Assembly: GCA_036172245.1 (NCBI GenBank)
Contig: JAYWIR010000004.1
Span: forward strand, 1,116,001-1,180,000
DNA from: Raillietiella orientalis
Taxonomy: Eukaryota
Length of the DNA: 64,000 nucleotides
Direction: 5' to 3'
Part shown: positions 1 to 64,000 of the stretch, one piece after another
Numbering within the stretch: the first letter of the stretch is position 1
How the letters are laid out: each line of letters starts with the position of its first letter
Translations under genes and position numbers: made by a program
The notes under the pieces: generated by a model
Seen by the model: only the letters and a program-made list of their open reading frames with translations
What the model was told of the DNA's origin: nothing
Databases searched by the model: none

Positions 1-561
1 TGGTTCTGCAGCAGAGAGTCGAGCTATGCTTTATCTTTGTCCGCAGCAACTTTACACGTAGGTGGAAGGTCACACCTGAGGAGCATCTTCTCTCCCTCCA
101 CATAGCGTACTGCGCACCGAACACATCCCTGTTTGAGTTCCATGAATTTGCGAAATGTCGGAAGATGTCTCCGCTTATGCGTCACGCACAACCGATGGAC
201 GCTGCTTCAGCAGCACCAGGAAGCGTCTCAGTGACGATAAGACATCCGCCCTCAGCAACCGTGTGTCACCTGCACTCGGATCGCCGCATCCGAAGCTTCC
301 GTCCCCACGCATCCCTTGACTAAGAGTGCGCTCTCCGGTTGGAACGAAAGAACAGCCACGTGTCGCATTTGTCCAGAAAGACCTTTGCGGGCGTTCCGCG
401 CTGGCGTTTTGCATCGACAAGCGCTTTCTTTCGCTCTCATGACAGTGTGTCCAGTTACTCTCTGGCCGCCTGTCACCTTGAAAAAGTCTCCAGAATTGAC
501 AGAAAGCGCGTGATGAATAGGTTGTCGGGGCTTTCTTCCTGCAACACGGGACGTTTTTCAG

Positions 562-2576
562 GAGACTGGATGAGCGCATGCAACTTGACCTCCAACCCTT
601 GCTTCAACGACGGTTTCATCAATCAGTACTGTCAGTGCACCTGTAAACCCACATATGGAGGAAGAGTATGCAAGGAACCCATTCAGCCCATCGGTAAGCA
701 TTGGGAAGTTGTGCACCCTGGTTTTCTATTTCCTCCTCGTCATTCGGTGTTGGCACCGGAGTCCGACGCTCAGACCTCGCGCATTTTGCAATCCTCTTGG
801 CGCTCTCACGTGGCGCGATCTACGATCACTTGTCGATGATGCGATCCGAGGATTCTCAAGCAGTTCATTCGACGAGCCAGAGAACTCGCTGCGAATACGT
901 GGACGTCACCCAGATGACATCTGCAGGGCCTCTTGTTTTTCTTTCTCCCTGGGCACCGACGGACGCTCTCCGTCTTCGCAAAACACCTCAAGCTTGTCTT
1001 CGAAGGTTTCGAGAGCGGAAGACCCCAAGGAGGACACGGAATGTCTCGTTCCCCTTCAGTCCGCGATCTCCCACCCCTCGCAGTTGGCTCTCTGTGAGGC
1101 ACGAGACTCCTATTCCCAAAGAGCAGGAGCGATTTGCTCAGGAGGGAAGAGGGCCACACGGAGACGCAGCCCAGCACCTGGAGCAGCTCGCGCTCTCGAA
1201 CGTGTCGAAGGACGTCAGCATCAGCAGTTCGAGTGCCCCACATCGAGCGCTTCTTCCGAGGGAACACTGCCGCGGTTCGGAGCACGCGCGATTCTCACGG
1301 CCTTCTGGTGCTGTGCGCCCCCTCCCTCCAACGGAATCACTCGCGTCTTCTGAGAGCTCCAGAAGTCAGCCGGCCTCTGGCCTGCTGCGGTTCCCTCGAT
1401 CTTCTACCATGGCGAGCGCATTCGATTCTCGAGAATGGAACGGATCGCTCTGATTGCCGATTTTCGTTCTCTCTAAGGATTGGTTGCTGGGATGGCCATC
1501 GATTCCTGTTGCGGGATGCCGATCGAAACCCGCACTCCTCAGGAGCTGTGCATCAGCGACCGATGAGCTGCTTCTTCGCAGACTAGCATGGTCTCCCCAA
1601 CCTGCGAAGAACTTTGCTCCCGGATCACTTCGTGCCTTAATGGGTCGCTCCACAATTCCCAACGTGAAAAACCAAACAGGAAGGAACCTCCGAAAACAGG
1701 AGACAAGCTGCTCGTGTGCCCTTTGAGAGGACATCTTGGCACAGCCCCCCGAACAGCCGCGTACCTACGAGCACCGACAGAACGATTTCCGTCTGATGGT
1801 CTCGAGAACTCAACCGTAGGAGCAGCCAAGAAATTTACGATCAGGTGCTGAGGTTCTCAACTGGGCGATGCTTTGCTGCGACCTCCTGCCAGATCGCTCC
1901 ATCGAATTACGAGGAACGGGTTTCCGGCTTCCAGATCGAGTTTGCGATTCGGTTCTTGATTGTTCCCGTTGCATCAGGCCACCTCCAGCCTCTTACGTTT
2001 GCATGGTCTTCTTGAGGCACGCTCGTTTGCTTTAGCGTTTCAGAAATCTGCAAGAACCACTTAGACGAAACTCCTCCATCAATATGTCCACAGCCAGTTG
2101 CCATGGATCGAAACCGGTAGCGACAAGAGTTGATGCACATTTCTTCTGTCCATAGGGATGACTGCCAGCATTTGCGGAGGCAACGTCACACAAGAGGGAA
2201 CCATAGGTACACCTCAGTTGCCGAAAAGCAGAACTTGCATCTGGGTAATAACTGCACCCAAAAACAGAAGCGTGAAACTCGTCTTCACAACGGTCGATCT
2301 CGCAGATAGTGATTGCTTTTACGAGGCGATTGTTGTGAATCACAAAAACATCTACAATGGACCTGCGTGAGTAGTTCCGTTCCGCCGCAGGCTTCCAGCA
2401 TCTGCATTATCTTCTTGAATAGATTCTGCACCGCTGATCAGCTGCCCCCAGGAAGCGAGTTTGTTTCTCGGGATGAACAAATGGTGGTTATATGGAAAAA
2501 TGCGGGATTCTCCCAATCAAAAGTCGAAGCAGTCATCAGCTTCGTCCCTCGGCAAATTCCCGTGCATGCGAAATGA
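562..2576 (+). CDS. Astacin-family metalloprotease, 3' part (EGF exon 562-693; CUB exons 2156-2366 and 2423-2576); 5' exons lie upstream of the window
   Basis: AG/GT-bounded exons encode an EGF-like segment (ACNLTSNPCFNDGFINQYCQCTCKPTYGGRVC) and a CUB domain (ICGGNVTQEG...CIWVITAP...VKLVF...FCTADQLP). Direct paralog of the exons at 40255-42173, which follow an astacin catalytic domain. Confidence 0.85.
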
Positions 2577-4744
2577 ATGGTCCCTACCTCTGGATTTTGG
2601 CCTCTTTTATGTTCATAAATTGGGAACTTTGGTTTCCAATTTATGACAAATTTCTTTTGTTCGCTTCTTGGAGAATTGTTTTTGAGCTTTTGCCTGACAT
2701 CCATCAGCCATTCCGAATGTTTTGCTTGTCATCGTTGAGAGCTGCTAGGCGCTCATCATAGGATCTCCATCTTCATTCTCCGACCCGAGTGCTTCCAAAC
2801 CGCGGTATGCATCCAAGTGTGGTGGCGCAAAGAAGAAAAAAAACATAGTAAACGCCTGCGAAATGAAGCTTCAGCGCTACAGTATATTTGAATAAGAAAA
2901 AAGCTTGTTTTCTCAAAGATTTCTCAAAGATGCTCGGGAAGGGCGCTGTCGATCGCTGGATGGCAGGAAAATATTCGATAAATGGGTAGGCATAACTTGC
3001 AGCAAGCAGGTTCTTTTCACCCTCCATGAATAAATTGCTTGGTCAACTCTCGGAGCCTCCGATTAAGCTGCGCTACGGCAACGGAAGGAGCTTCAGACAC
3101 TCTCTTCCCCTAAAGCCGGAAACCTCCGCTCCAAAGTCCACAGTCGTAAGGTCCGCAGGCAATCTTTGAAGCAAGTGACGGAACTTTCAGCAGGCGCTAT
3201 CAGACATCATTTGATGCAATCATTTGACCCACTACACCATTTTCAACCAGGATGCTGGTCGACCTTTAGAAACCAAGAGCTCTCCTGCTTGAAAACCCAC
3301 CCGAGGTCAAAGAAATCCTCCCACAGTCACTCAACTCCTCCTGCAGACACCATTAACATCCCACTTTACTGACGAAGGGAGATTACTTTTAAGCGTAGTT
3401 TCACGTTTTCAGCAATTGCCAACGTCCACCATGCACGATCGCTAGTATTGGTAATGGCGGTCGAAGCGGCACCAGTTGGAGGCTGGGAACTCACGTGAGC
3501 AATGCAACTGGTGATCTCGCACCATCTGACCAGCTCACTATTGTCCTTGTACCCCCATCAAAAGCGGCAGACGAAGGCAGTAATGATCCATGAATCCTCT
3601 CTCGCCTATTCATGACGCCTCGAGGTTGTTCTCGCATGTGTCGAAGTCTACCAGACGTCTTCACTTCCGTACACATGGCTGGGGCGTCTGCTGCGGGGCT
3701 GAATCTGGCATCTGCGAAAAGACAGTAAGTTTGCTATGCCTGATTTTGAGTATCCTCATTTTTCTAGAATTCTCGTCGAATAGCGTAATGTCAGAAAATG
3801 AGGCTTGTGCCCTGTGACCCACCAGCCTTAAAAGATGCGGAATTTCTTGGCAACCTAATCGGATGCCCTGATCTGTAAACACAATGGCCATCTGGAGTTT
3901 GGGAGCCTTTCTTTTACATTTTTCATTCCTGATAATTAGTTAAAAGAATATTTTCCTTGTCTCGGTGTCGATATTCACCCGTAATAACACCCGTCTTCCA
4001 TTTGACACCATCTGTACAGGTTTGTCGCATGAGATTCATTGTAGCATTTTAGCAATTCAGTATTAAATGAAGAAAACGAATAAAAGAATCAGGTCCTTTT
4101 TCTTTTTCATGCAGTGGAAGTGGAATAGTTTTTTTTTTTGTTTGCTGTTTTGCGTATTCCTGACAACCATAATAACGTTATGGGGGCATTTTTATTGCCG
4201 AGACCGATGTCGATTTGGATTTACTAATTACAGTAGTTGTTTTCGATGACACTGTTGGGTGAACATTGGAAGGAAGTAAACGGGGGATTTTTACTTCCCT
4301 TTTATCAAAATATTTTTAGCCACTAATACAGAAATACACCGAGGTGAAAACTTCTACCGCGCATGGTATCCCCAGCTCCTTGTTTTGCGTTCCATTTCCT
4401 GGATGGTCATCACACGAGATTTTGCAAGGATTTCAAGGATTTTGCAATTGGTCATTACGTTCGAACTGGGCTATTTTGTGAAACAGTTCTTCTCAGTTTG
4501 CTGAATGCCGTTTATCAATGCTTACGTCCATTCAAAGTACGAATACGTGAATCGAGAATACCTGAATTCTTCATACACCCGTTGAATTCATATCGCGTAC
4601 TTCCCTGAGAACAATCGGCATTCTTTGATTTCATGACCGATTCATGTACGCATGTTTTCGATTCCACATGTTCTGCTCAAGGTGTCCTTGTCTTGCTTGT
4701 ACACTTTCATACAACCTCGAATCTTTATTGTTTCACCTATTCCG

Positions 4745-6838
4745 TTATTGACGGGATTCAGTTTTAAGCTGTCGAGAAGGCATCCAGGATTTCCTCCTGC
4801 TAGAAGATTTCGCATTCCGACCCAGCAGAGCGGCTCGACTGTAGATATCATGCGTGGTGAATGGAGAGCTGCCAGCTACATAATCTGCATCTAACGGATT
4901 CAGCTTGCTTAGCGCCAGTTTGGATAGACGTTGTTGAGGAACTGGTTGATCTTCACAAAGGATGGGATTCACAGCGTGCTTTCCACCACGGGGAGTTGGC
5001 AGAGAGAACTGAACACCATGAGCACATTGCATACGGCATACTCACTCTTGTGCCACGCAAATTCAGCTTTTTATGAAAGGGAATATGGATTTGCAGCTGA
5101 CCCTGTTCATCACGTCGAACAGCCACCCGTTTCAGTGTACTGTTCCCACAGCGTTTGCAGAATTTCCGATCCATTTGAGAAGTCATTTGGAAGCAAGCAA
5201 CACAGCGCAAGAGAAATGTACGACACTCACGAATAACTTGACTTTCTGCACCTATAATTTTCACATTTAGTCTTAAAAGAACATTCTGAAATGCAAATCC
5301 CCTTCGCTCAACTACTACCCATGTGCTAGCCTACCTGCATTGCAAAGTCTGTTGTGATGCACCCTACAGTACATGTATCTAGAGTTTCTACAGGTGTATT
5401 CAGAACTTCATTGAGGTTGTCTGGGGTAATCCAACTTTCATCATCATCATCACATTCTTCAACAGCAAGAGTCTCCAGCTTGGGTTCTATGCCATCAGTA
5501 GAAGGTTCAATCTACAATATATATTAATACAGCACATTCCCAAAGTAAAAAGCCTACATCATCATCTACTGGCTGATAGAACCCCCTCACACAATGCGGA
5601 TTATCTTTCAGTTCCTTGGTGCTCAGCATGGAAACCTGTCCACGCGATTCTTCCGGAACTTCTTCCAAAGGAGCAAACTCTTTTTTGATGTCGTAAGTGA
5701 CCGCTAATACTTTCAGATCCGTAGCAGAGAGTTCTGGATAGTCTCCTGTTTTCTTCGCCAGTTCCGTTACTATCACAAAAAAAGCATTACAGTTCACCGA
5801 TCACAATCCTATTCCCATCTTTGACATGCAATAAGCTATACTGTAAACCATGGTCATCACTTTCAATTTCTCAAGAGACTGGTTTGCCACTTGTTTCCAG
5901 CTTTTCGAACTTCTCGATATGCGTAGTATCAGTGCCAACATATCTGGTCTCCAAATTTTTATGAGAAATCTTGGAATGATGGGAAACCCATCATTTGTAG
6001 ATTTGGAACAAGGGAGGCATTTTCAAAAGAATACTTAGCAGCCTTTCGTCAACGCATACCGCAACCTTTCAACAAAAATGAACAGCACAAGCATCTCATG
6101 AATGCTAACATCCACAAGACCAGAACAGTGAAGTCATCAAGCATTCAATAATTGAAAATAGACACATGAGTGCCATCCAAGGTGCACATTTGATCCTCCT
6201 AACGTAAAAATCAGAAATTCTCACTGACTGTGGACTCCTCATAAGCAAAAACTCTGGACTCCACATAAGGAAGAAAGAGGTCACATTGTGACATCCAAAA
6301 CAGGGAAAATCCGAGACATAAACACATCAAAAATAGGCTACAACTAACACGAACTGCATAAACCCCAGTCACATTTTATACCATAATCCTTCTTGACACA
6401 ATGTCTTACCACTAACCTCTCTAATAAGGGTGCTCTTGTTTGGCATCAGCAAGCTTGAATACTATCGACGACACACGCTCGACTAAAGTTATGATCATGT
6501 GATCCATTCTTACAACGAGTCCTCATAACCAATCCCTCGTGAGCGGTGAAATTATATGCTTACCAAACTTAAGGCCTTCAACGGAAGGGTCTCTGAAGTG
6601 AAGTTCAAATGGTAACATTTTCAACTTCTCACGAGCTTGTTTGTCTCGAATTTCCTTCACGACTTCTTTACATGTGTAAACGCTATGTGCAAGCTCCTAC
6701 ACGTAGTAAAAAACAACAAATTCCGTAACAAATTCAAACAACCTCACAAACCTGAAGAGGCAGAAGTTTGATAAAACCACTGGAGTCAACTATTAGGTGC
6801 TGCACTTTGGGTGACCGCATTTTGAATTCTTCCAGCAT
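4745..6838 (-). CDS. NOB1: NOB1, 20S pre-rRNA D-site PIN endonuclease (about 6 exons)
   Basis: Spliced minus-strand exons give VQHLIVDSSGFIK (PIN start), AKKTGDYPELSATDLKVLAVTY, DDDDESWITPDNL, GCITTDFAMQ, the zinc ribbon LRCVACF...FCKRCGNSTLKRV and FSLPTPRGGKHAVNPILCEDQ. These are all hallmark NOB1 motifs. Confidence 0.95.
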
Positions 6839-9800
6839 ATCAAACCGCTCACAGCTCCAAACTTATTACCAAGAAACTGCTTGGAGCTCAATGCATTCAA
6901 AAATTCATAACCATCGATTACGACTCAAAAAAATGATTCCAATCCCTATCCAAAACACTAATCCACAACCAAACTTCAATCCAAAGCTCTGGATCCGAGC
7001 TGGCCACAGTCACACATTTTCGAAACACAGCTTGGAGGAGAATCCTTTAAAGTTGCTACAACACGCAAAACATACGCGGAAGACCAGTTCAGGTTGCTGT
7101 AAAAATATGTGCGAAAAACTCCATTTCTCGGATCCGCACGTGCACCATGGAAACTGCCACAGTCTGCCCCGAACGGAGTACCAGGTGCGTTTTCTTAGCG
7201 CTCCACTGCAAACGCTTCAGTGACTAGGACTGCGCAAGGGTGTAGGCTTGCTTCCAGCGTCCTCACCCTTTGATTCCGGTGCCAGTTTCGTTGACACGAA
7301 GGGATTTAACGCCGAATGTCACTTCCAGCAACATGGATTTTTGTCAGTGGGAAGAGAGTCATCGAAAGGAGTACAGCACATGACATCATGCAGAAAGTCT
7401 TGCATTCCATACTCATTTCTTCGTCCTAAAGCGTCAAACACAATATTTAAATGTGACATCAATCCCTCTCGAAGCTTTCGCAGATGTTTTCATTTCTAGT
7501 AGGCCGCGAGTACCATTCAAATGACCATGTTTTGAAATGGCCAATTCATTCATTTCATATGTGCATTCTTCAGCCACAGCGGTGTAACAAGATAGACGGT
7601 GAGATCAAAAAAAAAAAGGAAAACACCTTCGCCAACTCTTTTTGACGCTTGAGGAGTTCATTCCACTGTGAGTCTTCCTTCGCATCCATTTGTCATCTCA
7701 CTTGGTTCCCCAGAAATTTGCAACAACGTGAGATAAAAGGGACCATTTTAAGACGAATACAATATATCGAAGAGTTTCGGAAATTTGTAATCACCACAAA
7801 GAAATTTGTCCGGAAAACAAAATTGATGCTTCTCAAAAGCGCCGTCATTTTTGAAAAACGCATTTTCTTTCGTGTCGCATGGAACACCGACGACAGTTTG
7901 TCTGCAACAAATGCTGGCGATTATTCACAGATGGTCGGTGCATAGGCGTTTACTTCTGTTTCCAAGGGTACGAAAGTGTTCCAGTGAGGATTTCTCTCCA
8001 CTTATTGGTCTAACGTTAAGGAAAAGAAGCTGAAGTCGATGCATGCCGCATGTTGCTTCCCAATTCATAACCAAGACTTCCAGTAGATGGCGTTCTGAAT
8101 TACGTTGATCTTGAATTCCCTTCTCCCTCTTGCTTAGCAATCTGAAGGGGAGAAGTCATCGCAATACAACTGAAAGTTGAGAATCTCAGGGTCATTTCAA
8201 AAGATAAGACACACCGTGTTCGGAAACACAAATTACAACTAAATGCAGGTGGGTTTTTTTTGCTTCAAAATTCATGACTGTTCCTTGATGACTCCTGGAC
8301 ACTTACGGTTTTGCTCACAAAATATCATTCGTTTACGCTGTAGTGTTTCTCTATTTGTTCCGAATTCTGAATTTAAATCAGCAGTCGTCCATTGGATCAG
8401 CTAACCCTTGTAGAGTTTTGGATGATGTTTCCCAAGGTTGCATGAAAGCAGCAATCATTGCAAAAACAGCCGAAAGAACAGCGAGCTGCTCGATATAAGT
8501 ATAGATAGATTGTGTTCCTGCAAAATGTTCGTACCAATCACAGGTGCAACGTTCCTTGATCCTTTGCCTTTTCAAAAAGAAATACATGTTTTTTTTTTTT
8601 TTGTTTAAGCAGGCATCGTTTTGATAGAGCCCCACAGAGTGACTCATATTCGTCTATCTTTCAATATCGGTTCTCTCCCTTCGGTTATTCCCCTCGTGTT
8701 CTCGTTCGGATTGTAGTTTTTTTTGTTTTGTTTTTCATAGTGCCGTTAGTTAATTATCCTATCCTTCCATTTCCCTAGGAAAGGAATACTTGGGCTTTTT
8801 GGATTCGGTTCACAATTTCGATGCTTGCATTTTATTCGCATCTTTCCATCAGTTTCAACTACAATTAACTGCTACGGAGGCTCTGCAATGTCTGCAGTCA
8901 CTTTTGTTACGAAATGATGGATAGCACTGCTCGAAAACTTCCTGCAGTCTTTTCCTGAGTTACGCACCAGAAGGAAACCGTTTCTTCTCGTTTACTGCAA
9001 TCGCAACCAAAGACGGGAGGATAACTTCCCTGTGGAAAGTGTGATCCAAAGTGCAGAATATGGACAAATCAGGGAAGCTCGAATTTGTAGGTTTTCCGTA
9101 TACGTTTGCATTGTCTGAACAGTATGTGCCTGCAGGCATGAAGAATGAACTTGGGCTGCCGCGGTAATTTAGTCGGGAGCCAGCATTTAAACGTTCAGAA
9201 GAATATCCAAACGAGCATTTTCAGTACACAGTTGTACAATTCGGCGTGGGCATGCCCCAGTCATATGAAGACTTTCAGCACCCTAAAACAAGGGCTTGTG
9301 ATGGGTTACGATACGACACCAAAAGGTGTCTGCTAAAGACAGACTGCGTCCAAGTGGTAAGATGGAGAAACCCCAATTTTTACCAATTTTTTTTTGCATC
9401 TTAACGTAATTTGAAAAGACTTGGAAGCAGGAACTTTGTTTGAGGAGGTCGATCATTTCCCATAGTTTACATGGCTTCAATGAATAATTTTGTTACCAGG
9501 AAAAGAAAACACCAAAGCAATGCTTAAAGGAACGCCATCCTTCGGTTCCCAAAGAATGCTATGCCCTATATAATACTTTCTATCTATGCAAGCGGTCCTT
9601 GGTAGGTGAGAAGATTCTGTGATGCTGAAACTTCTTTTTCAGCTTGATAACCGTCAGCGATTTCGAGGTCGAGTTGGGTATTAATGTTCAGAAAGCAGAA
9701 ACAGGAATCGAAAAACGTACTGTTTGACTTGAGGGAGACCATCTTCATTTGTAACTGTTTGTTGTGTGATCACATTGTTCCCTGCAATAAAAGACTTCAG

Positions 9801-10748
9801 CAACCTGTAGAAGCACTGTTGATTAGCCCACATATTCTCTTATGGTCCCTAAGAACAAGACTAACCAAATAGGACCAACTCTTATCTGCATGCTGTGCAC
9901 CGATGTTGTTGTGTGGCAACTTAAATTATGGCAATGTAATGCCCAGTTTGAATGATGTTACTACCAGACAATTGCTGGTTTCCAATACCTTCGCTTTCAA
10001 AAATTTCGAATGACAAGAAAGCAAGAATTACAGGAACCAGCAGGAATTACAGCACCAAAAGGAACGCTTGAAGGAACAGCATCCAGCCGTTGCAACAAAA
10101 TTCTGAGCTTCCTGCAACATTTTTTACAAATGCAAACAATCTTTGATGTAGGATATTTTCCACAGCTGAAACTTCATCCTCATTGCTTAGCTTCATGGCT
10201 GACAGCAACTTGGAGATACAATTGCCTATTAACACTTCAAAGGGAGTCTAATAAGTGAACAGAAATGAGTTAGCAATTCATTACGGAAATCTCTTTTACT
10301 TTTCGGTATTGACTGAAGTGGACTGAAAGACAGAGAGGAAGCAGACATCAAGTTGGCAACGTACTGTCCAAGTATTTGATTCTCTGACTTGAGTTTCAGA
10401 TTTTCTTTTCTTACATTATGTACTTTCTGGGAGAAATCTGCAAAAGAGCAGTTTGAAAGGATAGAAATGGATACATTTGAACAAGACTATCCAAAGTTTT
10501 CTAGAACTCCAGTACTTATGAAATGAAGCGCACCTTCTCTTCATTTTCATCAGCACTGATGTCTTGATCTGCATCTAACAAGTAAACCACAAATGTACGT
10601 GATTATTATGTGACGACGTCGAAATTCTTCCAAATTCTGGATATGTCATGTTTGAGCTGGAAAGTGAACCAGCTAATGAAAGTTTTTTCCTTGCACTCCC
10701 CCATTAGCTCTGTCCAGCAGTAGAGTTGATAGCGGTGACTTCTCCTCA

Positions 10749-11606
10749 TTGGAAGAAAGAGAGGAGTTCTTGGAACTGCAAAGTAGTCTGAGTGGCATTA
10801 GTCTTGCAACCATCCAGCTGCCAGCTGTGCAAACTAGTCACCAGAAAGCAAAGAAAATTTCTAGAGTCCCTGAGAGATTATTTAAAATTTTATTTCTTGG
10901 GGACTCAGGGGCTGGCAAAAGTTGTTTGTTGTATAGGTAACATTCTGGGATGCAGAATTTTGTAATTGAATTTGCTTTCCAGATTCTGTGATCAGGAATT
11001 TCCTGATCTGGGTATCAGATCCACGGTTGGAATGGATGTGCAAGTGCATCAGGTAGAAATAGATGGCCATACCACTTGTCTGCAGTTTTGGGACACTGCA
11101 GGTCAAGAATCCTTTCCCAGCATCACACAGCAGTAGTTTCAAAGAGTTGACGGAGTCTTCATTGTATTTGATCTGACAGATGAATCAACTTTCCGCAGTT
11201 CAAGGCATTGGATGAACTGCATCAAAGTAATAAGTTAAACTTACAATGATAAACAATAACTTCATTGACAGGAACAAGCTCCCAAAGCTGTTGTTATGCT
11301 TGTAGGAAATAAGCTGGATCTGGTTCGCACTGCCCGTTTTGTGCTCAAACAAGAAGTAGGAACACATCTTGCAGAGGTGATGTTTTTGAGATTATTTCCC
11401 GACTTCCGTAACTACTTTATTTCTTACAGGTGGAAGGAGCTTTGTATGCCGAAACAAGTGCCAAAACTGGGGAAGGTGTGAAACATGCCTTGAGAGATTT
11501 TGTGTGTGCCTTATGGAGCTGGCAAGATAAAGAACTCGAAACTGGAAGTGTAATTCAGCTACAGTCTCCACCTTTCACTCCCTATTACAACTGCTGTAAA
11601 TCCTGA
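10749..11606 (+). pseudogene. Rab GTPase domain of the large EF-hand/Rab type (Rab44/CRACR2A/RASEF-like) with an in-frame stop
   Basis: Spliced exons give RLFKILFLGDSGAGKS, STVGMD, WDTAGQES, VGNKLD, ETSAK and a C-terminal CCKS*. An in-frame TAG at 11134-11136 falls in ITQQ*FQRVDG. Upstream 8.9-10.7 kb shows no intact ORF. Confidence 0.75.
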
Positions 11607-13880
11607 CAGCTATATGCATCCAGACAAAATGCTTAAGAAACATAATGTGGTGCCCAAATATACAAGTTTTTAACGAAAAAGAGAATGACTTTGCTTTACA
11701 GTCGTAGCAGGTTGTTTATATCAACGCTAATGTGAATAATTTATTGTGGCATACGTCCATGTAAATCAAGCAGTTTAAAATACTGAAGACCTTCCATTCG
11801 TTCCATAAACCAGCTCATCAGTTCCTATTGTATAAATGGAAGCATTGGATTTTAAAGCACGTAGACTAATGACAAAAGGTGGACAACGATTACAAAAGAC
11901 AAGAGGGTGAGTCGACTGGAATATCGGTGAACTTTGTTAACGACCGAAAGGGAAAACCTGTGCATAAGGGATGCTAGATACCATCATTAGGGAGGCATGG
12001 ATTGCTTTTTCAGCATTCAGCCGTTTACTCCATATTAACGTGGGTTGGCCGAAAGTATTTCGCTGCTTTTCGAAAAGAAAAAAATGGTACTGCAATGAGC
12101 CTTTCTCATCGGCATGTTATTTCTCATGATCATCAGATTTGGAATGATTGCCAGTGAAGGATGATTTTCGACAACCTTGTCGACAAGGTGGAATGCCTTA
12201 CGATCCAAGGTGCACACACACAACGTGTATCCATAGGTTCCACGCAAACGGACGTGTTTAGGTCTTGGAAGTAGCGAACAACCAAACAAGATGCATACAT
12301 TTTCCGGGGTGTGCAGTGAAACCATCGAGTGGTCCACTGCTCCTACTGAAACCATCCTATATGTGGGTCGTAAGGACGAGAAAAGGTCTTGGCTGCAAAG
12401 ATGGTGTTGGAAAGACCTTTCTTTCCCATCTGTTTCGACCTTGCCTGTTGAGTACCGGCTGGTGAATCGGAAACCGAAGAGTCCTGCAATTTCTATGCAC
12501 TAAGCCAAAGCTTATCACGGTACTTCCGCGACTCGTAGAATACGCGAGACCAACACACGAAAACAATCCGCGGTGAGCCCCACCAGTTGAATCACACTTT
12601 GAATATAACGACAACTCGAAGACCACTCGAAAATCAGACTGCAGATCTGAAGGGGAGAGAGCAATGGCGACCACTTTTGTACGCTAATGAGCCCGTATTT
12701 CTTGCGGGAACCAGTCTGGAGGGTAGTCGTAGCTGCTTTCCTCGTTTTCATTTTTCCAGTGCATGACCACAGGCAGTCGGCAGAAGTTTGCACTGCTATA
12801 CAAAAAGTTTCTGACTTGTTGTGGCATCCTGACTTGCCTTCAGATGAAGTTAACTCTCACAAGTGTTTCTTCTCTCTTTAACGGCTTCGAGCACGAAATG
12901 GACGTGTCGATGTTGTTTATCCCAACGGAACGGGCATTCCAGAAGAAAAAGACGTGTTTCAGTAGGGCACCCTTACGTAAGCGATGACCACCCTGAAAAT
13001 TGCCTTGTCAGATGGCAAACGTGGACACGATATGTGCATCGGAGAGTCGGAATTCGTCGTAGAATAATGGGAACGCTGCTGAGAGAATGTTTTCCGATTC
13101 TCGATGGTAATTTAGGAAAACTCGCAAGGGGTCAGTGCGTTTCTAAAGATTCTGAAACTTCTGTTTCCCTTCCAATGCAATTGTCTTGGAAAGAGTCCTT
13201 TGCTCTTACCTACTTCTGGGCTCGTGATCTCCTAGGCACTAGGAGGTCTTCTAAGAGATTGAAATTAGCTGAACTATTCTGTCCAGAAGAACAACTATCG
13301 TTGGAATCCATCTTACTGATTGCTTCGCACATTCAAGCATGACTTCGGAATAACTGTCGCTGCACGGAACAAAAAGAACTGTGGCCAATGGGTGACGGAG
13401 CGGATGCTGGTATTAGCTTCCTTTAAAAAACGGATCCATCGGAGATCCTATTCCAAACACCCAATTGGCATCCACGCGAATGCAACGGTGATATCCCCAT
13501 GCAACCACAGAAGATTCTTTCCTACATTTTTGATCCGAATCGATAACGCACCACTCTTTGTTTATTACGGATGATATGTTTTGAGGTAAGGGAAGGGAAC
13601 CGTGGATAGAAAGAAGCGAACGAACACAGAAACGAACTCCTCACCAATAAGACCAAACGGACTCTGAAAACAAAAAGGGTTCGCATCTGCACATGGGACT
13701 TGTCGAAACCGTGTCCGGACTTGCTGTTTCTTATTAAGGGTACGAATTCGTGCATATTGGCACCATCGAGATCATGATCGTTCATCGAACTGGAATAATA
13801 CACCGTAGGTGGTAATTTCCAAGAATACTTACCAAACTTCCGCCCTGTCGGGCACATGCAAAAGGTAACCTCCACTTTGT

Positions 13881-14148
13881 TGATCCCTCCCGAAGCGTGA
13901 GAAGAACAGACTCTCTTCTCCGGAGCCCTTACGGATTCATAGGGTGGTTCGCTCGTGGGATGTCCCCTATCTTGAAGAATTACACGCATCTTCGGGTAGT
14001 GTGGAAGCGTGTTAAAGGCTCTGAACCGCCTGGCGCCCGGCGCTTCTTGCGGTACTCGGCGAACCAAAAAAGGAAAACCTGAAAAAAAAAACGCTGGAAG
14101 GAAAGCAGAGAAGACAGTGAAGAGCCCAAAAGGATTTCCATCATCAGA
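13881..14148 (+). mobile_element. Partial (3' body) copy of the hairpin-rich SINE family
   Basis: gatccctcc..aagcgtgaga..gaac.gactc, cccctatc.tgaagaattacacgc, ggtact..gcgaaccaaaaaa and gctggaaggaaa match 46145-46460 and 28290-28545. Confidence 0.8.
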
Positions 14149-17100
14149 AAGCAGTTGGGTAAAATGATGCACCTTAATTATCCGATAAACTAGGAGACAT
14201 CTACTGGAGTCTCCCGGACCATGCGAATGCCTCTCTTCATATGAAAGATGGAAATCAATCGAGACATCTTTTAAACGAAAAGAGCGGCATTCTGCAGGCG
14301 CAAGCAACGAAGTATGCAGAAGAATCATCTCTTGTGGCCTATAATCCTTCACCTTCGACAGGGATGGAATGAAGACCATGGCAAGTATTGTCCGGTCATC
14401 CGGAGCATCTCCCCCATCCCGGTTTCTTGTTCCTCTCCATTCAACCAAGTTGCTTTCGGTGATTCCCAGAGACCGACCCGATGGAAAAAGAGCACAATCA
14501 TTGGATTGGGCATTTCTGGAAAATGCTCTCCTTGACTCCTGGTGTCTTCTGGTAGGTGCAGTCGATGTCACCCTGTCTTCCTGCGTGTTTCGAAGGAAAT
14601 TATGCGTTCCTTTTCTCACGTTTGCGTTTGTTTTATATGTGAGGAAACCAGCGTGTCCCAAGGCGCCAAGTTATTGGAGTGCTCAGAATCTCCTCGGGAG
14701 CAAAATTTGGCACAGCTGAAATCACGCGCACAGCTGCCGAAATTGCCGACTGTCAGCTGAGAGCTGCGCGAGCCAAAGTTTCCGCATCCCTTCTATCCGG
14801 AACCACCTCTTTCTTGGTAATAACAATAATTAAATGTTATGGTCGCTCCTCAGGGTGAAGTGGCATTTTCGTTATTGCTGTTTCTTTGGCATTTCCACGA
14901 ACTTGTCTTTGAGGTCATTTACACATGAGACAGGATTTTTTTTTTTTTTTTCTTTCGAAAGCAGGTGCATCCACGATCTCAGTCCTCCAAGAGGAACACT
15001 TGGCACTCGATTTTTTGTCTTCTGAAAAGAGAAGCGATGCCATCGCTGTGGAATTCTCTTCAGCTTTCCCTTGAGATCCGACTCCCTGCTTTGGGAATCA
15101 GTGAGTGAGCACTCAATAGCTTTGCTTGAAAAAGTGAGATAACTCGGAAATCTTGAATGTTGAATAGCAAAAGCACAACAACGAATTCCTTCGGCAGTTC
15201 TTGCACGGTAGGATTCGAGGATATTGAATGCTGCCAGGAAGCTTCTTCCTTTCCTGCAAAATGGACGCAATAAAAAGGAACGCGTCCTCAGGGAGAAACT
15301 GTCATTCCTGTAAAACGTCCGACATTTGGTCATCCGCTGTTTCCGTTCATGTTTGCATCCATCTCAAATGCATCGGGAATGATGTGTTTTCACTCATCAA
15401 GTGTTAAGAATACACATCACTTTCAGAAAGGAGGATGAGTGGCGAAAAATATTCAGAACTCCTTTTTCACCAATCCCGCTGCCAATGAAAGTCGACTGCT
15501 CATTCCAGCAGCAGAGATGGAGTAGTCGAGTTTCCTCCGTCTTCGATACGCATATCGGTCCAAATCGACCCGCTGTCTGTCGGTGGCAGGTCCACTGAGA
15601 CTGCGAAACTGATTGCAAACTGTCTTTTTCTACATGCATGTAGTTTTTTGCATCGCTTGCGATGTCAGTGCTGCACTGAGGTTCCGGAAGGAGGTGGCGC
15701 CGAGAGACGAAGCTGGAAAAGACGTCAAACCCGAGCCTACTCGAAAGGGAGGCACCCGGCGTAAAAGCCGACGGAGCGACACGCGGTTCTTCAGAAGGAA
15801 GGCAGCTGAAACACTTCCAAGTTCTGCCATAGCACGCACAAACACACGAACAAGAGTTGGCATTCCAGCCTCTTTCTAAGATGCCAGTTATGCAACAAAA
15901 TCTTTGCCTCGCGGATTCCTTTCGTTTTCCTACACATGCTGTGTGTCCGCGACTGCCTGAGGTGCGCTCTAGATTGATTCATCACTCACACGCAGAAGCA
16001 CGCGCAAAGTGGATCATTTCGGGTAGATGCGTTCATTTCTGCAGGTTCGATTTCCTTCTCGGCAGCGCTCATAGTGCACCCGCGTGTGCACTTCGTGTTT
16101 CTCCTTCGCCTCGTTATGATTAGCAAAGGTTAAAATATTCCGTTCCACATTGAATAACGCTTCCCGCATTCATTCTGTCCAAAAGTTTGGTAACGGCATC
16201 TCATTTTCCCTATCTTGCAGTCCTTCGTCCTGTTTCTACTTAAACAAATAGCTTAGTAATGTGTGCTTCTTCGTGCTGCTGCTGAGCTCCTTGAAATTGG
16301 AATGCAGTTGCTCAATCTCTCATGCAAAACTTATCATCTTTCACATCTGTCATTATTTCAATTTTTTTTTTTTTTCGAATTTCATCTTTAAGATATTCGG
16401 GTTTTTGTAGCTCAAGCAGTGACAACGCATCTATGTTCTCTCTGGGGTCGCAAATGCGGTCTTACTTTTCTGTGACTGGAGTGGAAACGTGCATCAGACT
16501 GAATCAGCCGAACCGCGCTAGAATCGGAGACTTTTTGTACAAAATGTAATGTGATCTCTTCAGGATCAGAGAATTTCTCTAGACTGAAGACTAGATTGCT
16601 GCGGAAAATACAGTCTCAAGAAAGATTTGTGGTTGTCTTCAAAGATTTAATCTTCAGACGAATTATACAAGGGAGCCGAATTATGCATTGAATACCATCA
16701 CTCATTTTCATGCCACCTCGGAGATGAGAGACACGGAATATGGCGGTGCGATTGTCCTCTCATGGCATGTCCTTCCGTGCAGTGATGATGGTCGCCGTTC
16801 TGCAGCACCCCGCGTGCGGCAGAAAAAAATGTGTTGCTGCGTTTCGTAGGCACCCTCCTGCTCTCACATACCCGTCCCGTTCCTTCTTACGAGCCTCACG
16901 CGACTCGAATGGAACTTCCTATGACTTTCTCGTCGCAGATGCAAACTGTAGAGAATTTGCGCATGCATCACCCGGAGAGTGTATTCCACATCTGCTCCGT
17001 CGACAACCAGCTGCACACGGGGGTTCTGCAACACAAGAGGAGATCACGAGAGGGATCCAGGGCTGTAGCAGCGCCTTCTGAGGGCGCCAGGTTGCGTGAG

Positions 17101-18129
17101 GGTGCCTTCTCCTGTCCTTCGTTGCACTTTCGGCGCTTTAGAAAGCTCTCAGCTTCCGGCTGCTGCTGCCGCTCTGCTTCCTCTGTGAGCCTCCCAATGT
17201 AGTTCTCGCGCGCCAATACATGTGCACGTGTATGCACGCGTTCCATCGCATAACGAGTCGTGCGGCCGTGTCCCTCTCACGATTGTCAGCTCCCAGTGAA
17301 AGAGTTGAATGCTGTTGAATGCCATCGTTTCATGCTGTGCACTTTCGTTGGGAAAAAGAAACCTGCCGCTGTCGAGATGGCTGTCGTTGAGGCAAGGAGG
17401 ATACGACGTCATCCCAGCTGCTGACGACTAGTCTCTGATCTACCAAAAAGCAGTCTTCTGGATCCCTGCCGTTGACCAACATCCCTTGGATGGACCGTTT
17501 CGTAAGTCGAGCGACGCTGCCCCGCAGGTTCTGGAGCCTCGCCACTGCCTTCGCGGACTTCCCCACTACCTTGGTTCGAGCGCCATATGGATGAAGAGGA
17601 GCTATTCAGGGAGGTGTAGCAGGAGACAGCAAGGACCGCGAAAGCTGCAGTGAGGGCTACTTGCTCCTAAATCTTCAAGAGGGGTGCTGACGTCACTTTC
17701 AGTGTGCTCGGGACACAGGCCACGAAAGGACGAAGCAGCGCTAGCTGGCGAAGGGGATCGACGTGGCGGGTGGAACCGAAACGGAAGAAGAAGATGAGAA
17801 TCTCGCATAAGAGATGCAGGAGTAATCGCTTTTCTCAGAATCTTCGTGGAGAGGGAACGCTCGCTCCTGACTCGCAGAGTCCGCGTCCGTCCATCACCGT
17901 TCCGTCGCCAGACCCGGCTCTTTCCATGGGGACGAAACCCCTCGGGGCGGAGGACGCCGAAAAGTGGAGCTTCCCTGCGATGGACAACGGCGACGCCTTC
18001 CCCGACGGCGCTCTTTCTGCGCGGGGCGGATTCATCGCGCGTCCACCAACGTGTCTCGCAGGATGCCCGAGAAGCGCCGCTCCAAGAAGGAACGTTTGCT
18101 CTCACTCTCCCTGACTCTCCCTGGACTCG

Positions 18130-21100
18130 CCTGTCGCCGTAGGATCCTCGTAGCCTGCTGGAACGTCAACGGGCTGCGCGACGACGGCAACAGGCGGACA
18201 CCCTGCGTGACTTCGATCTGGCGCTCCTGCAGGAGATCCACGTGATCACCGCGGAGAACCCCCAGGAGATCGAGAGGATCGCAGGGGGTCGTCTGTTTAT
18301 CACCCGGGTGCGCCGGGCGTTTATTAAAAACTATCCGGGAACAGAGTTCCTGGACAAAGGAAAGACAAGAGACGAAGGGGGTGGGATCCCCGACACGCAG
18401 GTCGGTATGCCGAAAGTCCGGAACGGGAGGGAGGGGACCACAAATACACTACTATAAAAAATAAAAATAAAAATATGGTGGGCAGGGGACAGGGGTCTTT
18501 GATGAGTCCGTTCCTTCCTTTCAAAACCGGCGATGGATGCCGGCGATCTCTCTCCTTACGTCCTGTGGCAGACATGGGCCCACTCGGCAGCCGACGACAT
18601 GCTTGCGCTGGCTAATCCGGTGGACTGACGAACGATGGCCAGCTTCTCCAACTCTCGGTGGGCCTTGTCGATGGCGCGGGTGCAACACACGGCTGCAACG
18701 ACAGCACCTAAAGACAGGCCGCCTGGCGTGAAGAAGCGGCGCATCAAGTCCCTCGCGGTGTCCCCCTGGTGCAGGAGAGCTGAGGCCAGTCTCCGCCAAA
18801 GTCCTAGAAGGACACCGCAGTCCAGGAGCAGGTGCGGGAGCGTTTCCACTTCCCAGCACCGCTTACAGTTTGGGGAGACAACTCCCCCGGAAACACGGTT
18901 CGTCCGCTGGTTGGAGTGAAAACCCCAATGCAACAGCATGATGACGTCCTGCTTCCACGAAAGGGGGAACACAGAAGTGTTCAAACAGGAGGGAGGGACC
19001 ACAAGTTCTTCGGGGGGCACACTCAAGTGTTCACTCCACCGAAGGAGTCCCTTCGAGTTGTGGCGAGGCGTGGCTGCGTCTGCCAGCTCGCAAGTCCTCC
19101 AGCTGCCAATAGGTCGTGTTGTTCCTGCAATTGTGCAGGCGACCTCCCATCTCGCCGGTTCGCAGCTGTCATCTCTTGCCCTGAGGGGGTCGTCTGTATT
19201 GGCAATGCGGTGCTCGCAACACCTGTGGCGTCGCGTTTTTTATGAAGCCAGCGGTCGCCGCCTTCGTCAAGGACGTACGCTTCGACAAGGACAGTCGGGT
19301 TGGCCAGCTCATCCTTAGGTGGTCCGACCCGATCGACCTTGTCGTGACGAATGTGTACGCTCCGAGCGAAGGATGCGGGTACGGGGAACGTTCCCGGTTC
19401 CTCGAAACCCTGAAGCGCGACTGGCTGGCGGATACAAACGTACGCAAGGCACATCTGATCGGTGTGGATTTCAACATCCGCCTGCTCTCAGGTGTGCCTT
19501 GCGGGCAAAAAGACACAGCCAACGAGTTGTGCGCTGCTATGCGCACGCGCAACTTGTTGGGGGACCTACCAGGAATGGTCTAAAGCGTAGACCACGTCTT
19601 CCTTGACGCCGACCTGTGCCCACGGGTCGGCAGACGAGGGAAACTTCCGTCGACGCTATCGGACCACTTCCGGTTGATAATCGAGATTATGCCACGCGAC
19701 AAAGGACCACCATCCAGGGCGTGGCGTATGCCGGGGGACTGGATGCGCATCTCAGGTGCGGCGGAACATCTCCGCCAATTCCTGAGAGGCGTCATCCTCT
19801 GCAATCTTGAAGACTGGGACCGCATGAAGGTCTCGGTCCGCGAGTTCTGCGAGAAGTTCCCTCTGCACCGCCTGCCCCGGGGATTTGGTGAAGGGACCCG
19901 CAACAAAAGAGCGTATTTGCACGCCCGTCGTTTCGCAAGGACCCCTAACGTCCGTCGCTTGGCCGAATACAAAGCCGGGGCCGAGCGTCAAGCCTGGCAA
20001 ACCGGGCCGCCCGGCGTTCTGGACGACTTGGACCAGGAACACTCGGACCCGGCTTCGATACGTCGCCTCGTGCGGGGATTTTACTCCTCCCTTTACGCCA
20101 GGGCACCTGCGGAGTGGGACGCCTCGCGGCGCTTGCTCCCAGATGGAACCCTGGCCATAGGGGAGGAGGAGAAAGAAAGCCTTGACGAGCCTTTTACGAG
20201 CGGTGAAATCATCACCGCGATTAAAAGGCTCAAAAGGCGTAAGGCGCCAGGGAAGGACGACCTGCCGGCGGAGTTCTTTCAGTGATTCGCTGCAGAGCTG
20301 ACCCCCCTGGTGCTTAAATTGACACGGCTGATCCGAGACCAAGGCGATGTTCCCGCCTCGTTTCGGTAAGCCAGAGTGAGGCTCCTTCCTAAGGGAGGAG
20401 ACCTCAGGAAATTAAGCAACTGGCGTCCGATCACGATTGTGAACACGGACGCCAAGTTGCTGGCTGGACTGTGGGCTGCGCGGCTAAGACAGGTAGCTGA
20501 CAGCTTCATCAGCCCGGAACAGACGTACGCTGTTCCCGGGCGAAGCATGGAAGCGAACCTGTTCTTCGCCAGCACATGGTTCCATGTGCAACGCGAAGAG
20601 AAAAAGGAAAAAGAACGGAATGTCGGCAAACCTGATTTGGGGGCGCCAGCGCGGCAAGTAAGGGACGACCGGGATGGGAAGGGGGCTCTAGCGATCGCAG
20701 TCGATCTGCACAAAACGTTCGATTGCGTAGACCAGGATCTCCTTCTGGAGCTCCTGGATCGCATGGGCTTCCCGGACACCTTAACGGCCTACCTGCGCGC
20801 CTGCTGGCGCAATGCGATCATCAACTTGTTTCTCAGAGGACAGCAGGTGTTCGGTGTGCCGGTGAGGCGCAGCATCCGGCAGGGCAACAGCCTGAGTCAC
20901 CTGCTCTTTAGCACCTATTTCGAACTGGTGCTGAGAGCATACAGGGTGACATTGGCTGCCCTGCCAAACTCGTGTCCAGGTACGCCGGCCGTGTCGGCGT
21001 ATGCTGACGATCTTTTGCTCCTGCTGCCCATGTCCGCCCCGGCTTCGGCAGTCGAGGATTTCTTCGACTTGCTTAGCCGTGGGACAGGACTACGGGTGAA

Positions 21101-22793
21101 CAGGACGAAGTCGTCGCTGGTTGCGGTTGGTGCAACGTGGGCAGGACGACCTGATTGGATCCGCCTGGGGATTCCCACGGAGAGGTACTTGAAATACCTC
21201 GGCGTTCCGTTGGGGGACTTCTGCCAGTCAGGAGCCTGGTCAGGTCGTCTCCAAAAAGTGGAGTCAGCGATCGGCCCGTTCCTGGAAGGCAAGCTTCACT
21301 TGCAGGAACGGGCGGCGGCGTGGAACGCGTTCGCGGCCCCCCTCCTTCGCCCCTTGCTTTTCATTTGCCCCGTACCCCATGAATTGAAAAAAAGAACAAA
21401 GGACCTACGCATCGCCTTGTGGGCGGCGGGAGGCCTCGTGTGCCTTTAAAGGATTTGTGCGCTCCACGTCGGGACGGAGGTCTTAGAGTCCTGACGATGG
21501 AGCGATTGGAAACACAGCTGAGGTGGCGTACTCTAGCCATCGCAGCGAAGATGTGGAACACCCCTTGGTGCGTTCCAGCCCGCCTTCTCGCCAGATGTGT
21601 GTCCGGGACTGAAGGACTCGCGTCTTTTCTTCTGTGCTCCGGCCGGAAAATAAGAAGATGCGGACTTCTCCTGGGACGCATGGCCACCCTGGCAAAGGAG
21701 AACGGGTGGATGGCCTGCAGCCCCGCCAACTCCAGTGCATGGCTGGAAGAAACAGTTGAAACGTGGGCAAAGTTAAAAGACATCAGTGGAGAATCCTGCA
21801 ACCGCCTGCGTACCGGCATCTACACCCGCTGCACGCTGCGGAACATGATCGTGTGTCCCGCCAGAAGCACTTGGGCGGAGACGACCCCACTGGCCACGGC
21901 GGTGCCCTTCCTACGAAGGGCGCTTCAAAACAGCCGGAAGCCGAGATGGCAAGTCTCCTGCCGAATCGCAGGCAGAAAGAAGTTGATCAGCGGCTGGACC
22001 ATGGGAGAGCTGGCAGACGCCACGACCCCAAGCGTTCACCCGCATGGAATACGGAGATGGAGCGAGCTGCTTGGCATCCAGGCGGATGACCTAGAGTGGC
22101 CCCCGTTATTTAGAGACGCATTTACCTTCCCCCTCAAGTGGCAGGAAACGGCGCTGTTTTTGTTGCACTGGGGTCTTCCCTGCAACGCGCGCCGTCACTA
22201 CTGAACGTTGGGGAACGTGGGACAGAACTGTGCAGTGTGCGAGGAGAAGGAACCCCTCCCCCATCTGTTAGTGGACTGCGCTGCCCTCCGGCCCTTGTGG
22301 GAACGTTATGCTACGACCCTCCCTATGCCGGTCGGCAGTACCCCCAGAGACGTCTGAGACTCCTCTTCGTGCGAGACGCCCTGCCACCAGCCTCAACCCT
22401 GGCAGCGCTCTACTGCCTCCGAGGGACTGTGGCCTCCTGGAGCGCAGCCAACAGAGGAAGCAGCGACAGGGACCCCATCGTACACGCGGGTCGCTACCTG
22501 CGAATCGCGATCGGTTGGTCCCATCTGGGAATTATGACGAGGGACCTCGAGGGCATCCTGGAAAGGATGGTCTCCTCCTCCAGCGGACAGTGATCCCTTC
22601 CCGGCCCTCCAAATAGTTTCTTTTTAATTACTTCATTTATTTTTCTTTTTGTTTTACCCCCTATCCCCTCCGCTGCCGAGGAGAGACAAGCCGGCCTCAG
22701 AACCGGCTTCCTGTCAGGTCCCATGAAATATTGGCCGTAGCGGGGCCTAGTACCGCAAATGTAAAGTGTTTAGAAATAAACGCCCCGGCGTGA
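18130..22793 (+). mobile_element. Decayed L1/Tx1-like non-LTR retrotransposon A (APE endonuclease, RT, C-terminal Zn finger, structured 3' tail)
   Basis: APE motifs WNVNGL, LLQE, VYAP, G(V)DFN, DHVF and SDH. RT motifs KAPGKDDLPAEFF, WRPITIVNTDAKLL, DLHKTFD, RQGNSLSHLLF, YADD and YLKYLG. Several stops and frameshifts are present. Interrupted at 18297-19183. Confidence 0.92.
18297..19183 (-). mobile_element. 5'-truncated antisense LINE copy nested in the endonuclease of element A, with a 14-bp TSD
   Basis: agggggtcgtctgt at both 18283-18296 and 19184-19197. The insert encodes LLHWG...CKRCWEVETLPHLLLDC (zf-RVT-like) on the minus strand and ends ...aataaacgcccggcgcacccgggtgataa. Confidence 0.9.
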
Positions 22794-24999
22794 CCGATTG
22801 AAAACTACCTGATCCAACGTTTCACGCTCCGAGCGGGCATGCGGAGGTGGACGCAGCGGCACCGTTTGTCCCGAGCTCGTTCCCTTCCTGCAGTCGATTC
22901 CAAAGCGCCCACGAAGCCCTGAGACGGTGAAGGTCAACGGCGCTTGCAGATTGGTAGCAACAACAGCCAGAGCACCTTTTGTTGTCTGCCCCCCGCGTCT
23001 CCTTGTAGCGCTCCAAGGTAGCGTCCTGTGGGGACTTCTGACAGACCATTGCCGCACTCCAGAAGGGATGGTGCATCAGACCAGGCTTCGCCCGTCCAGC
23101 GCAGCAGTCAGCTCGCGGGGACTTTTCCCGGTCCCACCACACAACATAAACACGCGAGCGGGATCGAGGTAACCGTTGTTTCAGTGACGCAAGCACTCTC
23201 TCAAGGCCTTAAGGAAGATCGAATTGTCGTGCACACAGTCTTTGAGATCATCGAGTCTTTGAGAGCCGGAAGTGCCGGTTGGCGTATCGCGTTCGGTACT
23301 GCTCGGCGCGAGCGTTCATCCGCTGCCTAGCACCTCGGAAAAGAAGGCCACAGGGCGTGGTCGAAGCCACAGCCTCGAAGTTCACCAGCAGCGAAGCCGC
23401 AGGACTCGTACCGGAGTGTCACGAAATCTGAGCCATGCAACCGGATCGTTCGGAGCAGCCAGCATTCCTGGAGAGTTCCGCGCCCTCCACTGGCGCCCTG
23501 CTCCGCACAAGATGGCTCTGCTACACGCTCGGCGGCGACGCACAAGGCGAAAAAAAAAATGGGACGACTTCTCTCTAAGCCAAACCTAGGCAGGGGGGTG
23601 ATGGCTTGGGTAAGTGTGCCAGCCTCCATCCGTGAGAGGGCCGCAAGAGTCACACGGATTCGGCCGCGGACTGAAGGGTATCTGCTTCCCGCTACATCAA
23701 GGACAGAGAGGATGAGCCGCACGCGCTGGCGCTGCGCCCCTCGCGCTGGTCTGCCAGAGAAACGCCGTAGCGACACAAGAAGACACTACCTGATGCGAGG
23801 CAGGAGAGCGGCGCCACGATGATCATCACCCAGTGGAGTGGCATGTCGCCCGAGAAAGATGAGCGATTCGGCAGCTGCGCGCCACGTATGTATGCGCGCC
23901 GGTCGCTTCTCAGCCCCGCGTGCTACAACAGGGGCAGTGTTCACGGCTCGTCTCCGTCCTCTTCTACCGTATCCTCCAATACGGAGATGCAGTCGGGATT
24001 CATCGCTCGTTTTCCGGATCTCAAGACCAAGATCCGAAGTTCCCCACTCAAGGCGGAATTCCAATCCACAGAGAACCCGAGGGCATCCGAGACAACCGGA
24101 TAGCTCCCGTTTTTGGGGCACGAGCCGCGTCAGCAGCGAGGGGTCCTCACCGCTTGCATGGATTCCATCCCGGGCTGGAGAGAGTCGAACGGCTGCGCGC
24201 CGTTCCAGCGAGGCGGTGGTGGTCATGCTCCGCTGCGACAGCCGATGTCGCCTTTAGGCCGCAAAGAGAGAAGAACGCTTCCTCCATCGGAAAAGAAACT
24301 CGCGCAAGGAAATGCAACCCTCGACATCCGCAGCCTCGAAGCCTCTGCGGCTCTCCCTCCCAGTGCAAGATAGGAGGGCGCGGCGGGATGGCACTCGCCC
24401 AGTTCGCCGGTGCGCTCCTCCATCCAGGAGCGCGAGATGAAGATCTCACGCGCCTGACGATGTGCGTGGGCTCGTTTGCAGGGACCCGAAGGGTCCAACA
24501 ATCCGTCTATGAGTCTCCTCCGACAGCCCCGCACGGTGGTCTCAAGCAGATGTGTGCGGCTCTAGCGTTCGCCGGGAGGAGCCCTCGCGAACAAGTGAAA
24601 TGGTGCGCCGAACGTACCTCGGCGGGATCTTCTTCTAGAAAGGGGAGGTGCATGCTCGGCCTTGGTGCGGGCGTTGTAATCCCTGCTGCACTCGATTTTG
24701 CTCATCTGTCAATGCAGCGAACTCCTCCCAGGCGCCCGACGTCGGGCCCTCCCCCTAGAGTGCGGGTTCCCGGGAAGGCCTTCCTCCTCTCTTGCCCTTC
24801 GGTAAAAACTGCCGGAGGCCACCTCTCATGGAACATACGTTCGCAACCTCCAATGCGATCCCAGTCTCTCGCTGCGTAGATGCAGCATCGAGCTAGAAAG
24901 TTCCGGATGGTCGCAGCAGCTACGTTTGCCCCTCTCCCCCAGCCGGCGCCCTTATTGGGAAATGGCGTGGAATACCGAAAAACAGTCATCGGGAAGGAA

Positions 25000-25345
25000 A
25001 AGGAAAAAGTCTTTTATTCGTAGTGGAAATGTCACTCTCACCTTCAGCGTCCCCGATAGAGGGATTTCTGCACACTCCCTCGCAGGGACAGGTGAGAGGA
25101 GTGTGAAGAATGAAAAGAAACAACCAAATGAAATAGCTGCTTTCCGAGCTAAAAGGGGGAAGGGAAGGAGGGAACTAGGAAAAGGGGAGAATCATAGCAG
25201 ATTCCCTGGCGTTCTCTTCATCCTCGCCAGGACACTGGCGAGTTCCTCCTTGAGGGTCGTTGGGCACGGCAACCTCCGTCGCGACCCTCACGGAAGAAAT
25301 GACTGTCGAAGCGGCTTCCTTCCTATTCTGATCCCTTCCCCGGGC
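25000..25345 (-). mobile_element. Antisense 3' fragment of a related LINE
   Basis: The minus strand encodes LKEELASVLARMKRTP, like KQELANILTRMQKTP at the end of element C. It is followed by a pyrimidine-rich tract and a tccc-tgcga-ggga hairpin. Boundaries are approximate. Confidence 0.6.
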
Positions 25346-25347
25346 AG

Positions 25348-27255
25348 TTTAGCACCTACTTTGAGTTGGTGCTGAGAGCGTATAGGGTGACTTTAGCCCC
25401 CTTGCCGAGCTCGTGCCCCGGCACGCCCGCCGTTGCAGCCTATGCCGACGATCTTCTGCTCCTGTTACCTATGTCCACCCCGGCGAAGGCGGTCGGAGAT
25501 TTCTTAGACCTGCTCAGCCGCGGGACCGGACTGCAGGTGAACATGGCGAAGTCGTCGGTGGTGCCAGTTGGTGCAGCGTGGGCAAGGCAGCAGGACTGGG
25601 TCCGTTCTGGGATCCCCACAGCCAGGTGCTTCAAGTACCTTGGTGTGCCGTTGGGGGACTATTCCCCTGCGGAAGCGTGGTCCAGCTGCCTCCAAAAGGT
25701 TGAGACGGCAATCGGCCCGTTCCTGGCCGCGGTTTGGAACGCATTTGCGGCCCCCATCCTCCGCCCTTTGATTTTTGTGTGCCCCGCCTCCAGAGAATGC
25801 AAAAACAGGAGAAAGGACCTCCTACGTATCGCCCTTTGTGGCAAGGGGAGGCCCCGAGTCCCTCTGAAGGACTTGTGCGCTCCGCGTCGGGACGGCGGTC
25901 TTGGCCTCCTGACGCTGAAGCGCGTGGAAATCCAGCTGCGATGGCGCACCCTCGCCATCGCAGCGAAGATGTGGAGCACCCCTTGGTTCATTCCGGCTCG
26001 CCTCCTTGCCAGTCGTGTGCCCCGATGCGAAGGACTCGCGTCTTTTCTTCTGTGCTCCGGCCGGAAGATCCGAAGATGCGGCCTACTGCTCGGGCTCATG
26101 GCAATCCTGGAGAAGGAGAACAGCTGGATGATTTGAAGCTCCGCCAACTCCTCCGCCTGGCTGAAGGAGACTGCTGGCACCTGGGCTAAGCTACACCAGA
26201 GAAGTGAAGACCTCATGAATTGCCTTCGTGTCGGCCCATACGCCCGCCGCACCCTGCGGGAAATACTTGAATTTCCCGCGGGTTGCACGTGGGCAGAGAC
26301 GACCCTCCTTGCTACGGCGATGCCCTACCTCCGGAGGGCGCTTAGCGGCAGCCAGAAGCCGAGGTGGCAAGTCTCCTGCCGAATCGCAGGCAGGGACAAG
26401 ATGTTAAGCGGCTGGACCACAGGAGAACTGGCGGACGCCACTACACCGAGCGTCCAGCCGAGAGCACTTTTGCGATGGGGCGAGCTGCTCGCCATCCCCA
26501 TGGATGTGCTGAAGTGGCCCCCGGTGTTGTTTGAATCAAGGATCCTGTCCCTTAAGTGGCAAGAATCGGCGCTGCTACTGTTGCATTGGGGTTTACCCTG
26601 CAACGCACGCCGCTTCCACTGGACAAGGGGAGCGGTGGATCCTCATTGTGCCAGGTGCGGAGAGCGGGAATCGCTGTCCCACCTACTTGTTGACTGTGCT
26701 GCCCTCCGTCCCCTCTTGGAATGGTTCGGGACGACCCTCGGTCTCCCTGTGGGCAGCCAACCCAGCGACGTTCTCCGTCTTCTCTTCGTTCGGGACGCCC
26801 TTCAGCCAGCTGCAGCCGTGGCAGCACTCTGCTGTATTCGAGGCATCGTGGCGGCCTGGAGCGATACCAGCGAGGAGATGGTGGATTCAAACGCGATGGC
26901 TGTCATCCCATATGCTGTTCGCTTCCTGCGGAGAGCTATTGGATGGCCCCAGCTGGGAAGACTGAAGACGGACCTCGAGGGTATCCTGATAAGGATGGAC
27001 CCTCCTCAAAGTGGACCGTGATCCCTTCCCTTCCCTCCAATAACTCTTTTTTTTTTTTTTTTCTTTGTTTTCTGGTTTATTTTTCTTTTTGTTTTTCCGC
27101 CCATCCCCTTCCACTGCCGAGGAGAGTCACACCGGGCTGCGTCCCGGTGTCCGGGCAGGTCCGGCATTAAGTGGCCGTTAGTGGGGCCTTGTACCACATA
27201 CTGTAATGACGAGTGAAACGTTTTTTTTAATAAACGTCCCGGAGTACCCGGGTGG
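25348..27255 (+). mobile_element. 5'-truncated L1/Tx1-like element B (RT C-terminal half, zf-RVT, structured 3' tail)
   Basis: YADDLLLLLPM, FKYLGVPLG and CARCGERESLSHLLVDC. Collinear with element A from about 20908. The tail is aataaacgtcccggagtacccgggtgg. Confidence 0.9.
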
Positions 27256-27311
27256 CATCCCCGAGCAGTTTCGGGCACCATCATGTCACGGAATAAGCAG
27301 AGAGCTGGTTT

Positions 27312-27560
27312 GGCACCCGGTTTCTCCGGGGAGTTTATTTATATAAAAAATAAACATATAGGTCGTGCAGAGGAGAGCTGAGCGGACGTCGCAGCAGGCG
27401 ACATTCTTTTCTGGGTGAGCTGTGTCCATGGAGTTCTTCGGGATACGCAGGATTGTGGGAAGGAGTGCCCACACACTCCGGAGACCTGCGCCCCACCTTA
27501 CTAACAGGTGCAGGAAGGACTCCGCTCCCCATACACCATGGGAATTTGGGAGCACACTTT
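27312..27560 (-). mobile_element. Antisense LINE 3' fragment lying tail-to-tail with element B
   Basis: The minus strand carries a gtcgc-ctgct-gcgac hairpin, then aataaactccccggagaaaccgggtgcc. Confidence 0.6.
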
Positions 27561-27574
27561 TCCTAGTCCAGTGA

Positions 27575-27718
27575 CGTCAGTTTTATCCCGCTCCTCCTCA
27601 GTAGTTCGAGTTGGTGCTGAATAGGTTTCGGAAAACTCTGGTTTCCCTTCCGTTAGCCTGCCTCTGTGAGGTGGACATGTTGACCTACGTGGACGACCTT
27701 CTTCTCCTGCTACTCATG
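27575..27718 (+). mobile_element. Short RT fragment of the same LINE family
   Basis: Encodes FELVL...TYVDDLLLLLLM, homologous to 20905-21032. Confidence 0.7.
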
Positions 27719-28599
27719 CTGGTGTTAGAGGGTCCATGACTGTGGTCTCTGAAAGCGGCACTAAGAGTTGCCGGTTCGAATCCACCCTTGAAGGATCGAC
27801 GTCGATAAACGGGTACGTCGTTGGTTTGAGTTCCTCCTTCAAGATGACACTGGTCGGCTTTTATTCATTCGGATGCTGCACTGGTAGCGGTTAAAAGCGG
27901 ATGAACTGATGAATAGCCAGGAGTGGGAGTCGACCTCCGGGTCCTTCCAGGAAAAAGAATCAACGAGTGAGAGTTCCTTCCTGTTGTGCAAAGGATCGAA
28001 CCCACGAAGTCCGTTTTCTACCATGGAGTAGGTGTGTTACCTCTCCAGAGTGCAAGGAAGTGTGCCGCTCCCTCCAGGGAGCCCCCTTCGGAATTTCGGA
28101 AGCATGCCTTCGGGTTCTCTTCAGAGGAGGAGTAAACAGGAGCGGTTCCCTTGCGGATTCCCCCCAAAAAAGAAAAATGAAGGGGAACCCTCCGGGAGTC
28201 CTTCCGAAGAGAACAAGGAAGGAGACTCCCTTCGGATTTCCCCTCGGAGACAACCAGGGTGGTGGAGGTTCCCTTCGGGGATTTCTCCCCAGGAGTGAGA
28301 GGAACGGACTCCCTTCTCCAGAGCGCTTCCTGGATTCATAGGTTGGTCCCTTCCGGGGGCAGCCCCTATCATGAAGAATTCCACGCACTTACGGGTGGCG
28401 TGGAACAGCTGTGTGATCCGCCATGCGCGCGACGACTCTTGAGGTACTCAGAGAACCAATAAACAAGAAAACTCCCACCCAGCCCTCCCCAAAAAAGCTG
28501 TAAAGGAAGCAGCGAAGCCACAAAAGATCCCCAAACAATTTCCATTATCCTAGGCCAGTAGTAACGATCTCCTCGTGGAGTCACTACTGGCCTTTTTTT
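27718..28599 (+). mobile_element. tRNA-headed hairpin-rich SINE, copy 1
   Basis: B box ggttcgaatcc at about 27773. The body is homologous to 45615-46508. It ends in the stem aggccagtagt...actactggcct followed by a T run. The 5' boundary is approximate. Confidence 0.75.
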
Positions 28600-28639
28600 A
28601 GGTTGGTTTCTCTGGGATTTCTTCTTTTTGGCAACAAGC

Positions 28640-29860
28640 GAACCCTCGCGTCGCCACCTCCCTCGCTTCAGCTCCTTCCTCTCTTTGGAAGAGAAGCGAC
28701 GGTTGTCATTCGTGGAAATTCTGCCGCCCAACTTTAATGCTTGGCAGAGGGAGACTGTTGAATCCTGGGCTGCAGTACAGGGAATGCGCCCTCAAGATCT
28801 TCACTTCCTGAGACATCTATTGCCATGACCACTGGAAGTGGTGATATAGGACGCGGCGAGGCATTCTGCTCCGACCGCCACCCCCCTTGCGGCAGCTCTG
28901 TATGCTCTCAAGGAAAGAGAAGACAGTAGCCTACTGGGGAGGTGGAAGCGTTCCTGCACTATCGTGGGAACTCCAAAACTCTTGGGTGGCTGGAAGGCGC
29001 GCGAGTAGGCAGATGCAGCCACTCCACAAACAGCTGCTGCGGGACTTCTTCGGTGGTGCGAACTGTCGAGTGTTGCTCCCAAAGAACTAATGGTCTCCTC
29101 AAACTGCGTGAACGCATCATTGTTTTCACTGAGTTGGAAACAGGACGTGCTGCTCTTTGTGCACTAGGGATTCCAGTACAACGAGCGGTGGCACCGAGTT
29201 TCCGGAGGGTTTGCTTCCCCTAACTGTGCCAGTTCCCCCTACTTATGGAATGCGGTGCCCTCCAAAGGCTGTCTGGCCGGCAGCAGCATTCCTGCACCAG
29301 GAGGACACCGCTCGAGATGTGCTGCGAAAGTTCTTCGCACCGAAGGACTCATGACTGGCGCGGTGATGGCAACCACGGGTTGCATTCGCGCCATTGTCAC
29401 AGCCCGAAATGTGCTGCAGGCTACCGCGAAAGGATGTCACCACCATGGCAGCCGTCTATCAGCGCGACTGCAAGGAGGCATCACTTGGACGAAGAGACAA
29501 AGGCGATCACCGGCATAGAGCGCCGATTTGAGAATGGTTAGGAACGTTCGAGTCCGGGGTCCCTGGTCCGTTGCCCTTCTTTCTTCCTTTATTTTTTTCA
29601 TTCCCTATCCCTGTTCGTTTCGCAATTTTTCCCGGTGTTTTTTTTTTTCCTTTGCATCCCAGTGCGTGCGGTGCGAATCCAATGATCCCTGCCCCATCCC
29701 ACCCAATCATATTTATTTTGGTTGCCCTCTTGTCCCTCCTCCGTTCCGAACTTTCCGTTTTTCCGGTCTGCGTGCCAATAGACCCTCTTCTTTATTTCTT
29801 GTAGTCTTCGGTTATGAACTTTGTTCCCATTTTACAAAAAAATAAATGCCCCGGCGTGAT
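28640..29860 (+). mobile_element. Decayed LINE 3' portion, same subfamily as the 18297-19183 insert
   Basis: FLHQEDTARDVLRKFFAP matches LLHQGDTARDLMRRFFTP. The 3' UTR is similar and ends aataaatgccccggcgtga. Confidence 0.75.
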
Positions 29861-29863
29861 TAG

Positions 29864-32800
29864 GTGAAAAATTTCAATCTCCGCCTGCTATCGGGTGCGC
29901 CGAACGGACAGCACAACCTGGTGAACGAGGCGTGGACGTTCGTGCATGCGCGCAACTTGTTAGCTGTAGAGACCGGGATAGAGGACAGCATCGACCACGT
30001 CTTCCTCGAAAACCATATGTACGCAGGTGGGAAGATGATGCTGGGTGCAGTCGAAGCTGTCGGACCATCCAGGTTGGATCTGGAAATTCGGCCACACGAC
30101 AGGAATCCCTCGAATAATGCGTGGAGTCTACCAAAGGACTGGTTTAGCCTCCCGAGAGCTGCGGAGCATCTCCGCGAGTTCTTGTGAGACTTCGTTCTTC
30201 CAGCGTTCGGAATCTAGATTCTCAACCGGGTGCGCCGGGGTGTTTATTTTCTCGAAGAAAAATTTTACATCTCGAATCTGTGGCTGGACCAGTAATACAG
30301 CCACGCGCTAGATGTGCAAAACCTGCCAGGTCACCGGTTCGCAGACCGGTGTGGTTCACCGCAGCTGCAAAGGGGAGGGGTCACAAACAATAAGAAAAAT
30401 GAAAATGAAAAATAAATAAAAGAACTGGGGAGGGCATGAGAAGGGATCACAGCCTGCTGGGAGGGTCCGGTCACATCCTCTGGAGGATGCCGGCAAGCTC
30501 TTTCTGTATGTTGACTTCCAGGTGGGGCCATCGCGTCGCTATCTTCAGGAAGCGGACGGCATATTCGCTGCCATCCCTATCGCTGGGTCCTCCTGTCGCG
30601 TTGCCACATGCAGCGACGATCCCACGTAGACAGCACAAGGCTGCAAGGGAGGCCGCTGTCCGAAGCGCGTCATGAACAAAGAGGGGTGAGGGATCTCGAG
30701 GACTGGGACCTGTTGAAACGCTCAGTCCGCGAGTTCTGCGAACAGTTCCCGATGCACCGTCTTCCCGCAGGATTCGGAGAAGGCGTGAGGAACGAGAGAT
30801 CGTACCTCTACGCCATTCACTTCTCCTCCGTCTGGAGACTAGGGGAACATCGAGAGGGGGTCAGGCGTCAAGCCTGGCAGTTGGGGTTGGCCATCCTGCT
30901 CGATGATCAGGGCCAGGAACATCCGGATAAGTAAGACGCATCGTGAGCAGATTTTACTTCTCCCTGTACGCAAAGGCACCCTACGAGCAGCAAAGCTGCG
31001 GAGCGTCTGCTTCCCGATGGGGTGCCTGCGTTAGGGGAGGAGCAACGGAACAGCCTCGAAGAGGAACAGCCTTTACTATGACGAAGATCATTGCCATCTG
31101 AAAGCTCAGGAGACGCAAAGCACCAGGAGAGGACGGCCTGCCCGCGGAGCTTCACTAATGCTTCGCAGCAGAACTGGTCTTCTTTGTACAAACTGCATGC
31201 TGACCCGCAAACGAGATATTCCCGACTCGTTTCGATTAGCTAGAGTACTTCCCCTCCTCAAGGAAGAAGACCTTCGCAGAATTGGCAACTGGCATCTTAT
31301 CACAGTGGTGAATGCGAATCAGAAGCAGCTTGCCAAACTGTAGGCAGAGCAACTGGTCGGGTGGACGGGTGACCGAATCCGTGAACAGTCTGGAGCAGAC
31401 GTTCGCTATTCAGGGACGATTCATGGGGGTTCACCTGTTCTTTGCGAGCACATGGTGGCAGTTGCAAACAAGGGTTGCGTCGGCGGGTCACGAGAATCCA
31501 GGATTCTCCTCCTGCCGGAGATGGGAAGGTCACGAAAGTACACCTGGAGCCCTTGAAGTCGCGATCGATTTGCATAAAGCTTTCGACTGCATCGACCAGG
31601 AACTTCCTCTGGAGGGATCTCCTGGAACTCATAGGATTCCCGGCCGTATTCCTGGTCTATCTGCACTCCTGCCGGCTCAATGCAATAATTAACATCTTTT
31701 TTAACGGTTGACTCGCGTATGGCGTGCCCGTTCGCCGCGGCGTAAAGCAGGGCGACGGCTTGAGCCCCCTGCTCTTCAGCATCTACTTCGAGTTGGTGCA
31801 TACAGGGAGACTCTGGTAACCCAGCATAGCCCATGTCCGGGAACGCCTGTCGTGTCGGCTTATGTTGACGATTTGCTGCTGCTTCTCCCCATGTGCACTC
31901 CGGCATGAGCGATCGGAGTTTGCTTTGAGTTGCTTAGCCTCAGGATAGGACTGCAGGTGAGCAGGGCGAAGTGCCAACTGATCGGACAGAATCCACTTGG
32001 CGAACCTCACGAGCGAGTACATCATGCACCTTGGTGTTCCCTGGAGGAATTTCTACGTAGCGGAAGCCTTGTCCAGCCGTCTTCAGAAAGTGGAAATGGC
32101 GCTTGGTCCGTTCCAAAACGGGAGGTTCTACTTCCTGGAACAAGCCACGGTGTGGAACGCGTTCGCGACCTTCCTTCTCCTCCCCTTGATTTTGTTTGCC
32201 CTGTTTCTGTGGCCATTCAAAGAAGGACCGACGACCTCCTCAGAAAATCCCTGTAGGGCAAATGGAGGTTCAGAGTCCGTTTAAAAGACCTCTGTGCTCC
32301 TCGTAGGGATGGTGGACTGGGTCTCCTTACTCTGGAGCGGATGGAGCGACAGCTCCGATTCCGCAGACTCGCCCTCGCATCCAAGCTCTGGACTGCACTT
32401 GGTGCTCACCGGCAAGAATCCTCGCCAAACAGCAAGCCAGCTCCTAAGGACCGACCTCGGTCGTCGTGGCCACCGAGAGGAGTCTGGGCCACTCGGTCCC
32501 CAGCTCCGAAACATGGTTGCCTTCGTGCAAAAGTACCCCTAGATCTCCGTCCTCCCCGCGAACTGTACTGTCTAGCTGCAGGAATCAGTTTCCTCTTGGG
32601 TAGAAATCAACAGCACGGGAGAAGCAGAGTAGATCTGCCTTAGGAACAGCAGATGTGATCGTCAGTCGTTATAGGAGATCCTGGGAAACACCAGGAATCT
32701 GCTTTGGGCGTCGTTTCAGTTGTTCCGGTACCCTTTTCCCAGTGCTGCCCTCCCTTAGAGGACAGCCATATTCCATCGAGGTGGGAAGTAACATATCAAA

Positions 32801-33590
32801 TACAAAACAAGAACAACAGAGTGCATGGACAACTCGGTAGCTGACGGACACTGCCACACTGAGGGTCCCACCCGAAGGACTGCTACGCTAGGGAGAGCTA
32901 CTACAAATTCCTCCGAATGAGGTACAGTGCCGCCAGCGTGCTACCCTCCCCTTAAAGTAACAGGATTCGGAGATCCTGCTGCTGCATTGGGGCCTCCCTT
33001 GCAACGTCTGTCGACACAACTAGACCCGGGGGAGGGCGAGCCCGAACTGCGGCAGGTGCAGAGAGCGAGAGGCGCTCTCTCACCTGCTCATGGATTGTGT
33101 CGCCCTCCGTCCCATGTGGGAATTCTTTTCCGCGTCCTTGTGGACCTCCAAGCACAACTCCAGAGAAGTTTTAAAGCGCCTCTTGCTGCGCGACGCCCTC
33201 ATGCCGGCCGCATCAGCAGCCCTTTGCTGCCTACGCGGGATCGTGGCTGCACGGAGTAACGCCAGAGGTCAGAACGACAGGGACGCCATCTATTTTTCTG
33301 TCCTTTTCGTGAGGATAGCGTGAAGATGCCTTCATCTGGGAATCTTGAAACAGGAACTTGCCAACATCCTTACAAGGATGCAGAAGACGCCCTCCAGTAA
33401 ACAGCGATTCCCTCTCGAACCCTCCAAAGTTCTCGTCTGTTTTCTTTTTTGTTTTATTTGTATTTTTGTTTACCTTCCTTTTCCTTTTTCTTCTGAGACG
33501 GACCTCGCCGGTCTACTTGCCGGTTCTCAACAGGTCCTTTTTCTATATCTATGTAACGTATGTTAATTTTTCTATAAATACAGCCTCGTC
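29864..33590 (+). mobile_element. Heavily decayed L1/Tx1-like element C (end of APE, RT, zf-RVT)
   Basis: FNLRLLSG, IDHVFL, AAEHLREFL, LEDWD, IDLHKAFD, KQGDGLSPLLF, YVDDLLLLLPM and HLLMDC are collinear with element A. Many stops and frameshifts. Confidence 0.85.
30220..30690 (-). mobile_element. Antisense LINE 3' fragment nested in element C
   Basis: The host frame AAEHLREFL...DLEDWD is split here. The minus strand encodes the C-terminal ALCCLRGIVAA segment, then an accggt-ctgcga-accggt hairpin and aataaacaccccggcgcacccggttg. No clear TSD. Confidence 0.75.
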
Positions 33591-36354
33591 AAAATCGTGT
33601 GTCAACCAGGACGGCGGGAGTCTCGATGTACACGGCGACCTTCGTTCGGTGGTCCACGCTCCCGCGTACAGCACGCGAGTCGGAGGAAGCGGCGGCGCCA
33701 CGCACGCACCCAGCCACAAGCTCCGTGACGCGATGACATCCACATCCGCCTGCTACGAGACGACCGTCGGCACAGAGGCAGCGGCTGACACAACAGGAAC
33801 CAGGGGGTCGCACGCGGATGGGCGGTGGACAGCCTACTGGCTAGCGAACACGGGGTGCGTGATTCCGCCAAACGAACACGCGGATGGGCGGAACATCTGG
33901 AAAGCGATCGGCTGCGTCCTACGGCCAAACAAGGCCGAGAGGGGTAACTCCGCCTCCGGGGAAAGGCGAATCCGCTCCGCAACTCCCTCCGTGGCACTGC
34001 CATCGCAGCTACCTCCATGGTCACGTCCACCGCGCCCAGCGCTGCTTGCCTCGAAGCAACGACGTGGCATCTGCTGTCCCCCTTGGCAACCGAGGTGCGA
34101 GGAGGCAGTCGGAAGGCGCGCTTTCTCCTCCGGGAGCTGCCAGTCGTGCCACTCTGAGTACAAGCCACGCTGGACTGCAGTGCGTTCAGCAGCGACGCAG
34201 ACTCAGCACAGGAGGTCGCCTACGGGGAAGCAAACAACGAACTCCGCTGCAGCACACGCCCAGGAGACTGGGCAGCTTCTCCCAAGACAACTGGTGGCCC
34301 CTCCGAGCACACCCTCAGAACCAGCCGACCACGGCGTACGCAAGCGCCAGCCGACGAGAACTGGCACGCCCGGCGCCCAGATCGCAACAGCCTCCGAAGA
34401 GCGCGCTTACCAACAACATGCAAATGATCCTTCCTGCTTATGTCAAGGGCCATAAAGCACAAGACTTTTGACGTCAATGTAGGCTGGTCACGGGATCAGA
34501 CCGTGATGAGAACTTCCATGGGAACCCCGCATTGCTACAAAATACTTTTCCGAGGAGCACTGAGAACGGTATCGTCGGAAGACATTCCCTGCTGACACCG
34601 CGAGATTCCGTTCCGGGGTCCCCACTTTCCGCAGTCCTTACAAAGACTCCTGTGGATCCCCGTGGCAGCATTGCGCATCCACGTTCTCGTCCGAAACGGA
34701 AAAAGCGCCGGCTGCCCTCAGCAGACGAGTAGGGAGACGGCGCTCTCACGGACGCGCTCTTCCGGCCGCACGCAAACCTCCCCGCGCTTTGCAGAGGACT
34801 CTTGAGACGATCTGCGACGGTGCTGCCACTGCTAATTACCCATTCAATGCCGAGTGCGAGTCGCAACACACAACGCTGCTAACGATACAGAAATTCATGA
34901 GTGCCCTCAGAGCACGTAATTGACTTTGGGATCCGCTCTGCGGGTCAGGTGTGCAGCACGCGTTAAAGGAGCGCGCGGCTTGAAACAAGACCGTGCTGCC
35001 TTCGGTGCCAACGAGAAGGAACGATGGGACTATCGCATGTTCTCTGGCTGGTGAGTGCTCCTTCCTGTCCCCCAGGGTGGCGGAGGACCCCGCTCTGCAC
35101 GCAAAGATCGCAGTTCCTCACAGACAGAAGAGGGAAGGTGCGGCTGCAGGGGAATCTTTTTGTCTTGCAGATCACCGCCTTGCTGCCCGCCCAGCACATG
35201 CATGCGGCAGCTCTTGCCCGGACGGCGACGGGGGGATGGAAAAGCCGTTTCGAGGTGAGCATGCCTGCGCGACCTCCTCACCACGTTTCGCCCCCAAGCG
35301 GAATGCCGCTTCCCCTTCAATCAAAAAAAATTCTCCTCCCATGGGCAACTCCGAACTTCGTTTTCCCGCACCTCACTCGGACGAACTCCTCGCCCTCCCG
35401 TGGCCACTAGCAAGGAGGACGAGTTCCCGACGCGAACGGAGGATGTACTCCTCTTGGTCTTCCTTTCGGTTGGGAAAACGGCGGATGCGCGCCTCAGAGA
35501 CCGCCCAGCAACGCCTCACCATGTCCAGTGCCAAGCAGGCCCATGGGGACCGGCACGAGAAAGTCTGGAGGGCCCCTCGTTCCGCGGATCACAAGTCCAC
35601 ACGTTGCCCCCTCCGTATGGGGCTTTGAGCAAAAATTCCTGCGAGCGGCCCTCAACAGCCTTCCTATGGTGCCCTCCTCTCCCCCCGCTCACCCCACACC
35701 GGGATTCCGTTTGTTCGATCGCAACAGCGGCAATGGAAAGCAGCAGCGAAGAGCTTCCTGCCTCCGATGCCGCGCTTCCGCTTTCCCCGTCTTCCTCAGA
35801 CCGGCGACTTCCTCGCTGCAGCGCTCATCCCCGAGCATTGCAACCGGCTCACCGATCAGTCCTCCCCCTTTCCAGAAGCCATTGCGCAGCGCAAGCGTAG
35901 GTGGACTTTGCGAGTCTTTGCGCTAAAGACGCCGGGCGCTGACCACGGATCTGCACCGCGAGGAACAGCAACCTTCGAGCGCTCCCGACGCCGCAAGTGT
36001 CCAACGGACTGAGAAGTCTCCGTGAGGAATCCTCATCACGTTTTCTACAAGGCAACTCGTCTGCCAAGACCCGTACTCACGTGTGATACGGTTGCACGTG
36101 CCATGTGAGCGCACCTCCGTGAGCGCATCCCAGCGTTACTTGCTAGGGACGCAATCCAATCTGTCTCGTGGGACGCGCCTTTTCCGTAACCCCTCGATTT
36201 TCCCCGCACCCGATGCTGCTCTCCGAACCTTTGAGCGGACCGAAGCCGAAGGATGACGCGATGCACTCGACGACATCCTTCTGCGACCGTCTCCGTGTCC
36301 ACGATCTTCAGCTTCCGTCCCGACGCACTCTCAGAGCGCCCGTTTCCGTTTCAG

Positions 36355-39300
36355 GGAATTGGAAAGAATCCACCGCACACTCCTTTCGGAGATGTTCTTC
36401 ACGAGGGAGACATTGTGCTCACAGAAGAGCAGCAGTGGTCCTTGATGGAGAGAGCCTGCTTATTAAAAATGCATCTTTGGCCGAAGACTGGACTGTGGGT
36501 AGAGGTTCCCTTTGCACTTCATCATTCGGGTATGTACCTTTTGTGTACCTAGTTTTGCTCTTCCCCTTCTTCCTCTCTTGCGTCGTGCTGACTCGCAGAT
36601 TCAGCAGCTTGCAACCCGTCACTTGGCTTTGGTGAGAGATTCCCAGACCTGGTGCTATACGACTGTACGCTTCGACACGCTTTCCCGGTGAAAGTGTCTT
36701 CTCATCTCAGTCATTTCTTGCTTCTGCTCGCTTCCTCGGAGTCAAGGTGATGCTCATTCTGGAGAGCGAACCTTTAATCTCCGATCTGCCAGAGCAAATA
36801 GTGTTCCTTACTCTGCCACATGATTGTAATCTTAGCTTCCGGAGATCTCAGATGTTCGTTGCTGCTGGCGGTTCAAAACTTTGACCGCTGGACTTGTATC
36901 CGATTCTTCCAAGTACCTGAACACGATCCTCGTCACAAGATACTGATTGGGAGCTGGAATGGCTGCTGGTCCCTTATCGGAAAGCAGTCATCAAAATCAA
37001 ATTTCCAAAAATTATCCCTCGAAGGTGATTGCCGATTGGTAAGTGCATTTTATACGAAGACTTAGTCGCTTCGATACCATATATTTGCGCGGCTTTCTTC
37101 TGGGTGCTTCTCCACGGATACAACACAACATACTCTCACACGGATTCTCAAGTCTCGCAAATAACCACGTGCTATGCTCGACGCTCACGTCTTAAAGATC
37201 AAGCGTCTTCCTCACAAACGACCGGCAGCTTCCAAAAAGTGATTGCGGATTCTCGCCGTGTGAAGCTCAAAGCATGTCTCGTGCCTACCCTTCTCTCTTT
37301 TGAATGCACACACCAATTTTATTTTAGAGGTCAATTCCAGTGCACGAATTAGCTCATGCCATTGGATCTCAGCACGAGCACTCGAGGTCAGACAGAGACA
37401 AATACGTGAAAATTTTGAACGAAAACGTCAACATTTCGGTGGCTGCCAATTTTGAGATTGAAGACTGTGAAACCGAAAACGTCCCCTATGACTACTACAG
37501 CATCATGCACTACGCAACGCAAGTAAGTTTTGGTTTCCCCATTACCATGGCTGGTGTGCGGAAGAACAGGTGAGGAATGACATCTTCTTTTTTGAATTTC
37601 CACTTACCCTTGTCGAGTCAAACATTCCTTTGCTACTCAGCTGCGTTCTTCGTGGATGCATTTCGTTCTCTCTGTCTTCCTTTGAACTCGCGACACTCTC
37701 TCAATCCAAGTGCGAAGCAGAGACTGTTTCTCCTGGAACCCTTTGGAGATGACAGCATGAAGCATGTTTCCCTTATCCTCAATCTTTTCTATTTCTTTAC
37801 ACATCTGTCGCAGAACCTTCATCGCCATCGATTGATCAGAGCAGACGCTGAAATGCAGTTCTGTTGAAGAGAATCCTCCCTAACGACACGAAAGACCTGC
37901 GTTATAAAATACTCCTGCGACCTCTCCTTCTGCACGATTGCCTCTGCACGAAACTTCACGGCATTCTTTGCCGCACTCCTTGCAAACTGTGCCATTATCG
38001 GCCTTCATTGCAAGACGATGGAGAAAATCGTTGTCTTTCATTGATGGCTCGAAAGCACACGGAATCACCTACACAAACACGATCCACGAAAACGAACGAC
38101 GACATCCAACCTCAAGTGCAGTCCCCCTCCATCATCAGTTAATAACAGAAATAGGATTCGTTTGCGGCAGAGCCGATATCCACCACGCAGATCCCTTAAA
38201 TAAACATGTCCCACGGAGAAAGTCAGCAACTGAGTAACATCATTCTCTTCTCACATCTGAAAAGTTCCTCGCTTGCCGTTGATTGCGATCTTTATCCATA
38301 CACAATTGCAGCAGGCCAGAGATCCTCCCTGTTAAGAGTGGCAAGCAATCACAGACTTCAAGCAAAATGCAAGCCGCCAAAACAATGCATCCTCGCAGAC
38401 TCATTCACGTTTTCACCTCATTTTATTTTTCGTTACGTATTCAAATTTACGTTTTTCAGACAGGGAGCAGCAACGGAAGACCCACCATAGCAAGTCTAAA
38501 TGTGAATATGCAAACTTTCGTTGGTGCGAACACTCAAGGATTGACCTTCAACGATGCACTCGTTATAAACAAGAAATACGGATGCATCAGTGAGTTTTTC
38601 TCCTCTCTGCATGCAGGACGCCCTTGCGTCTTCCACGCTGTCTTGTCTCGGTTGCGACACCAAAGTCCCGCCATTTGCGCACTCTTCCCTATGATGCGGC
38701 GATGCAGCAGACCTCGCATGCGAGTTCCGCAACGTAACGCTTGACTAAAAACGGAAACTACGACTGAAAACCAAGCATCCAGAAGTCCTCGATTTTGAAG
38801 CACCTCTTGCATACGACTGCCTTTTAGTAACCAGGAGCAGAGTTTCTGGATCATCGCTGAAATCTTTTCGCAAGTCACGACTTCGAGGCTCTGCTGCACG
38901 GAGAGAGGAGAGGACTATTTCAGCGAACCGACCGGCTCTTCGCACTAGGAAAGATGATGAAACCGAGACAGGATTCAGCTTCCAGTGCAGGCGGGACGAC
39001 ATGGCACGAAACTCCGAATCTGCAAGGTTGCCTACCCAAAGACCACCTGGCACTCACGACACGGTGGTGGACTCCTGCTCCGAACTTCACCAGTGCAGTT
39101 CGACGGATGTTTTCCAAATGGTTCAGCCTCTCGTGCAAAGCGAACCAGCCCTCCACTTCACTCCTTGCGATGGGAGCTGGAAGCAAGCACTTTCTAACCG
39201 ACCTTGCTATCCTTCATCTCCTTGCTCATTTTTACTCTGTGCCAAGCAAATTTCAACCAACTCTGCTTCGAGGCGGACCTCGCACGGATCTTGGACGCGG

Positions 39301-42173
39301 TGGCAGGAGGGATCCACTTCACCATTGAGGAAGATTCAAAGCCGCACAGTTGCCATGAGAGGCGCTTCGATGCAACAAGGAGAGTGCTCCAAGTTCAGGG
39401 TAGAAAGTGCCTTCCTTTCCACCATATTACAAGGAGAGCTTACGGTAACACCCACGGAACAAAGTGATCTTCGCTTCCAACAACCACTTGCACGAAAAGT
39501 GGTCAACGGGAACGTCTCAGATTGAATCACACGGAAGAAAACTCGATGAACCAGAGTTTGTTTCTCACCTCTAGCCATGCGTCTTTCGCCCAGCAACTTC
39601 GAGTCAGCACGCAAGATCTTAGCTATCGACCCTTTTCCTCCGCAAACCCCCAAATTCGTAACGAGAGACTAAAAAGCTCCGAATCTGTGCAGGATCTGCT
39701 CTTTGGCCTTGCCGTCAAGCTTTGCAATCCTTGCCCACGACGACTTCACACGGTGGTGGTGGGCTACACCTGAGGCGCATCTTCTCGTCTTCTACATAGC
39801 AGGCAGCGCACCAAAATCATCTGTTTGAATCCATGAATGTGCGAAATCCCGGAAGCTGTCTCCGTCTATGCATCACACACACTCCATGAACACTGCTTCA
39901 GCGACATCAAGAAGCGGCTAAGAAACCCAGGGAAGATCCACCCCTAGCAACCGCGTGTGTGCCTTGCACTCGAGCCGACACATCCGAAACTTCCGCCCCG
40001 ACGCGTCCCTTGGCTAACAGCGCGCTCTCCAGTTTGATCGACAGAGCACCCACGTTTCGCAGCTGCACACGAAGATCTTCGCGGAAAATGGGTTTTGGAG
40101 ATTTACTTGGACATGCGCTTTCTTTCGCCCTCATATCAGTTTGGCGAGTCGCCCTCCGGCTGTCTGTCACCTTGAAAAAAGTCTCCAGAATTGACAGAAA
40201 GCGCGTGATGAATAGTTTGTCGGGGCTCTCCACTGCAACACGGGATGTTTTTCAGGAGACTGGATGAGCGCATGCAACTTGACCTCCAACCCTTGCTTCA
40301 ACGACGGTTTCATCAATCAGTACTGTCAGTGCACCTGTAAACCCACATTTGGAGGGAGCGTATGCAAGGAACCCATTCAGCCCATCGGTAAGCATTGGGA
40401 AGTTGTGCACCCTGGTTTTCTATTTCCTCCTCGTCATTCGGTGTTGGCACCGGAGTCCCACGCTCAGACCTCGCGCATTTTGCAACCCTCTTGGCGCTCT
40501 CACGTGGCGTGCTCTACGATCACTTGTCGATGATGCGATCCAAGGATTCTCAAGCAGTCATCCGAAGAGGCAGAGAACTTGCTGTGAATACGTGGACGTC
40601 ATCCAGATGACCTCTGCAGGGTCTCTTGTTTTTCTTCCTCCCTGGGCACTGACGGACGCTCTCCGTCTTCGCAAAGCACCTCAAGCTTGTCTTCGAAGGT
40701 TTCGAGAGCGGAAGACCCCAAGGAGGACACGGAATGTCTCGTTCCCCTTCAGTCCGCGATCTCCCACCTGTCGCAGCTGGCGCTCTGTGAGGCACGAGAC
40801 TCCTATTCCCAAAGAGCAGGAGCGATTTGCTCAGGAGGGAAGAGGGCCACACGGAGACGCAGCCCAGCACCTGGAGCAGCTCGCGCGATTCTCACGGCCT
40901 TCTGGTGCTGTGCGCCCCCTCCCTCCAACGGAATCACTTGCGTCTTCTGAGAGCTCCAGAAGTCAGCCGGCCTCTGGCCTGCTGCGGTTCCCTCGATCTT
41001 CTACCATGGCGAGCGCATTCCATTCTCGAGAATGGAACGGATCGCTCTGATTGCCGATTTTCGTTCTCTCTAAGGATTGGTTGCTGGGATGGCCATCGAT
41101 TCCTGTTGCGGGATGCCGATCGAAACCCGCACTCCTCAGGAGCTGTGCATCAGCGACCGATGAGCTGCTTCTTCGCAGACTAGCATGATCTCCCCATCCT
41201 GCATAGAACTTTGCTCCCGGATCACTTCGTGCCTTAATGGGTCGCTCCACAATTCCCAACGTGAAAAACCAAACAGGAAGGAACCTCCGAAAACAGGAGA
41301 CAAGCTGCTCGTGTGCCCTTTGAGAGGACATCTTGGCACAGCCCCCCGAACAGCCGCGTACCTACGAGCACCGACAGAACGATTTCCGTCTGATGGTCTC
41401 GAGAACTCAACCGTAGGAGCAGCCAAGAAATTTACGATCAGGTGCTGAGGTTCTCAACTGGGCGATGCTTTGCTGCGACCTCCTGCCAGATCGCTCCATC
41501 GAATTACGAGGAACGGGTTTCCGGCTTCCAGATCGAGTTTGCGATTCGGTTCTTGAATGTTCCCGTCGCATCCGGCCACCTCCAGCCTCTTGCGTTTGCA
41601 TGGTCTTCTTCAGGCACGCTCGTTTGCTTTAGCGTTTCCGAAATCCGCAAGAACCACTTAGACGAAACTCCTCCATCAATATGTCCACAGCCAGTTGCCA
41701 TGGATCGAAACCGGTAGCGACAAGAGTTGATGCACATTTCTTGTGTCCATAGGGATGACTCCCAGCATTTGCGGAGGCAACGTCACACAAGAGGGAACCC
41801 TGGTTTCACCTCAATGGCCAAAAAGTCTTACTTGCATCTGGGTAATAACTGCACCCAGAAACAAATGCGTGAAACTCGTCTTCACCACTTTGTACCTCGA
41901 AAGTAAAAACTGCATGTACGAGTCGGTTTTTGTGCAGCAGAAAGACATCCACAATGGAACTGCGTGAGTAGTTCCGTTCCGCCGCAGGCTTCCACCATCT
42001 GCATTGTCTTCTTGCATAGATTCTGCAACGCTGACCAGCTGCCCCCAGGAAGCGAGTTTGTTTCTCAGGATGAACAGATGGTCGTGATATGGAAAAATAT
42101 TGGACACTCCCAATCAAAAGTCGAAGCAGTCATCAGCTTCGTCCCTCGGCAAATTCCCGTGCATGCGAAATGA
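36355..42173 (+). CDS. Astacin-family (nas-like) zinc metalloprotease with EGF and CUB domains; exons about 36355-36529, 36836-37038, 37328-37522, 38460-38590, 40255-40387, 41753-41963, 42020-42173; first exon(s) not located
   Basis: Pro-region HEGDIVLT, then WTCIRF, GCWSLIGK, the Zn motif HELAHAIGSQHEHSRSDRD, the Met-turn YDYYSIMHY and GLTFNDALVINKKYGC, followed by EGF and CUB exons with canonical splice sites. Confidence 0.9.
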
Positions 42174-42896
42174 ATGGTCCCTACCTCTGGATTTTGGCCT
42201 CTTTTATGTTCATAAATTGGGAACTTTGGTTTCCAATTTATGACAAATTTCTTTTGTTCGCTTCTTGGAGAATTGTTTTTGAGCTTTTGTCTGACATCCA
42301 TCAGCCATTCCGAATGTTTTGCTTGTCATCGTTGAGAACCGCTAGGTGCTCATCATAGGATCTCCATTTTCACTCTCCGACCCGAGTGCTTCCAAACCGC
42401 GGTATGCATCTATGTGTGGTGGCACAAAGAAGAAAAAAAACATAGTAAACGCCTGCGAAATGAAGTTTCAGCGCCACAGTATATTTGAATAAGGAATAAA
42501 CTTGTTTTCTCAAAGATTTCTCAAAGATGCTCGGGAAGGGCGCTGTCGATCGCTGGATGGCTAGGAAAATATTCGATAAATGGGTAGGCATAACTTGCAG
42601 CAAGCAGGTTCTTTTCACCCTCCATGAATAAATTGCTTGGTCAACTCTCGGAGCCTCCGATGAAGCTGCGCTACGGCAACGGAAGGAGCTTCAGACACTC
42701 TGTTCCCCTGAAGCCGGAAACCTCCGCTCCAAAGTCCACAGTCGTAAGGTCCGCAGGCAATCTTTGGAGCAAGTGACGGAGCTTTCAGCAGGCGCTATCA
42801 GACATCATTTGATGCAATCATTTGACCCACTACACCATTTTCAACCAGGATGCTGGTCGACTGTTAAAAATCAAGAGCTTTCCTGCTTGATAACCC
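39750..42896 (+). repeat. Segmental duplicate of about 55-3298
   Basis: Collinear direct repeat. It is clearly diverged up to about 40160 and near-identical afterwards, except in the CUB exon. Confidence 0.95.
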
Positions 42897-43118
42897 GGAA
42901 TGAAATCTTCTAGCAGGAGCAAATCCTGGATGCCATCTCGACAGCTTACAACTGAATCCCGTCAATCACGGAATAGGTAAAACAACAAAGATTCGAGAGT
43001 TGTTTGAAAACGTACAAACAAGAAAAGGACGCATTAAGCAGAACATGTGGAATCGAAAACATGCGTACATGAATCGGTCATGAAATCAAAGAATGCCGAT
43101 TGTTCTCAGGGAAGTACG
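42896..43118 (+). pseudogene. Inverted remnant of the NOB1 3' end and downstream sequence
   Basis: Reverse complement of about 4596-4819; for example catgaaatcaaagaatgccgattgttctcagggaagtacg matches 4596-4635. Confidence 0.9.
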
Positions 43119-44830
43119 TGAGCGGTGAGGTCCTCTTCGCTGGCGAAGGGGGAGGAAACACCACAGAAAAAAAAAAATACAGGGGAGGGCAATGTCTCCC
43201 AGGGAGGGGAGTGCAGGCAAGGAATCAGTTCTCCGCGAGGGGTATTCTGCATCCGAGTTTGGATGCGGACAAGTGCCGGTCGTAGTGTGCGTAGCTGGCG
43301 CCATAGGGAAGCCTTCTCCATTAAGATGGCTGCCAGCGAATGGCATTCCGGCTACTTCAGCCTCTCCTCGACGCATACCATTTGTCCAGGATTCCGCGTA
43401 TGCTGCAGAGAACTGCTACACACGCAGCTGCTGGCAAAGCGTCCCGCATCAGGAATTGACGGAAAATGTTTTTCGGGTGCGGGATCGATGATCAGGTGCG
43501 GGAAGGTTTCCCTTTCACCGCAGCCTGCACAATTGGCATCCGGACTCCCTAATGTTCAGTGGGAGAGGTATGCTCTGCAAAGGAGTCCCCAATGTAACTC
43601 TAGCAACGCCGTCTCCTGCCAATCCAAGGAGAGGCAACCATTGTCGCAACGCGCTGGGGGCCACTTCACTTCCTCTGGGGGTATGCCGAGCAGCTCGCCC
43701 CAGCGCACAAGTCCTTTAGGCGGGAACTCGGGGTTGTAGCGTCCGCTGACCCCCGAGTAGTCCACGCATTCAAGAGTTTTTTCCTGCCTCCTATGATGCA
43801 GTACACTTCCCACGATGCCTATTCCTGGCTGTCCCTAGGGTTCTCTAGCTCGGGCAGCACTGGGGCAAGGAGAGTAAATGAAGCCCACGGAAGTTTCTGT
43901 TGGTTGGAAACGATCTTCTGCAGGGGGTGTCCATAGTACCTGCCTCTACGGAGGCAGGAGAAGTCCACATCGTTTGAGCCGTTGATCTTAGTCCGCGCGG
44001 AAACTGACTCCTGAAGCCAGGTTGTCCAGTTCGAGAGGAGACAGGAGATCCACTTATTTTCTCTCACCAGGGCAACCAAGTCACGCAGCTGAAAACAACA
44101 ATGGTTCAGACTGTGGTCGTTAGCCACAAGGATCGAGGTCAATCCGTTGCAGCTGGTTGCCCTACTGGCGAGGAGGCGTGTAGGGGCGCACCATGGCGCT
44201 GCCCAGTATGTCGACACAAGGTCGAGTTTGCCAATTTGGAGCTGTCTCTGCATGTGCTCCAACGTCAGGAGGCCTAGTCTACCGTCCCTGCGTGGAGAGC
44301 ACAAGTCTTTAAGACGGACGTGGGACATCTGTGTGCCCTACAGGGCTTTTCTCAGGAGGACCTTTGTCCTCTTCTTGATTTGGAGTGGGGCGCGGCGAAA
44401 AAAAAGTAGGGGGCGAAGCAGGAGGGCCACGAAAGCGTTCCACACCGCGGCCCGTTCCAGCAAGTAAAACTTGTCGTCCCGAAACGGGCCGATCGCCAAC
44501 TCCACCTTTTGGAGATGATCGGACCAGGCTATTGCTACGCGGAAGTTCCCCAACGGAACGCCAAGTTACTTAAAGTACTGCCCGTGGGGATCCTCAAGCG
44601 GACCCAGTCCGGCCGTCCAGCTCACGTTCATCCAATTGTTATCATCGACGACTTCGCCCTGTTCTCCTCCAGGTCTGTCCCGCGGCTGAGCAGCGAAGAA
44701 CTCGAGAGCAGAAGCTCGGGTGGACCCGGGAAGCAGCAGCAGAAGATTGTCTGCATAGGCCGACACTCCTGGCGTGCCGAGACACGAGCTTGGCAGGGCT
44801 GTCAAAATCTCCTTGCATACTCTTAGCGCT
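43119..44830 (-). mobile_element. Antisense 5'-truncated L1/Tx1-like element
   Basis: The minus strand encodes SAYADNLLLLLP, ERAAVWNAF, RLKDLCSPRRDGRLGL, WQETALLELHWGL and a CAGC...HL Zn-finger remnant. Confidence 0.88.
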
Positions 44831-44833
44831 GGC

Positions 44834-47830
44834 ACCCTTCTAGAGTTTTGGATGATATTTCCCATGGTTACATGGAAGCAGCAATCATTGCCAAAACAGC
44901 CAAAAAAACTGAGCTATTCAAAATTGGTCTAGGTGGATTCTTCTACAATTAATTCCTACACAGACTCCATTTTATCTGTAGCCACTTGAGTTTCAGAATG
45001 GTAGATACCACTGCTCGAAAACCTCCTGCAGTCTTTTCCTGAGTAACGCACCAGAAGGAAACCGTTTCTTCTCTTGTACTGCAATCGTAACCAAAGACGG
45101 GAGAAAAACTTCCCTGTGGAAAGTGTGATCCAAAGTGCAGAATATGGACAAATCAGGAAAGCTCGAATTTGTAGGTTTTCCGTATACGTTTGCATTGTCT
45201 GAACAGTATGTGCCTGCAGGCATGAAGAATGAACTTGGGCTGCCGCGGTAATTTAGTCGGGAGCCAGCATTTAAACGTTCAGAAGAATATGCAAACGAGC
45301 ATTTTCAGTACATAGTTGTACAATTCGGCGTGGGCATGCCCCAGTCATATGAAGACTTTCAGCACCCTAAAACAAGGGCTTGTGATGGGTTACGATACGA
45401 CACCAAAAGGTGTCTGGCCCGCGTCGGAGGCTTTGTGGTTAAGGCTTCCGCGCGTGGCACCATGCGTCGCGGGTTCGAATACTTCGGCAGATAACTTGAC
45501 GCCATTGCGTCGTTTGGGTTCCGAGTTTCTCCTGCAACGGCGCTGGTTGGCCGAGACATTCGGGCGTGGCCCCGGCGGTGGATAAAGCCGGCGGCCTCCC
45601 GATGAAGGCCGGAACAATGGGAGTCGACCTTCGGGTCCTCCCAGGAATAAAGGAGTGGGGAGTTCCCCCTCCTGTGTGCAAAGGAGAGTGGACCCCCGTC
45701 ACCGGGGGAACCGCCTCCGGTTTCAAGATGGAGCAGGAGCCCTCACGGGCACCTCTCCAGTCGTTCAAAGGAACGGACCCCCCCCTGTTGGGGGGAACCT
45801 CCGAGTCGTTGCCTCTTCACAGAGTGTGTACAAAGGAAAGAAGCTAAGCGAGAGCGATTCCCTGCGGGAAGCTGCAGCGCCCCTTCTGAGTTTCGGAAGC
45901 ACCCCTGTGGGGGTTGTCTTCAGAGGAGTGAATAAAGGAGCGGTTCCCTTGCGGGTTCCCTCCGGAGAAGAAATTCCTAGAGGCGGATCCTTTCCGGGTT
46001 CCCTTCGGAGAAGTTGAAATGGAGAGGACCACCACCCCGCAAGGGGGGGTGTCCCTCCGGAGAGAATGAGGAAGGAGAGATTCCCTTCGGGGTTCCCCTT
46101 CGGAGACAACCAGGGTGGGAGGTGAGATCCCCCCCGTCCGGGGGGATCCCTCCCCAAGCGTGAGAGGAACGGACTCCGAGCCCTTCCTGGATTCAATAGG
46201 GCGGACCCCATCCCGGGGTGCCCCCTATCCTGAAGAATATTACACTGAAGAATTACACGCCCCCCCCTGCGGGTTGCCGCGGACAGGCGTGGAAACAAAA
46301 CAGTGTGTTAATGTTTAAAAAGAGCCACGCGCGCCGCGAGGCACGCGACCGGCTCTGAGGTACTTAGCGAACCAAAAAAAAGAAAACTCTTAAAAAAAAA
46401 AAAAAAGCTGGAAGGAAAACAGCGAAGACAGAAGAAAAAGAAGAACCCAAGGATTACCATCGTCCTAGGCCAATAGTAACGATCTCCTCGTGGGGTCGCT
46501 ACTGGCCTTTAAAAAAAAAAAAAAAAAAAGGTGTCTGCTAAAGACGGACTGCGTCCAAGTGGTAAGATGGAGAAACCCCAATTTTTACCAATTTTTTTTT
46601 GCATCCTAACGTAAGTTGAGAAGACTTGGAAGCAGGGAACTTTGTTTGAGGAGGTCGAGCATTTCCCAGAGTTTTCATGGCTTTGATGAATAATTTTGTC
46701 ACCAGGTAAAGAAAACACCAAAGCAATGCTTAAAGGAGCGCCATCCTTCGGTTCCCAAAGAATGCTATGCCCTATATAATACTTTCTATCTATGCAAGCG
46801 GTCCTTGGTAGGTGAGAAGATTCTGTGATGCTGAAACTTCTTTTTCAGCTTGATAACCGTCAGCGATTTCGAGGTCGAGTTGGGTATTAATGTTCAAAAA
46901 GCGGAAGCAGGAATCGAAAAACGTACTGTTTGACTTGAGGGAGACCATCTTCATTTGCAACTGTTTGTTGTGTGATCACATTGTTCCCTGCAATAAAAGA
47001 CTTCAGCAACCTGTAGAAGCACTGTTGATTAGCCCACATATTCTCTTATGGTCCCTAAGAACAAGAATAACCAAATAGGACCAACTCTTATTCGCATGCT
47101 CGTGTACCGATGTTGTTGTGTGGCAACTTAAATTATGGCAATGTAATGCCCAGTTTGAATTATGCTACTACCAGACAATTGTCTGTTCCCAATACCTTCG
47201 CTTTCAAAAATTTTCAAGGACAATAATGCAAGAATTACAACACCAAAAGGAATGCTTAAAGGAACAACATCTAGCCATCGCAACAAAATGCTGAGCTTCC
47301 TGCAACAGTTTATTCAAATGAAAACAATCTTTGATGTAGGATATTTTGCACAGCTGAAACTTCATCTTCATTGCTTAGCTTCATAACTGACAGCAACTTG
47401 GAGATACAATTGCATCTTAACGCTTCAAAGAGAGTCTAATAAGTGAACAGAAATGAGTTAGCAATTCATTACGGAAATCTCTTTTACTTTTTGGTATGGA
47501 CTGAAGTGGACTGAAAGACAGAGGAAGCAGACATCAAGTTGGCAATGTACTGTCCAAGTATTTGATTCTCTGACTTGAGTTTCAGATTTTCTTCCCTTAC
47601 ATTATCTACTCTCTGAGATAAATCTGCAAAAGAACAGTTTTACGGGATAGAAATGGATACTTTTGAACAAGACCATCCAAAGTTTTCTGTAACTCCAGTA
47701 CTTGCGAAATGAAGCGCACCTTTTCTTCATGTTCATCAGCACTGATGTCTTGATCTGCATCTAACAAGGAAACAACAAATCTACGTGGTTATTCTTTGAT
47801 GAGGCCAGATTTCTGCAAAATTCTGGATAG
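44834..47830 (+). repeat. Segmental duplicate of about 8404-10640 (upstream part of the Rab-like pseudogene), carrying a SINE insertion
   Basis: Collinear direct repeat. It lacks about 350 bp present at 8510-8858 and stops before the GTPase exons. Confidence 0.9.
45417..46525 (+). mobile_element. tRNA-headed ~1.1-kb SINE, copy 2, with poly(A) tail and 12-bp TSD
   Basis: TSD aaaaggtgtctg at 45405-45416 and 46526-46537, with an empty site at 9321-9332. A-box-like ggctttgtggttaagg, B-box-like ggttcgaatac, a terminal hairpin and an A run. Confidence 0.92.
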
Positions 47831-50800
47831 CTCTGTTTTAACATACAGCATGCACTGGCACTTCATTTCAAGAGAAAAAACAAGCACATTATAGGTAGAT
47901 GCACTGTATTGTACTCACACTGACACGTGCTGCTGTTTTCAGTCAGGGATGAGCTAGACAAAGATTCCATGCTCATTCCATCGCCTGGATGCACACTGAG
48001 GGATATGAGCTCACTTTCAGTGTCTTCTAGAAAATTGACACTGTCAAAGCACAAGTTCCTGTCTCTAGAGAGTCGACAGAAATTGTTTCCCCTTGAATGG
48101 ATTTCAGCTAGTAACAACAAATTTGATTTAACAGATAAGGGAAAAAGAAATTGAAAAGAAAAAAAAAGGAAAAAAACATCCGACTGGAGACAGCTTGGAA
48201 ATTTCTGATGCTTCATAGAATACTAAGATGACAAATACTAAGTTCTAATGCAATGGTTCCAAAAGCAAACTAGGTTTGCGTGGAAAGTGGTAGAAACTGT
48301 TGTTAAGGAAAGGAAAATTCCATCAGAAGTACAGCATGCAAGCACATACTATAGGAGGTCTGGTCAAAAAACCCACTGCTGCATCTCATTAGTCAACGTG
48401 AATCCGAAATCACGAATGCATCCAGGAGGAACTCACTTCTCATCGAGAAAACTCTTCTAGACAATCAGCAACTAATCATTACCTTGCACATCTTCATCCG
48501 CCAAAGGGATGCTCACGTTGGCAGGCACCGATAGATCTCCCATTAGATGCCGATTTGGATTTGAAAATCAACCTTTCAGCACGCAAAGATTAAGAAACAT
48601 GATGATCTGGAATTGCAAGTCAATTCATAGTTTCACGCAGCATTTGCAAAACAAGTCTCCCAGCTTGCACATGCAAAAAGATGAATACGAAAAAATGCAA
48701 CTTTTGGTCTTCCTTTGTCCCTGATAACTAGCACTGTTGTAATTATTCACGAAATAATGCTGTACAGTGTACAAACAAAACCACGCGCGCAGAGGCACAT
48801 TCTCGGTGAGCTTGCAAACGCAACCGTGTTGTACAACCGCACCCGTACAACCAAGTGCACGCGATGCATGCGAACCCCAACCACGTAATCGCAATTTCGC
48901 ATATGCAGCAGTAAGCATGGAACATCACACATTTGAAATTGACGAACAATTATCCGATTCCTTGCATGGCTTCCCGTGTGACTTGTTATTACATTCAGCC
49001 TACAAACAAACCGACGATTAGCTCAACCCCCAAGAGAGACAACATCCAGTCCCAGCATCACGCTCGTCCAACAGCAAAAATCACGACCAAACGGCATGAA
49101 AACGAATGTTCCATCAGAAATGGCTCTCTTGCGCTGGAAGGGCAATGAAACAAAACAAGCTCATGAACTTGCCCATCTTTCTTTACAAGAGGAAAATTTC
49201 GATGTCTATCAGAACGCTGTGCATTGCAAAGAAGTGAAATCCTTGATAGTGTGGTTACCCTGCTTTAGGATGGCGGCACACCAAGTGCTCGTATTCCTAA
49301 TCAACCGATAAACTCAAGTTCTATACTGTTTGTAATAGCACGGGAATTTGCTAACCCTGATTTCACTTTGCTACTGGAGAATGGTTTCTTGGAGGAACGC
49401 TTTCATTTCGGACACACGTCGCAAATGTGCACGATGCAAATGTACTCATCGGGTAGCAGATATTTCATCACCAAGAAGTGTACAGTACTCTCTCCCAAAG
49501 TTGGCTACCTATCGATGATGCATGCCGTCTCCTGGCAATTCATGACACATCCGCAAATTTGTGTTTTGTGACGCACAGTGGAATTCGAATCACACGATCT
49601 CCGTGAAAGTTATCCATTCCACAAACAGCCACGCAAAATCTCCAAATCTTCGCAAGCATCATGGCCAGCAGACATGCAACCACTGGCCATCAACCTCAAC
49701 AGTTGCACAGTCCGTAAGCGCTTTTGCTTTTTGCCTTCTGCTGCAACGTTTTCTTACGTGGTGGTGGTTGGAACGCCGAGTTGGCAGAAGCATTGGAGGA
49801 AGCGCCGTCTTCGCCTTCCATGTTCAAAATGTTCCTCATCCTGAAAGTAACTTCTCGACCATTTCATCTAGCGACGGCACGTCGCACATTCTTCCTATTC
49901 AGAGACATTGCTTCCAAATTTTTCTTCATATCCCGAAGAATGGAGGAGAACTTCCAGTATTCTCAATCAAGTATGGAATTCATGGTAAAACCTAGATGAG
50001 AATGCCATTTGCGAGGGATACCAGTCTTTCACACCAGGTGTCAGCGCCATTTAATGGGAAGTCGGCGATCGTGAACAAAGTCTTTCAAAAACCGCTCCCG
50101 ATTCCAGGATTCGTTTTGCGATTCTTCAAAGAATTCGCTTGGACTTCCATGTTAGCAGTAACCACGCGCACAAGTCACGTTGACGATAAGCTCCAACTCC
50201 ATACCACGAAGAGATGCTGCGGTGCTCAAGGTAGGCAAGGGATCTCGGTTTCCTTAGACACACCGTTCGATTTGGAGGCTATTTAGAGACGGAAACCTTT
50301 CAAGTGATTTGTATGCGTCGCGGAGGATGAAGGAAGCACTCCTCATGAAGGATCCACTCTGGCGAAGCCTCATTCCATCGTGACTTTCTAATAGTGTAAC
50401 TCGTTAATTATTATTCTAAGCAAGTGGTACTTCCAAAAGTCCAAAGGAGAAACCAAGCAACGGTGGGAACACACAATCCCGCGCCTTCGCGACGCAGCAC
50501 ACGGAACCCAACTTTCAAGTCGTCCATTCATTTATTTATCCCTGGCGTCTTCGTCCAAGATACGCACGCATGCAAAGAAACGGTCCACATTTCTTGGATG
50601 GATGGCCAATCTCGCGACTTTACAGTAAAATCAGCCTTCGGATATCTCCTCTTACACGAACGAAACGTGAAAAAACGTCGCAATAGGTCGAAGACAGTCG
50701 ACGAAAGCAAAGCAGCCTCCGCTGCAAGCATCAAGAACCGTGCGATTTCAAGCCAAAGCATCCGCAACCTTAACAAATACGCCGCAAAGGGAAAAAGATG

Positions 50801-50906
50801 CCCCATCCGTGATGAAACTGTGCCCTTCGTCCACTTCCCGAGACTTTCCACGCGCACGGCAGCTGCAAGCATCAAAACGGAAGCACTGCAACGCCCGCTC
50901 GCACCC

Positions 50907-51017
50907 CCGGGCTGCGTCCCGGTGTCCCGACAGGTCCTGTGTTTACGGCCGTGGTGGGGCCTCGTACCACGCATGTAGAGTTTATAAATAAACGCCCCGG
51001 GCGTACCCGGGTGATAA
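50907..51017 (+). mobile_element. Solo ~110-nt structured LINE 3' tail
   Basis: Closely matches 27132-27255 (ccggg-ctgcgt-cccgg, caggtcc, ggccg..ggggcc..accac, aataaac..ccgg..ccgggtgataa). Flanked by the imperfect direct repeat aacgcccgctcgcaccc / aacccccgtcgcaccc. Confidence 0.8.
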
Positions 51018-51066
51018 CCCCCGTCGCACCCGGGAACCGCGTTCCCGCAAAAACACACGGATGCCA

Positions 51067-53413
51067 TCATCTTTTATTGCCTTTCCGAAACGAATGCTTT
51101 CTTTTCGCTTGGCTCGTCTGCGATGACTTCCGAGCGTGGTGACGGATTTTCGGACCTACGTGCGACGGAAGAGTTTTCGGACCTCCAGCAGTGGTCAAGT
51201 AACCGGTATGCGATCCGGTTGCTAGGTCCGCTTTCCTCGGAAGCGAACTCTTCCCGGCCTTCGACTGGAATCTTTTCAACTTTCGAAACTGCCCTGACGC
51301 AGGACCGCCTCTTTTCTCTGGCATTTTGGCATCCTTCGGTCCAACCAGCTTCTGCGCCAATCTGCTCTTCTCCAGCCGTCGCTGACGGGCGAGTAATTTG
51401 CTACGGTTCTCCAGGGAAAACTCCACGATCGGTCTCTGAGGTTCGAGCGCTAAGTCAAACGAAACGGCGGTCACACGGCTGCTTACCCGAGCCTCACTGA
51501 ACACGCTCGGGTTGTTATTCAGAGAGCGAAGGGCGCACAGTGCATGCTCGTGTTGGGCAAATGCAACGAAGCCGTATCCGCGAGATGCACCCAAACACGG
51601 TCCACTTGGGCCGCTCCCACTCCTCATGACACGAGCTTCCGTGATCCTCGCTCCGGAAGGGGCACTTTGCAAAAACAACGCTTTCAGTTCGCGGTCCGTC
51701 ATCGTCGCTGGCAAATTATGAATGCACAGTCTGCAATCGGAAATAAAAATGTGCAGGTTTCGCAATTTCTGGCGTTTCCAAATTTCCAGATGAGCACGCA
51801 ACTGGAGATCATGAGCGGATACTCCTTTCGCAGCTTGCGTATTCGCACGAACCACTGAAGCAGCCAAAAGCAGATTTCCACACCCAACCGACATAGCGAT
51901 ACGTACAGCCTTCTCGCACCAGGTACAGGTTGCGCTTGTCTTTGCCAATCTTCGGTTTCGAGGAATTCGTCAACTTCCTCTGGACTTCCTCCCTGCTTAG
52001 TGCTGGCAACACTTCCAGAACGTTGCCATTTAGCATCAGTTCATCCTCAGTTGCCATCAAGCAGACTTCGGCATCTTCTTTGTTCTAAAACATCCAGGAC
52101 ACCCTGATGTAGACCACCTTCAAAGGAAACATGGTCGGGCAACCTCACCAGGAACTGAACAAAGGCAGTGCCTCGAGGATGTTCCGTCACCGAATCAATA
52201 ACTGGTAGAGCATACTTCACGGCACCAAACTGAACCATCAAACCACACAACTGCTCTGCACTCGTATCGGGATGTACATTACGAACAAAGACGGTGCAGC
52301 CTTTGTGTACATCTTCAGACTTCCTAAACTTGAATGTGCACCTTTCATAAGAAATTCAAAACCACGAAAAACGCAACTCACGGTTTCGTCTGCATTGGTT
52401 GCAGTGTCCCACCGGTGTCCTCTTTATCATCAGAATCATCGGATTCATCTTCAGCACATTCTTTCAGAGTGCTACTGGTTTCAGCCTCAGAGTGCTCCTC
52501 GCTGCTTGAGATCAACCTTCCACTACTTGGCTTTGATGCCTGTGGCAAGTCTACTTTCAGAGTTTCATCTGCACTCGTCTGTGTTGACGATAAGAAACTG
52601 GATTGGGGGACAGCCCAGTCCACAGCCAGCAGACGGCCTTTGAAAACAGTACCATGCAAAGCTTTCAGAGCTCTGCTAGCTTCTGGTACTTTGCACATTT
52701 GCACAAAGCCACAGCCTACCATGCTACCATCATCCCGGTGGAGCAAATTCACTTCCAACACCTTGCCAAAGGGAGCAAGCAAGTTTTGCACATCTTCCTT
52801 TGTACACTGACAAACTCGTTGATTGCAAATTACTTTCAAGAAAACCTACCTTAAAAGAAATATTTCTCAATATCAGCCTCGCTTTCTTATTCCAAACTTT
52901 GGCTTTCAACAACGGTTTACGTGGCTGTGCTGGGGGGTGAACTCTGATCTTCAAATTCTTCTTCGGGGAGCATTCCTTCCCATGTCTTCTAGCAAATTTT
53001 GCAATGATCTTTCTCCCATCAATTAGCAGATTACTGCAATTCTGCTTGGCTTTCAGCGCATCTTCGTTGCAGCGGAATGCTACGTAGGCCACCCGCAACT
53101 TTCTCCCCTCTAACAAAAGGAAAGAAGGAAAATCAAACTTAGCTGTGGCAAAAACGAAACAGAAAAGCGCAATGCCGAACGCCAACACCATTCGCAAACA
53201 CATACCGAATGCACGCTTACGTTCGGACACAAATCCCCACTTCCCAACTCGATGCATGCCTTTCACGCAAACAGTCCCATACATACCATACTTCGGAGTT
53301 AGATAGCATCGAAGCACTGGCACGATTTCCTGAAAAACATCTTTGATCTTTCTTTCTGTAATGCAATCAGGAAGGTTCGTTAGCAGCAACGTGTTGCTCC
53401 CGTACTCGTTCAT
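51067..53413 (-). CDS. RBM28: RNA-binding protein 28 / Nop4 (4 RRMs, nucleolar)
   Basis: KKARLILRNISFK, GCGFVQM...GRLLAVDWAVP, an acidic linker, TEHPRGTAFVQF, GKDKRNLYLVREG, RLCIHNLP, SRGYGFVAF..HEHALCALRSLNNNP and RPIVEFSLEN. Confidence 0.95.
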
Positions 53414-54849
53414 CGCGTCTTACCTCGCACGGGAACGCAAAAGTCGACAAACGCAACAACAGAATTACCAGTCGCACTGCACTGACTACCATTTCGAAAA
53501 TAGGACTCCAAGATCGATTGTTTCGGAAAGGTGAAACGAAGTGGGACACGTCAACCTAATGAGAAATATCAGGGTCCAACAAGCGGAAAAATGCGTGCTG
53601 AAAAAAATTGAAAGAATTGTACTACTAGGCCAGAGGCAGGCATTCCAGTAAGGAAGAAGCGGAATTTCATCCCTAGGAGTTGCTCGCTTTCGCACTTTGG
53701 AAAAACAGTCTATTCTGATACGTGATGCAGACGACTTGTCGCTTTTTTTTTTTTAATGCGATAAGCACGATCTTTCTCTCGTTAAATACCCGCATGTATG
53801 CTGAAAAATGGTCTAGCATAAAGCTTTCTTTGCATTTTCATAGGTAGTCTGGAATGAGTTTTCAATTGATCCATTTGTCCAGTCAGTCCAAAATATGGTT
53901 TACTATTATCTGCATCAAAACGTTTCAGACACGGGAGGATTTATGAGAATTTTTGTATAAAACAGGTTCGTTTCAAGGGAAAAAAAGCAATGATAGAACT
54001 AATCCTCATATAGCTTTGATTATGATAAAAAGGACAGCACGTATTGTGTTCTGATTATCTCGAAAGTAGAAACTTCAGAAAAGCATTGAATAAGAAAACA
54101 GAAAAATATCCTGAAGTATGTATTTCCAGCTTTTGTAAAAGGTGGGTATGAATGATTTGTAAACCGATTTCTGCAGAAAATCTATTTGCTTTTTTTAATG
54201 GTGAGTCTTGTTTGTCTTTAATCGATTGTCGTCGTGTACATGAGTATGAATCCTTTTTGTCTTTTAGAAATATAACTCTCGTTGTAAGTTTGACCAAATC
54301 CTCCGCCTGAACTGGTCATTTGCACCGGCCGACTAGGAATTTTAGAAATGATTTCCTTGGAATAGAGTCAACTTATGTAAAGCCCAGACTCGTGTAGATG
54401 TGCATCTGTGTTCATTTTTATGTCTCAGGAGTTTATGTTCCCCGGATTTTACGATAACAGAATTTAATAATTTTTTCTGACTCTCTTCTTTGTCGTCTTA
54501 TGCATGTGTGCAAAGGATGTGATGTTTCTGACTCATTTGTCCTGAGTGTCAACATGGGATTTCCGAGGGTTGAAGCGCTTATATTTATAATCAACAATCG
54601 CGATATTAGATCACACCAAGCCAAATATTCAGAATTCTCAAAGAACTTAAAATTGTTTATGGAGCGCATAATGTATTTCGCAGTCGTGCTTCAATTGAGG
54701 AGAGAAAAAGCATGGGAAGAAATTAACATATTTATAACCAATGGCGCCTATTTTCTAGTTTGCTCAAGTGCATAAATTCTGACTCTACTGGAGTGAGATA
54801 CTTTGAAGGTAAATCTTATCTATGGTAATGGTAGCTCGTCTTTGGTTCA

Positions 54850-57694
54850 TTACTCCTTTCCATGATTCTGTCTGAAGAAACATAACAGCGACTCATAATT
54901 ACTGATCTTAAGAATCTGCAGAAGTTCCGGAATCTTGTGATTAGTGTCAATTCCTGATAGCTTCTGTTGATCAATGTACAGATCCATGATGATACCTAGA
55001 ACAATTTACTACTAGAGAATTGAACCAAAGCATTAAACTCAACCATGGAGTCGCTGCAAGTAAAAAGGATGATGGCGATCCTCAATATACAGGATATTAC
55101 TATCTTGCCAAATGTTTTCCAAGTAATCATCTCGAATTCCCATAACATCGGCATCTGTGCCTAACTTTTCCATTGCTTGCAGCAGTTGCAATTTTTGTGA
55201 TAGTAACCATTGTTTCTCCAGTTTGGGCTGAAGAAGGCTCAACATGAACTCACTACTGTTTCTATCCACATCTAAAAGCCAATACCCAACCAGGCAATGC
55301 ACTTTACCTTACCACAAGATATTTTGATTTTCGTTCCTGTATCAGTTGCCAGCCTTGTCAACACATCTTTCAAGATGAAGACCACACTTGGACTGTGGGA
55401 GCGACAACAAGCATAACCACGCCTATAGTCAAGTAACAGCTGAGCATCTGTTAGAGCAGACCGGAAATAGAAGGTTGCAGCATCAGCTGGACAACATTCA
55501 GGAAGGCCATGAATGCATGATAACAGCCAAGTATGCATCTGATGTATGCTGAATTGGCCTTCCAGTATCACCTGCGAAGTAGGATGCTCAGGATAGAAAC
55601 CCTGAGTGCGGTAATGCAAAGAAAGAGGCACAACAGGAAAACGAAGTGCTTGTCCTATTTTTGGCACCAAACAAAGGATGTACACCATCAAAGTACCCTG
55701 CTGACCCTCAGTAGGGCGCAGGCTAACTTGCAAACTGCAAGTATTGGTTTGGAAACGAAAAACGGCCAAGAGGCAGTTGCTGGTGTCACAAGCAGAGAAA
55801 CTAGTGACAGCAGAACTGTGTTCACAGTCTTCAACATCCAAAGGGACATCACTCTGCAATAACACTGAATCCAATGGTATGGGTGCCTCCAAATGCAGCA
55901 AATAACAGGCTGCATCCTTGCACAGCTCCCACTTGATGGAATGCTCAGCAAAAACAGATAACAAGTTCTACTCACTTTACTCTGAATGGTTGGTGGCAGA
56001 ATGTACATGGAAGTTCTGTGGTCAGTCTCCTGAGACTCCTTTTTCTTTCTTGCTAGCCTCAATTCTAACATCTCGATTTCTAACCTAGAAAGGTAAGACA
56101 TTCCTGATCAAGATGATTGCTCAGGCTGAAGCACAGCAGTGTACCTTAACTGGTCAACAGTTTCTTTGAAACTCATTCCCAGAAAGGATGTAAAACCCAG
56201 CAACCATCCTGAAGCAGGATCTCAATCTAAACCCCATTATTGTCATTTCTCACCACTTCTTGTGACGACAAGAACTTCTATTTGGGAATCACCTACTGCT
56301 GCAGCTTGTGTACAAGTAATGAAGTCTCCACAATACTACAAACAATTCAATGATAAACAGGTTTAAATAGATACTTCCTAACCTCATTAAACATCTGTGG
56401 AGGTGGTACACCATTTTCCAATTTATGGAGTTCAATATGACCATCCTGTTTCCCAACTAGCAGCTGAGCTGTGTTGTTTGCAATCCATAATTGAAGAGCT
56501 ATCACTGTACCACAACTCTTTTTGTCTTCCACTAACCACAACAATGTTGCACTATCACCACTATTGGCCAAAAAATACTGTTTGTATAAAACATTCCAAC
56601 TTACTTTATTTGAAGTGCACCAATATGACCCATGGATGTGCCAAAGAGAAACTCGTTTTGCTCCTCATGATCAAGCAAGCAAGTTGCCACTCCAGGTAGG
56701 CTGATTTCCAACAATTGTTCTTTTCCTTCTATTATTTTTAACACACAATTCCCACAACCCACTGCTGCTCTTGGGACCTGCGGAATACTATGTTGCACAC
56801 ATGATGGTGGTGCTGCTGACATGCAAAGTGCATAAATAAAAAAGCAGTGCATGTTCCCCATACTTTGTTCCTAGCCAGAATAGTCAAAGCAGTGATGTGG
56901 TCAACAGCTACATAATGATGCACTTCTCTCCCTTTCATATAATGGCATAATGTGTGCTTACCACAGAGCAGCAAGTGTCCATTCCATACAGACCTACATT
57001 TAATTAGCAACTTGGACAAAGTGAGCCAACTTACAAAAATTGAATATCTTCTAGCAAACTGGTCTCCAATTCCAAAAACTGTCTCCCATTCCCTTTAAAG
57101 CCTTTGACTTGATTGCGAACACTCACATAAATCATGTCCTCTTCTACAGAAAAAATGAAAATCAAAACAAGGCATTGAAAATACAACCACCTTGCTTATC
57201 AAGTTGTATTTGTGTGATTTTTGCACCAGTGAATTCCCTAAACTGAATGGTCAATTCTCCTTCATTTCCTTGCAACTGAATAATTTGAAGATACCCAGAC
57301 GAATCTCCCACAACTACCTATGAAACAAAATGAAATCATTACACAGACCATTCATTAAGCAAGATGAACTTGGGTGAAGTGCTACATGTTAATTAAACAA
57401 TGTTTTGTTTTTGTTTTTTTTATAGCTTGTTTCCTTGACTTATAAAACTATGATGATAATAAATGAAAATTATTCCAAGGTGTGAAGTGTGCGAACGTGT
57501 AATATCCTTAATACTAATTGATACAGTTTATTCCTTCGAGGAAAACAAAAATCAGTCTTAAACGCATGCATTCATTTTGAAATGCACATAACCTTTGGGT
57601 GTGGTATTTTTTGCTCTGAAGGTAGCACTTTTAGGCATGACGGTGCAACTGCTCCTAAATTGCAGTATTCTACTCTTGTGAAACAGGCATCCAT
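54850..57694 (-). CDS. BBS7: Bardet-Biedl syndrome 7 protein (BBSome subunit), multi-exon
   Basis: MDACFTRVEYCNLG...KVVVGDSSG, KGFKGNGRQFLELETSL, LLQSDVPLDV, PTEGQQGTL, PLSLHYR, GQFSIHQMHTWL and LQRLHGIIMDLYIDQQK follow the BBS7 sequence pattern. Confidence 0.92.
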
Positions 57695-60600
57695 TTGTTC
57701 AACTGAACGGTAAACTAAGAAACGGCGCCTTTTGCAAACTACGCAAAGATGAAACAAGGATTTGTATCATCAAAAACAAAATCACTAAATGCTACCAAAT
57801 TTGTTACGTTCTATTTATTTTGTGTAACTACAACTTCAAGAGATCAATGCCGCTTATGGCATATCACTTCGACACTGCACCACAACTCACGCAGGACAAC
57901 CACGGATAAGCCGGGGAAGTTGTATTCCATGTTTACAAACGCGGACGGTTTCACCGACTGGAATTTCAAACTCCTCCTGAAACTGACTGATAAAATCTCA
58001 GCTTCCTGAAAATCATTAAAAGAAAACTGCATCTCCATTCAAATGTAATTCAGATTCCGTATGTGGTGCCACCATCGATTCCAGACAATTGTTATAGAAA
58101 ACTTCGCCCTTTAAGTAACACCTTATATCGCATGATCGGGCAGAATGCTTTGTGCTGGTTTTCCCGTGTGCTCCTGTAACGAAACCAATAACGTGGGGAA
58201 AAAAATATTTGGAATTCTGAATTGGTGCCACCCTCACCAGTATTAATACTCGAACACTGATGCGACAAAAGCTTCCAAAATGCTTTTGATTACGAGTGCT
58301 ACGTTTAAAAATTTTACACGGCAGATGGCAATATTGCAAGTTTTCTGATTACTCTCCTTTTGTATTGTTTTTTATTTTTCTATAATATTATCCCTTTGTA
58401 TTATTTGTTGCTTCTGTGTATGTTTTCTTACTTGGTTGATTATATCTCTTGTACATCAGTTACTCTGCGATATATGATAGATCATAGAAACTTAATGAAA
58501 CATTTTCTTAGATACTGAAAAACACCTCAAGGATTAATTGTAAGATGTGGTTATTGTGAATGAAAAATGATTAAATCTGCGGAAAGAATTTGCTTATTCT
58601 TAGCCACAACTAAAAGGAATAATGCTAACTCTGAAGAATCAGTGATACGTGCCTATAAATTAATATGTATTTATCAGGTGGAAAATTTCTGCTATATACA
58701 ACGCAGTGAACCTACAATTTTTTTTTTTTATGTTGTAATTATTCTGATAAACCAGAAGACAGTCTTGGGAGCAACGTGCCCTATTAAATTGGAGGATTCT
58801 TTCTAAGTGCAGCAAGTGTATTTTCATAGTAAAGATTGGAATTATACTGACATTTTATGAACTTTCATACATTCTGCCATACAGGTAGCACGCCTGGCAC
58901 TATTTTTCTTGTTGCATTTTTGTGTACAGTTTTCTAAAGATATGAATGTTGAGAAAAAGATCATGATATCTGCCTTGGAATTGAATTTTCAAGATCTTTT
59001 TTTTTTTCTGACTAGAAACATTGACTTTCCAGGACGAACTTGTCATGATCCTTTCAGCATTGTATGACATGTCGTTGACGTGTAAATAATTTTACGCCGG
59101 GTCCTATGGAAGCTAAGACAGAAATCAATGTGATGCCACAGATAAAACGTTTGTACTTGATATTGTAAAGAAGAAATCTAAAATACTTCGGTTTCAATCC
59201 TACGACACCGTCATGAATCGACGATTTTGTTATAAGCTTTTATGGAAGTCTTCACTTCCATTGCAGCCTGAAAATGGAACAAGCTATTTACTCAGATTTA
59301 AGGTGAAAACTGATTGTGTTCCCTTACATCGTCATCGTTTTTTTTTTGCGGAATTGTGTTTTTGAGCGATTCAAACGGTTCATTTTAGAATGGCATTTTC
59401 AAACTATGTGAAATTTTGCTGAAGATATTTTTGGATATGTAGTCAATTACGAAAGAAATTTAGAAATGAGACATGCTACCTGGTTGCAGTCTGTAGTAAT
59501 TCTAACTGAAGAAAGGCATTTACATTTTATGCTTAAGTTTTTGGTTCCCTTTAGTCTTGAGATGTCTTTGTCAGGATATCTCATCTATGATTTGACGTGT
59601 TGTCAGAATACACTATCAAACACAACAGAAACAGAGCTTTCAGAGTCGTGATTTGGAAAATCCAAATAATCCATTGGTAATTCATGTAAATTACAAGCGA
59701 ATGCGCAGTAACATGAAAAAAACATAATGAAATCATGAATAAGGATTGAACAGAAGAAGCACCCTTCATTGAGCATCCTTCATAACAACAAGATTTTTTC
59801 AAAAGGATACTTCAAAACCAGGCATTCCATTATATGCTAATTATATGCTCTTTGAACTTTTCAAAAATTTACAAAGATGTTTAGCATGGTGGAGTGGACA
59901 AAAAAATATCTTCAGGTTGTGATTTATGTCGCAATTATTTGAAGGCAACTATTCTAAAATGAGTCTATTAAGGTTCGGTGCTAGAAGGAGAGTGAAAAAC
60001 CAAATAAGAAATAATTGCAGTTTGAACTTTGAGGAATTTTTCCTTATGCTTTTGCTGGAAGTATTAACTGTCTGATGCAGAGCCATCAACTTTCTTCATT
60101 CAAGACCATGACCAAGAAGGCTGTTATTTGAGGACCTTAGAAAATGACTCAGAATTATATCTCCAGGTCGATGAATGTAATCAAGTGCGATTTGTAAAAT
60201 CAGAAGATACTAGCCTATCTGAGGTTTTCGTAAATAAAATCTAAATTTATATTTTTTTCCTTTAAAATACAATAGCAAAGCGATGCAAGGATTCTCGAGT
60301 TTGTCATCTGGGATACAATTAGATATTAAAGCGAGGAATGTTGCGGGGAATGTAATGCTCTTTGAAAAAAGCTAGGAATAGAGAGCTAAGATGAGATTGA
60401 GAACTGAGAGCTAAGATTCATAGATTCTTGCTGGGTTTTATAAGCATCACTAGTCAGAAATTAGTTATTGAGTACGTTAGCTCATATTAAAAAAAAAAAA
60501 AAAACTGTTTCAGTGACATTGACATGTAACTTAATTTTTCAAAATCTGGCGCTCTGCAGAGAAGTATAGAAATTGCATGAGCATTGCACATGTTGAAAGT

Positions 60601-61150
60601 TGTTCCTTATCTGAGCTTAGATAGAGCATGCGTTCTAAAACTAGTGGGTACAGAAGCATTCTGAATTTCTCAATGTCAACCACACTTTATGGTCAGTCTA
60701 CGAAAATTGATGATCTTTACAGACTCTGGATGAAGTGAATTTCCCATGATAGGTAGGGCTGATGATATTTGTTTTTTGCATATTTATTTGATCAAAGTCG
60801 GTGAAGTCCTTCCTTTAAATGCAGTGTATTCACCCTAGCTTTGCATTTACGAAAACAACCAAACGATCAAAATATTCAGAAAAAAGCGTGCCATTGCTAG
60901 CATTGCTTCCACAACCAGCAAATCTGGAATGAAATCATCATCTCGTGAGTTTTTCAGCTCAGGAGCAGAAGCCGCAGGAGTATAGATCTGAATCTTTGTG
61001 TTGAAAAAAGAAAAGGTAAGCCAGAAAGCCAGAAATGCTATCCAGGGATCATACGACAGTACCTTTCATCATCTCCAATCATTGATTATAATGAGAAAAG
61101 GTTATGTCTGCAGGTCATCTCAGAATTCGACTTGACATCAGAAAACCAAG

Positions 61151-61194
61151 GAGCGATTTGAGGACCTCTCTTAAGAGAGGTCCTCAAACTGCTC
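61151..61194. repeat. Perfect 32-bp palindrome with imperfect extension
   Basis: tttgaggacctctctt|aagagaggtcctcaaa at 61157-61188, flanked by gagc / gctc. Confidence 0.9.
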
Positions 61195-61501
61195 TGAATC
61201 TTCATATAGCTTACACTGTAGAAGACTCCTTCCGCACTCAACATTGATATCACATTCGGAGACTGCCTTTCACGTGGTTTTATATTTCACATCCATATTG
61301 AACTTTCATCCAATAAAAAAGCGTTGCAACTCTCTTTAATGCTCTTTAGTTTGCACAAATCATATTAAAAAATAACATACTAATAGTACAACAAAACTTC
61401 GAAGGCTTTTGAAGTCTTGAAACCAGTAAACTTCAAAATGCTGTTCCATGATGGACTACTTCACAAAAGTAGTCCATCATCAAACTAAGGTTTTTGTTGT
61501 T

Positions 61502-61720
61502 AAGTATATTGGTTTGAGAAACTTTAAAATTCTTAGAAATAATTTTTTGGAAAGCTGGCTTATGATGACATGAAAATATACAGATCGTGTAATGGTTACA
61601 TTATTACAGTATCGAAGCATTTATATGCTCAATGAAAACTGATTTCGTGTTTGCAGGTGGCAATGTTACTTATCACTGTACACGATTAGAGTTGCCGTGT
61701 GGCGAACCAAGCATGTTTGT
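61502..61720 (+). repeat. ~220-bp direct repeat, copy 1 (copy 2 at 63775-63992)
   Basis: Near-identical sequences flank the BORCS5 gene on both sides. Confidence 0.92.
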
Positions 61721-61878
61721 AATGGTTTATCAATTTTATTGCTTAAAACATAGGAAAGAACGAAATCCAAGAACCAAAATAAATCCGTGAGTGACGTTAA
61801 AACATGAAACGCAGTGTCTGGGTGAACTTACACCAACCGAATAGTGAATAGAATAAAAATTTAGCGTATACAAATAAT

Positions 61879-62721
61879 ATGGGATTAGAAAATAGTACTC
61901 CAGTGAAATCATGGAAAGTTAAAAAATCTAAATCAATTGATGATGAATTATCTTCTCCTCAACATAGCGCATGTTCTGATCTAGATTTCTCATATGTAAC
62001 CCCTGAGACCATGCTACCTATTGGAGGTGAGATTGTATGTTTAGGAGTTTAACAGAAAAAATAGCTTGTTGTTAAGGGATATCTAAGAGCCACCGCCGAT
62101 TTTTATCTAAGGCGTCTACGTTCCCTGCTCCAGCATTAAGGAAACAGCCAAGAGTGAAGCTTCATGATATTGTTGTCATTAATGAAGGTTCAAACCCAAC
62201 TAATGATTTTCAAGAAGAATGGAATAGATTGAAGGTTTGGAGAAGTTTATAGAATATCGTGTATCTGTTTATCAGGAGCTGAAGCCTATGCAACCTATCT
62301 TGGATCACAATGGCAAGAAAAAAGGCAGAAGACCATGCAGTCTGCAGCCAATTGATGCAAAATCATTGCTATTAATGAGCTCAAGATTCCAAGAATTTGT
62401 CCAGGACCATGTGAACGAATCAATCAAGTATCAGCAAATTATCTTCGCAAAAATAAAGCAGGTTGGCTATGGTTATTAAGACAATTTGTGATAGAAAATT
62501 AATGTTAGTTGGAAAATCAAGCTTCCAGTATCCTTGAAAATTTTAACAATAATTACAAACTAGCGAGAGATTACATAGATATTGCAGCAAATCTACAGGA
62601 GACTATGGATGCCTTGGGTCAGAATCAAAAATTATTTGAAGAAGTGCAAATCAAACTTATTAAACTGAATGAACAACTACCAGAAGAGCATTGTATGAAC
62701 ACTTGCTCTACTCTCAATTGA
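61879..62721 (+). CDS. BORCS5: BORC subunit 5 (myrlysin/LOH12CR1/SAM-4-like), 4 exons
   Basis: N-terminal MG, KLHDIVVINEGS, RLKELKPMQPIL, LQPIDAKSLLLMSSRFQEFV and KLNEQLPEE resemble BORCS5 motifs recalled from memory. Introns are canonical and short. Confidence 0.75.
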
Positions 62722-63774
62722 ATTGTAACTTCATTCTGTACTTGAAGGCTGAGGATTTGAATGTATGGTGACAAAGATGAATGCAAATTGCTTGTGGTGT
62801 TGACCAATGCAGTGAGTAAACTAAATGAAATTTTTAGTAGTATTTATTGTGTTAAGAACTGAGCTCAGTATGTGTGTGGCACCATGTATTGTTTTTGATC
62901 ACAAAGTTTTACTTATGTAAACCTCTGTGTTTATTTTATTTAAAGATTCTATGTTTGTAAAGTTTCTAAAGAATGAAATGGAGACTGAATTATCTTTATG
63001 GAAGTTGTTTCAAAATCTTACATAGTATTTACAATATTTTGAAAAAACAAAGAAAATTCAGAATTTACTTCCTTTGTCTGACAAGGGAAATTTGTGTCTG
63101 ATTGTCAGTGATAAACCAGGTATTTAAGGACAACAACTGTTCATGTTCACTGAAAGATCAGTTTTTTTATTATAAATATGATAATTACTAATAGTGTGTT
63201 TATATTTTTATAGCTTCCAAGAATTGCTGCTTTGTGGTTTTTTATTATCTATAAATTTACTTCATTGTAGATTCATTTATTTATGCAAAGAGCACAGATG
63301 GAAATCAGTGCAACTCAGACATAGAAGCTTTGTTTTAACAGTGGATATAGGAAATGCCTGTATCAAGAATGAACTGAAAGAAATGTGATGAAAAGTCTTC
63401 TAACTCAATCTAAAAAAATTAAGTTCTTGTAGACATAAAAAATTCAAAGTATATTGACAATAAATCCAATATAGATTATGTCTGCACCAATTTGTATCTA
63501 CATTTTTATCGAATTTGCTCAAGAGCAGCAAATTCAAATTGGATGAAATTATGAACTTATGTAATCCATTGAAAAACAAAAAGGTAAAAAAAATGAAAGT
63601 GCAGAAGAATTTGTTGAATATAGTGATTGATGAATGAGTTGTTACTGCATAGTGTAGCCAGATACATCAAAACTTCATACATTTTGACTGACTGGGATTT
63701 AGTCAAATGCAAAAGAATAAAATAATTTGATTTCTAGCCCAGTTGAAAGCATACAATGTTTAATAAGCTTTGTA

Positions 63775-63992
63775 AAGTATATTGGTTTGGAAAAGTTGAA
63801 AAGTTTTAGAAATAATTCTTTGGAAAGCTGGCTTATGATGACATGAAAATATACAGATTGTGTAATGGTTACATATTACAGTGTCGAAGCATTTATATGC
63901 TCAATGAAAACTGACTTCGTGTTTGCAGGTGGCAATGTTACTTATCACTGTACACGATTAGAGTTGCCCTGTGGCAAACCAAGCATGTTTGT
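63775..63992 (+). repeat. ~220-bp direct repeat, copy 2
   Basis: Matches 61502-61720. Confidence 0.92.
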
Positions 63993-64000
63993 CAAAAACA

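Follow-up and report, generated by a model that had tools for sequence, protein, structure and literature searches.

How does a LINE of the L1 group define the 3' end of its DNA copy without a poly(A) tail? This question is raised by a family of nested and fragmentary LINE copies in a 64-kb stretch of DNA, referred to here as the window. The canonical, relaxed type of L1 carries a poly(A) tail and uses A-rich targets of the TT/AAAA type, whereas none of the seven ends recovered here is tailed.

The 3' end of the nested copy N is set by its target site duplication (TSD). The sequence AGGGGGTCGTCTGT is repeated exactly over 14 bp at 18283-18296 and 19184-19197 and occurs at these two sites only among the 127,974 positions of both strands of the window. 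The flanking bases differ on either side of the repeats, indicating a TSD length of exactly 14 bp. Excision of 18297-19197 rejoins the endonuclease region of the host copy A into a single open frame of 179 codons. Copy N comprises the 3' 887 bp of a LINE, 5'-truncated and lying on the minus strand (18297-19183), whose translation gives the ORF2 C-terminus with a CX2CX7HX4C motif, followed by a 3' UTR of ~260 nt. Its terminus, ...AATAAACGCCCGGCGCACCCGGGTGATAA, adjoins the TSD without a gap, and its tail reads AATAAA-CGCCCGG-CGCAC-CCGGGTG-ATAA. The initial annotation had proposed that a perfect 14-bp TSD fixes this end and that the tail lacks poly(A) or a microsatellite; both points hold, the repeat being exact and confined to this pair in the window and Tandem Repeats Finder reporting neither feature at the end. 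The coordinates of this copy and of the others are collected in Table 1.

Table 1. LINE copies, their TSDs and 3' UTR elements in the window, ordered by position.
Feature	Position	Strand	Description	Basis
Copy A	18143..22804	+	Host of copy N; endonuclease, RT (359-codon open frame 20370-21449), CCHC, 3' UTR; ends TTGAAAA; 5' coordinate provisional	Alignments, tblastn
TSD beside 3' end of N	18283..18296	.		Exact 14-mer, shared only with 19184-19197
Terminal module of N	18297..18325	-	AATAAA (18320-18325), 7-bp hairpin, UGAUAA	Pattern match and fold
Copy N	18297..19183	-	Ends GGGTGATAA	Translation; zf-RVT weak (E 0.033); tblastn to C-terminal pieces of A
hp1 of N	18390..18405	-	Upstream 3' UTR hairpin, CCGAC-CUGCGU-GUCGG	UTR alignment columns 37-52; covariation counts
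TSD beside 5' (truncated) end of N	19184..19197	.		Same exact 14-mer
Left TSD of copy B	25337..25347	.	TCCCCGGGCAG, plus TTT microhomology to 25350	TSD search
Copy B	25348..27257	+	5'-truncated within RT, 73% identity to A; ends CCCGGGTGGCA	Alignment
Right TSD of copy B	27258..27268	.	TCCCCGAGCAG, plus TTT	TSD search
Copy C	27310..27372	-	Very short tail fragment, AATAAA 27334-27339; ends GGGTGCCAA; 5' coordinate provisional	Pattern and HMM
Copy E	28724..29870	+	ORF2 C-terminal fragment and 3' UTR, short-variant tail; ends GGTGAAAA(A), adjoins H2; 5' coordinate provisional	Translation, tblastn
Copy H2	29871..33590	+	More divergent LINE, ~64% identity to A, begins within endonuclease region; reads ...CGTCAAAA	Alignment, tblastn
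Copy D	30219..30689	-	471-bp 3' fragment nested in H2; ends CCCGGTTGAGAA	tblastn, TSD
Copy G	43121..44833	-	RT-to-3'-UTR fragment, broken within hp1 at 43121; uninformative on 3' end	tblastn
Copy F	50907..51017	+	~110-nt tail fragment, hp1 to end; ends GGGTGATAA	Pattern, HMM

The same terminus recurs in the window. The pattern AATAAA-N(0-12)-CCGG-N(3-12)-CCGG has five matches against 0.02 expected, a number reached in none of 100 shuffles, and all five lie where an AATAAA plus CCGG..CCGG terminus had been annotated; a shorter variant reported at 22775-22793 and 29841-29859 was located at both places. The minus-strand copy first assigned to 27312-27340 is present with a different boundary, its tail running to 27310, and the copy at 50987-51017, described as also ending in gataa, finishes with the same GGGTGATAA as copy N. 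A profile HMM built from six tails, with the 27310-27340 copy on the minus strand outside the model, retrieves its six and that copy as a seventh (E 1.4e-4). It finds no further tail in the window, where the next best E is no lower than 4.9, and no SINE there carrying the same tail. The seven copies with this terminus are all truncated or frameshifted, with none demonstrably active in this single 64-kb window. The 3' region of copy H2 shows no CCGG hairpin, and its last letters may be AAAA. The interval 22805-25347 was considered as an older LINE copy carrying copy B and rejected, since just ~45 nt at its start are endonuclease-like, the remainder giving no match to the proteins of the window or to four relatives.

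A fuzzy 12-mer match was found in 46 of 300 random pairs of flank and 1 kb, and therefore only matches lying exactly at a homology boundary were accepted as TSDs. The TSD adjoins the tail end in copies N (14/14), B (13/14), D (8/10) and, less surely, F (8-mer core). For copy B, a 14-mer with at most one mismatch is confined to its two TSD sites; for copy D, the repeat is GGRATCTMGA at 30209-30218 and 30690-30699; and for copy F, the candidate is CCCG[C]TCGCACCC at 50894-50906 and 51019-51031, a weaker assignment owing to the similarity of the flank to hp1. The flank search gave nothing convincing for copies A, E, H2 and C. The four TSDs are mutually unrelated in sequence and C-rich, and their first bases are A, T, T and C, arguing against an A-rich target; nor are the target sites complementary to the RNA end.

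Across the seven copies AATAAA is invariant, its distance to the end is 23-25 nt in every tail, and the tails diverge from one another directly after TG and 3-4 nt. At all seven ends, Tandem Repeats Finder detects neither an A run nor a microsatellite. It is confirmed that the DNA copies end at a defined nucleotide ~24 nt past AATAAA without a copied A tail. The letters following the hairpin and TG are ATAA and AAAA in two copies each, and AGAA, GCA and CCAA in one copy each. The ends carry 1-5 A and are not A-free, which corrects the initial description. The consensus of the RNA end is UGAnAA, from which copies B and C depart by finishing GGCA and CCAA, indicating that the 3' end is not perfectly fixed.

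An ordinary poly(A)-dependent element of the L1 type, with A tails that were short at insertion or were later lost through decay, deletion or misassembly, is a very improbable source of such ends. The 1-5 terminal A and an age sufficient for frameshifts would suit it, as L1 tails shrink with age. Conversely, the perfect 14-bp TSD of N follows directly after ...GATAA and the 13/14 TSD of B directly after ...GGCA, an A-rich remnant is present at none of the seven ends, and the targets are not of the A-rich TT/AAAA type at which canonical L1 integrates. Additionally, a 1.1-kb retroposon of a different family in the window (45417-46529) retains an A19 tail and a 12-bp TSD, AAAAGGTGTCTG; its target carries AAAA, and the paralogous site at 9321-9332 is empty. 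Poly(A)-type insertions thus occur in this genome and their tails persist, which makes tail decay an unlikely cause of the tailless LINE ends.

It is scarcely credible that the shared terminal sequence lies outside the element and is a specific target site of the kind used in Tx1-type insertion. Particular transposons are frequent targets of Tx1-clade elements, according to the sections of PMC4494074 that deal with them, and at four of the seven ends the adjoining DNA codes for the endonuclease of another LINE copy. In copy N, however, the empty site, once reconstructed, is an unbroken endonuclease frame with no hairpin, which already contradicts this explanation, and the four TSDs represent four unrelated sequences. 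Two of them lie in LINE endonuclease DNA at different positions, in place of the one specific target of Tx1 elements.

The domain content of the copies bears on which clade is involved. The RT of the window matches RVT_1 in Pfam (E 3.1e-20), and its best solved-structure match is human L1 ORF2p (5.6e-19 to 1.1e-17, compared with 3e-11 for R2). The relative P0029 aligns with L1 ORF2p over residues 2-865 (E 2.7e-63, versus 7e-23 for R2). Among the 15 nearest relatives scanned, 10 carry an N-terminal Exo_endo_phos domain together with RVT_1 and seven carry zf-RVT, and the endonuclease, linker, RT and C-terminal pieces of the window are colinear with these relatives. An APE-type endonuclease is indicated by a piece of copy A that aligns with residues 20-131 of P0044 (E 2.8e-10), within the Exo_endo_phos domain that Pfam assigns to P0044; Pfam did not directly recognise the frameshifted endonuclease fragments of the window, and a PDB search with one such fragment returned no match. 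The CX2CX7HX4C motif follows the RT in copies A and N, with zf-RVT scoring below threshold (E 0.0066-0.033). No Pfam family indicative of ORF1 was found in the frames upstream of the endonuclease of copy A, all other copies being 5'-truncated. Taken by similarity and domain order, the family appears to belong to the L1 group (L1/Tx1-type), in line with the initial annotation, whose assignment is supported at group level by the combination of APE, RT and CCHC with a best match to L1 ORF2p.

Membership of another clade in which tailless hairpin ends are usual (CR1, L2, RTE or related clades, for instance), leaving nothing unusual to explain, is quite unlikely. The clade call is based on similarity and domain order instead of a tree that includes named references, no ORF1 is recognised, and the identity to named L1-like proteins is only ~26%, all of which would leave room for it. 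Against it stand the top structure match to L1 ORF2p, both for the window RT and, over 865 residues, for P0029, the order EEP-RVT_1-zf-RVT in the relatives, the presence of the CX2CX7HX4C motif, and the fact that the named matches are plant L1-like proteins.

The 3' UTR is organised as a T-rich and then a C-rich tract, the hairpin hp1, a second, subfamily-specific hairpin, AAUAAA, a short GC hairpin, and UG with 3-4 nt. Mean identity reaches 75% in the last 31 nt and 63% in hp1, compared with 36-42% in the remaining UTR and 64-73% in the coding parts, so that the terminal sequence is conserved beyond the rest of the element across lineages, as in stringent LINEs. The TSDs are much better preserved than the resemblance between copies, indicating separate lineages that retained the same end. 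Compensatory changes in a 3' UTR stem-loop, a further trait of stringent LINEs, are found in hp1 and not in the terminal hairpin: five of the eight hp1 pairs are changed on both sides, 81% of cells are paired, and the CUGCG loop is retained in 5/6 copies. For the structure as a whole, 0-11 of 500 shuffles reach the observed covariation on four of five measures, the fifth, further pair types, being reached by 198/500, and pairing falls to 29-43% in slid controls, compared with 78% in the actual structure; these counts derive from six related sequences, for which a shuffle control can be exceeded without structure. Folding energies of the tails (z -1.97 to +0.84) and of the whole UTRs (z -1.15 to +0.47) are no better than those of shuffles, and Rfam at gathering thresholds gave 0 matches over the whole window.

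The GC hairpin at the terminus might itself make or protect a non-polyadenylated RNA 3' end, in the manner of histone mRNA, with target-primed reverse transcription primed from there. In its favour, each of the seven DNA copies ends 5-6 nt past the stem, no part of the UTR is better conserved than the last 31 nt, and pairing of the stem is retained in 90.5% of cells, with G-U pairs as replacements. This explanation is nevertheless unlikely, given that none of the seven pairs is changed on both sides, that the CCGG hairpin can no longer form in two evidently inserted copies (ending at 22804 and 29870), that stability does not exceed that of shuffles, and that an invariant AATAAA at canonical spacing makes ordinary cleavage the simpler account. 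The hairpin also does not appear to resemble the histone stem-loop consensus. The short-variant tails of copies A and E may have decayed after insertion and are thus weak evidence either way. The initial annotation had described LINEs ending in a hairpin that may set or protect the end. The L1/Tx1-like family with a defined tailless end stands, with four TSD-bounded copies, and the hairpin is present in five copies and lacking in two of seven; the role given to it is not supported, considering the absence of compensatory pairs, the two broken stems and the unremarkable folding energy.

The reading that we prefer, at a probability of roughly 0.6, is that the window holds several diverged subfamilies of an L1-group non-LTR retrotransposon with stringent 3'-end recognition, in which reverse transcription starts at or near the cleavage site and a protein places the structured UTR. 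As all ends lie 23-25 nt past an invariant AATAAA, ordinary cleavage and polyadenylation could define the RNA end, with the RT not copying the tail. The transcript would be cut at the usual distance from AAUAAA and probably polyadenylated, judging purely from the AATAAA spacing. The element protein would then bind the structured 3' UTR and position the template, and target-primed reverse transcription would start at the cleavage site or 0-2 nt from it, primer-template pairing being dispensable as in R2 and the stringent LINEs of the L2 type. The terminal hairpin would form part of the recognised or positioning module and need not create the end. More tentatively, poly(A) recognition by an L1-type ORF2 protein might have been fully replaced by a structured 3' module, with cDNA starting from one fixed nucleotide (the cleavage site or just past the terminal hairpin) and with neither tail nor target pairing; if true, the element would represent, within the L1 group, a natural parallel to the precise initiation of R2. 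On this reading the protein might also switch templates, leaving a truncated one and continuing at the precise 3' terminus of another LINE RNA, as is hinted at by two head-to-tail joins, at 22804/22805 and 29870/29871.

Published L1 lineages already provide precedents. Ohshima 2012 (PMC3472496) lists, in Table 1, L1-clade families without a 3' repeat in flowering plants (9/233) and green algae (5/15), and classes L1 lineages with conserved 3' stem-loops as the stringent type; no per-family list of 3' ends was found in its supplements. The novelty implied at first was consequently too high, and the proposal, which by its own terms would be refuted by an RT from a clade where such ends had been recorded before, is affected in part (PMC3472496). 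Tailless fixed-end insertion is a less common, already documented mode, and the family fits the known stringent class. A literature search, which is weak evidence as it did not cover Repbase reports and many journals, found no tailless L1/Tx1 elements described outside plants and algae. Maize LINE1-1_ZM ('monocot 1a') and Chlamydomonas L1-1_CR (PMC3472496) resemble the present family in their L1-type ORF2 and, compared by description, in a far better conservation of the last few dozen nucleotides, and the stringent L1s of that study share with hp1 a 3' stem-loop with compensatory changes. Those stringent L1s still terminate in poly(A) (PMC3472496), unlike the present family, whose end is placed 23-25 nt past AATAAA with a second small GC hairpin between. 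A further difference from the plant and algal elements is that no partner SINE occurs in this window and that the host is not a plant. The window also holds BBS7 and an astacin fragment, from which the non-plant host is deduced.

Comparison extends to vertebrate L1 of fish, frog, lizard and mammal, as far as portions of Boissinot and Sookdeo 2016 (PMC5381506) describe them: the closest RT structure, human ORF2p, belongs to this group, and poly-T and poly-C tracts in the 3' UTR with a canonical AATAAA near the end are shared. In those portions, AATAAA is followed by poly(A) in all surveyed species, whereas here it is followed by 23-25 nt of structured sequence with no tail. The Tx1 clade (Xenopus Tx1L, Keno, Kibi, Koshi, Tx1-Mar) is, in the sections of PMC4494074 concerned with it, a sister of L1 with the same domain order, and its members habitually insert into other transposons, as do two TSD-bounded copies here that lie within LINE copies. 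Tx1 elements use specific target sequences, in contrast to the four unrelated targets here. For eel UnaL2 and zebrafish ZfL2 of the L2 clade and for R2, parts of PMC4176376, PMC3747384 and PMC11194090 describe a protein thought to recognise a 3' UTR stem-loop, a defined cDNA start and no requirement for target pairing, which resembles the mode proposed here. UnaL2, ZfL2 and R2 fall in RT clades other than that of the present family, and UnaL2 and ZfL2 carry short terminal tandem repeats for slippage, which are absent here. The 3' element family of UnaL2 is in Rfam, which gave no match in the window. R2, whose mechanistic details are drawn on here partly as general background, is site-specific and has a restriction-like endonuclease, neither of which is a feature here.

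Structures of human ORF2p leave template choice by L1-type enzymes open, and it would be useful to compare them with an enzyme of closely related architecture whose template is recognised by a defined, structured end in place of poly(A). Such an enzyme could also serve as a basis for developing systems for precise RNA-templated insertion. Tailless L1-like ends defeat annotation heuristics based on poly(A) and matter for defining transposable element boundaries in this genome. As it stands, the family fits the known stringent LINE class and also the L1-clade families already listed as having no 3' repeat.

The 3' end of copy N, a LINE copy nested in another (copy A), is fixed by a 14-bp repeat, AGGGGGTCGTCTGT, located at 18283-18296 and 19184-19197 and found nowhere else in the window on either strand; because the neighbouring bases differ, the target-site duplication (TSD) is exactly 14 bp. 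With 18297-19197 excised, an open frame of 179 codons again runs across the host copy's endonuclease region, so copy N is a true nested insertion, and the end placed there by the initial annotation stands. Copy N, on the minus strand, retains the last ~210 codons of ORF2, including the CX2CX7HX4C motif, and a 3' UTR of ~260 nt with the terminus ...AATAAACGCCCGGCGCACCCGGGTGATAA.

The same terminus recurs elsewhere, as had been claimed: the AATAAA-CCGG-CCGG pattern occurs five times in the window against 0.02 expected, and a shorter variant of the tail is present at both places reported for it (22775-22793 and 29841-29859). A profile built from six tails extends this set, retrieving exactly seven tails in 64 kb, one of them outside the training six, with the next best match at E 4.9. 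All seven copies end 23-25 nt from AATAAA and diverge once TG and a further 3-4 nt have been passed (these being ATAA twice, AGAA, AAAA twice, GCA and CCAA), and no tandem repeat or A run was found at any end, confirming a fixed, tail-less DNA end. Four of the copies have TSDs. The left TSD copy of B lies exactly where homology to copy A starts; copy D interrupts copy H2, with its TSD exactly at the break in the H2 reading frame; and the TSD of copy F is less certain because its flank resembles hp1, the upstream 3' UTR hairpin. Copies N, B, D and F have A, T, T and C, respectively, as the first base of the TSD, so their targets are not rich in A and offer no pairing to the RNA end.

Host genes and TSD-flanked LINE copies with hairpin-type ends in the window
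Feature	Position	Strand	Details
Copy N	18297-19183	-	ends GGGTGATAA; TSD 14/14, unique in window
Copy B	25348-27257	+	ends GGGTGGCA; TSD TCCCCGRGCAG + TTT microhomology, 13/14 identical, unique in window
Copy D	30219-30689	-	ends GGTTGAGAA; TSD GGRATCTMGA, 8/10 identical
Astacin-like fragment	36802-37062	+	
Copy F	~50907-51017	+	ends GGGTGATAA; TSD CCCG[C]TCGCACCC, 8-mer core unique
Multi-RRM gene	51070-53419	-	several RRM domains in product
BBS7	55042-57094	-	beta-propeller, GAE, platform and hairpin domains; introns roughly 60 nt

A different retroposon of 1.1 kb (45417-46529) ends in A19 and carries a 12-bp TSD, AAAAGGTGTCTG, with an empty site at 9321-9332 in the paralogous duplicate. This genome thus does undergo retroposition of the poly(A) type at AAAA targets, with tails that survive, and this speaks against mere loss of tails in the hairpin LINE family.

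Six alignable UTRs share one order, consisting of a T-rich then C-rich tract, hp1, a second hairpin (with a different form in each of two UTR types), a T-rich stretch, AATAAA, the terminal GC hairpin and UGAnAA. The terminal module is selectively conserved, with a mean pairwise identity of 75% over the last 31 nt, compared with 63% in hp1 and 36-42% in the remaining UTR; coding parts are 64-73% identical between copies. Preservation of the TSDs far exceeds the resemblance among the copies, so the copies are separate lineages that each keep the end, a pattern pointing to selection on it. The hp1 hairpin, whose loop CUGCG is kept in five of six copies, covaries, with 5/8 pairs changed on both sides on the stated structure. 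The terminal hairpin has 0/7 pairs changed on both sides and five varying on one side only; 90.5% of its cells are paired. Taking the structure as a whole, four of five measures were reached by only 0-11 of 500 shuffles and further pair types by 198 of 500, while pairing was 78% versus 29-43% in slid controls. Counting against the structure, folding energies were no better than those of shuffles, the terminal hairpin is lost in the copies with ends at 22804 and 29870, and the six related sequences are a small set.

A frame of 359 codons (20370-21449) codes for a reverse transcriptase (RVT_1, 3.1e-20); among solved structures human L1 ORF2p matches it best (5.6e-19 to 1.7e-18), with R2 well behind (3e-11). 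An exhaustive protein search gave 10,997 matches at E up to 0.001, of which only seven reach E 1e-30 or lower, including one with 70% identity; the matches that carry names are L1-like proteins from plants, about 26% identical. Among the 15 top relatives scanned, 10 combine an N-terminal Exo_endo_phos with RVT_1 and seven carry zf-RVT, and the endonuclease, linker, reverse transcriptase and C-terminal pieces of the window are colinear with the top relatives. For one of the relatives, P0029, the match to L1 ORF2p covers residues 2-865 (2.7e-63, versus 7e-23 for R2). Judged by homology, the elements have L1/Tx1-type architecture and are assigned to the joint group, not to L1 or Tx1 singly; no ORF1 was recognised in the frames preceding the endonuclease of copy A.

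The best reading is a stringent-type L1-group LINE. Its RNA would be cut at the standard spacing from AAUAAA, an element protein would bind the structured UTR, and the cDNA would start, without primer-template pairing, at the cleavage site or no more than a couple of nucleotides from it. The initial annotation was right about tail-less L1/Tx1-type LINEs with a fixed end; its proposal that the terminal hairpin sets or protects the RNA end is a less likely alternative, favoured by the hairpin's position and conservation, with no specific support beyond these.

The family belongs with the already known stringent, tail-less L1-group LINEs. L1-clade families without a 3' repeat number 9/233 in flowering plants and 5/15 in green algae, L1 lineages whose 3' stem-loop is conserved and covaries have been described, and stringent recognition has been proposed as ancestral in L1 (Ohshima 2012, PMC3472496), points repeated in a 2013 review (PMC3747384). 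A 3' stem-loop has been proposed even for human L1 (PMC5135761). In the vertebrates surveyed, every L1 ends in AATAAA then poly(A), with poly-T and poly-C tracts in the UTRs (PMC5381506). The literature search found no L1/Tx1 family ending 23-25 nt past AATAAA with a hairpin between and no tail, Repbase/Dfam, the likeliest place of record, lying outside it.

Endonuclease-coding DNA of another LINE copy adjoins four of the seven hairpin-type ends. Those at 18296 and 30219 are antisense nested insertions with TSDs, and those at 22804/22805 and 29870/29871 are sense head-to-tail joins, each with a 5'-truncated copy or fragment beginning exactly at the final base of the copy before it and with no TSD found. 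This could reflect target preference or template jumping of the reverse transcriptase onto an exact RNA 3' end, four cases being too few to decide. Other transposons are frequent targets of Tx1 elements (PMC4494074).

Each LINE 3' UTR opens T-rich then C-rich (27047-27096, 30380-30420 on the minus strand, 18454-18475), the T-rich tract of copy B being a 50-nt run, and this start resembles the poly-T and poly-C tracts of fish, frog and lizard L1 UTRs (PMC5381506). The window is eukaryotic, with a BBS7 gene containing short introns, a multi-RRM gene and an astacin fragment. Among the Atlas clusters nearest to the BBS7 exon, Arthropoda is the most frequent taxon, a tentative lead. The LINE nest, from ~17.8 kb to ~33.6 kb, is GC-rich (54-60%), against 32-47% in the flanks. 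Two GC-rich stretches (about 59-61%) with long open frames, 22805-25347, into which copy B inserted, and 33600-36000, adjoin LINE copies and have no Pfam match or similarity to LINE proteins. About 50 bp separate the 3' end of copy F from where the RRM reading frame ends.

The 45417-46529 retroposon copy has a strong terminal stem-loop (GGCCAATAGTAACGA...TCGCTACTGGCC), then TTT, then A19; its repeated family, in which no protein family was found, also occurs at 13887-14145 and 27924-28600, the copy ending near 28600 having T7 in place of an A tail. Several blocks of 87-95% identity make up a large direct segmental duplication (18-10653 versus 39714-47838), whose two copies are set apart by insertions: LINE copy G (43121-44833), the poly(A) retroposon and a piece of 226 bp that is inverted (4593-4819 versus 42896-43121). 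The right end of the window is AT-rich and contains a 224-bp direct repeat (61497-61720 and 63770-63992), 93.8% identical.

Follow-up and report, generated by a model that had tools for sequence, protein, structure and literature searches.

Recognition of a structured 3′ tail is a principle known from L2, R2, and SART1 elements. As described for the L2 clade in the available text of two studies, ZfL2-1 and ZfL2-2 from zebrafish and UnaL2 from eel combine a bulged stem with a specific, family-dependent loop in their 3′ UTR (PMC4176376, PMC1636434), and ZfL2 ORF2 binds both the stem and the loop of its 3′ tail with family-specific recognition of the loop (PMC4176376). The LINEs of Raillietiella orientalis described here resemble this arrangement, yet their ORF2 is closest to L1 and they lack short tandem repeats at their ends; tail binding, as shown for L2 elements, is what we infer for them.

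Within the L1 clade itself, Ohshima proposed that monocot LINEs (the LINE1-1_ZM group, “monocot 1a”) and L1-1_CR of Chlamydomonas are of the stringent type (PMC3747384). The accessible part of that study describes a conserved hairpin at the 3′ end, with a loop that is kept and a stem that has undergone compensatory changes, which is interpreted as stringent recognition; we find the same combination in Raillietiella. However, the plant and algal elements are described there as ending mostly in poly(A), sharing their tail with SINEs and carrying a UCU loop, whereas the Raillietiella LINE has no poly(A), at least 3 hairpins, a CUNNGN loop, and an animal host. The short copies that we see are 5′-truncated insertions. 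Stringency of the ancestral L1-clade elements is put forward in the same source as an open proposal built on few plant and algal cases (PMC3747384). The original prediction for our locus, a stem-loop for reverse transcriptase recognition in an L1-like lineage, had set it against mammalian L1 as an element without such recognition; this contrast is weaker than assumed, given the hairpin proposed for monocot L1 (PMC3747384) and a stringent 3′ hairpin claimed computationally for human L1 (PMC5135761, as far as its accessible text goes).

A third group for comparison is the Tx1 clade, whose target-specific members include Tx1L (inserting into Tx1D), Tx1-Mar (into Mariner-N4_AMi), Keno, Kibi, and Koshi, so that targeting of other transposons by Tx1 elements is known (PMC4494074, available portion). 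Like these, our element has an L1-related ORF2 and prefers another repeat as target, which differs for each family; unlike what is described there, the targets are coding motifs of sibling LINEs, one per family, alongside many dispersed insertions. Our literature search, conducted mostly outside of subscription papers and Repbase, turned up neither this tail nor LINE families that target sibling LINE genes. A conserved 3′ hairpin in the L1 clade is already described for monocots, and what we add is a poly(A)-less tail in an animal and the sibling-gene targets.

The 3′ tail and its carriers

The window, i.e., the whole stretch of 64,000 nucleotides analyzed here, comes from a genome assembly of 210 Mb in 491 contigs and carries host genes such as BBS7 and NOB1 besides a nested pile of LINE fragments at about 18 to 45 kb, which has further copies elsewhere on the same contig. 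The best named relatives of BBS7 come from arthropods and share 39% to 46% identity. It also contains a segmental duplication (18-3298 and 8859-10653 versus 39714-42896 and 44943-47838; 87% to 95% identity) including an astacin-like gene region as judged by eye, and a separate repeat with shared frames and no Pfam match adjoins LINE fragments at 13882-14145, 27811-28600, and 45618-46510.

The copy on which the original prediction centered (all features on the plus strand) consists of a stop-broken, 5′-truncated ORF2 from the end of the RT to the C-terminal CCHC region (25351-27021) and a tail of about 150 nt. After the ORF2 stop, a U-rich and then C-rich tract that recurs in other copies opens the 3′ UTR module (27045-27113). 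It is followed by the hairpin H1, an upper stem with a CUGCGU hexaloop (27129-27150, loop 27137-27142) that is backed by a covariance model match and covariation and sits within a predicted lower stem with a purine-rich 5′ bulge (27114-27158, pairing 27114-27119 with 27153-27158), which is conserved in sequence and absent from some families. Next come a second hairpin of family-specific sequence, H2 (27173-27197), the polyadenylation-signal-like hexamer AATAAA (27229-27234), a terminal hairpin with a CCCGG-N5-CCGGG core, near-invariant stem, and family-specific pentaloop (27235-27254), and 4 bases that end the element without poly(A) (27255-27258). The 3′ copy of the target-site duplication lies at 27259-27271 and differs by one mismatch from the 5′ copy at 25338-25350.

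H2 has a GTGG/CCAC stem here and in 35 of 47 pattern-matching copies, GCGG/CCGC in another 11, and a mismatch in one. A candidate H-type pseudoknot can be drawn in H2 through two GGCC tetramers in families A, D, E, and F (27173-27197, and 22737 onward); one of its helices covaries, and the GGCC helix never varies. A short stem able to bury AAUAAA (27218-27237) is a weak feature, with at least 5 pairs in 52% of 284 ends versus 34% (maximum 39%) after shuffling of the upstream 30 nt.

Across these 284 ends, AA occupies positions +3/+4 in 227. Searching for target duplications of at least 11 bases up to 1.5 kb upstream recovered 79 (one of them a tandem artefact) versus 9 in the control; 73 of the 79 measure 11 to 15 bp, and since 77 extend only 0 to 1 base into the tail, the element ends at a constant distance from the terminal hairpin. 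Tandem or back-to-back 3′ ends occur at loci L107 (two 3′ modules 121 nt apart), L076, L080, and L125, and contig C20 has three spaced repeats of a terminal piece.

Nine sites in the window had been put forward as versions of the hairpin, six of them with quoted strings. All six strings are present, with correct coordinates for 27129-27150, 50907-50922, and, on the minus strand, 30332-30351, 25076-25088, and 27386-27404; the one with a CUGCG-type loop placed at 18380-18395 lies at 18390-18405 (minus strand) instead. To a covariance model derived from 76 copies in the genome (including those at 30333 and 18390 and close relatives of 27129 and 22689), the top seven matches in the window are seven of these nine sites, with E ≤ 6e-6 for 30333, 27129, 22689, 18390, and 33508 and about 0.08 for 29763 and 50907. 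Seven sites are therefore H1 homologues and two are not, the model reporting neither 25076 nor 27389 in the window at E ≤ 10. The former lacks both a nearby ORF2 match and the terminal motif, its region is limited to 4 local copies on a single contig, and an AATAAA follows about 60 nt downstream of the stable long hairpin (25050-25120, minus strand; z −3.87) in which it falls. The pentaloop at 27389 lies outside the approximately 61 nt that its insertion has in common with other copies. The proposed check against Rfam came back empty at gathering score in the window, and 27020-27450 gave two chance matches only, at E 6 and 10.

Among the homologous modules, that of family B (30223-30376, minus strand; H1 at 30332-30351 with a CUGCGA loop) lies antisense in the ORF2 linker of another copy. 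The family C module (18297-18432, minus strand; H1 at 18390-18405) is homologous to that at 27129 and belongs to an insertion of about 880 nt, antisense in the endonuclease region of a large element (18120-22800), with its 5′ duplication near 19184-19199. Three modules on the plus strand are degenerate: 22664-22804 (stem 22688-22709, degenerate loop) downstream of ORF2 at 19185-22617; 29735-29870 (loop 29768-29773, E 0.078), after which codons for the endonuclease GDFN motif of another copy follow; and 33481-33605 downstream of ORF2 at 30931-33404, with decayed AATAAA and terminal hairpin. At 50907-51017 (plus strand, E 0.082), a very short 5′-truncated copy of family F begins at H1; its target duplication was read by eye and was not recovered by the scripted search. 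Another short insertion (27310-27364, minus strand) comprises only AATAAA, the terminal hairpin, and the 4 bases, with the 27389 pentaloop located beyond it, and a further 3′ UTR at 43089-43340 (minus strand) keeps the pyrimidine tract and the 5′ arm of H1 before it is interrupted.

For the coding part of these elements, we chose 20 of 140 RT matches by a long open frame around the RT, disregarding the UTR; these long-ORF2 copies belong to three related families, and two of them are duplicates. Their ORF2 of about 1200 aa matches the Pfam families Exo_endo_phos (APE endonuclease), RVT_1, and, weakly, zf-RVT (the C-terminal CCHC region), and many of the 20 have a separate ORF1 with CCHC knuckles, a fold known to bind structured RNA, upstream of ORF2. 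Among the matches of ORF2, only L1 and R2 have solved structures, and human L1 ORF2p is the closer of these (E 7e-50 versus 2e-15 for R2), in agreement with the L1-like lineage that had been proposed. Two unnamed fragments share 70% to 74% identity with it, the nearest of the other sequence clusters reach 39% at most, and homologue searches with ORF2 returned no named Tx1 reference among the matches. The elements have the 5′ truncations and target-site duplications of non-LTR retrotransposons. They lack the poly(A) tail of mammalian-type (relaxed) L1, with no A-run longer than 4 in the next 20 nt at 274 of 284 ends, and also the terminal short tandem repeats of the L2 clade, as 4 bases directly precede the target. 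The target-sequence preference of the Tx1 clade is present in the form of family-specific first duplication bases and hot spots in sibling ORFs. Judged by its sequence, this is an L1/Tx1-like two-ORF LINE that is fairly isolated, and we leave L1 and Tx1 undivided. Many of the copies with long open ORF2 are found on small contigs or less than 100 kb from contig starts in dense nested arrays, possibly in heterochromatic or subtelomeric locations.

Conservation and loss of H1

Exact matches of the terminal motif (AATAAA plus GC hairpin) number 1527 in the genome, and a reversed control gave none; 8 metagenome loci with this motif, none of them with an ORF2 match, were judged to be chance occurrences. 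At every true site, H1 lies about 70 to 110 nt upstream of the terminal motif. When H1 was sought upstream of 90 of the first 100 terminal-motif matches listed (three of the ten omitted loci were already part of the collection and the other seven mostly had the commonest loop), the exact CTGCG loop on at least 5 pairs was found at 38 loci versus a mean of 0.47 (maximum 3) in shuffles, and with one mismatch in the loop at 57 versus 7.9 (maximum 17). At the same 90 loci, upstream control windows gave 3 and 0 and the reverse strand 0. All 20 long-ORF2 copies keep the six H1 pairs (counting G-U) and 19 have the CTGCG loop; the absence from intact young copies that would have refuted the original prediction is therefore not observed.

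For covariation analysis, 224 ends were reduced to 201 anchored and 87 non-redundant ones, 11 of which were dropped before alignment for misanchoring, 5′ truncation, or stem indels. In the resulting alignment of 76 copies, RNAalifold predicts exactly six H1 pairs with two-sided changes at each, and the closing pair is U-A in 40 copies, C-G in 26, and G-C in 3. The covariation score is 0.312 versus 0.208 for shuffles (0 of 500 reaching it) and 0.055 to 0.132 for slid partners. Tested with an R-scape-like null model on a tree, the closing pair comes out on top of all 1891 column pairs (E 0.026); two further stem pairs reach p values of 0.005 and 0.017 that are lost after multiple-testing correction, and no lower-stem pair is significant. 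On a tree of ORF2 coding sequences (187 copies, or 173 after removal of 14 pentaloop copies with a shifted anchor), Watson-Crick double changes on the same branch add up to 21.8 over the six pairs (closing pair 9, fourth pair 6), a total that never exceeded 11 in 100,000 random six-pair sets of complementary columns. The anchor pattern used both arms and thereby favors paired copies at the four inner pairs, not at the closing pair. In folding energy, the 3′ ends do not stand out (z +0.32 to −1.93). The larger alignment therefore bears out that the stem changes in sequence while pairing is kept: The six-pair stem is maintained through repeated compensatory changes, and the hairpin is real, covarying, and more than a chance occurrence. 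Its best interpretation is an RNA structure that selection maintains in the 3′ UTR of these LINEs.

The loop had been described as nearly fixed, which holds for the clades of the window (CTGCGH in 111 of 173 copies) and fails in deeper families, where the stem is retained with CUUUGG, CUUUGC, CUUAGC, or CUACCG loops or a CUAGC/AUAGC pentaloop. C1, U2, and G5 are kept in most hexaloops and occupy the same register as in the epsilon RNA of hepatitis B virus, whose CUGUGC hexaloop is described in the consulted part of PMC10534774 as a C-G-closed pseudo-triloop on an RT-bound stem-bulge-stem. By analogy, the H1 loop may possibly fold as a C1-G5 pseudo-triloop. This pair shows no covariation on the ORF2 tree, and the analogy is one of shape, epsilon being part of an unrelated element, 5′ located, and used for protein priming. 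In a single copy (L008, C38:1030019-1030415), the loop is exactly inverted between unchanged arms; this state was found in 1 of 284 ends and is the majority in no family.

One family, CL4 (at least 40 matches), has H1 in 0 of 20 fetched copies: The 5′ arm is kept, and a pyrimidine run replaces the loop and 3′ arm. These copies follow ORF2 and retain AAUAAA, the terminal hairpin (by which most loci had been selected), the exact end, and normal duplications, and the family has been amplified. For CL4 copies (L291-L310, L154, L166, L188, L191, and L194), RNAalifold suggests a different long-range fold. Among the features of stringent LINEs, we find the conserved 3′ stem-loop with compensatory changes, whereas the presence of the stem-loop in every amplified family does not hold for H1 owing to CL4.

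Insertion targets in sibling LINEs

The first bases of the target duplication are characteristic of each family (CGCC for A, TCGA for B, ACAG for C, CNAG for D, and AC for J), and the bases upstream of the duplication are biased by family as well (C at −3 in 10 of 10 for A and C at −4 in 16 of 22 for C). Downstream flanks match LINE ORF1 or ORF2 at 84 of 284 ends, and these matches are clustered. The hot spots in ORF2 are antisense and lie near residue 80 for family C (12 of 12), residue 504 for D (9 of 11), residue 312 for A (6 of 11), and residue 284 for B (5 of 8), with other hot spots in ORF1 for E (5 of 5) and at the endonuclease GDFN motif for G (4 of 5). Families were assigned by short signatures, in some cases wrongly, and part of the repeats may have arisen by segmental duplication. 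In family D, the site is common to copies of different lengths with their own duplications. Examples of hot-spot insertions into sibling LINEs within the window are found at 18297-19199, 29870, and 30223-30629. The families thus insert at their own hot spots within conserved coding motifs of sibling LINEs, mostly in antisense orientation.

Target choice is probably made by the endonuclease and not by RNA. Loops of the L1 endonuclease alter its specificity according to the available text of PMC1950540, and the endonucleases of families E and F, which are 87% to 92% identical, show differences that include the loop following the YAP motif (12 of the 20 copies could be extracted for this comparison, one of them frameshifted). 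RNA-guided targeting by a read-through tail is disfavored because the family bias includes bases upstream of the duplication, which read-through RNA does not hold.

Role of the tail

We narrowly favor a mechanism analogous to that of stringent LINEs, in which ORF2p would pick its template through the structured tail of about 150 nt. The terminal hairpin would be the common anchor that sets the start of reverse transcription, and H1 would add a recognition surface whose loop varies among deep families and which can be lost. Arguing for tail recognition are the fixed end, the enrichment of H1, the retention of its six pairs, and covariation under tree control. Against a role of H1 stand the amplification of CL4 without it, the different loops of deep families, its location about 70 to 110 nt from the end, to which the terminal hairpin is closer, the ordinary folding energies of the 3′ ends, and the fact that only one pair passes the multiple-testing threshold. 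H1 is neither the whole signal nor the best candidate for its core, because CL4, which does without it, still has AAUAAA, the terminal hairpin, and a precise end.

A less likely explanation, which still deserves serious weight, is that H1 is real and serves 3′-end processing, RNA stability or export, translation, or packaging by ORF1p, while ORF2p recognizes the terminal hairpin alone. The covariation data are all just as compatible with this reading, and the success of CL4 without H1, the conserved AAUAAA partly buried in a stem, and the CCHC knuckles of ORF1 support it. What speaks for template recognition instead is that the position of H1 and its pattern of conserved loop and variable stem match the tags of stringent LINEs as described in the consulted parts of PMC3747384 and PMC4176376.

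It appears improbable that the H1 loop pairs with the loop of the terminal hairpin in a kissing interaction that closes the tail into one fold. Complementary loops exist in families B and C (UGCG/CGCA) and H (UUUG/CAAA), but mismatches are found in families J, CL6, and CL8, the L233/L234 group, and copies of A with an AGUAC loop, and none of the four positions shows a double change on the same branch. We similarly give little credence to the idea that the compensatory changes arose when DNA synthesis switched templates between short inverted repeats, with selection on RNA contributing little. Loop inversions and clustered stem changes have been ascribed to this process (PMC8794818, available text), and besides the inverted loop of L008, copies L016 and L024 carry several stem changes together; yet the inversion is confined to one end, departures at the family level are mostly G-U, and loop sequence and position persist across families with differing flanking UTRs. 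Template switching may also supply changes that selection then keeps. A self-cleaving ribozyme that produces the poly(A)-less end is highly implausible, since the hammerhead-core-like run before AAUAAA in family A is a resemblance by eye (as are twister and HDV-like readings) that other families lack, and, despite the precise end without poly(A), Rfam had no match in the window that reached gathering score and, for 27020-27450, none with E below 6.

Template selection through the tail, our preferred reading, could be extended to a two-part code, which we regard as rather unlikely: The terminal hairpin would act as a universal ruler in place of poly(A) and the H1 loop as a family tag co-evolving with ORF2p. 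If true, this code and the family-specific endonucleases would together let LINE families that compete within one genome distinguish self from non-self. Independently of this, more than 1500 ends from many families make up a large natural alignment of an L1-group element that is apparently copied from a structured, poly(A)-less end, and they add an animal example in which covariation was assessed against a tree, loops vary naturally, and one family exists without the hairpin. If our interpretation is correct, an L1-type RT combining strict template choice with family-specific DNA targets would be relevant to site-specific insertion.

Follow-up and report, generated by a model that had tools for sequence, protein, structure and literature searches.

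When duplicated genes undergo gene conversion, a peak of divergence can stand between the copies, as described by Teshima and Innan (2008) and, for exon 5 of the primate red and green opsin genes and the RHD/RHCE pair, as reviewed in PMC3924837. The conversion-selection mechanism itself is thus already known. Among proteases, the BMP1/tolloid astacins are described as carrying substrate exosites on their CUB and EGF domains (PMC9848320). Here we examine a cluster of astacin genes in which a block of the CUB domain differs widely between two copies, A and B, whose adjoining introns are nearly alike, and we weigh selection against neutral conversion as its cause.

The window analysed here is a stretch of 64,000 nt (G000:C4:1116001-1180000), which holds all of gene B and the 3' part of gene A. 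Searches of the assembly recovered at least six copies at the nucleotide level, all within about 210 kb; copy counts throughout are lower bounds. The cluster consists of five complete astacin-EGF-CUB genes (A to E) and one fragment (A0), of which A0, A and B lie on the plus strand and C, D and E on the minus strand. All five complete genes have nine exons, GT-AG introns and an open frame of about 436 residues, with a common order of domains: a probable signal peptide, a prodomain, the astacin domain, an EGF-like exon and one CUB domain spread over exons 8 and 9. D and E are recent duplicates, while B and C sit in the left and right arms of an inverted duplication (arms of about 27 kb, spacer of about 59 kb). 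The parts of the two genes that lie in the window, and the arm that carries B, are as follows.

562-693, plus strand: gene A exon 7 (EGF-like), placed by alignment; A exons 1-6 are upstream of the window
2156-2366, plus strand: gene A exon 8 (CUB), with which B exon 8 is compared, placed by alignment and Pfam
2423-2576, plus strand: gene A exon 9 and stop codon, placed by alignment
27258-54031, no strand assigned: left arm of the inverted duplication, carrying B; the right arm (G000:C4:1229114-1255677) carries C, and the arms are 92.8-98.5% identical by segment
35024-42173, plus strand: gene B, a nine-exon astacin-EGF-CUB metalloprotease with a 436-residue open frame; 8/8 introns GT-AG, frame open to the stop, Pfam Astacin and CUB matches on single exons
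35024-35254, plus strand: B exons 1-2 (35024-35050, 35171-35254), probable signal peptide (judged by eye) and prodomain start, identical to A
36355-36529, plus strand: B exon 3, prodomain with an astacin PP-like motif (EGDI; motif described in PMC9629494) and start of the catalytic domain
37328-37522, plus strand: B exon 5, zinc motif HExxHxxGxxH and SIMHY Met-turn, by Pfam and motif
40256-40387, plus strand: B exon 7, EGF-like, no Pfam match; the five genes are homogenised here, with 1-5 of 132 nt differing
40388-41752, plus strand: B intron 7, near-identical to A (A/B 34/1365) and about 20% from D
41753-41963, plus strand: B exon 8, first two thirds of the CUB domain, by Pfam CUB and PCPE-1 alignment
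42020-42173, plus strand: B exon 9, remainder of the CUB domain and stop codon, by alignment; last 69 nt identical to A

The astacin (M12A) zinc motif HExxHxxGxxH and an SxMHY Met-turn occur in exon 5 of A to D (Pfam Astacin E 6.3e-20). The EGF-like exon between the catalytic and CUB domains has six cysteines and gives no Pfam match with an E value of 1 or below, and the CUB domain has four cysteines common to all five genes (322, 343, 369 and 388), as in two-disulfide CUB domains, with PF00431 above cutoff in both window copies. The CUB exons also match PCPE-1 and cubilin chains. A protein homologue search with the CUB exon scored 0 of 1 candidates; compared with representative proteins, exon 4 gave 11 distant matches (E 7e-07 or weaker), the named clusters among the seven examined being lamprey and cnidarian.

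Several other features of the region deserve mention. Gene E (G000:C4:1289700-1301600) has Asp at the catalytic Glu of the zinc motif, and relative to D its intron 3 is 2.2 kb longer and its intron 5 about 850 nt shorter; to judge from its sequence, E is possibly a non-catalytic or decaying copy. RRM-domain open frames occur in the left arm at 51067-53419 of the window, and a BBS7-like exon (GAE and platform domains) lies just beyond the arm at 55272-55967 on the minus strand; a protein homologue search with this exon scored 0 of 1447 candidates. Several decayed reverse-transcriptase elements, 64-74% alike, are found between and beside the protease genes (19584-27021 and 43999-44827). The fragment A0, in which the 5' flank is joined to the end of intron 7 and followed by exons 8 and 9, falls within a 15.8-kb direct duplicate of the 3' side of A (G000:C4:1083799-1099636 versus 1117846-1133646) whose 21 substitutions all lie near its ends. 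This is a very recent duplication, the outcome of recent conversion or an assembly duplicate. Since A0 arose very recently, if not in the assembly itself, we take no independent evidence from it. Elsewhere in the assembly, two pairs of loci (L035/L036 and L045/L046) are identical and have identical coordinates on contigs C65 and C77, which suggests that these contigs are redundant.

A sequence-only reading of this window had reported that the CUB exons of A and B are 24 residues apart, the EGF exons 2 and the last exons 4; recounting and realignment gave the same figures, with 39 of 211 nt differing in the CUB exon. Both CUB exons are 211 nt long, bounded by AG and GT, and match Pfam CUB PF00431 (E 3.1e-09 and 5.6e-08). 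That the exon is more diverged than its introns is borne out by intron 7 (39/211 versus 34/1365, Fisher p 4.7e-17), the 3' part of which differs at 14/871 sites plus an indel of about 87 nt. Intron 8 differs at 3/56 sites and the 3' flank at 24/714. The surroundings are near-identical, as described, in intron 7 and the 3' flank, but the likeness stops shortly before the EGF exon, with 130/454 sites differing in 39707-40163. Nor does the divergent block coincide with the exon: it extends from 41800 to 42106, starting 47 nt inside exon 8 and ending 87 nt inside exon 9. 'Hypervariable', the term used in that reading, overstates the case, as the six copies carry three CUB-exon types (A equal to A0; B and C 4/211 apart; D and E 0/211 apart), with A and D differing at 45/211. 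Across the 160 sites of the island core, A and B differ at 38, A and D at 34, and B and D at 45, which points to three lineages of similar age.

Gene conversion had been proposed to homogenise the locus, and the mosaic of the cluster confirms it, with topology switches, long identical runs and tracts with donors. The 569 informative sites among A to D show 24 topology switches (permutation mean 338, minimum 297 in 2000), and identical runs are longer than in any permutation for six of six pairs (p 0.0005, the floor). Outside four islands, A and B differ at 113/7447 sites, a background of 1.5%. Two of these islands are intronic and have a D-like donor; the other two have no close donor.

36974-37335, plus strand: second A/B island, covering the end of exon 4, intron 4 and the start of exon 5, by sequence comparison
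38078-38369, no strand assigned: D-like tract of B within an intron (A/B 76/288; B/D 7/213 in the core)
39707-40163, no strand assigned: D-like tract of A within an intron (A/B 130/454; A/D 16/454)
41800-42106, plus strand: A/B divergence island, CUB codons 332-415, indel-free (core 41800-41959 38/160; intron 8 3/56; 5' half of exon 9 11/87)

Conversion also reached coding sequence elsewhere: C shares 35721-36975, from intron 2 to exon 4, with D at 2/1254. Tracts of about 210-1250 nt have crossed 11-29% divergence in the cluster, so divergence alone is no block to conversion here. Conversion has encroached on the CUB block from both ends: A and B show a single difference in the first 47 nt of exon 8, where D is 11-12 sites away, and none in the final 69 nt of exon 9, where D is 14 sites away. 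The stretches homogenised relative to D and E centre on the conserved exons 3, 6 and 7, as expected of homology-seeded neutral conversion and the reverse of what is seen at the CUB island. High-divergence segments show no overall exon enrichment (22.5% versus 14.7% for A/B, and 7.6% versus 15.2% for B/C). Opposite 41184-41262 of the window, gene C carries a private 25-nt hairpin-forming insertion, suggestive of template switching, and opposite 39511-39576 a private 66-nt block that differs at 22 sites and for which 264 kb of sequence yielded no donor; a micro-inversion origin of the latter was rejected, as no inverted match extends beyond 7 nt.

The A/B pattern recurs in a second, distant astacin-EGF-CUB pair, G000:C13:67000-70700 and G000:C51:970600-974400, both on the minus strand (loci L048-L053; two of two matches), which is the cleaner case. 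Exons 2-9 of this C13/C51 pair differ at 106/1233 sites (8.6%) and the introns at 25/2448 (1.0%; p 7.8e-30), and all seven of the variable exons exceed their neighbouring introns. Homogenisation is confined to exon 2 through the stop codon, with flanks 15-20% apart. As homology is largely limited to the gene, paralogs are favoured over very diverged haplotypes, judging from the alignment. The pN/pS ratio is 1.55 (p 0.13, not significant), and 2.23 in the CUB exon.

We suggest that the island is best read as sequence that selection has shielded from conversion, the pattern modelled by Teshima and Innan and seen in the opsins, and we regard this as probable. A and B would be old paralogs, originally about 20-25% apart and separated for as long as either is from D/E. 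Repeated interlocus conversion would have overwritten most of the gene, bringing background divergence down to 1.5%, while selection removed those tracts that overwrote the CUB core. The two proteins would need different CUB surfaces, most likely as exosites for different substrates, by analogy with the CUB domains of BMP1/tolloid. Old silent and replacement differences would then persist jointly in the core, with tracts nibbling from both sides and across intron 8. The age of the block is visible in its silent sites, which are 19% diverged in the CUB exon versus 2.5% for intron 7 (p 5.5e-6); since silent sites are as diverged as replacement sites, the CUB exon is old rather than fast-evolving. 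Selection as the cause is what we infer from the shape of the island: narrow, inclusive of silent sites, indel-free, and unlikely under neutrality in a simple model with an island defined post hoc. In particular, intron 8, 56 nt long and inside the island, differs at only 3/56 sites between A and B, compared with 15-16/56 to D (p 0.004), and is less diverged than the flanking silent sites (p 0.017). This inner homogenisation is not what a single neutral tract predicts. Two further observations speak for selection: the island is the reverse of the stretches homogenised relative to D and E, and the pattern returns in the C13/C51 pair.

That a single neutral tract is nonetheless responsible would mean that A and B are recent, homogenised copies, one of which acquired a tract of about 300 nt whose source was an old third paralog, now either gone or sitting on a haplotype that was not assembled. 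The island, at 307 nt, is indeed sized like the intronic tracts whose donors are present (288 and 454 nt), A0 is a copy that lost exons 1-7, and gene C has short donor-less islands that are wholly intronic (22/66, 14/79 and 15/120), so lost donors or local mutation bursts do occur. Yet a tract from a 20%-diverged donor should have brought a diverged intron 8 with it, not one with 3/56 differences, and the seven-exon pattern of C13/C51 would be left unexplained. The donor itself is missing: matches to the variant segment in the assembly were the cluster's own copies (six of six, a lower bound), the only A-type partner being the near-identical duplicate A0, and no A-type CUB donor occurred among the 15 distant CUB loci recovered by protein search (29-41% identity; 0/15 similar at the nucleotide level). 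The cassette exchange proposed in the sequence-only reading therefore holds for tracts with a named donor (the two intronic tracts of A/B and the intron 2-exon 4 tract of C) and not for the CUB exon, which has no donor among at least six nucleotide-level copies. A runs test gave no significant sign of D-derived micro-tracts within the island (23 switches versus 23.3). We also considered cDNA-templated exon replacement and rejected it, as there is no donor, intron 8 is kept with 3 differences and the island edges lie inside exons. Neutral import of this kind is, in our view, unlikely.

Alternatively, conversion may have been late, or limited to a few long events, such that the block has simply not been overwritten yet and now hinders conversion through the mismatches it carries. 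Suppression of conversion by clustered mismatches is reported in PMC3728101, and the other island that overlaps exons, at 36974-37335, does centre on an intron with large indels (intron 4 is 1013 nt in A, 289 in B and 691 in D), a neutral barrier. The CUB island, however, is indel-free, and elsewhere in the gene divergence of this order did not stop tracts of greater length. We simulated two copies evolving neutrally at a constant conversion rate, conditioned on a background of 1-2%, with an island taken as at least 32/160; the island under study had been picked after seeing the data. With mean tracts of 150, 400, 1000 and 3000 nt, the accepted runs that ended with such an island numbered 0/3621, 30/3875, 77/4151 and 64/4342, or 1.9% at most. 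Unconditioned runs at low rates (3-5) left an island in 34-98% of cases, but with a mean divergence of 5-8%, not 1.5%. A neutral remnant thus seems improbable.

Still less probable is an ongoing arms race, with the CUB exon changing its amino acids rapidly since a recent homogenisation. Between A and B, pN in this exon is 0.180 (30/166.3) and pS 0.193 (9.0/46.7), an omega of 0.93, which is high for a folded domain, as is the 1.20 of A/C; A/D and B/D give 0.77 and 0.38. Relative to D, replacement sites are as diverged (0.20-0.23) as introns (0.20-0.21), and the ratios of the C13/C51 pair point the same way. Against this, silent sites are equally diverged, B/D omega is low and six copies hold just three types. 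No dN/dS above 1, overall or for a site class, was significant in codon models on A, B and D (M0 omega 0.60-0.72; M2a versus M1a p 0.33-0.54), where three lineages give low power. The earlier proposal that selection keeps the CUB diverse is accordingly our best reading in the sense of old differences retained, and not in the sense of diversifying selection, given the omega of 0.93 and these site models.

The distribution of the CUB differences was assessed on loops assigned manually, from the PCPE-1 alignment and the loop nomenclature of PMC8051872. Loops are more variable than strands (19/50 versus 8/56, p 0.007), as an arms race would also allow, with the highest density in L5 (7/11). The odd loops, described in the same source as the ligand site of calcium-binding CUB domains, show no significant concentration (12/35 versus 15/71 elsewhere, p 0.16). 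Moreover, on this manual alignment the differences fall at both ends of the sandwich rather than on a single face. For the host-facing surface that the sequence-only reading offered as an option, these results give no support. An N-glycosylation sequon is swapped between A and B (352 versus 383), and B and C have an extra cysteine at 354. An AlphaFold prediction for exon 8 alone (12-row alignment) was set aside, with pLDDT 66, pTM 0.45 and no strands of at least 3 residues.

Finally, an assembly or polishing artefact that made the introns look alike is very improbable. In its favour, no substitution separates A from A0 over about 13.9 kb, contigs C65 and C77 look duplicated, and the CUB exon is not covered by the contigs of run X1 (one DNA run, 0.05 share). 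On the other side, private intron variants and indels occur in each of A, B and C, and converted tracts are sharp with named donors. Two X1 contigs also argue against wholesale mis-polishing, if not at the CUB exon itself: one is identical to B along 204 nt in which A, C and D show 6-14 differences, and the other, spanning the homogenised EGF exon, has all of the 14 D/E variants listed there. The run and the assembly may not be independent, however.

If selection is the cause of the A/B island, the homogenised background serves as a natural control, and the 28 CUB and 12 cleft-lining residues, which together make up 40 of the 48 A/B residue differences, are a short list for the functional difference of the two astacins. 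The cleft-lining residues come from the second island, whose 12 differences fall at positions 142-166, from the upper-rim strand to the loop before the zinc helix, in a segment that exists in four versions (in A, B/C, D and E); across the exon 4/intron 4 junction even D and E, nearly alike in the rest of their sequence, differ at 13/60 sites. It is tempting, if tentative, to go further: that introns are alike and exons different may be a rule for whole protease families, with ectopic conversion very frequent and selection very efficient, and the only old A/B blocks, the catalytic cleft-lining segment and the CUB core 4.5 kb away, may form a coupled cleft-plus-exosite specificity code. The replicate pair suggests that this genome is suited to tests of the conversion-selection model at scale. 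Literature searches on astacin gene conversion among CUB paralogs returned nothing on this system, judged by title; none was found on paralogs with introns more similar than exons under gene conversion, and those on crustacean astacin family expansion with positive selection returned only unrelated work, again judged by title. To our knowledge, there has been little mapping of exosite specificity in the CUB domains of invertebrate astacins.

On its testable features, then, the A/B island appears to belong with the divergence peaks found between duplicates under gene conversion. As described for the opsin and RHD/RHCE pairs in PMC3924837, introns are homogenised and a narrow exon peak includes silent sites, with no structural barrier; here, in contrast, at least three lineages exchange tracts, and the cluster is known from the sequence of one assembly. 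Among arthropods, the GOT1p1/GOT1p2 paralogs of Tigriopus californicus, as presented in PMC3728101, likewise combine indel-free exon islands amid conversion with chimeric copies, but that pair is without introns and has been studied in populations, whereas A and B are copies of a nine-exon protease. As to the proteins, they share with the astacin (M12A) proteases that carry C-terminal EGF and CUB domains, as outlined in PMC9848320, the prodomain motif, the zinc motif, the Met-turn and the CUB domain, along with a putative EGF-like domain; they differ in having one CUB domain only, and in that the 11 exon 4 matches include no close relative.
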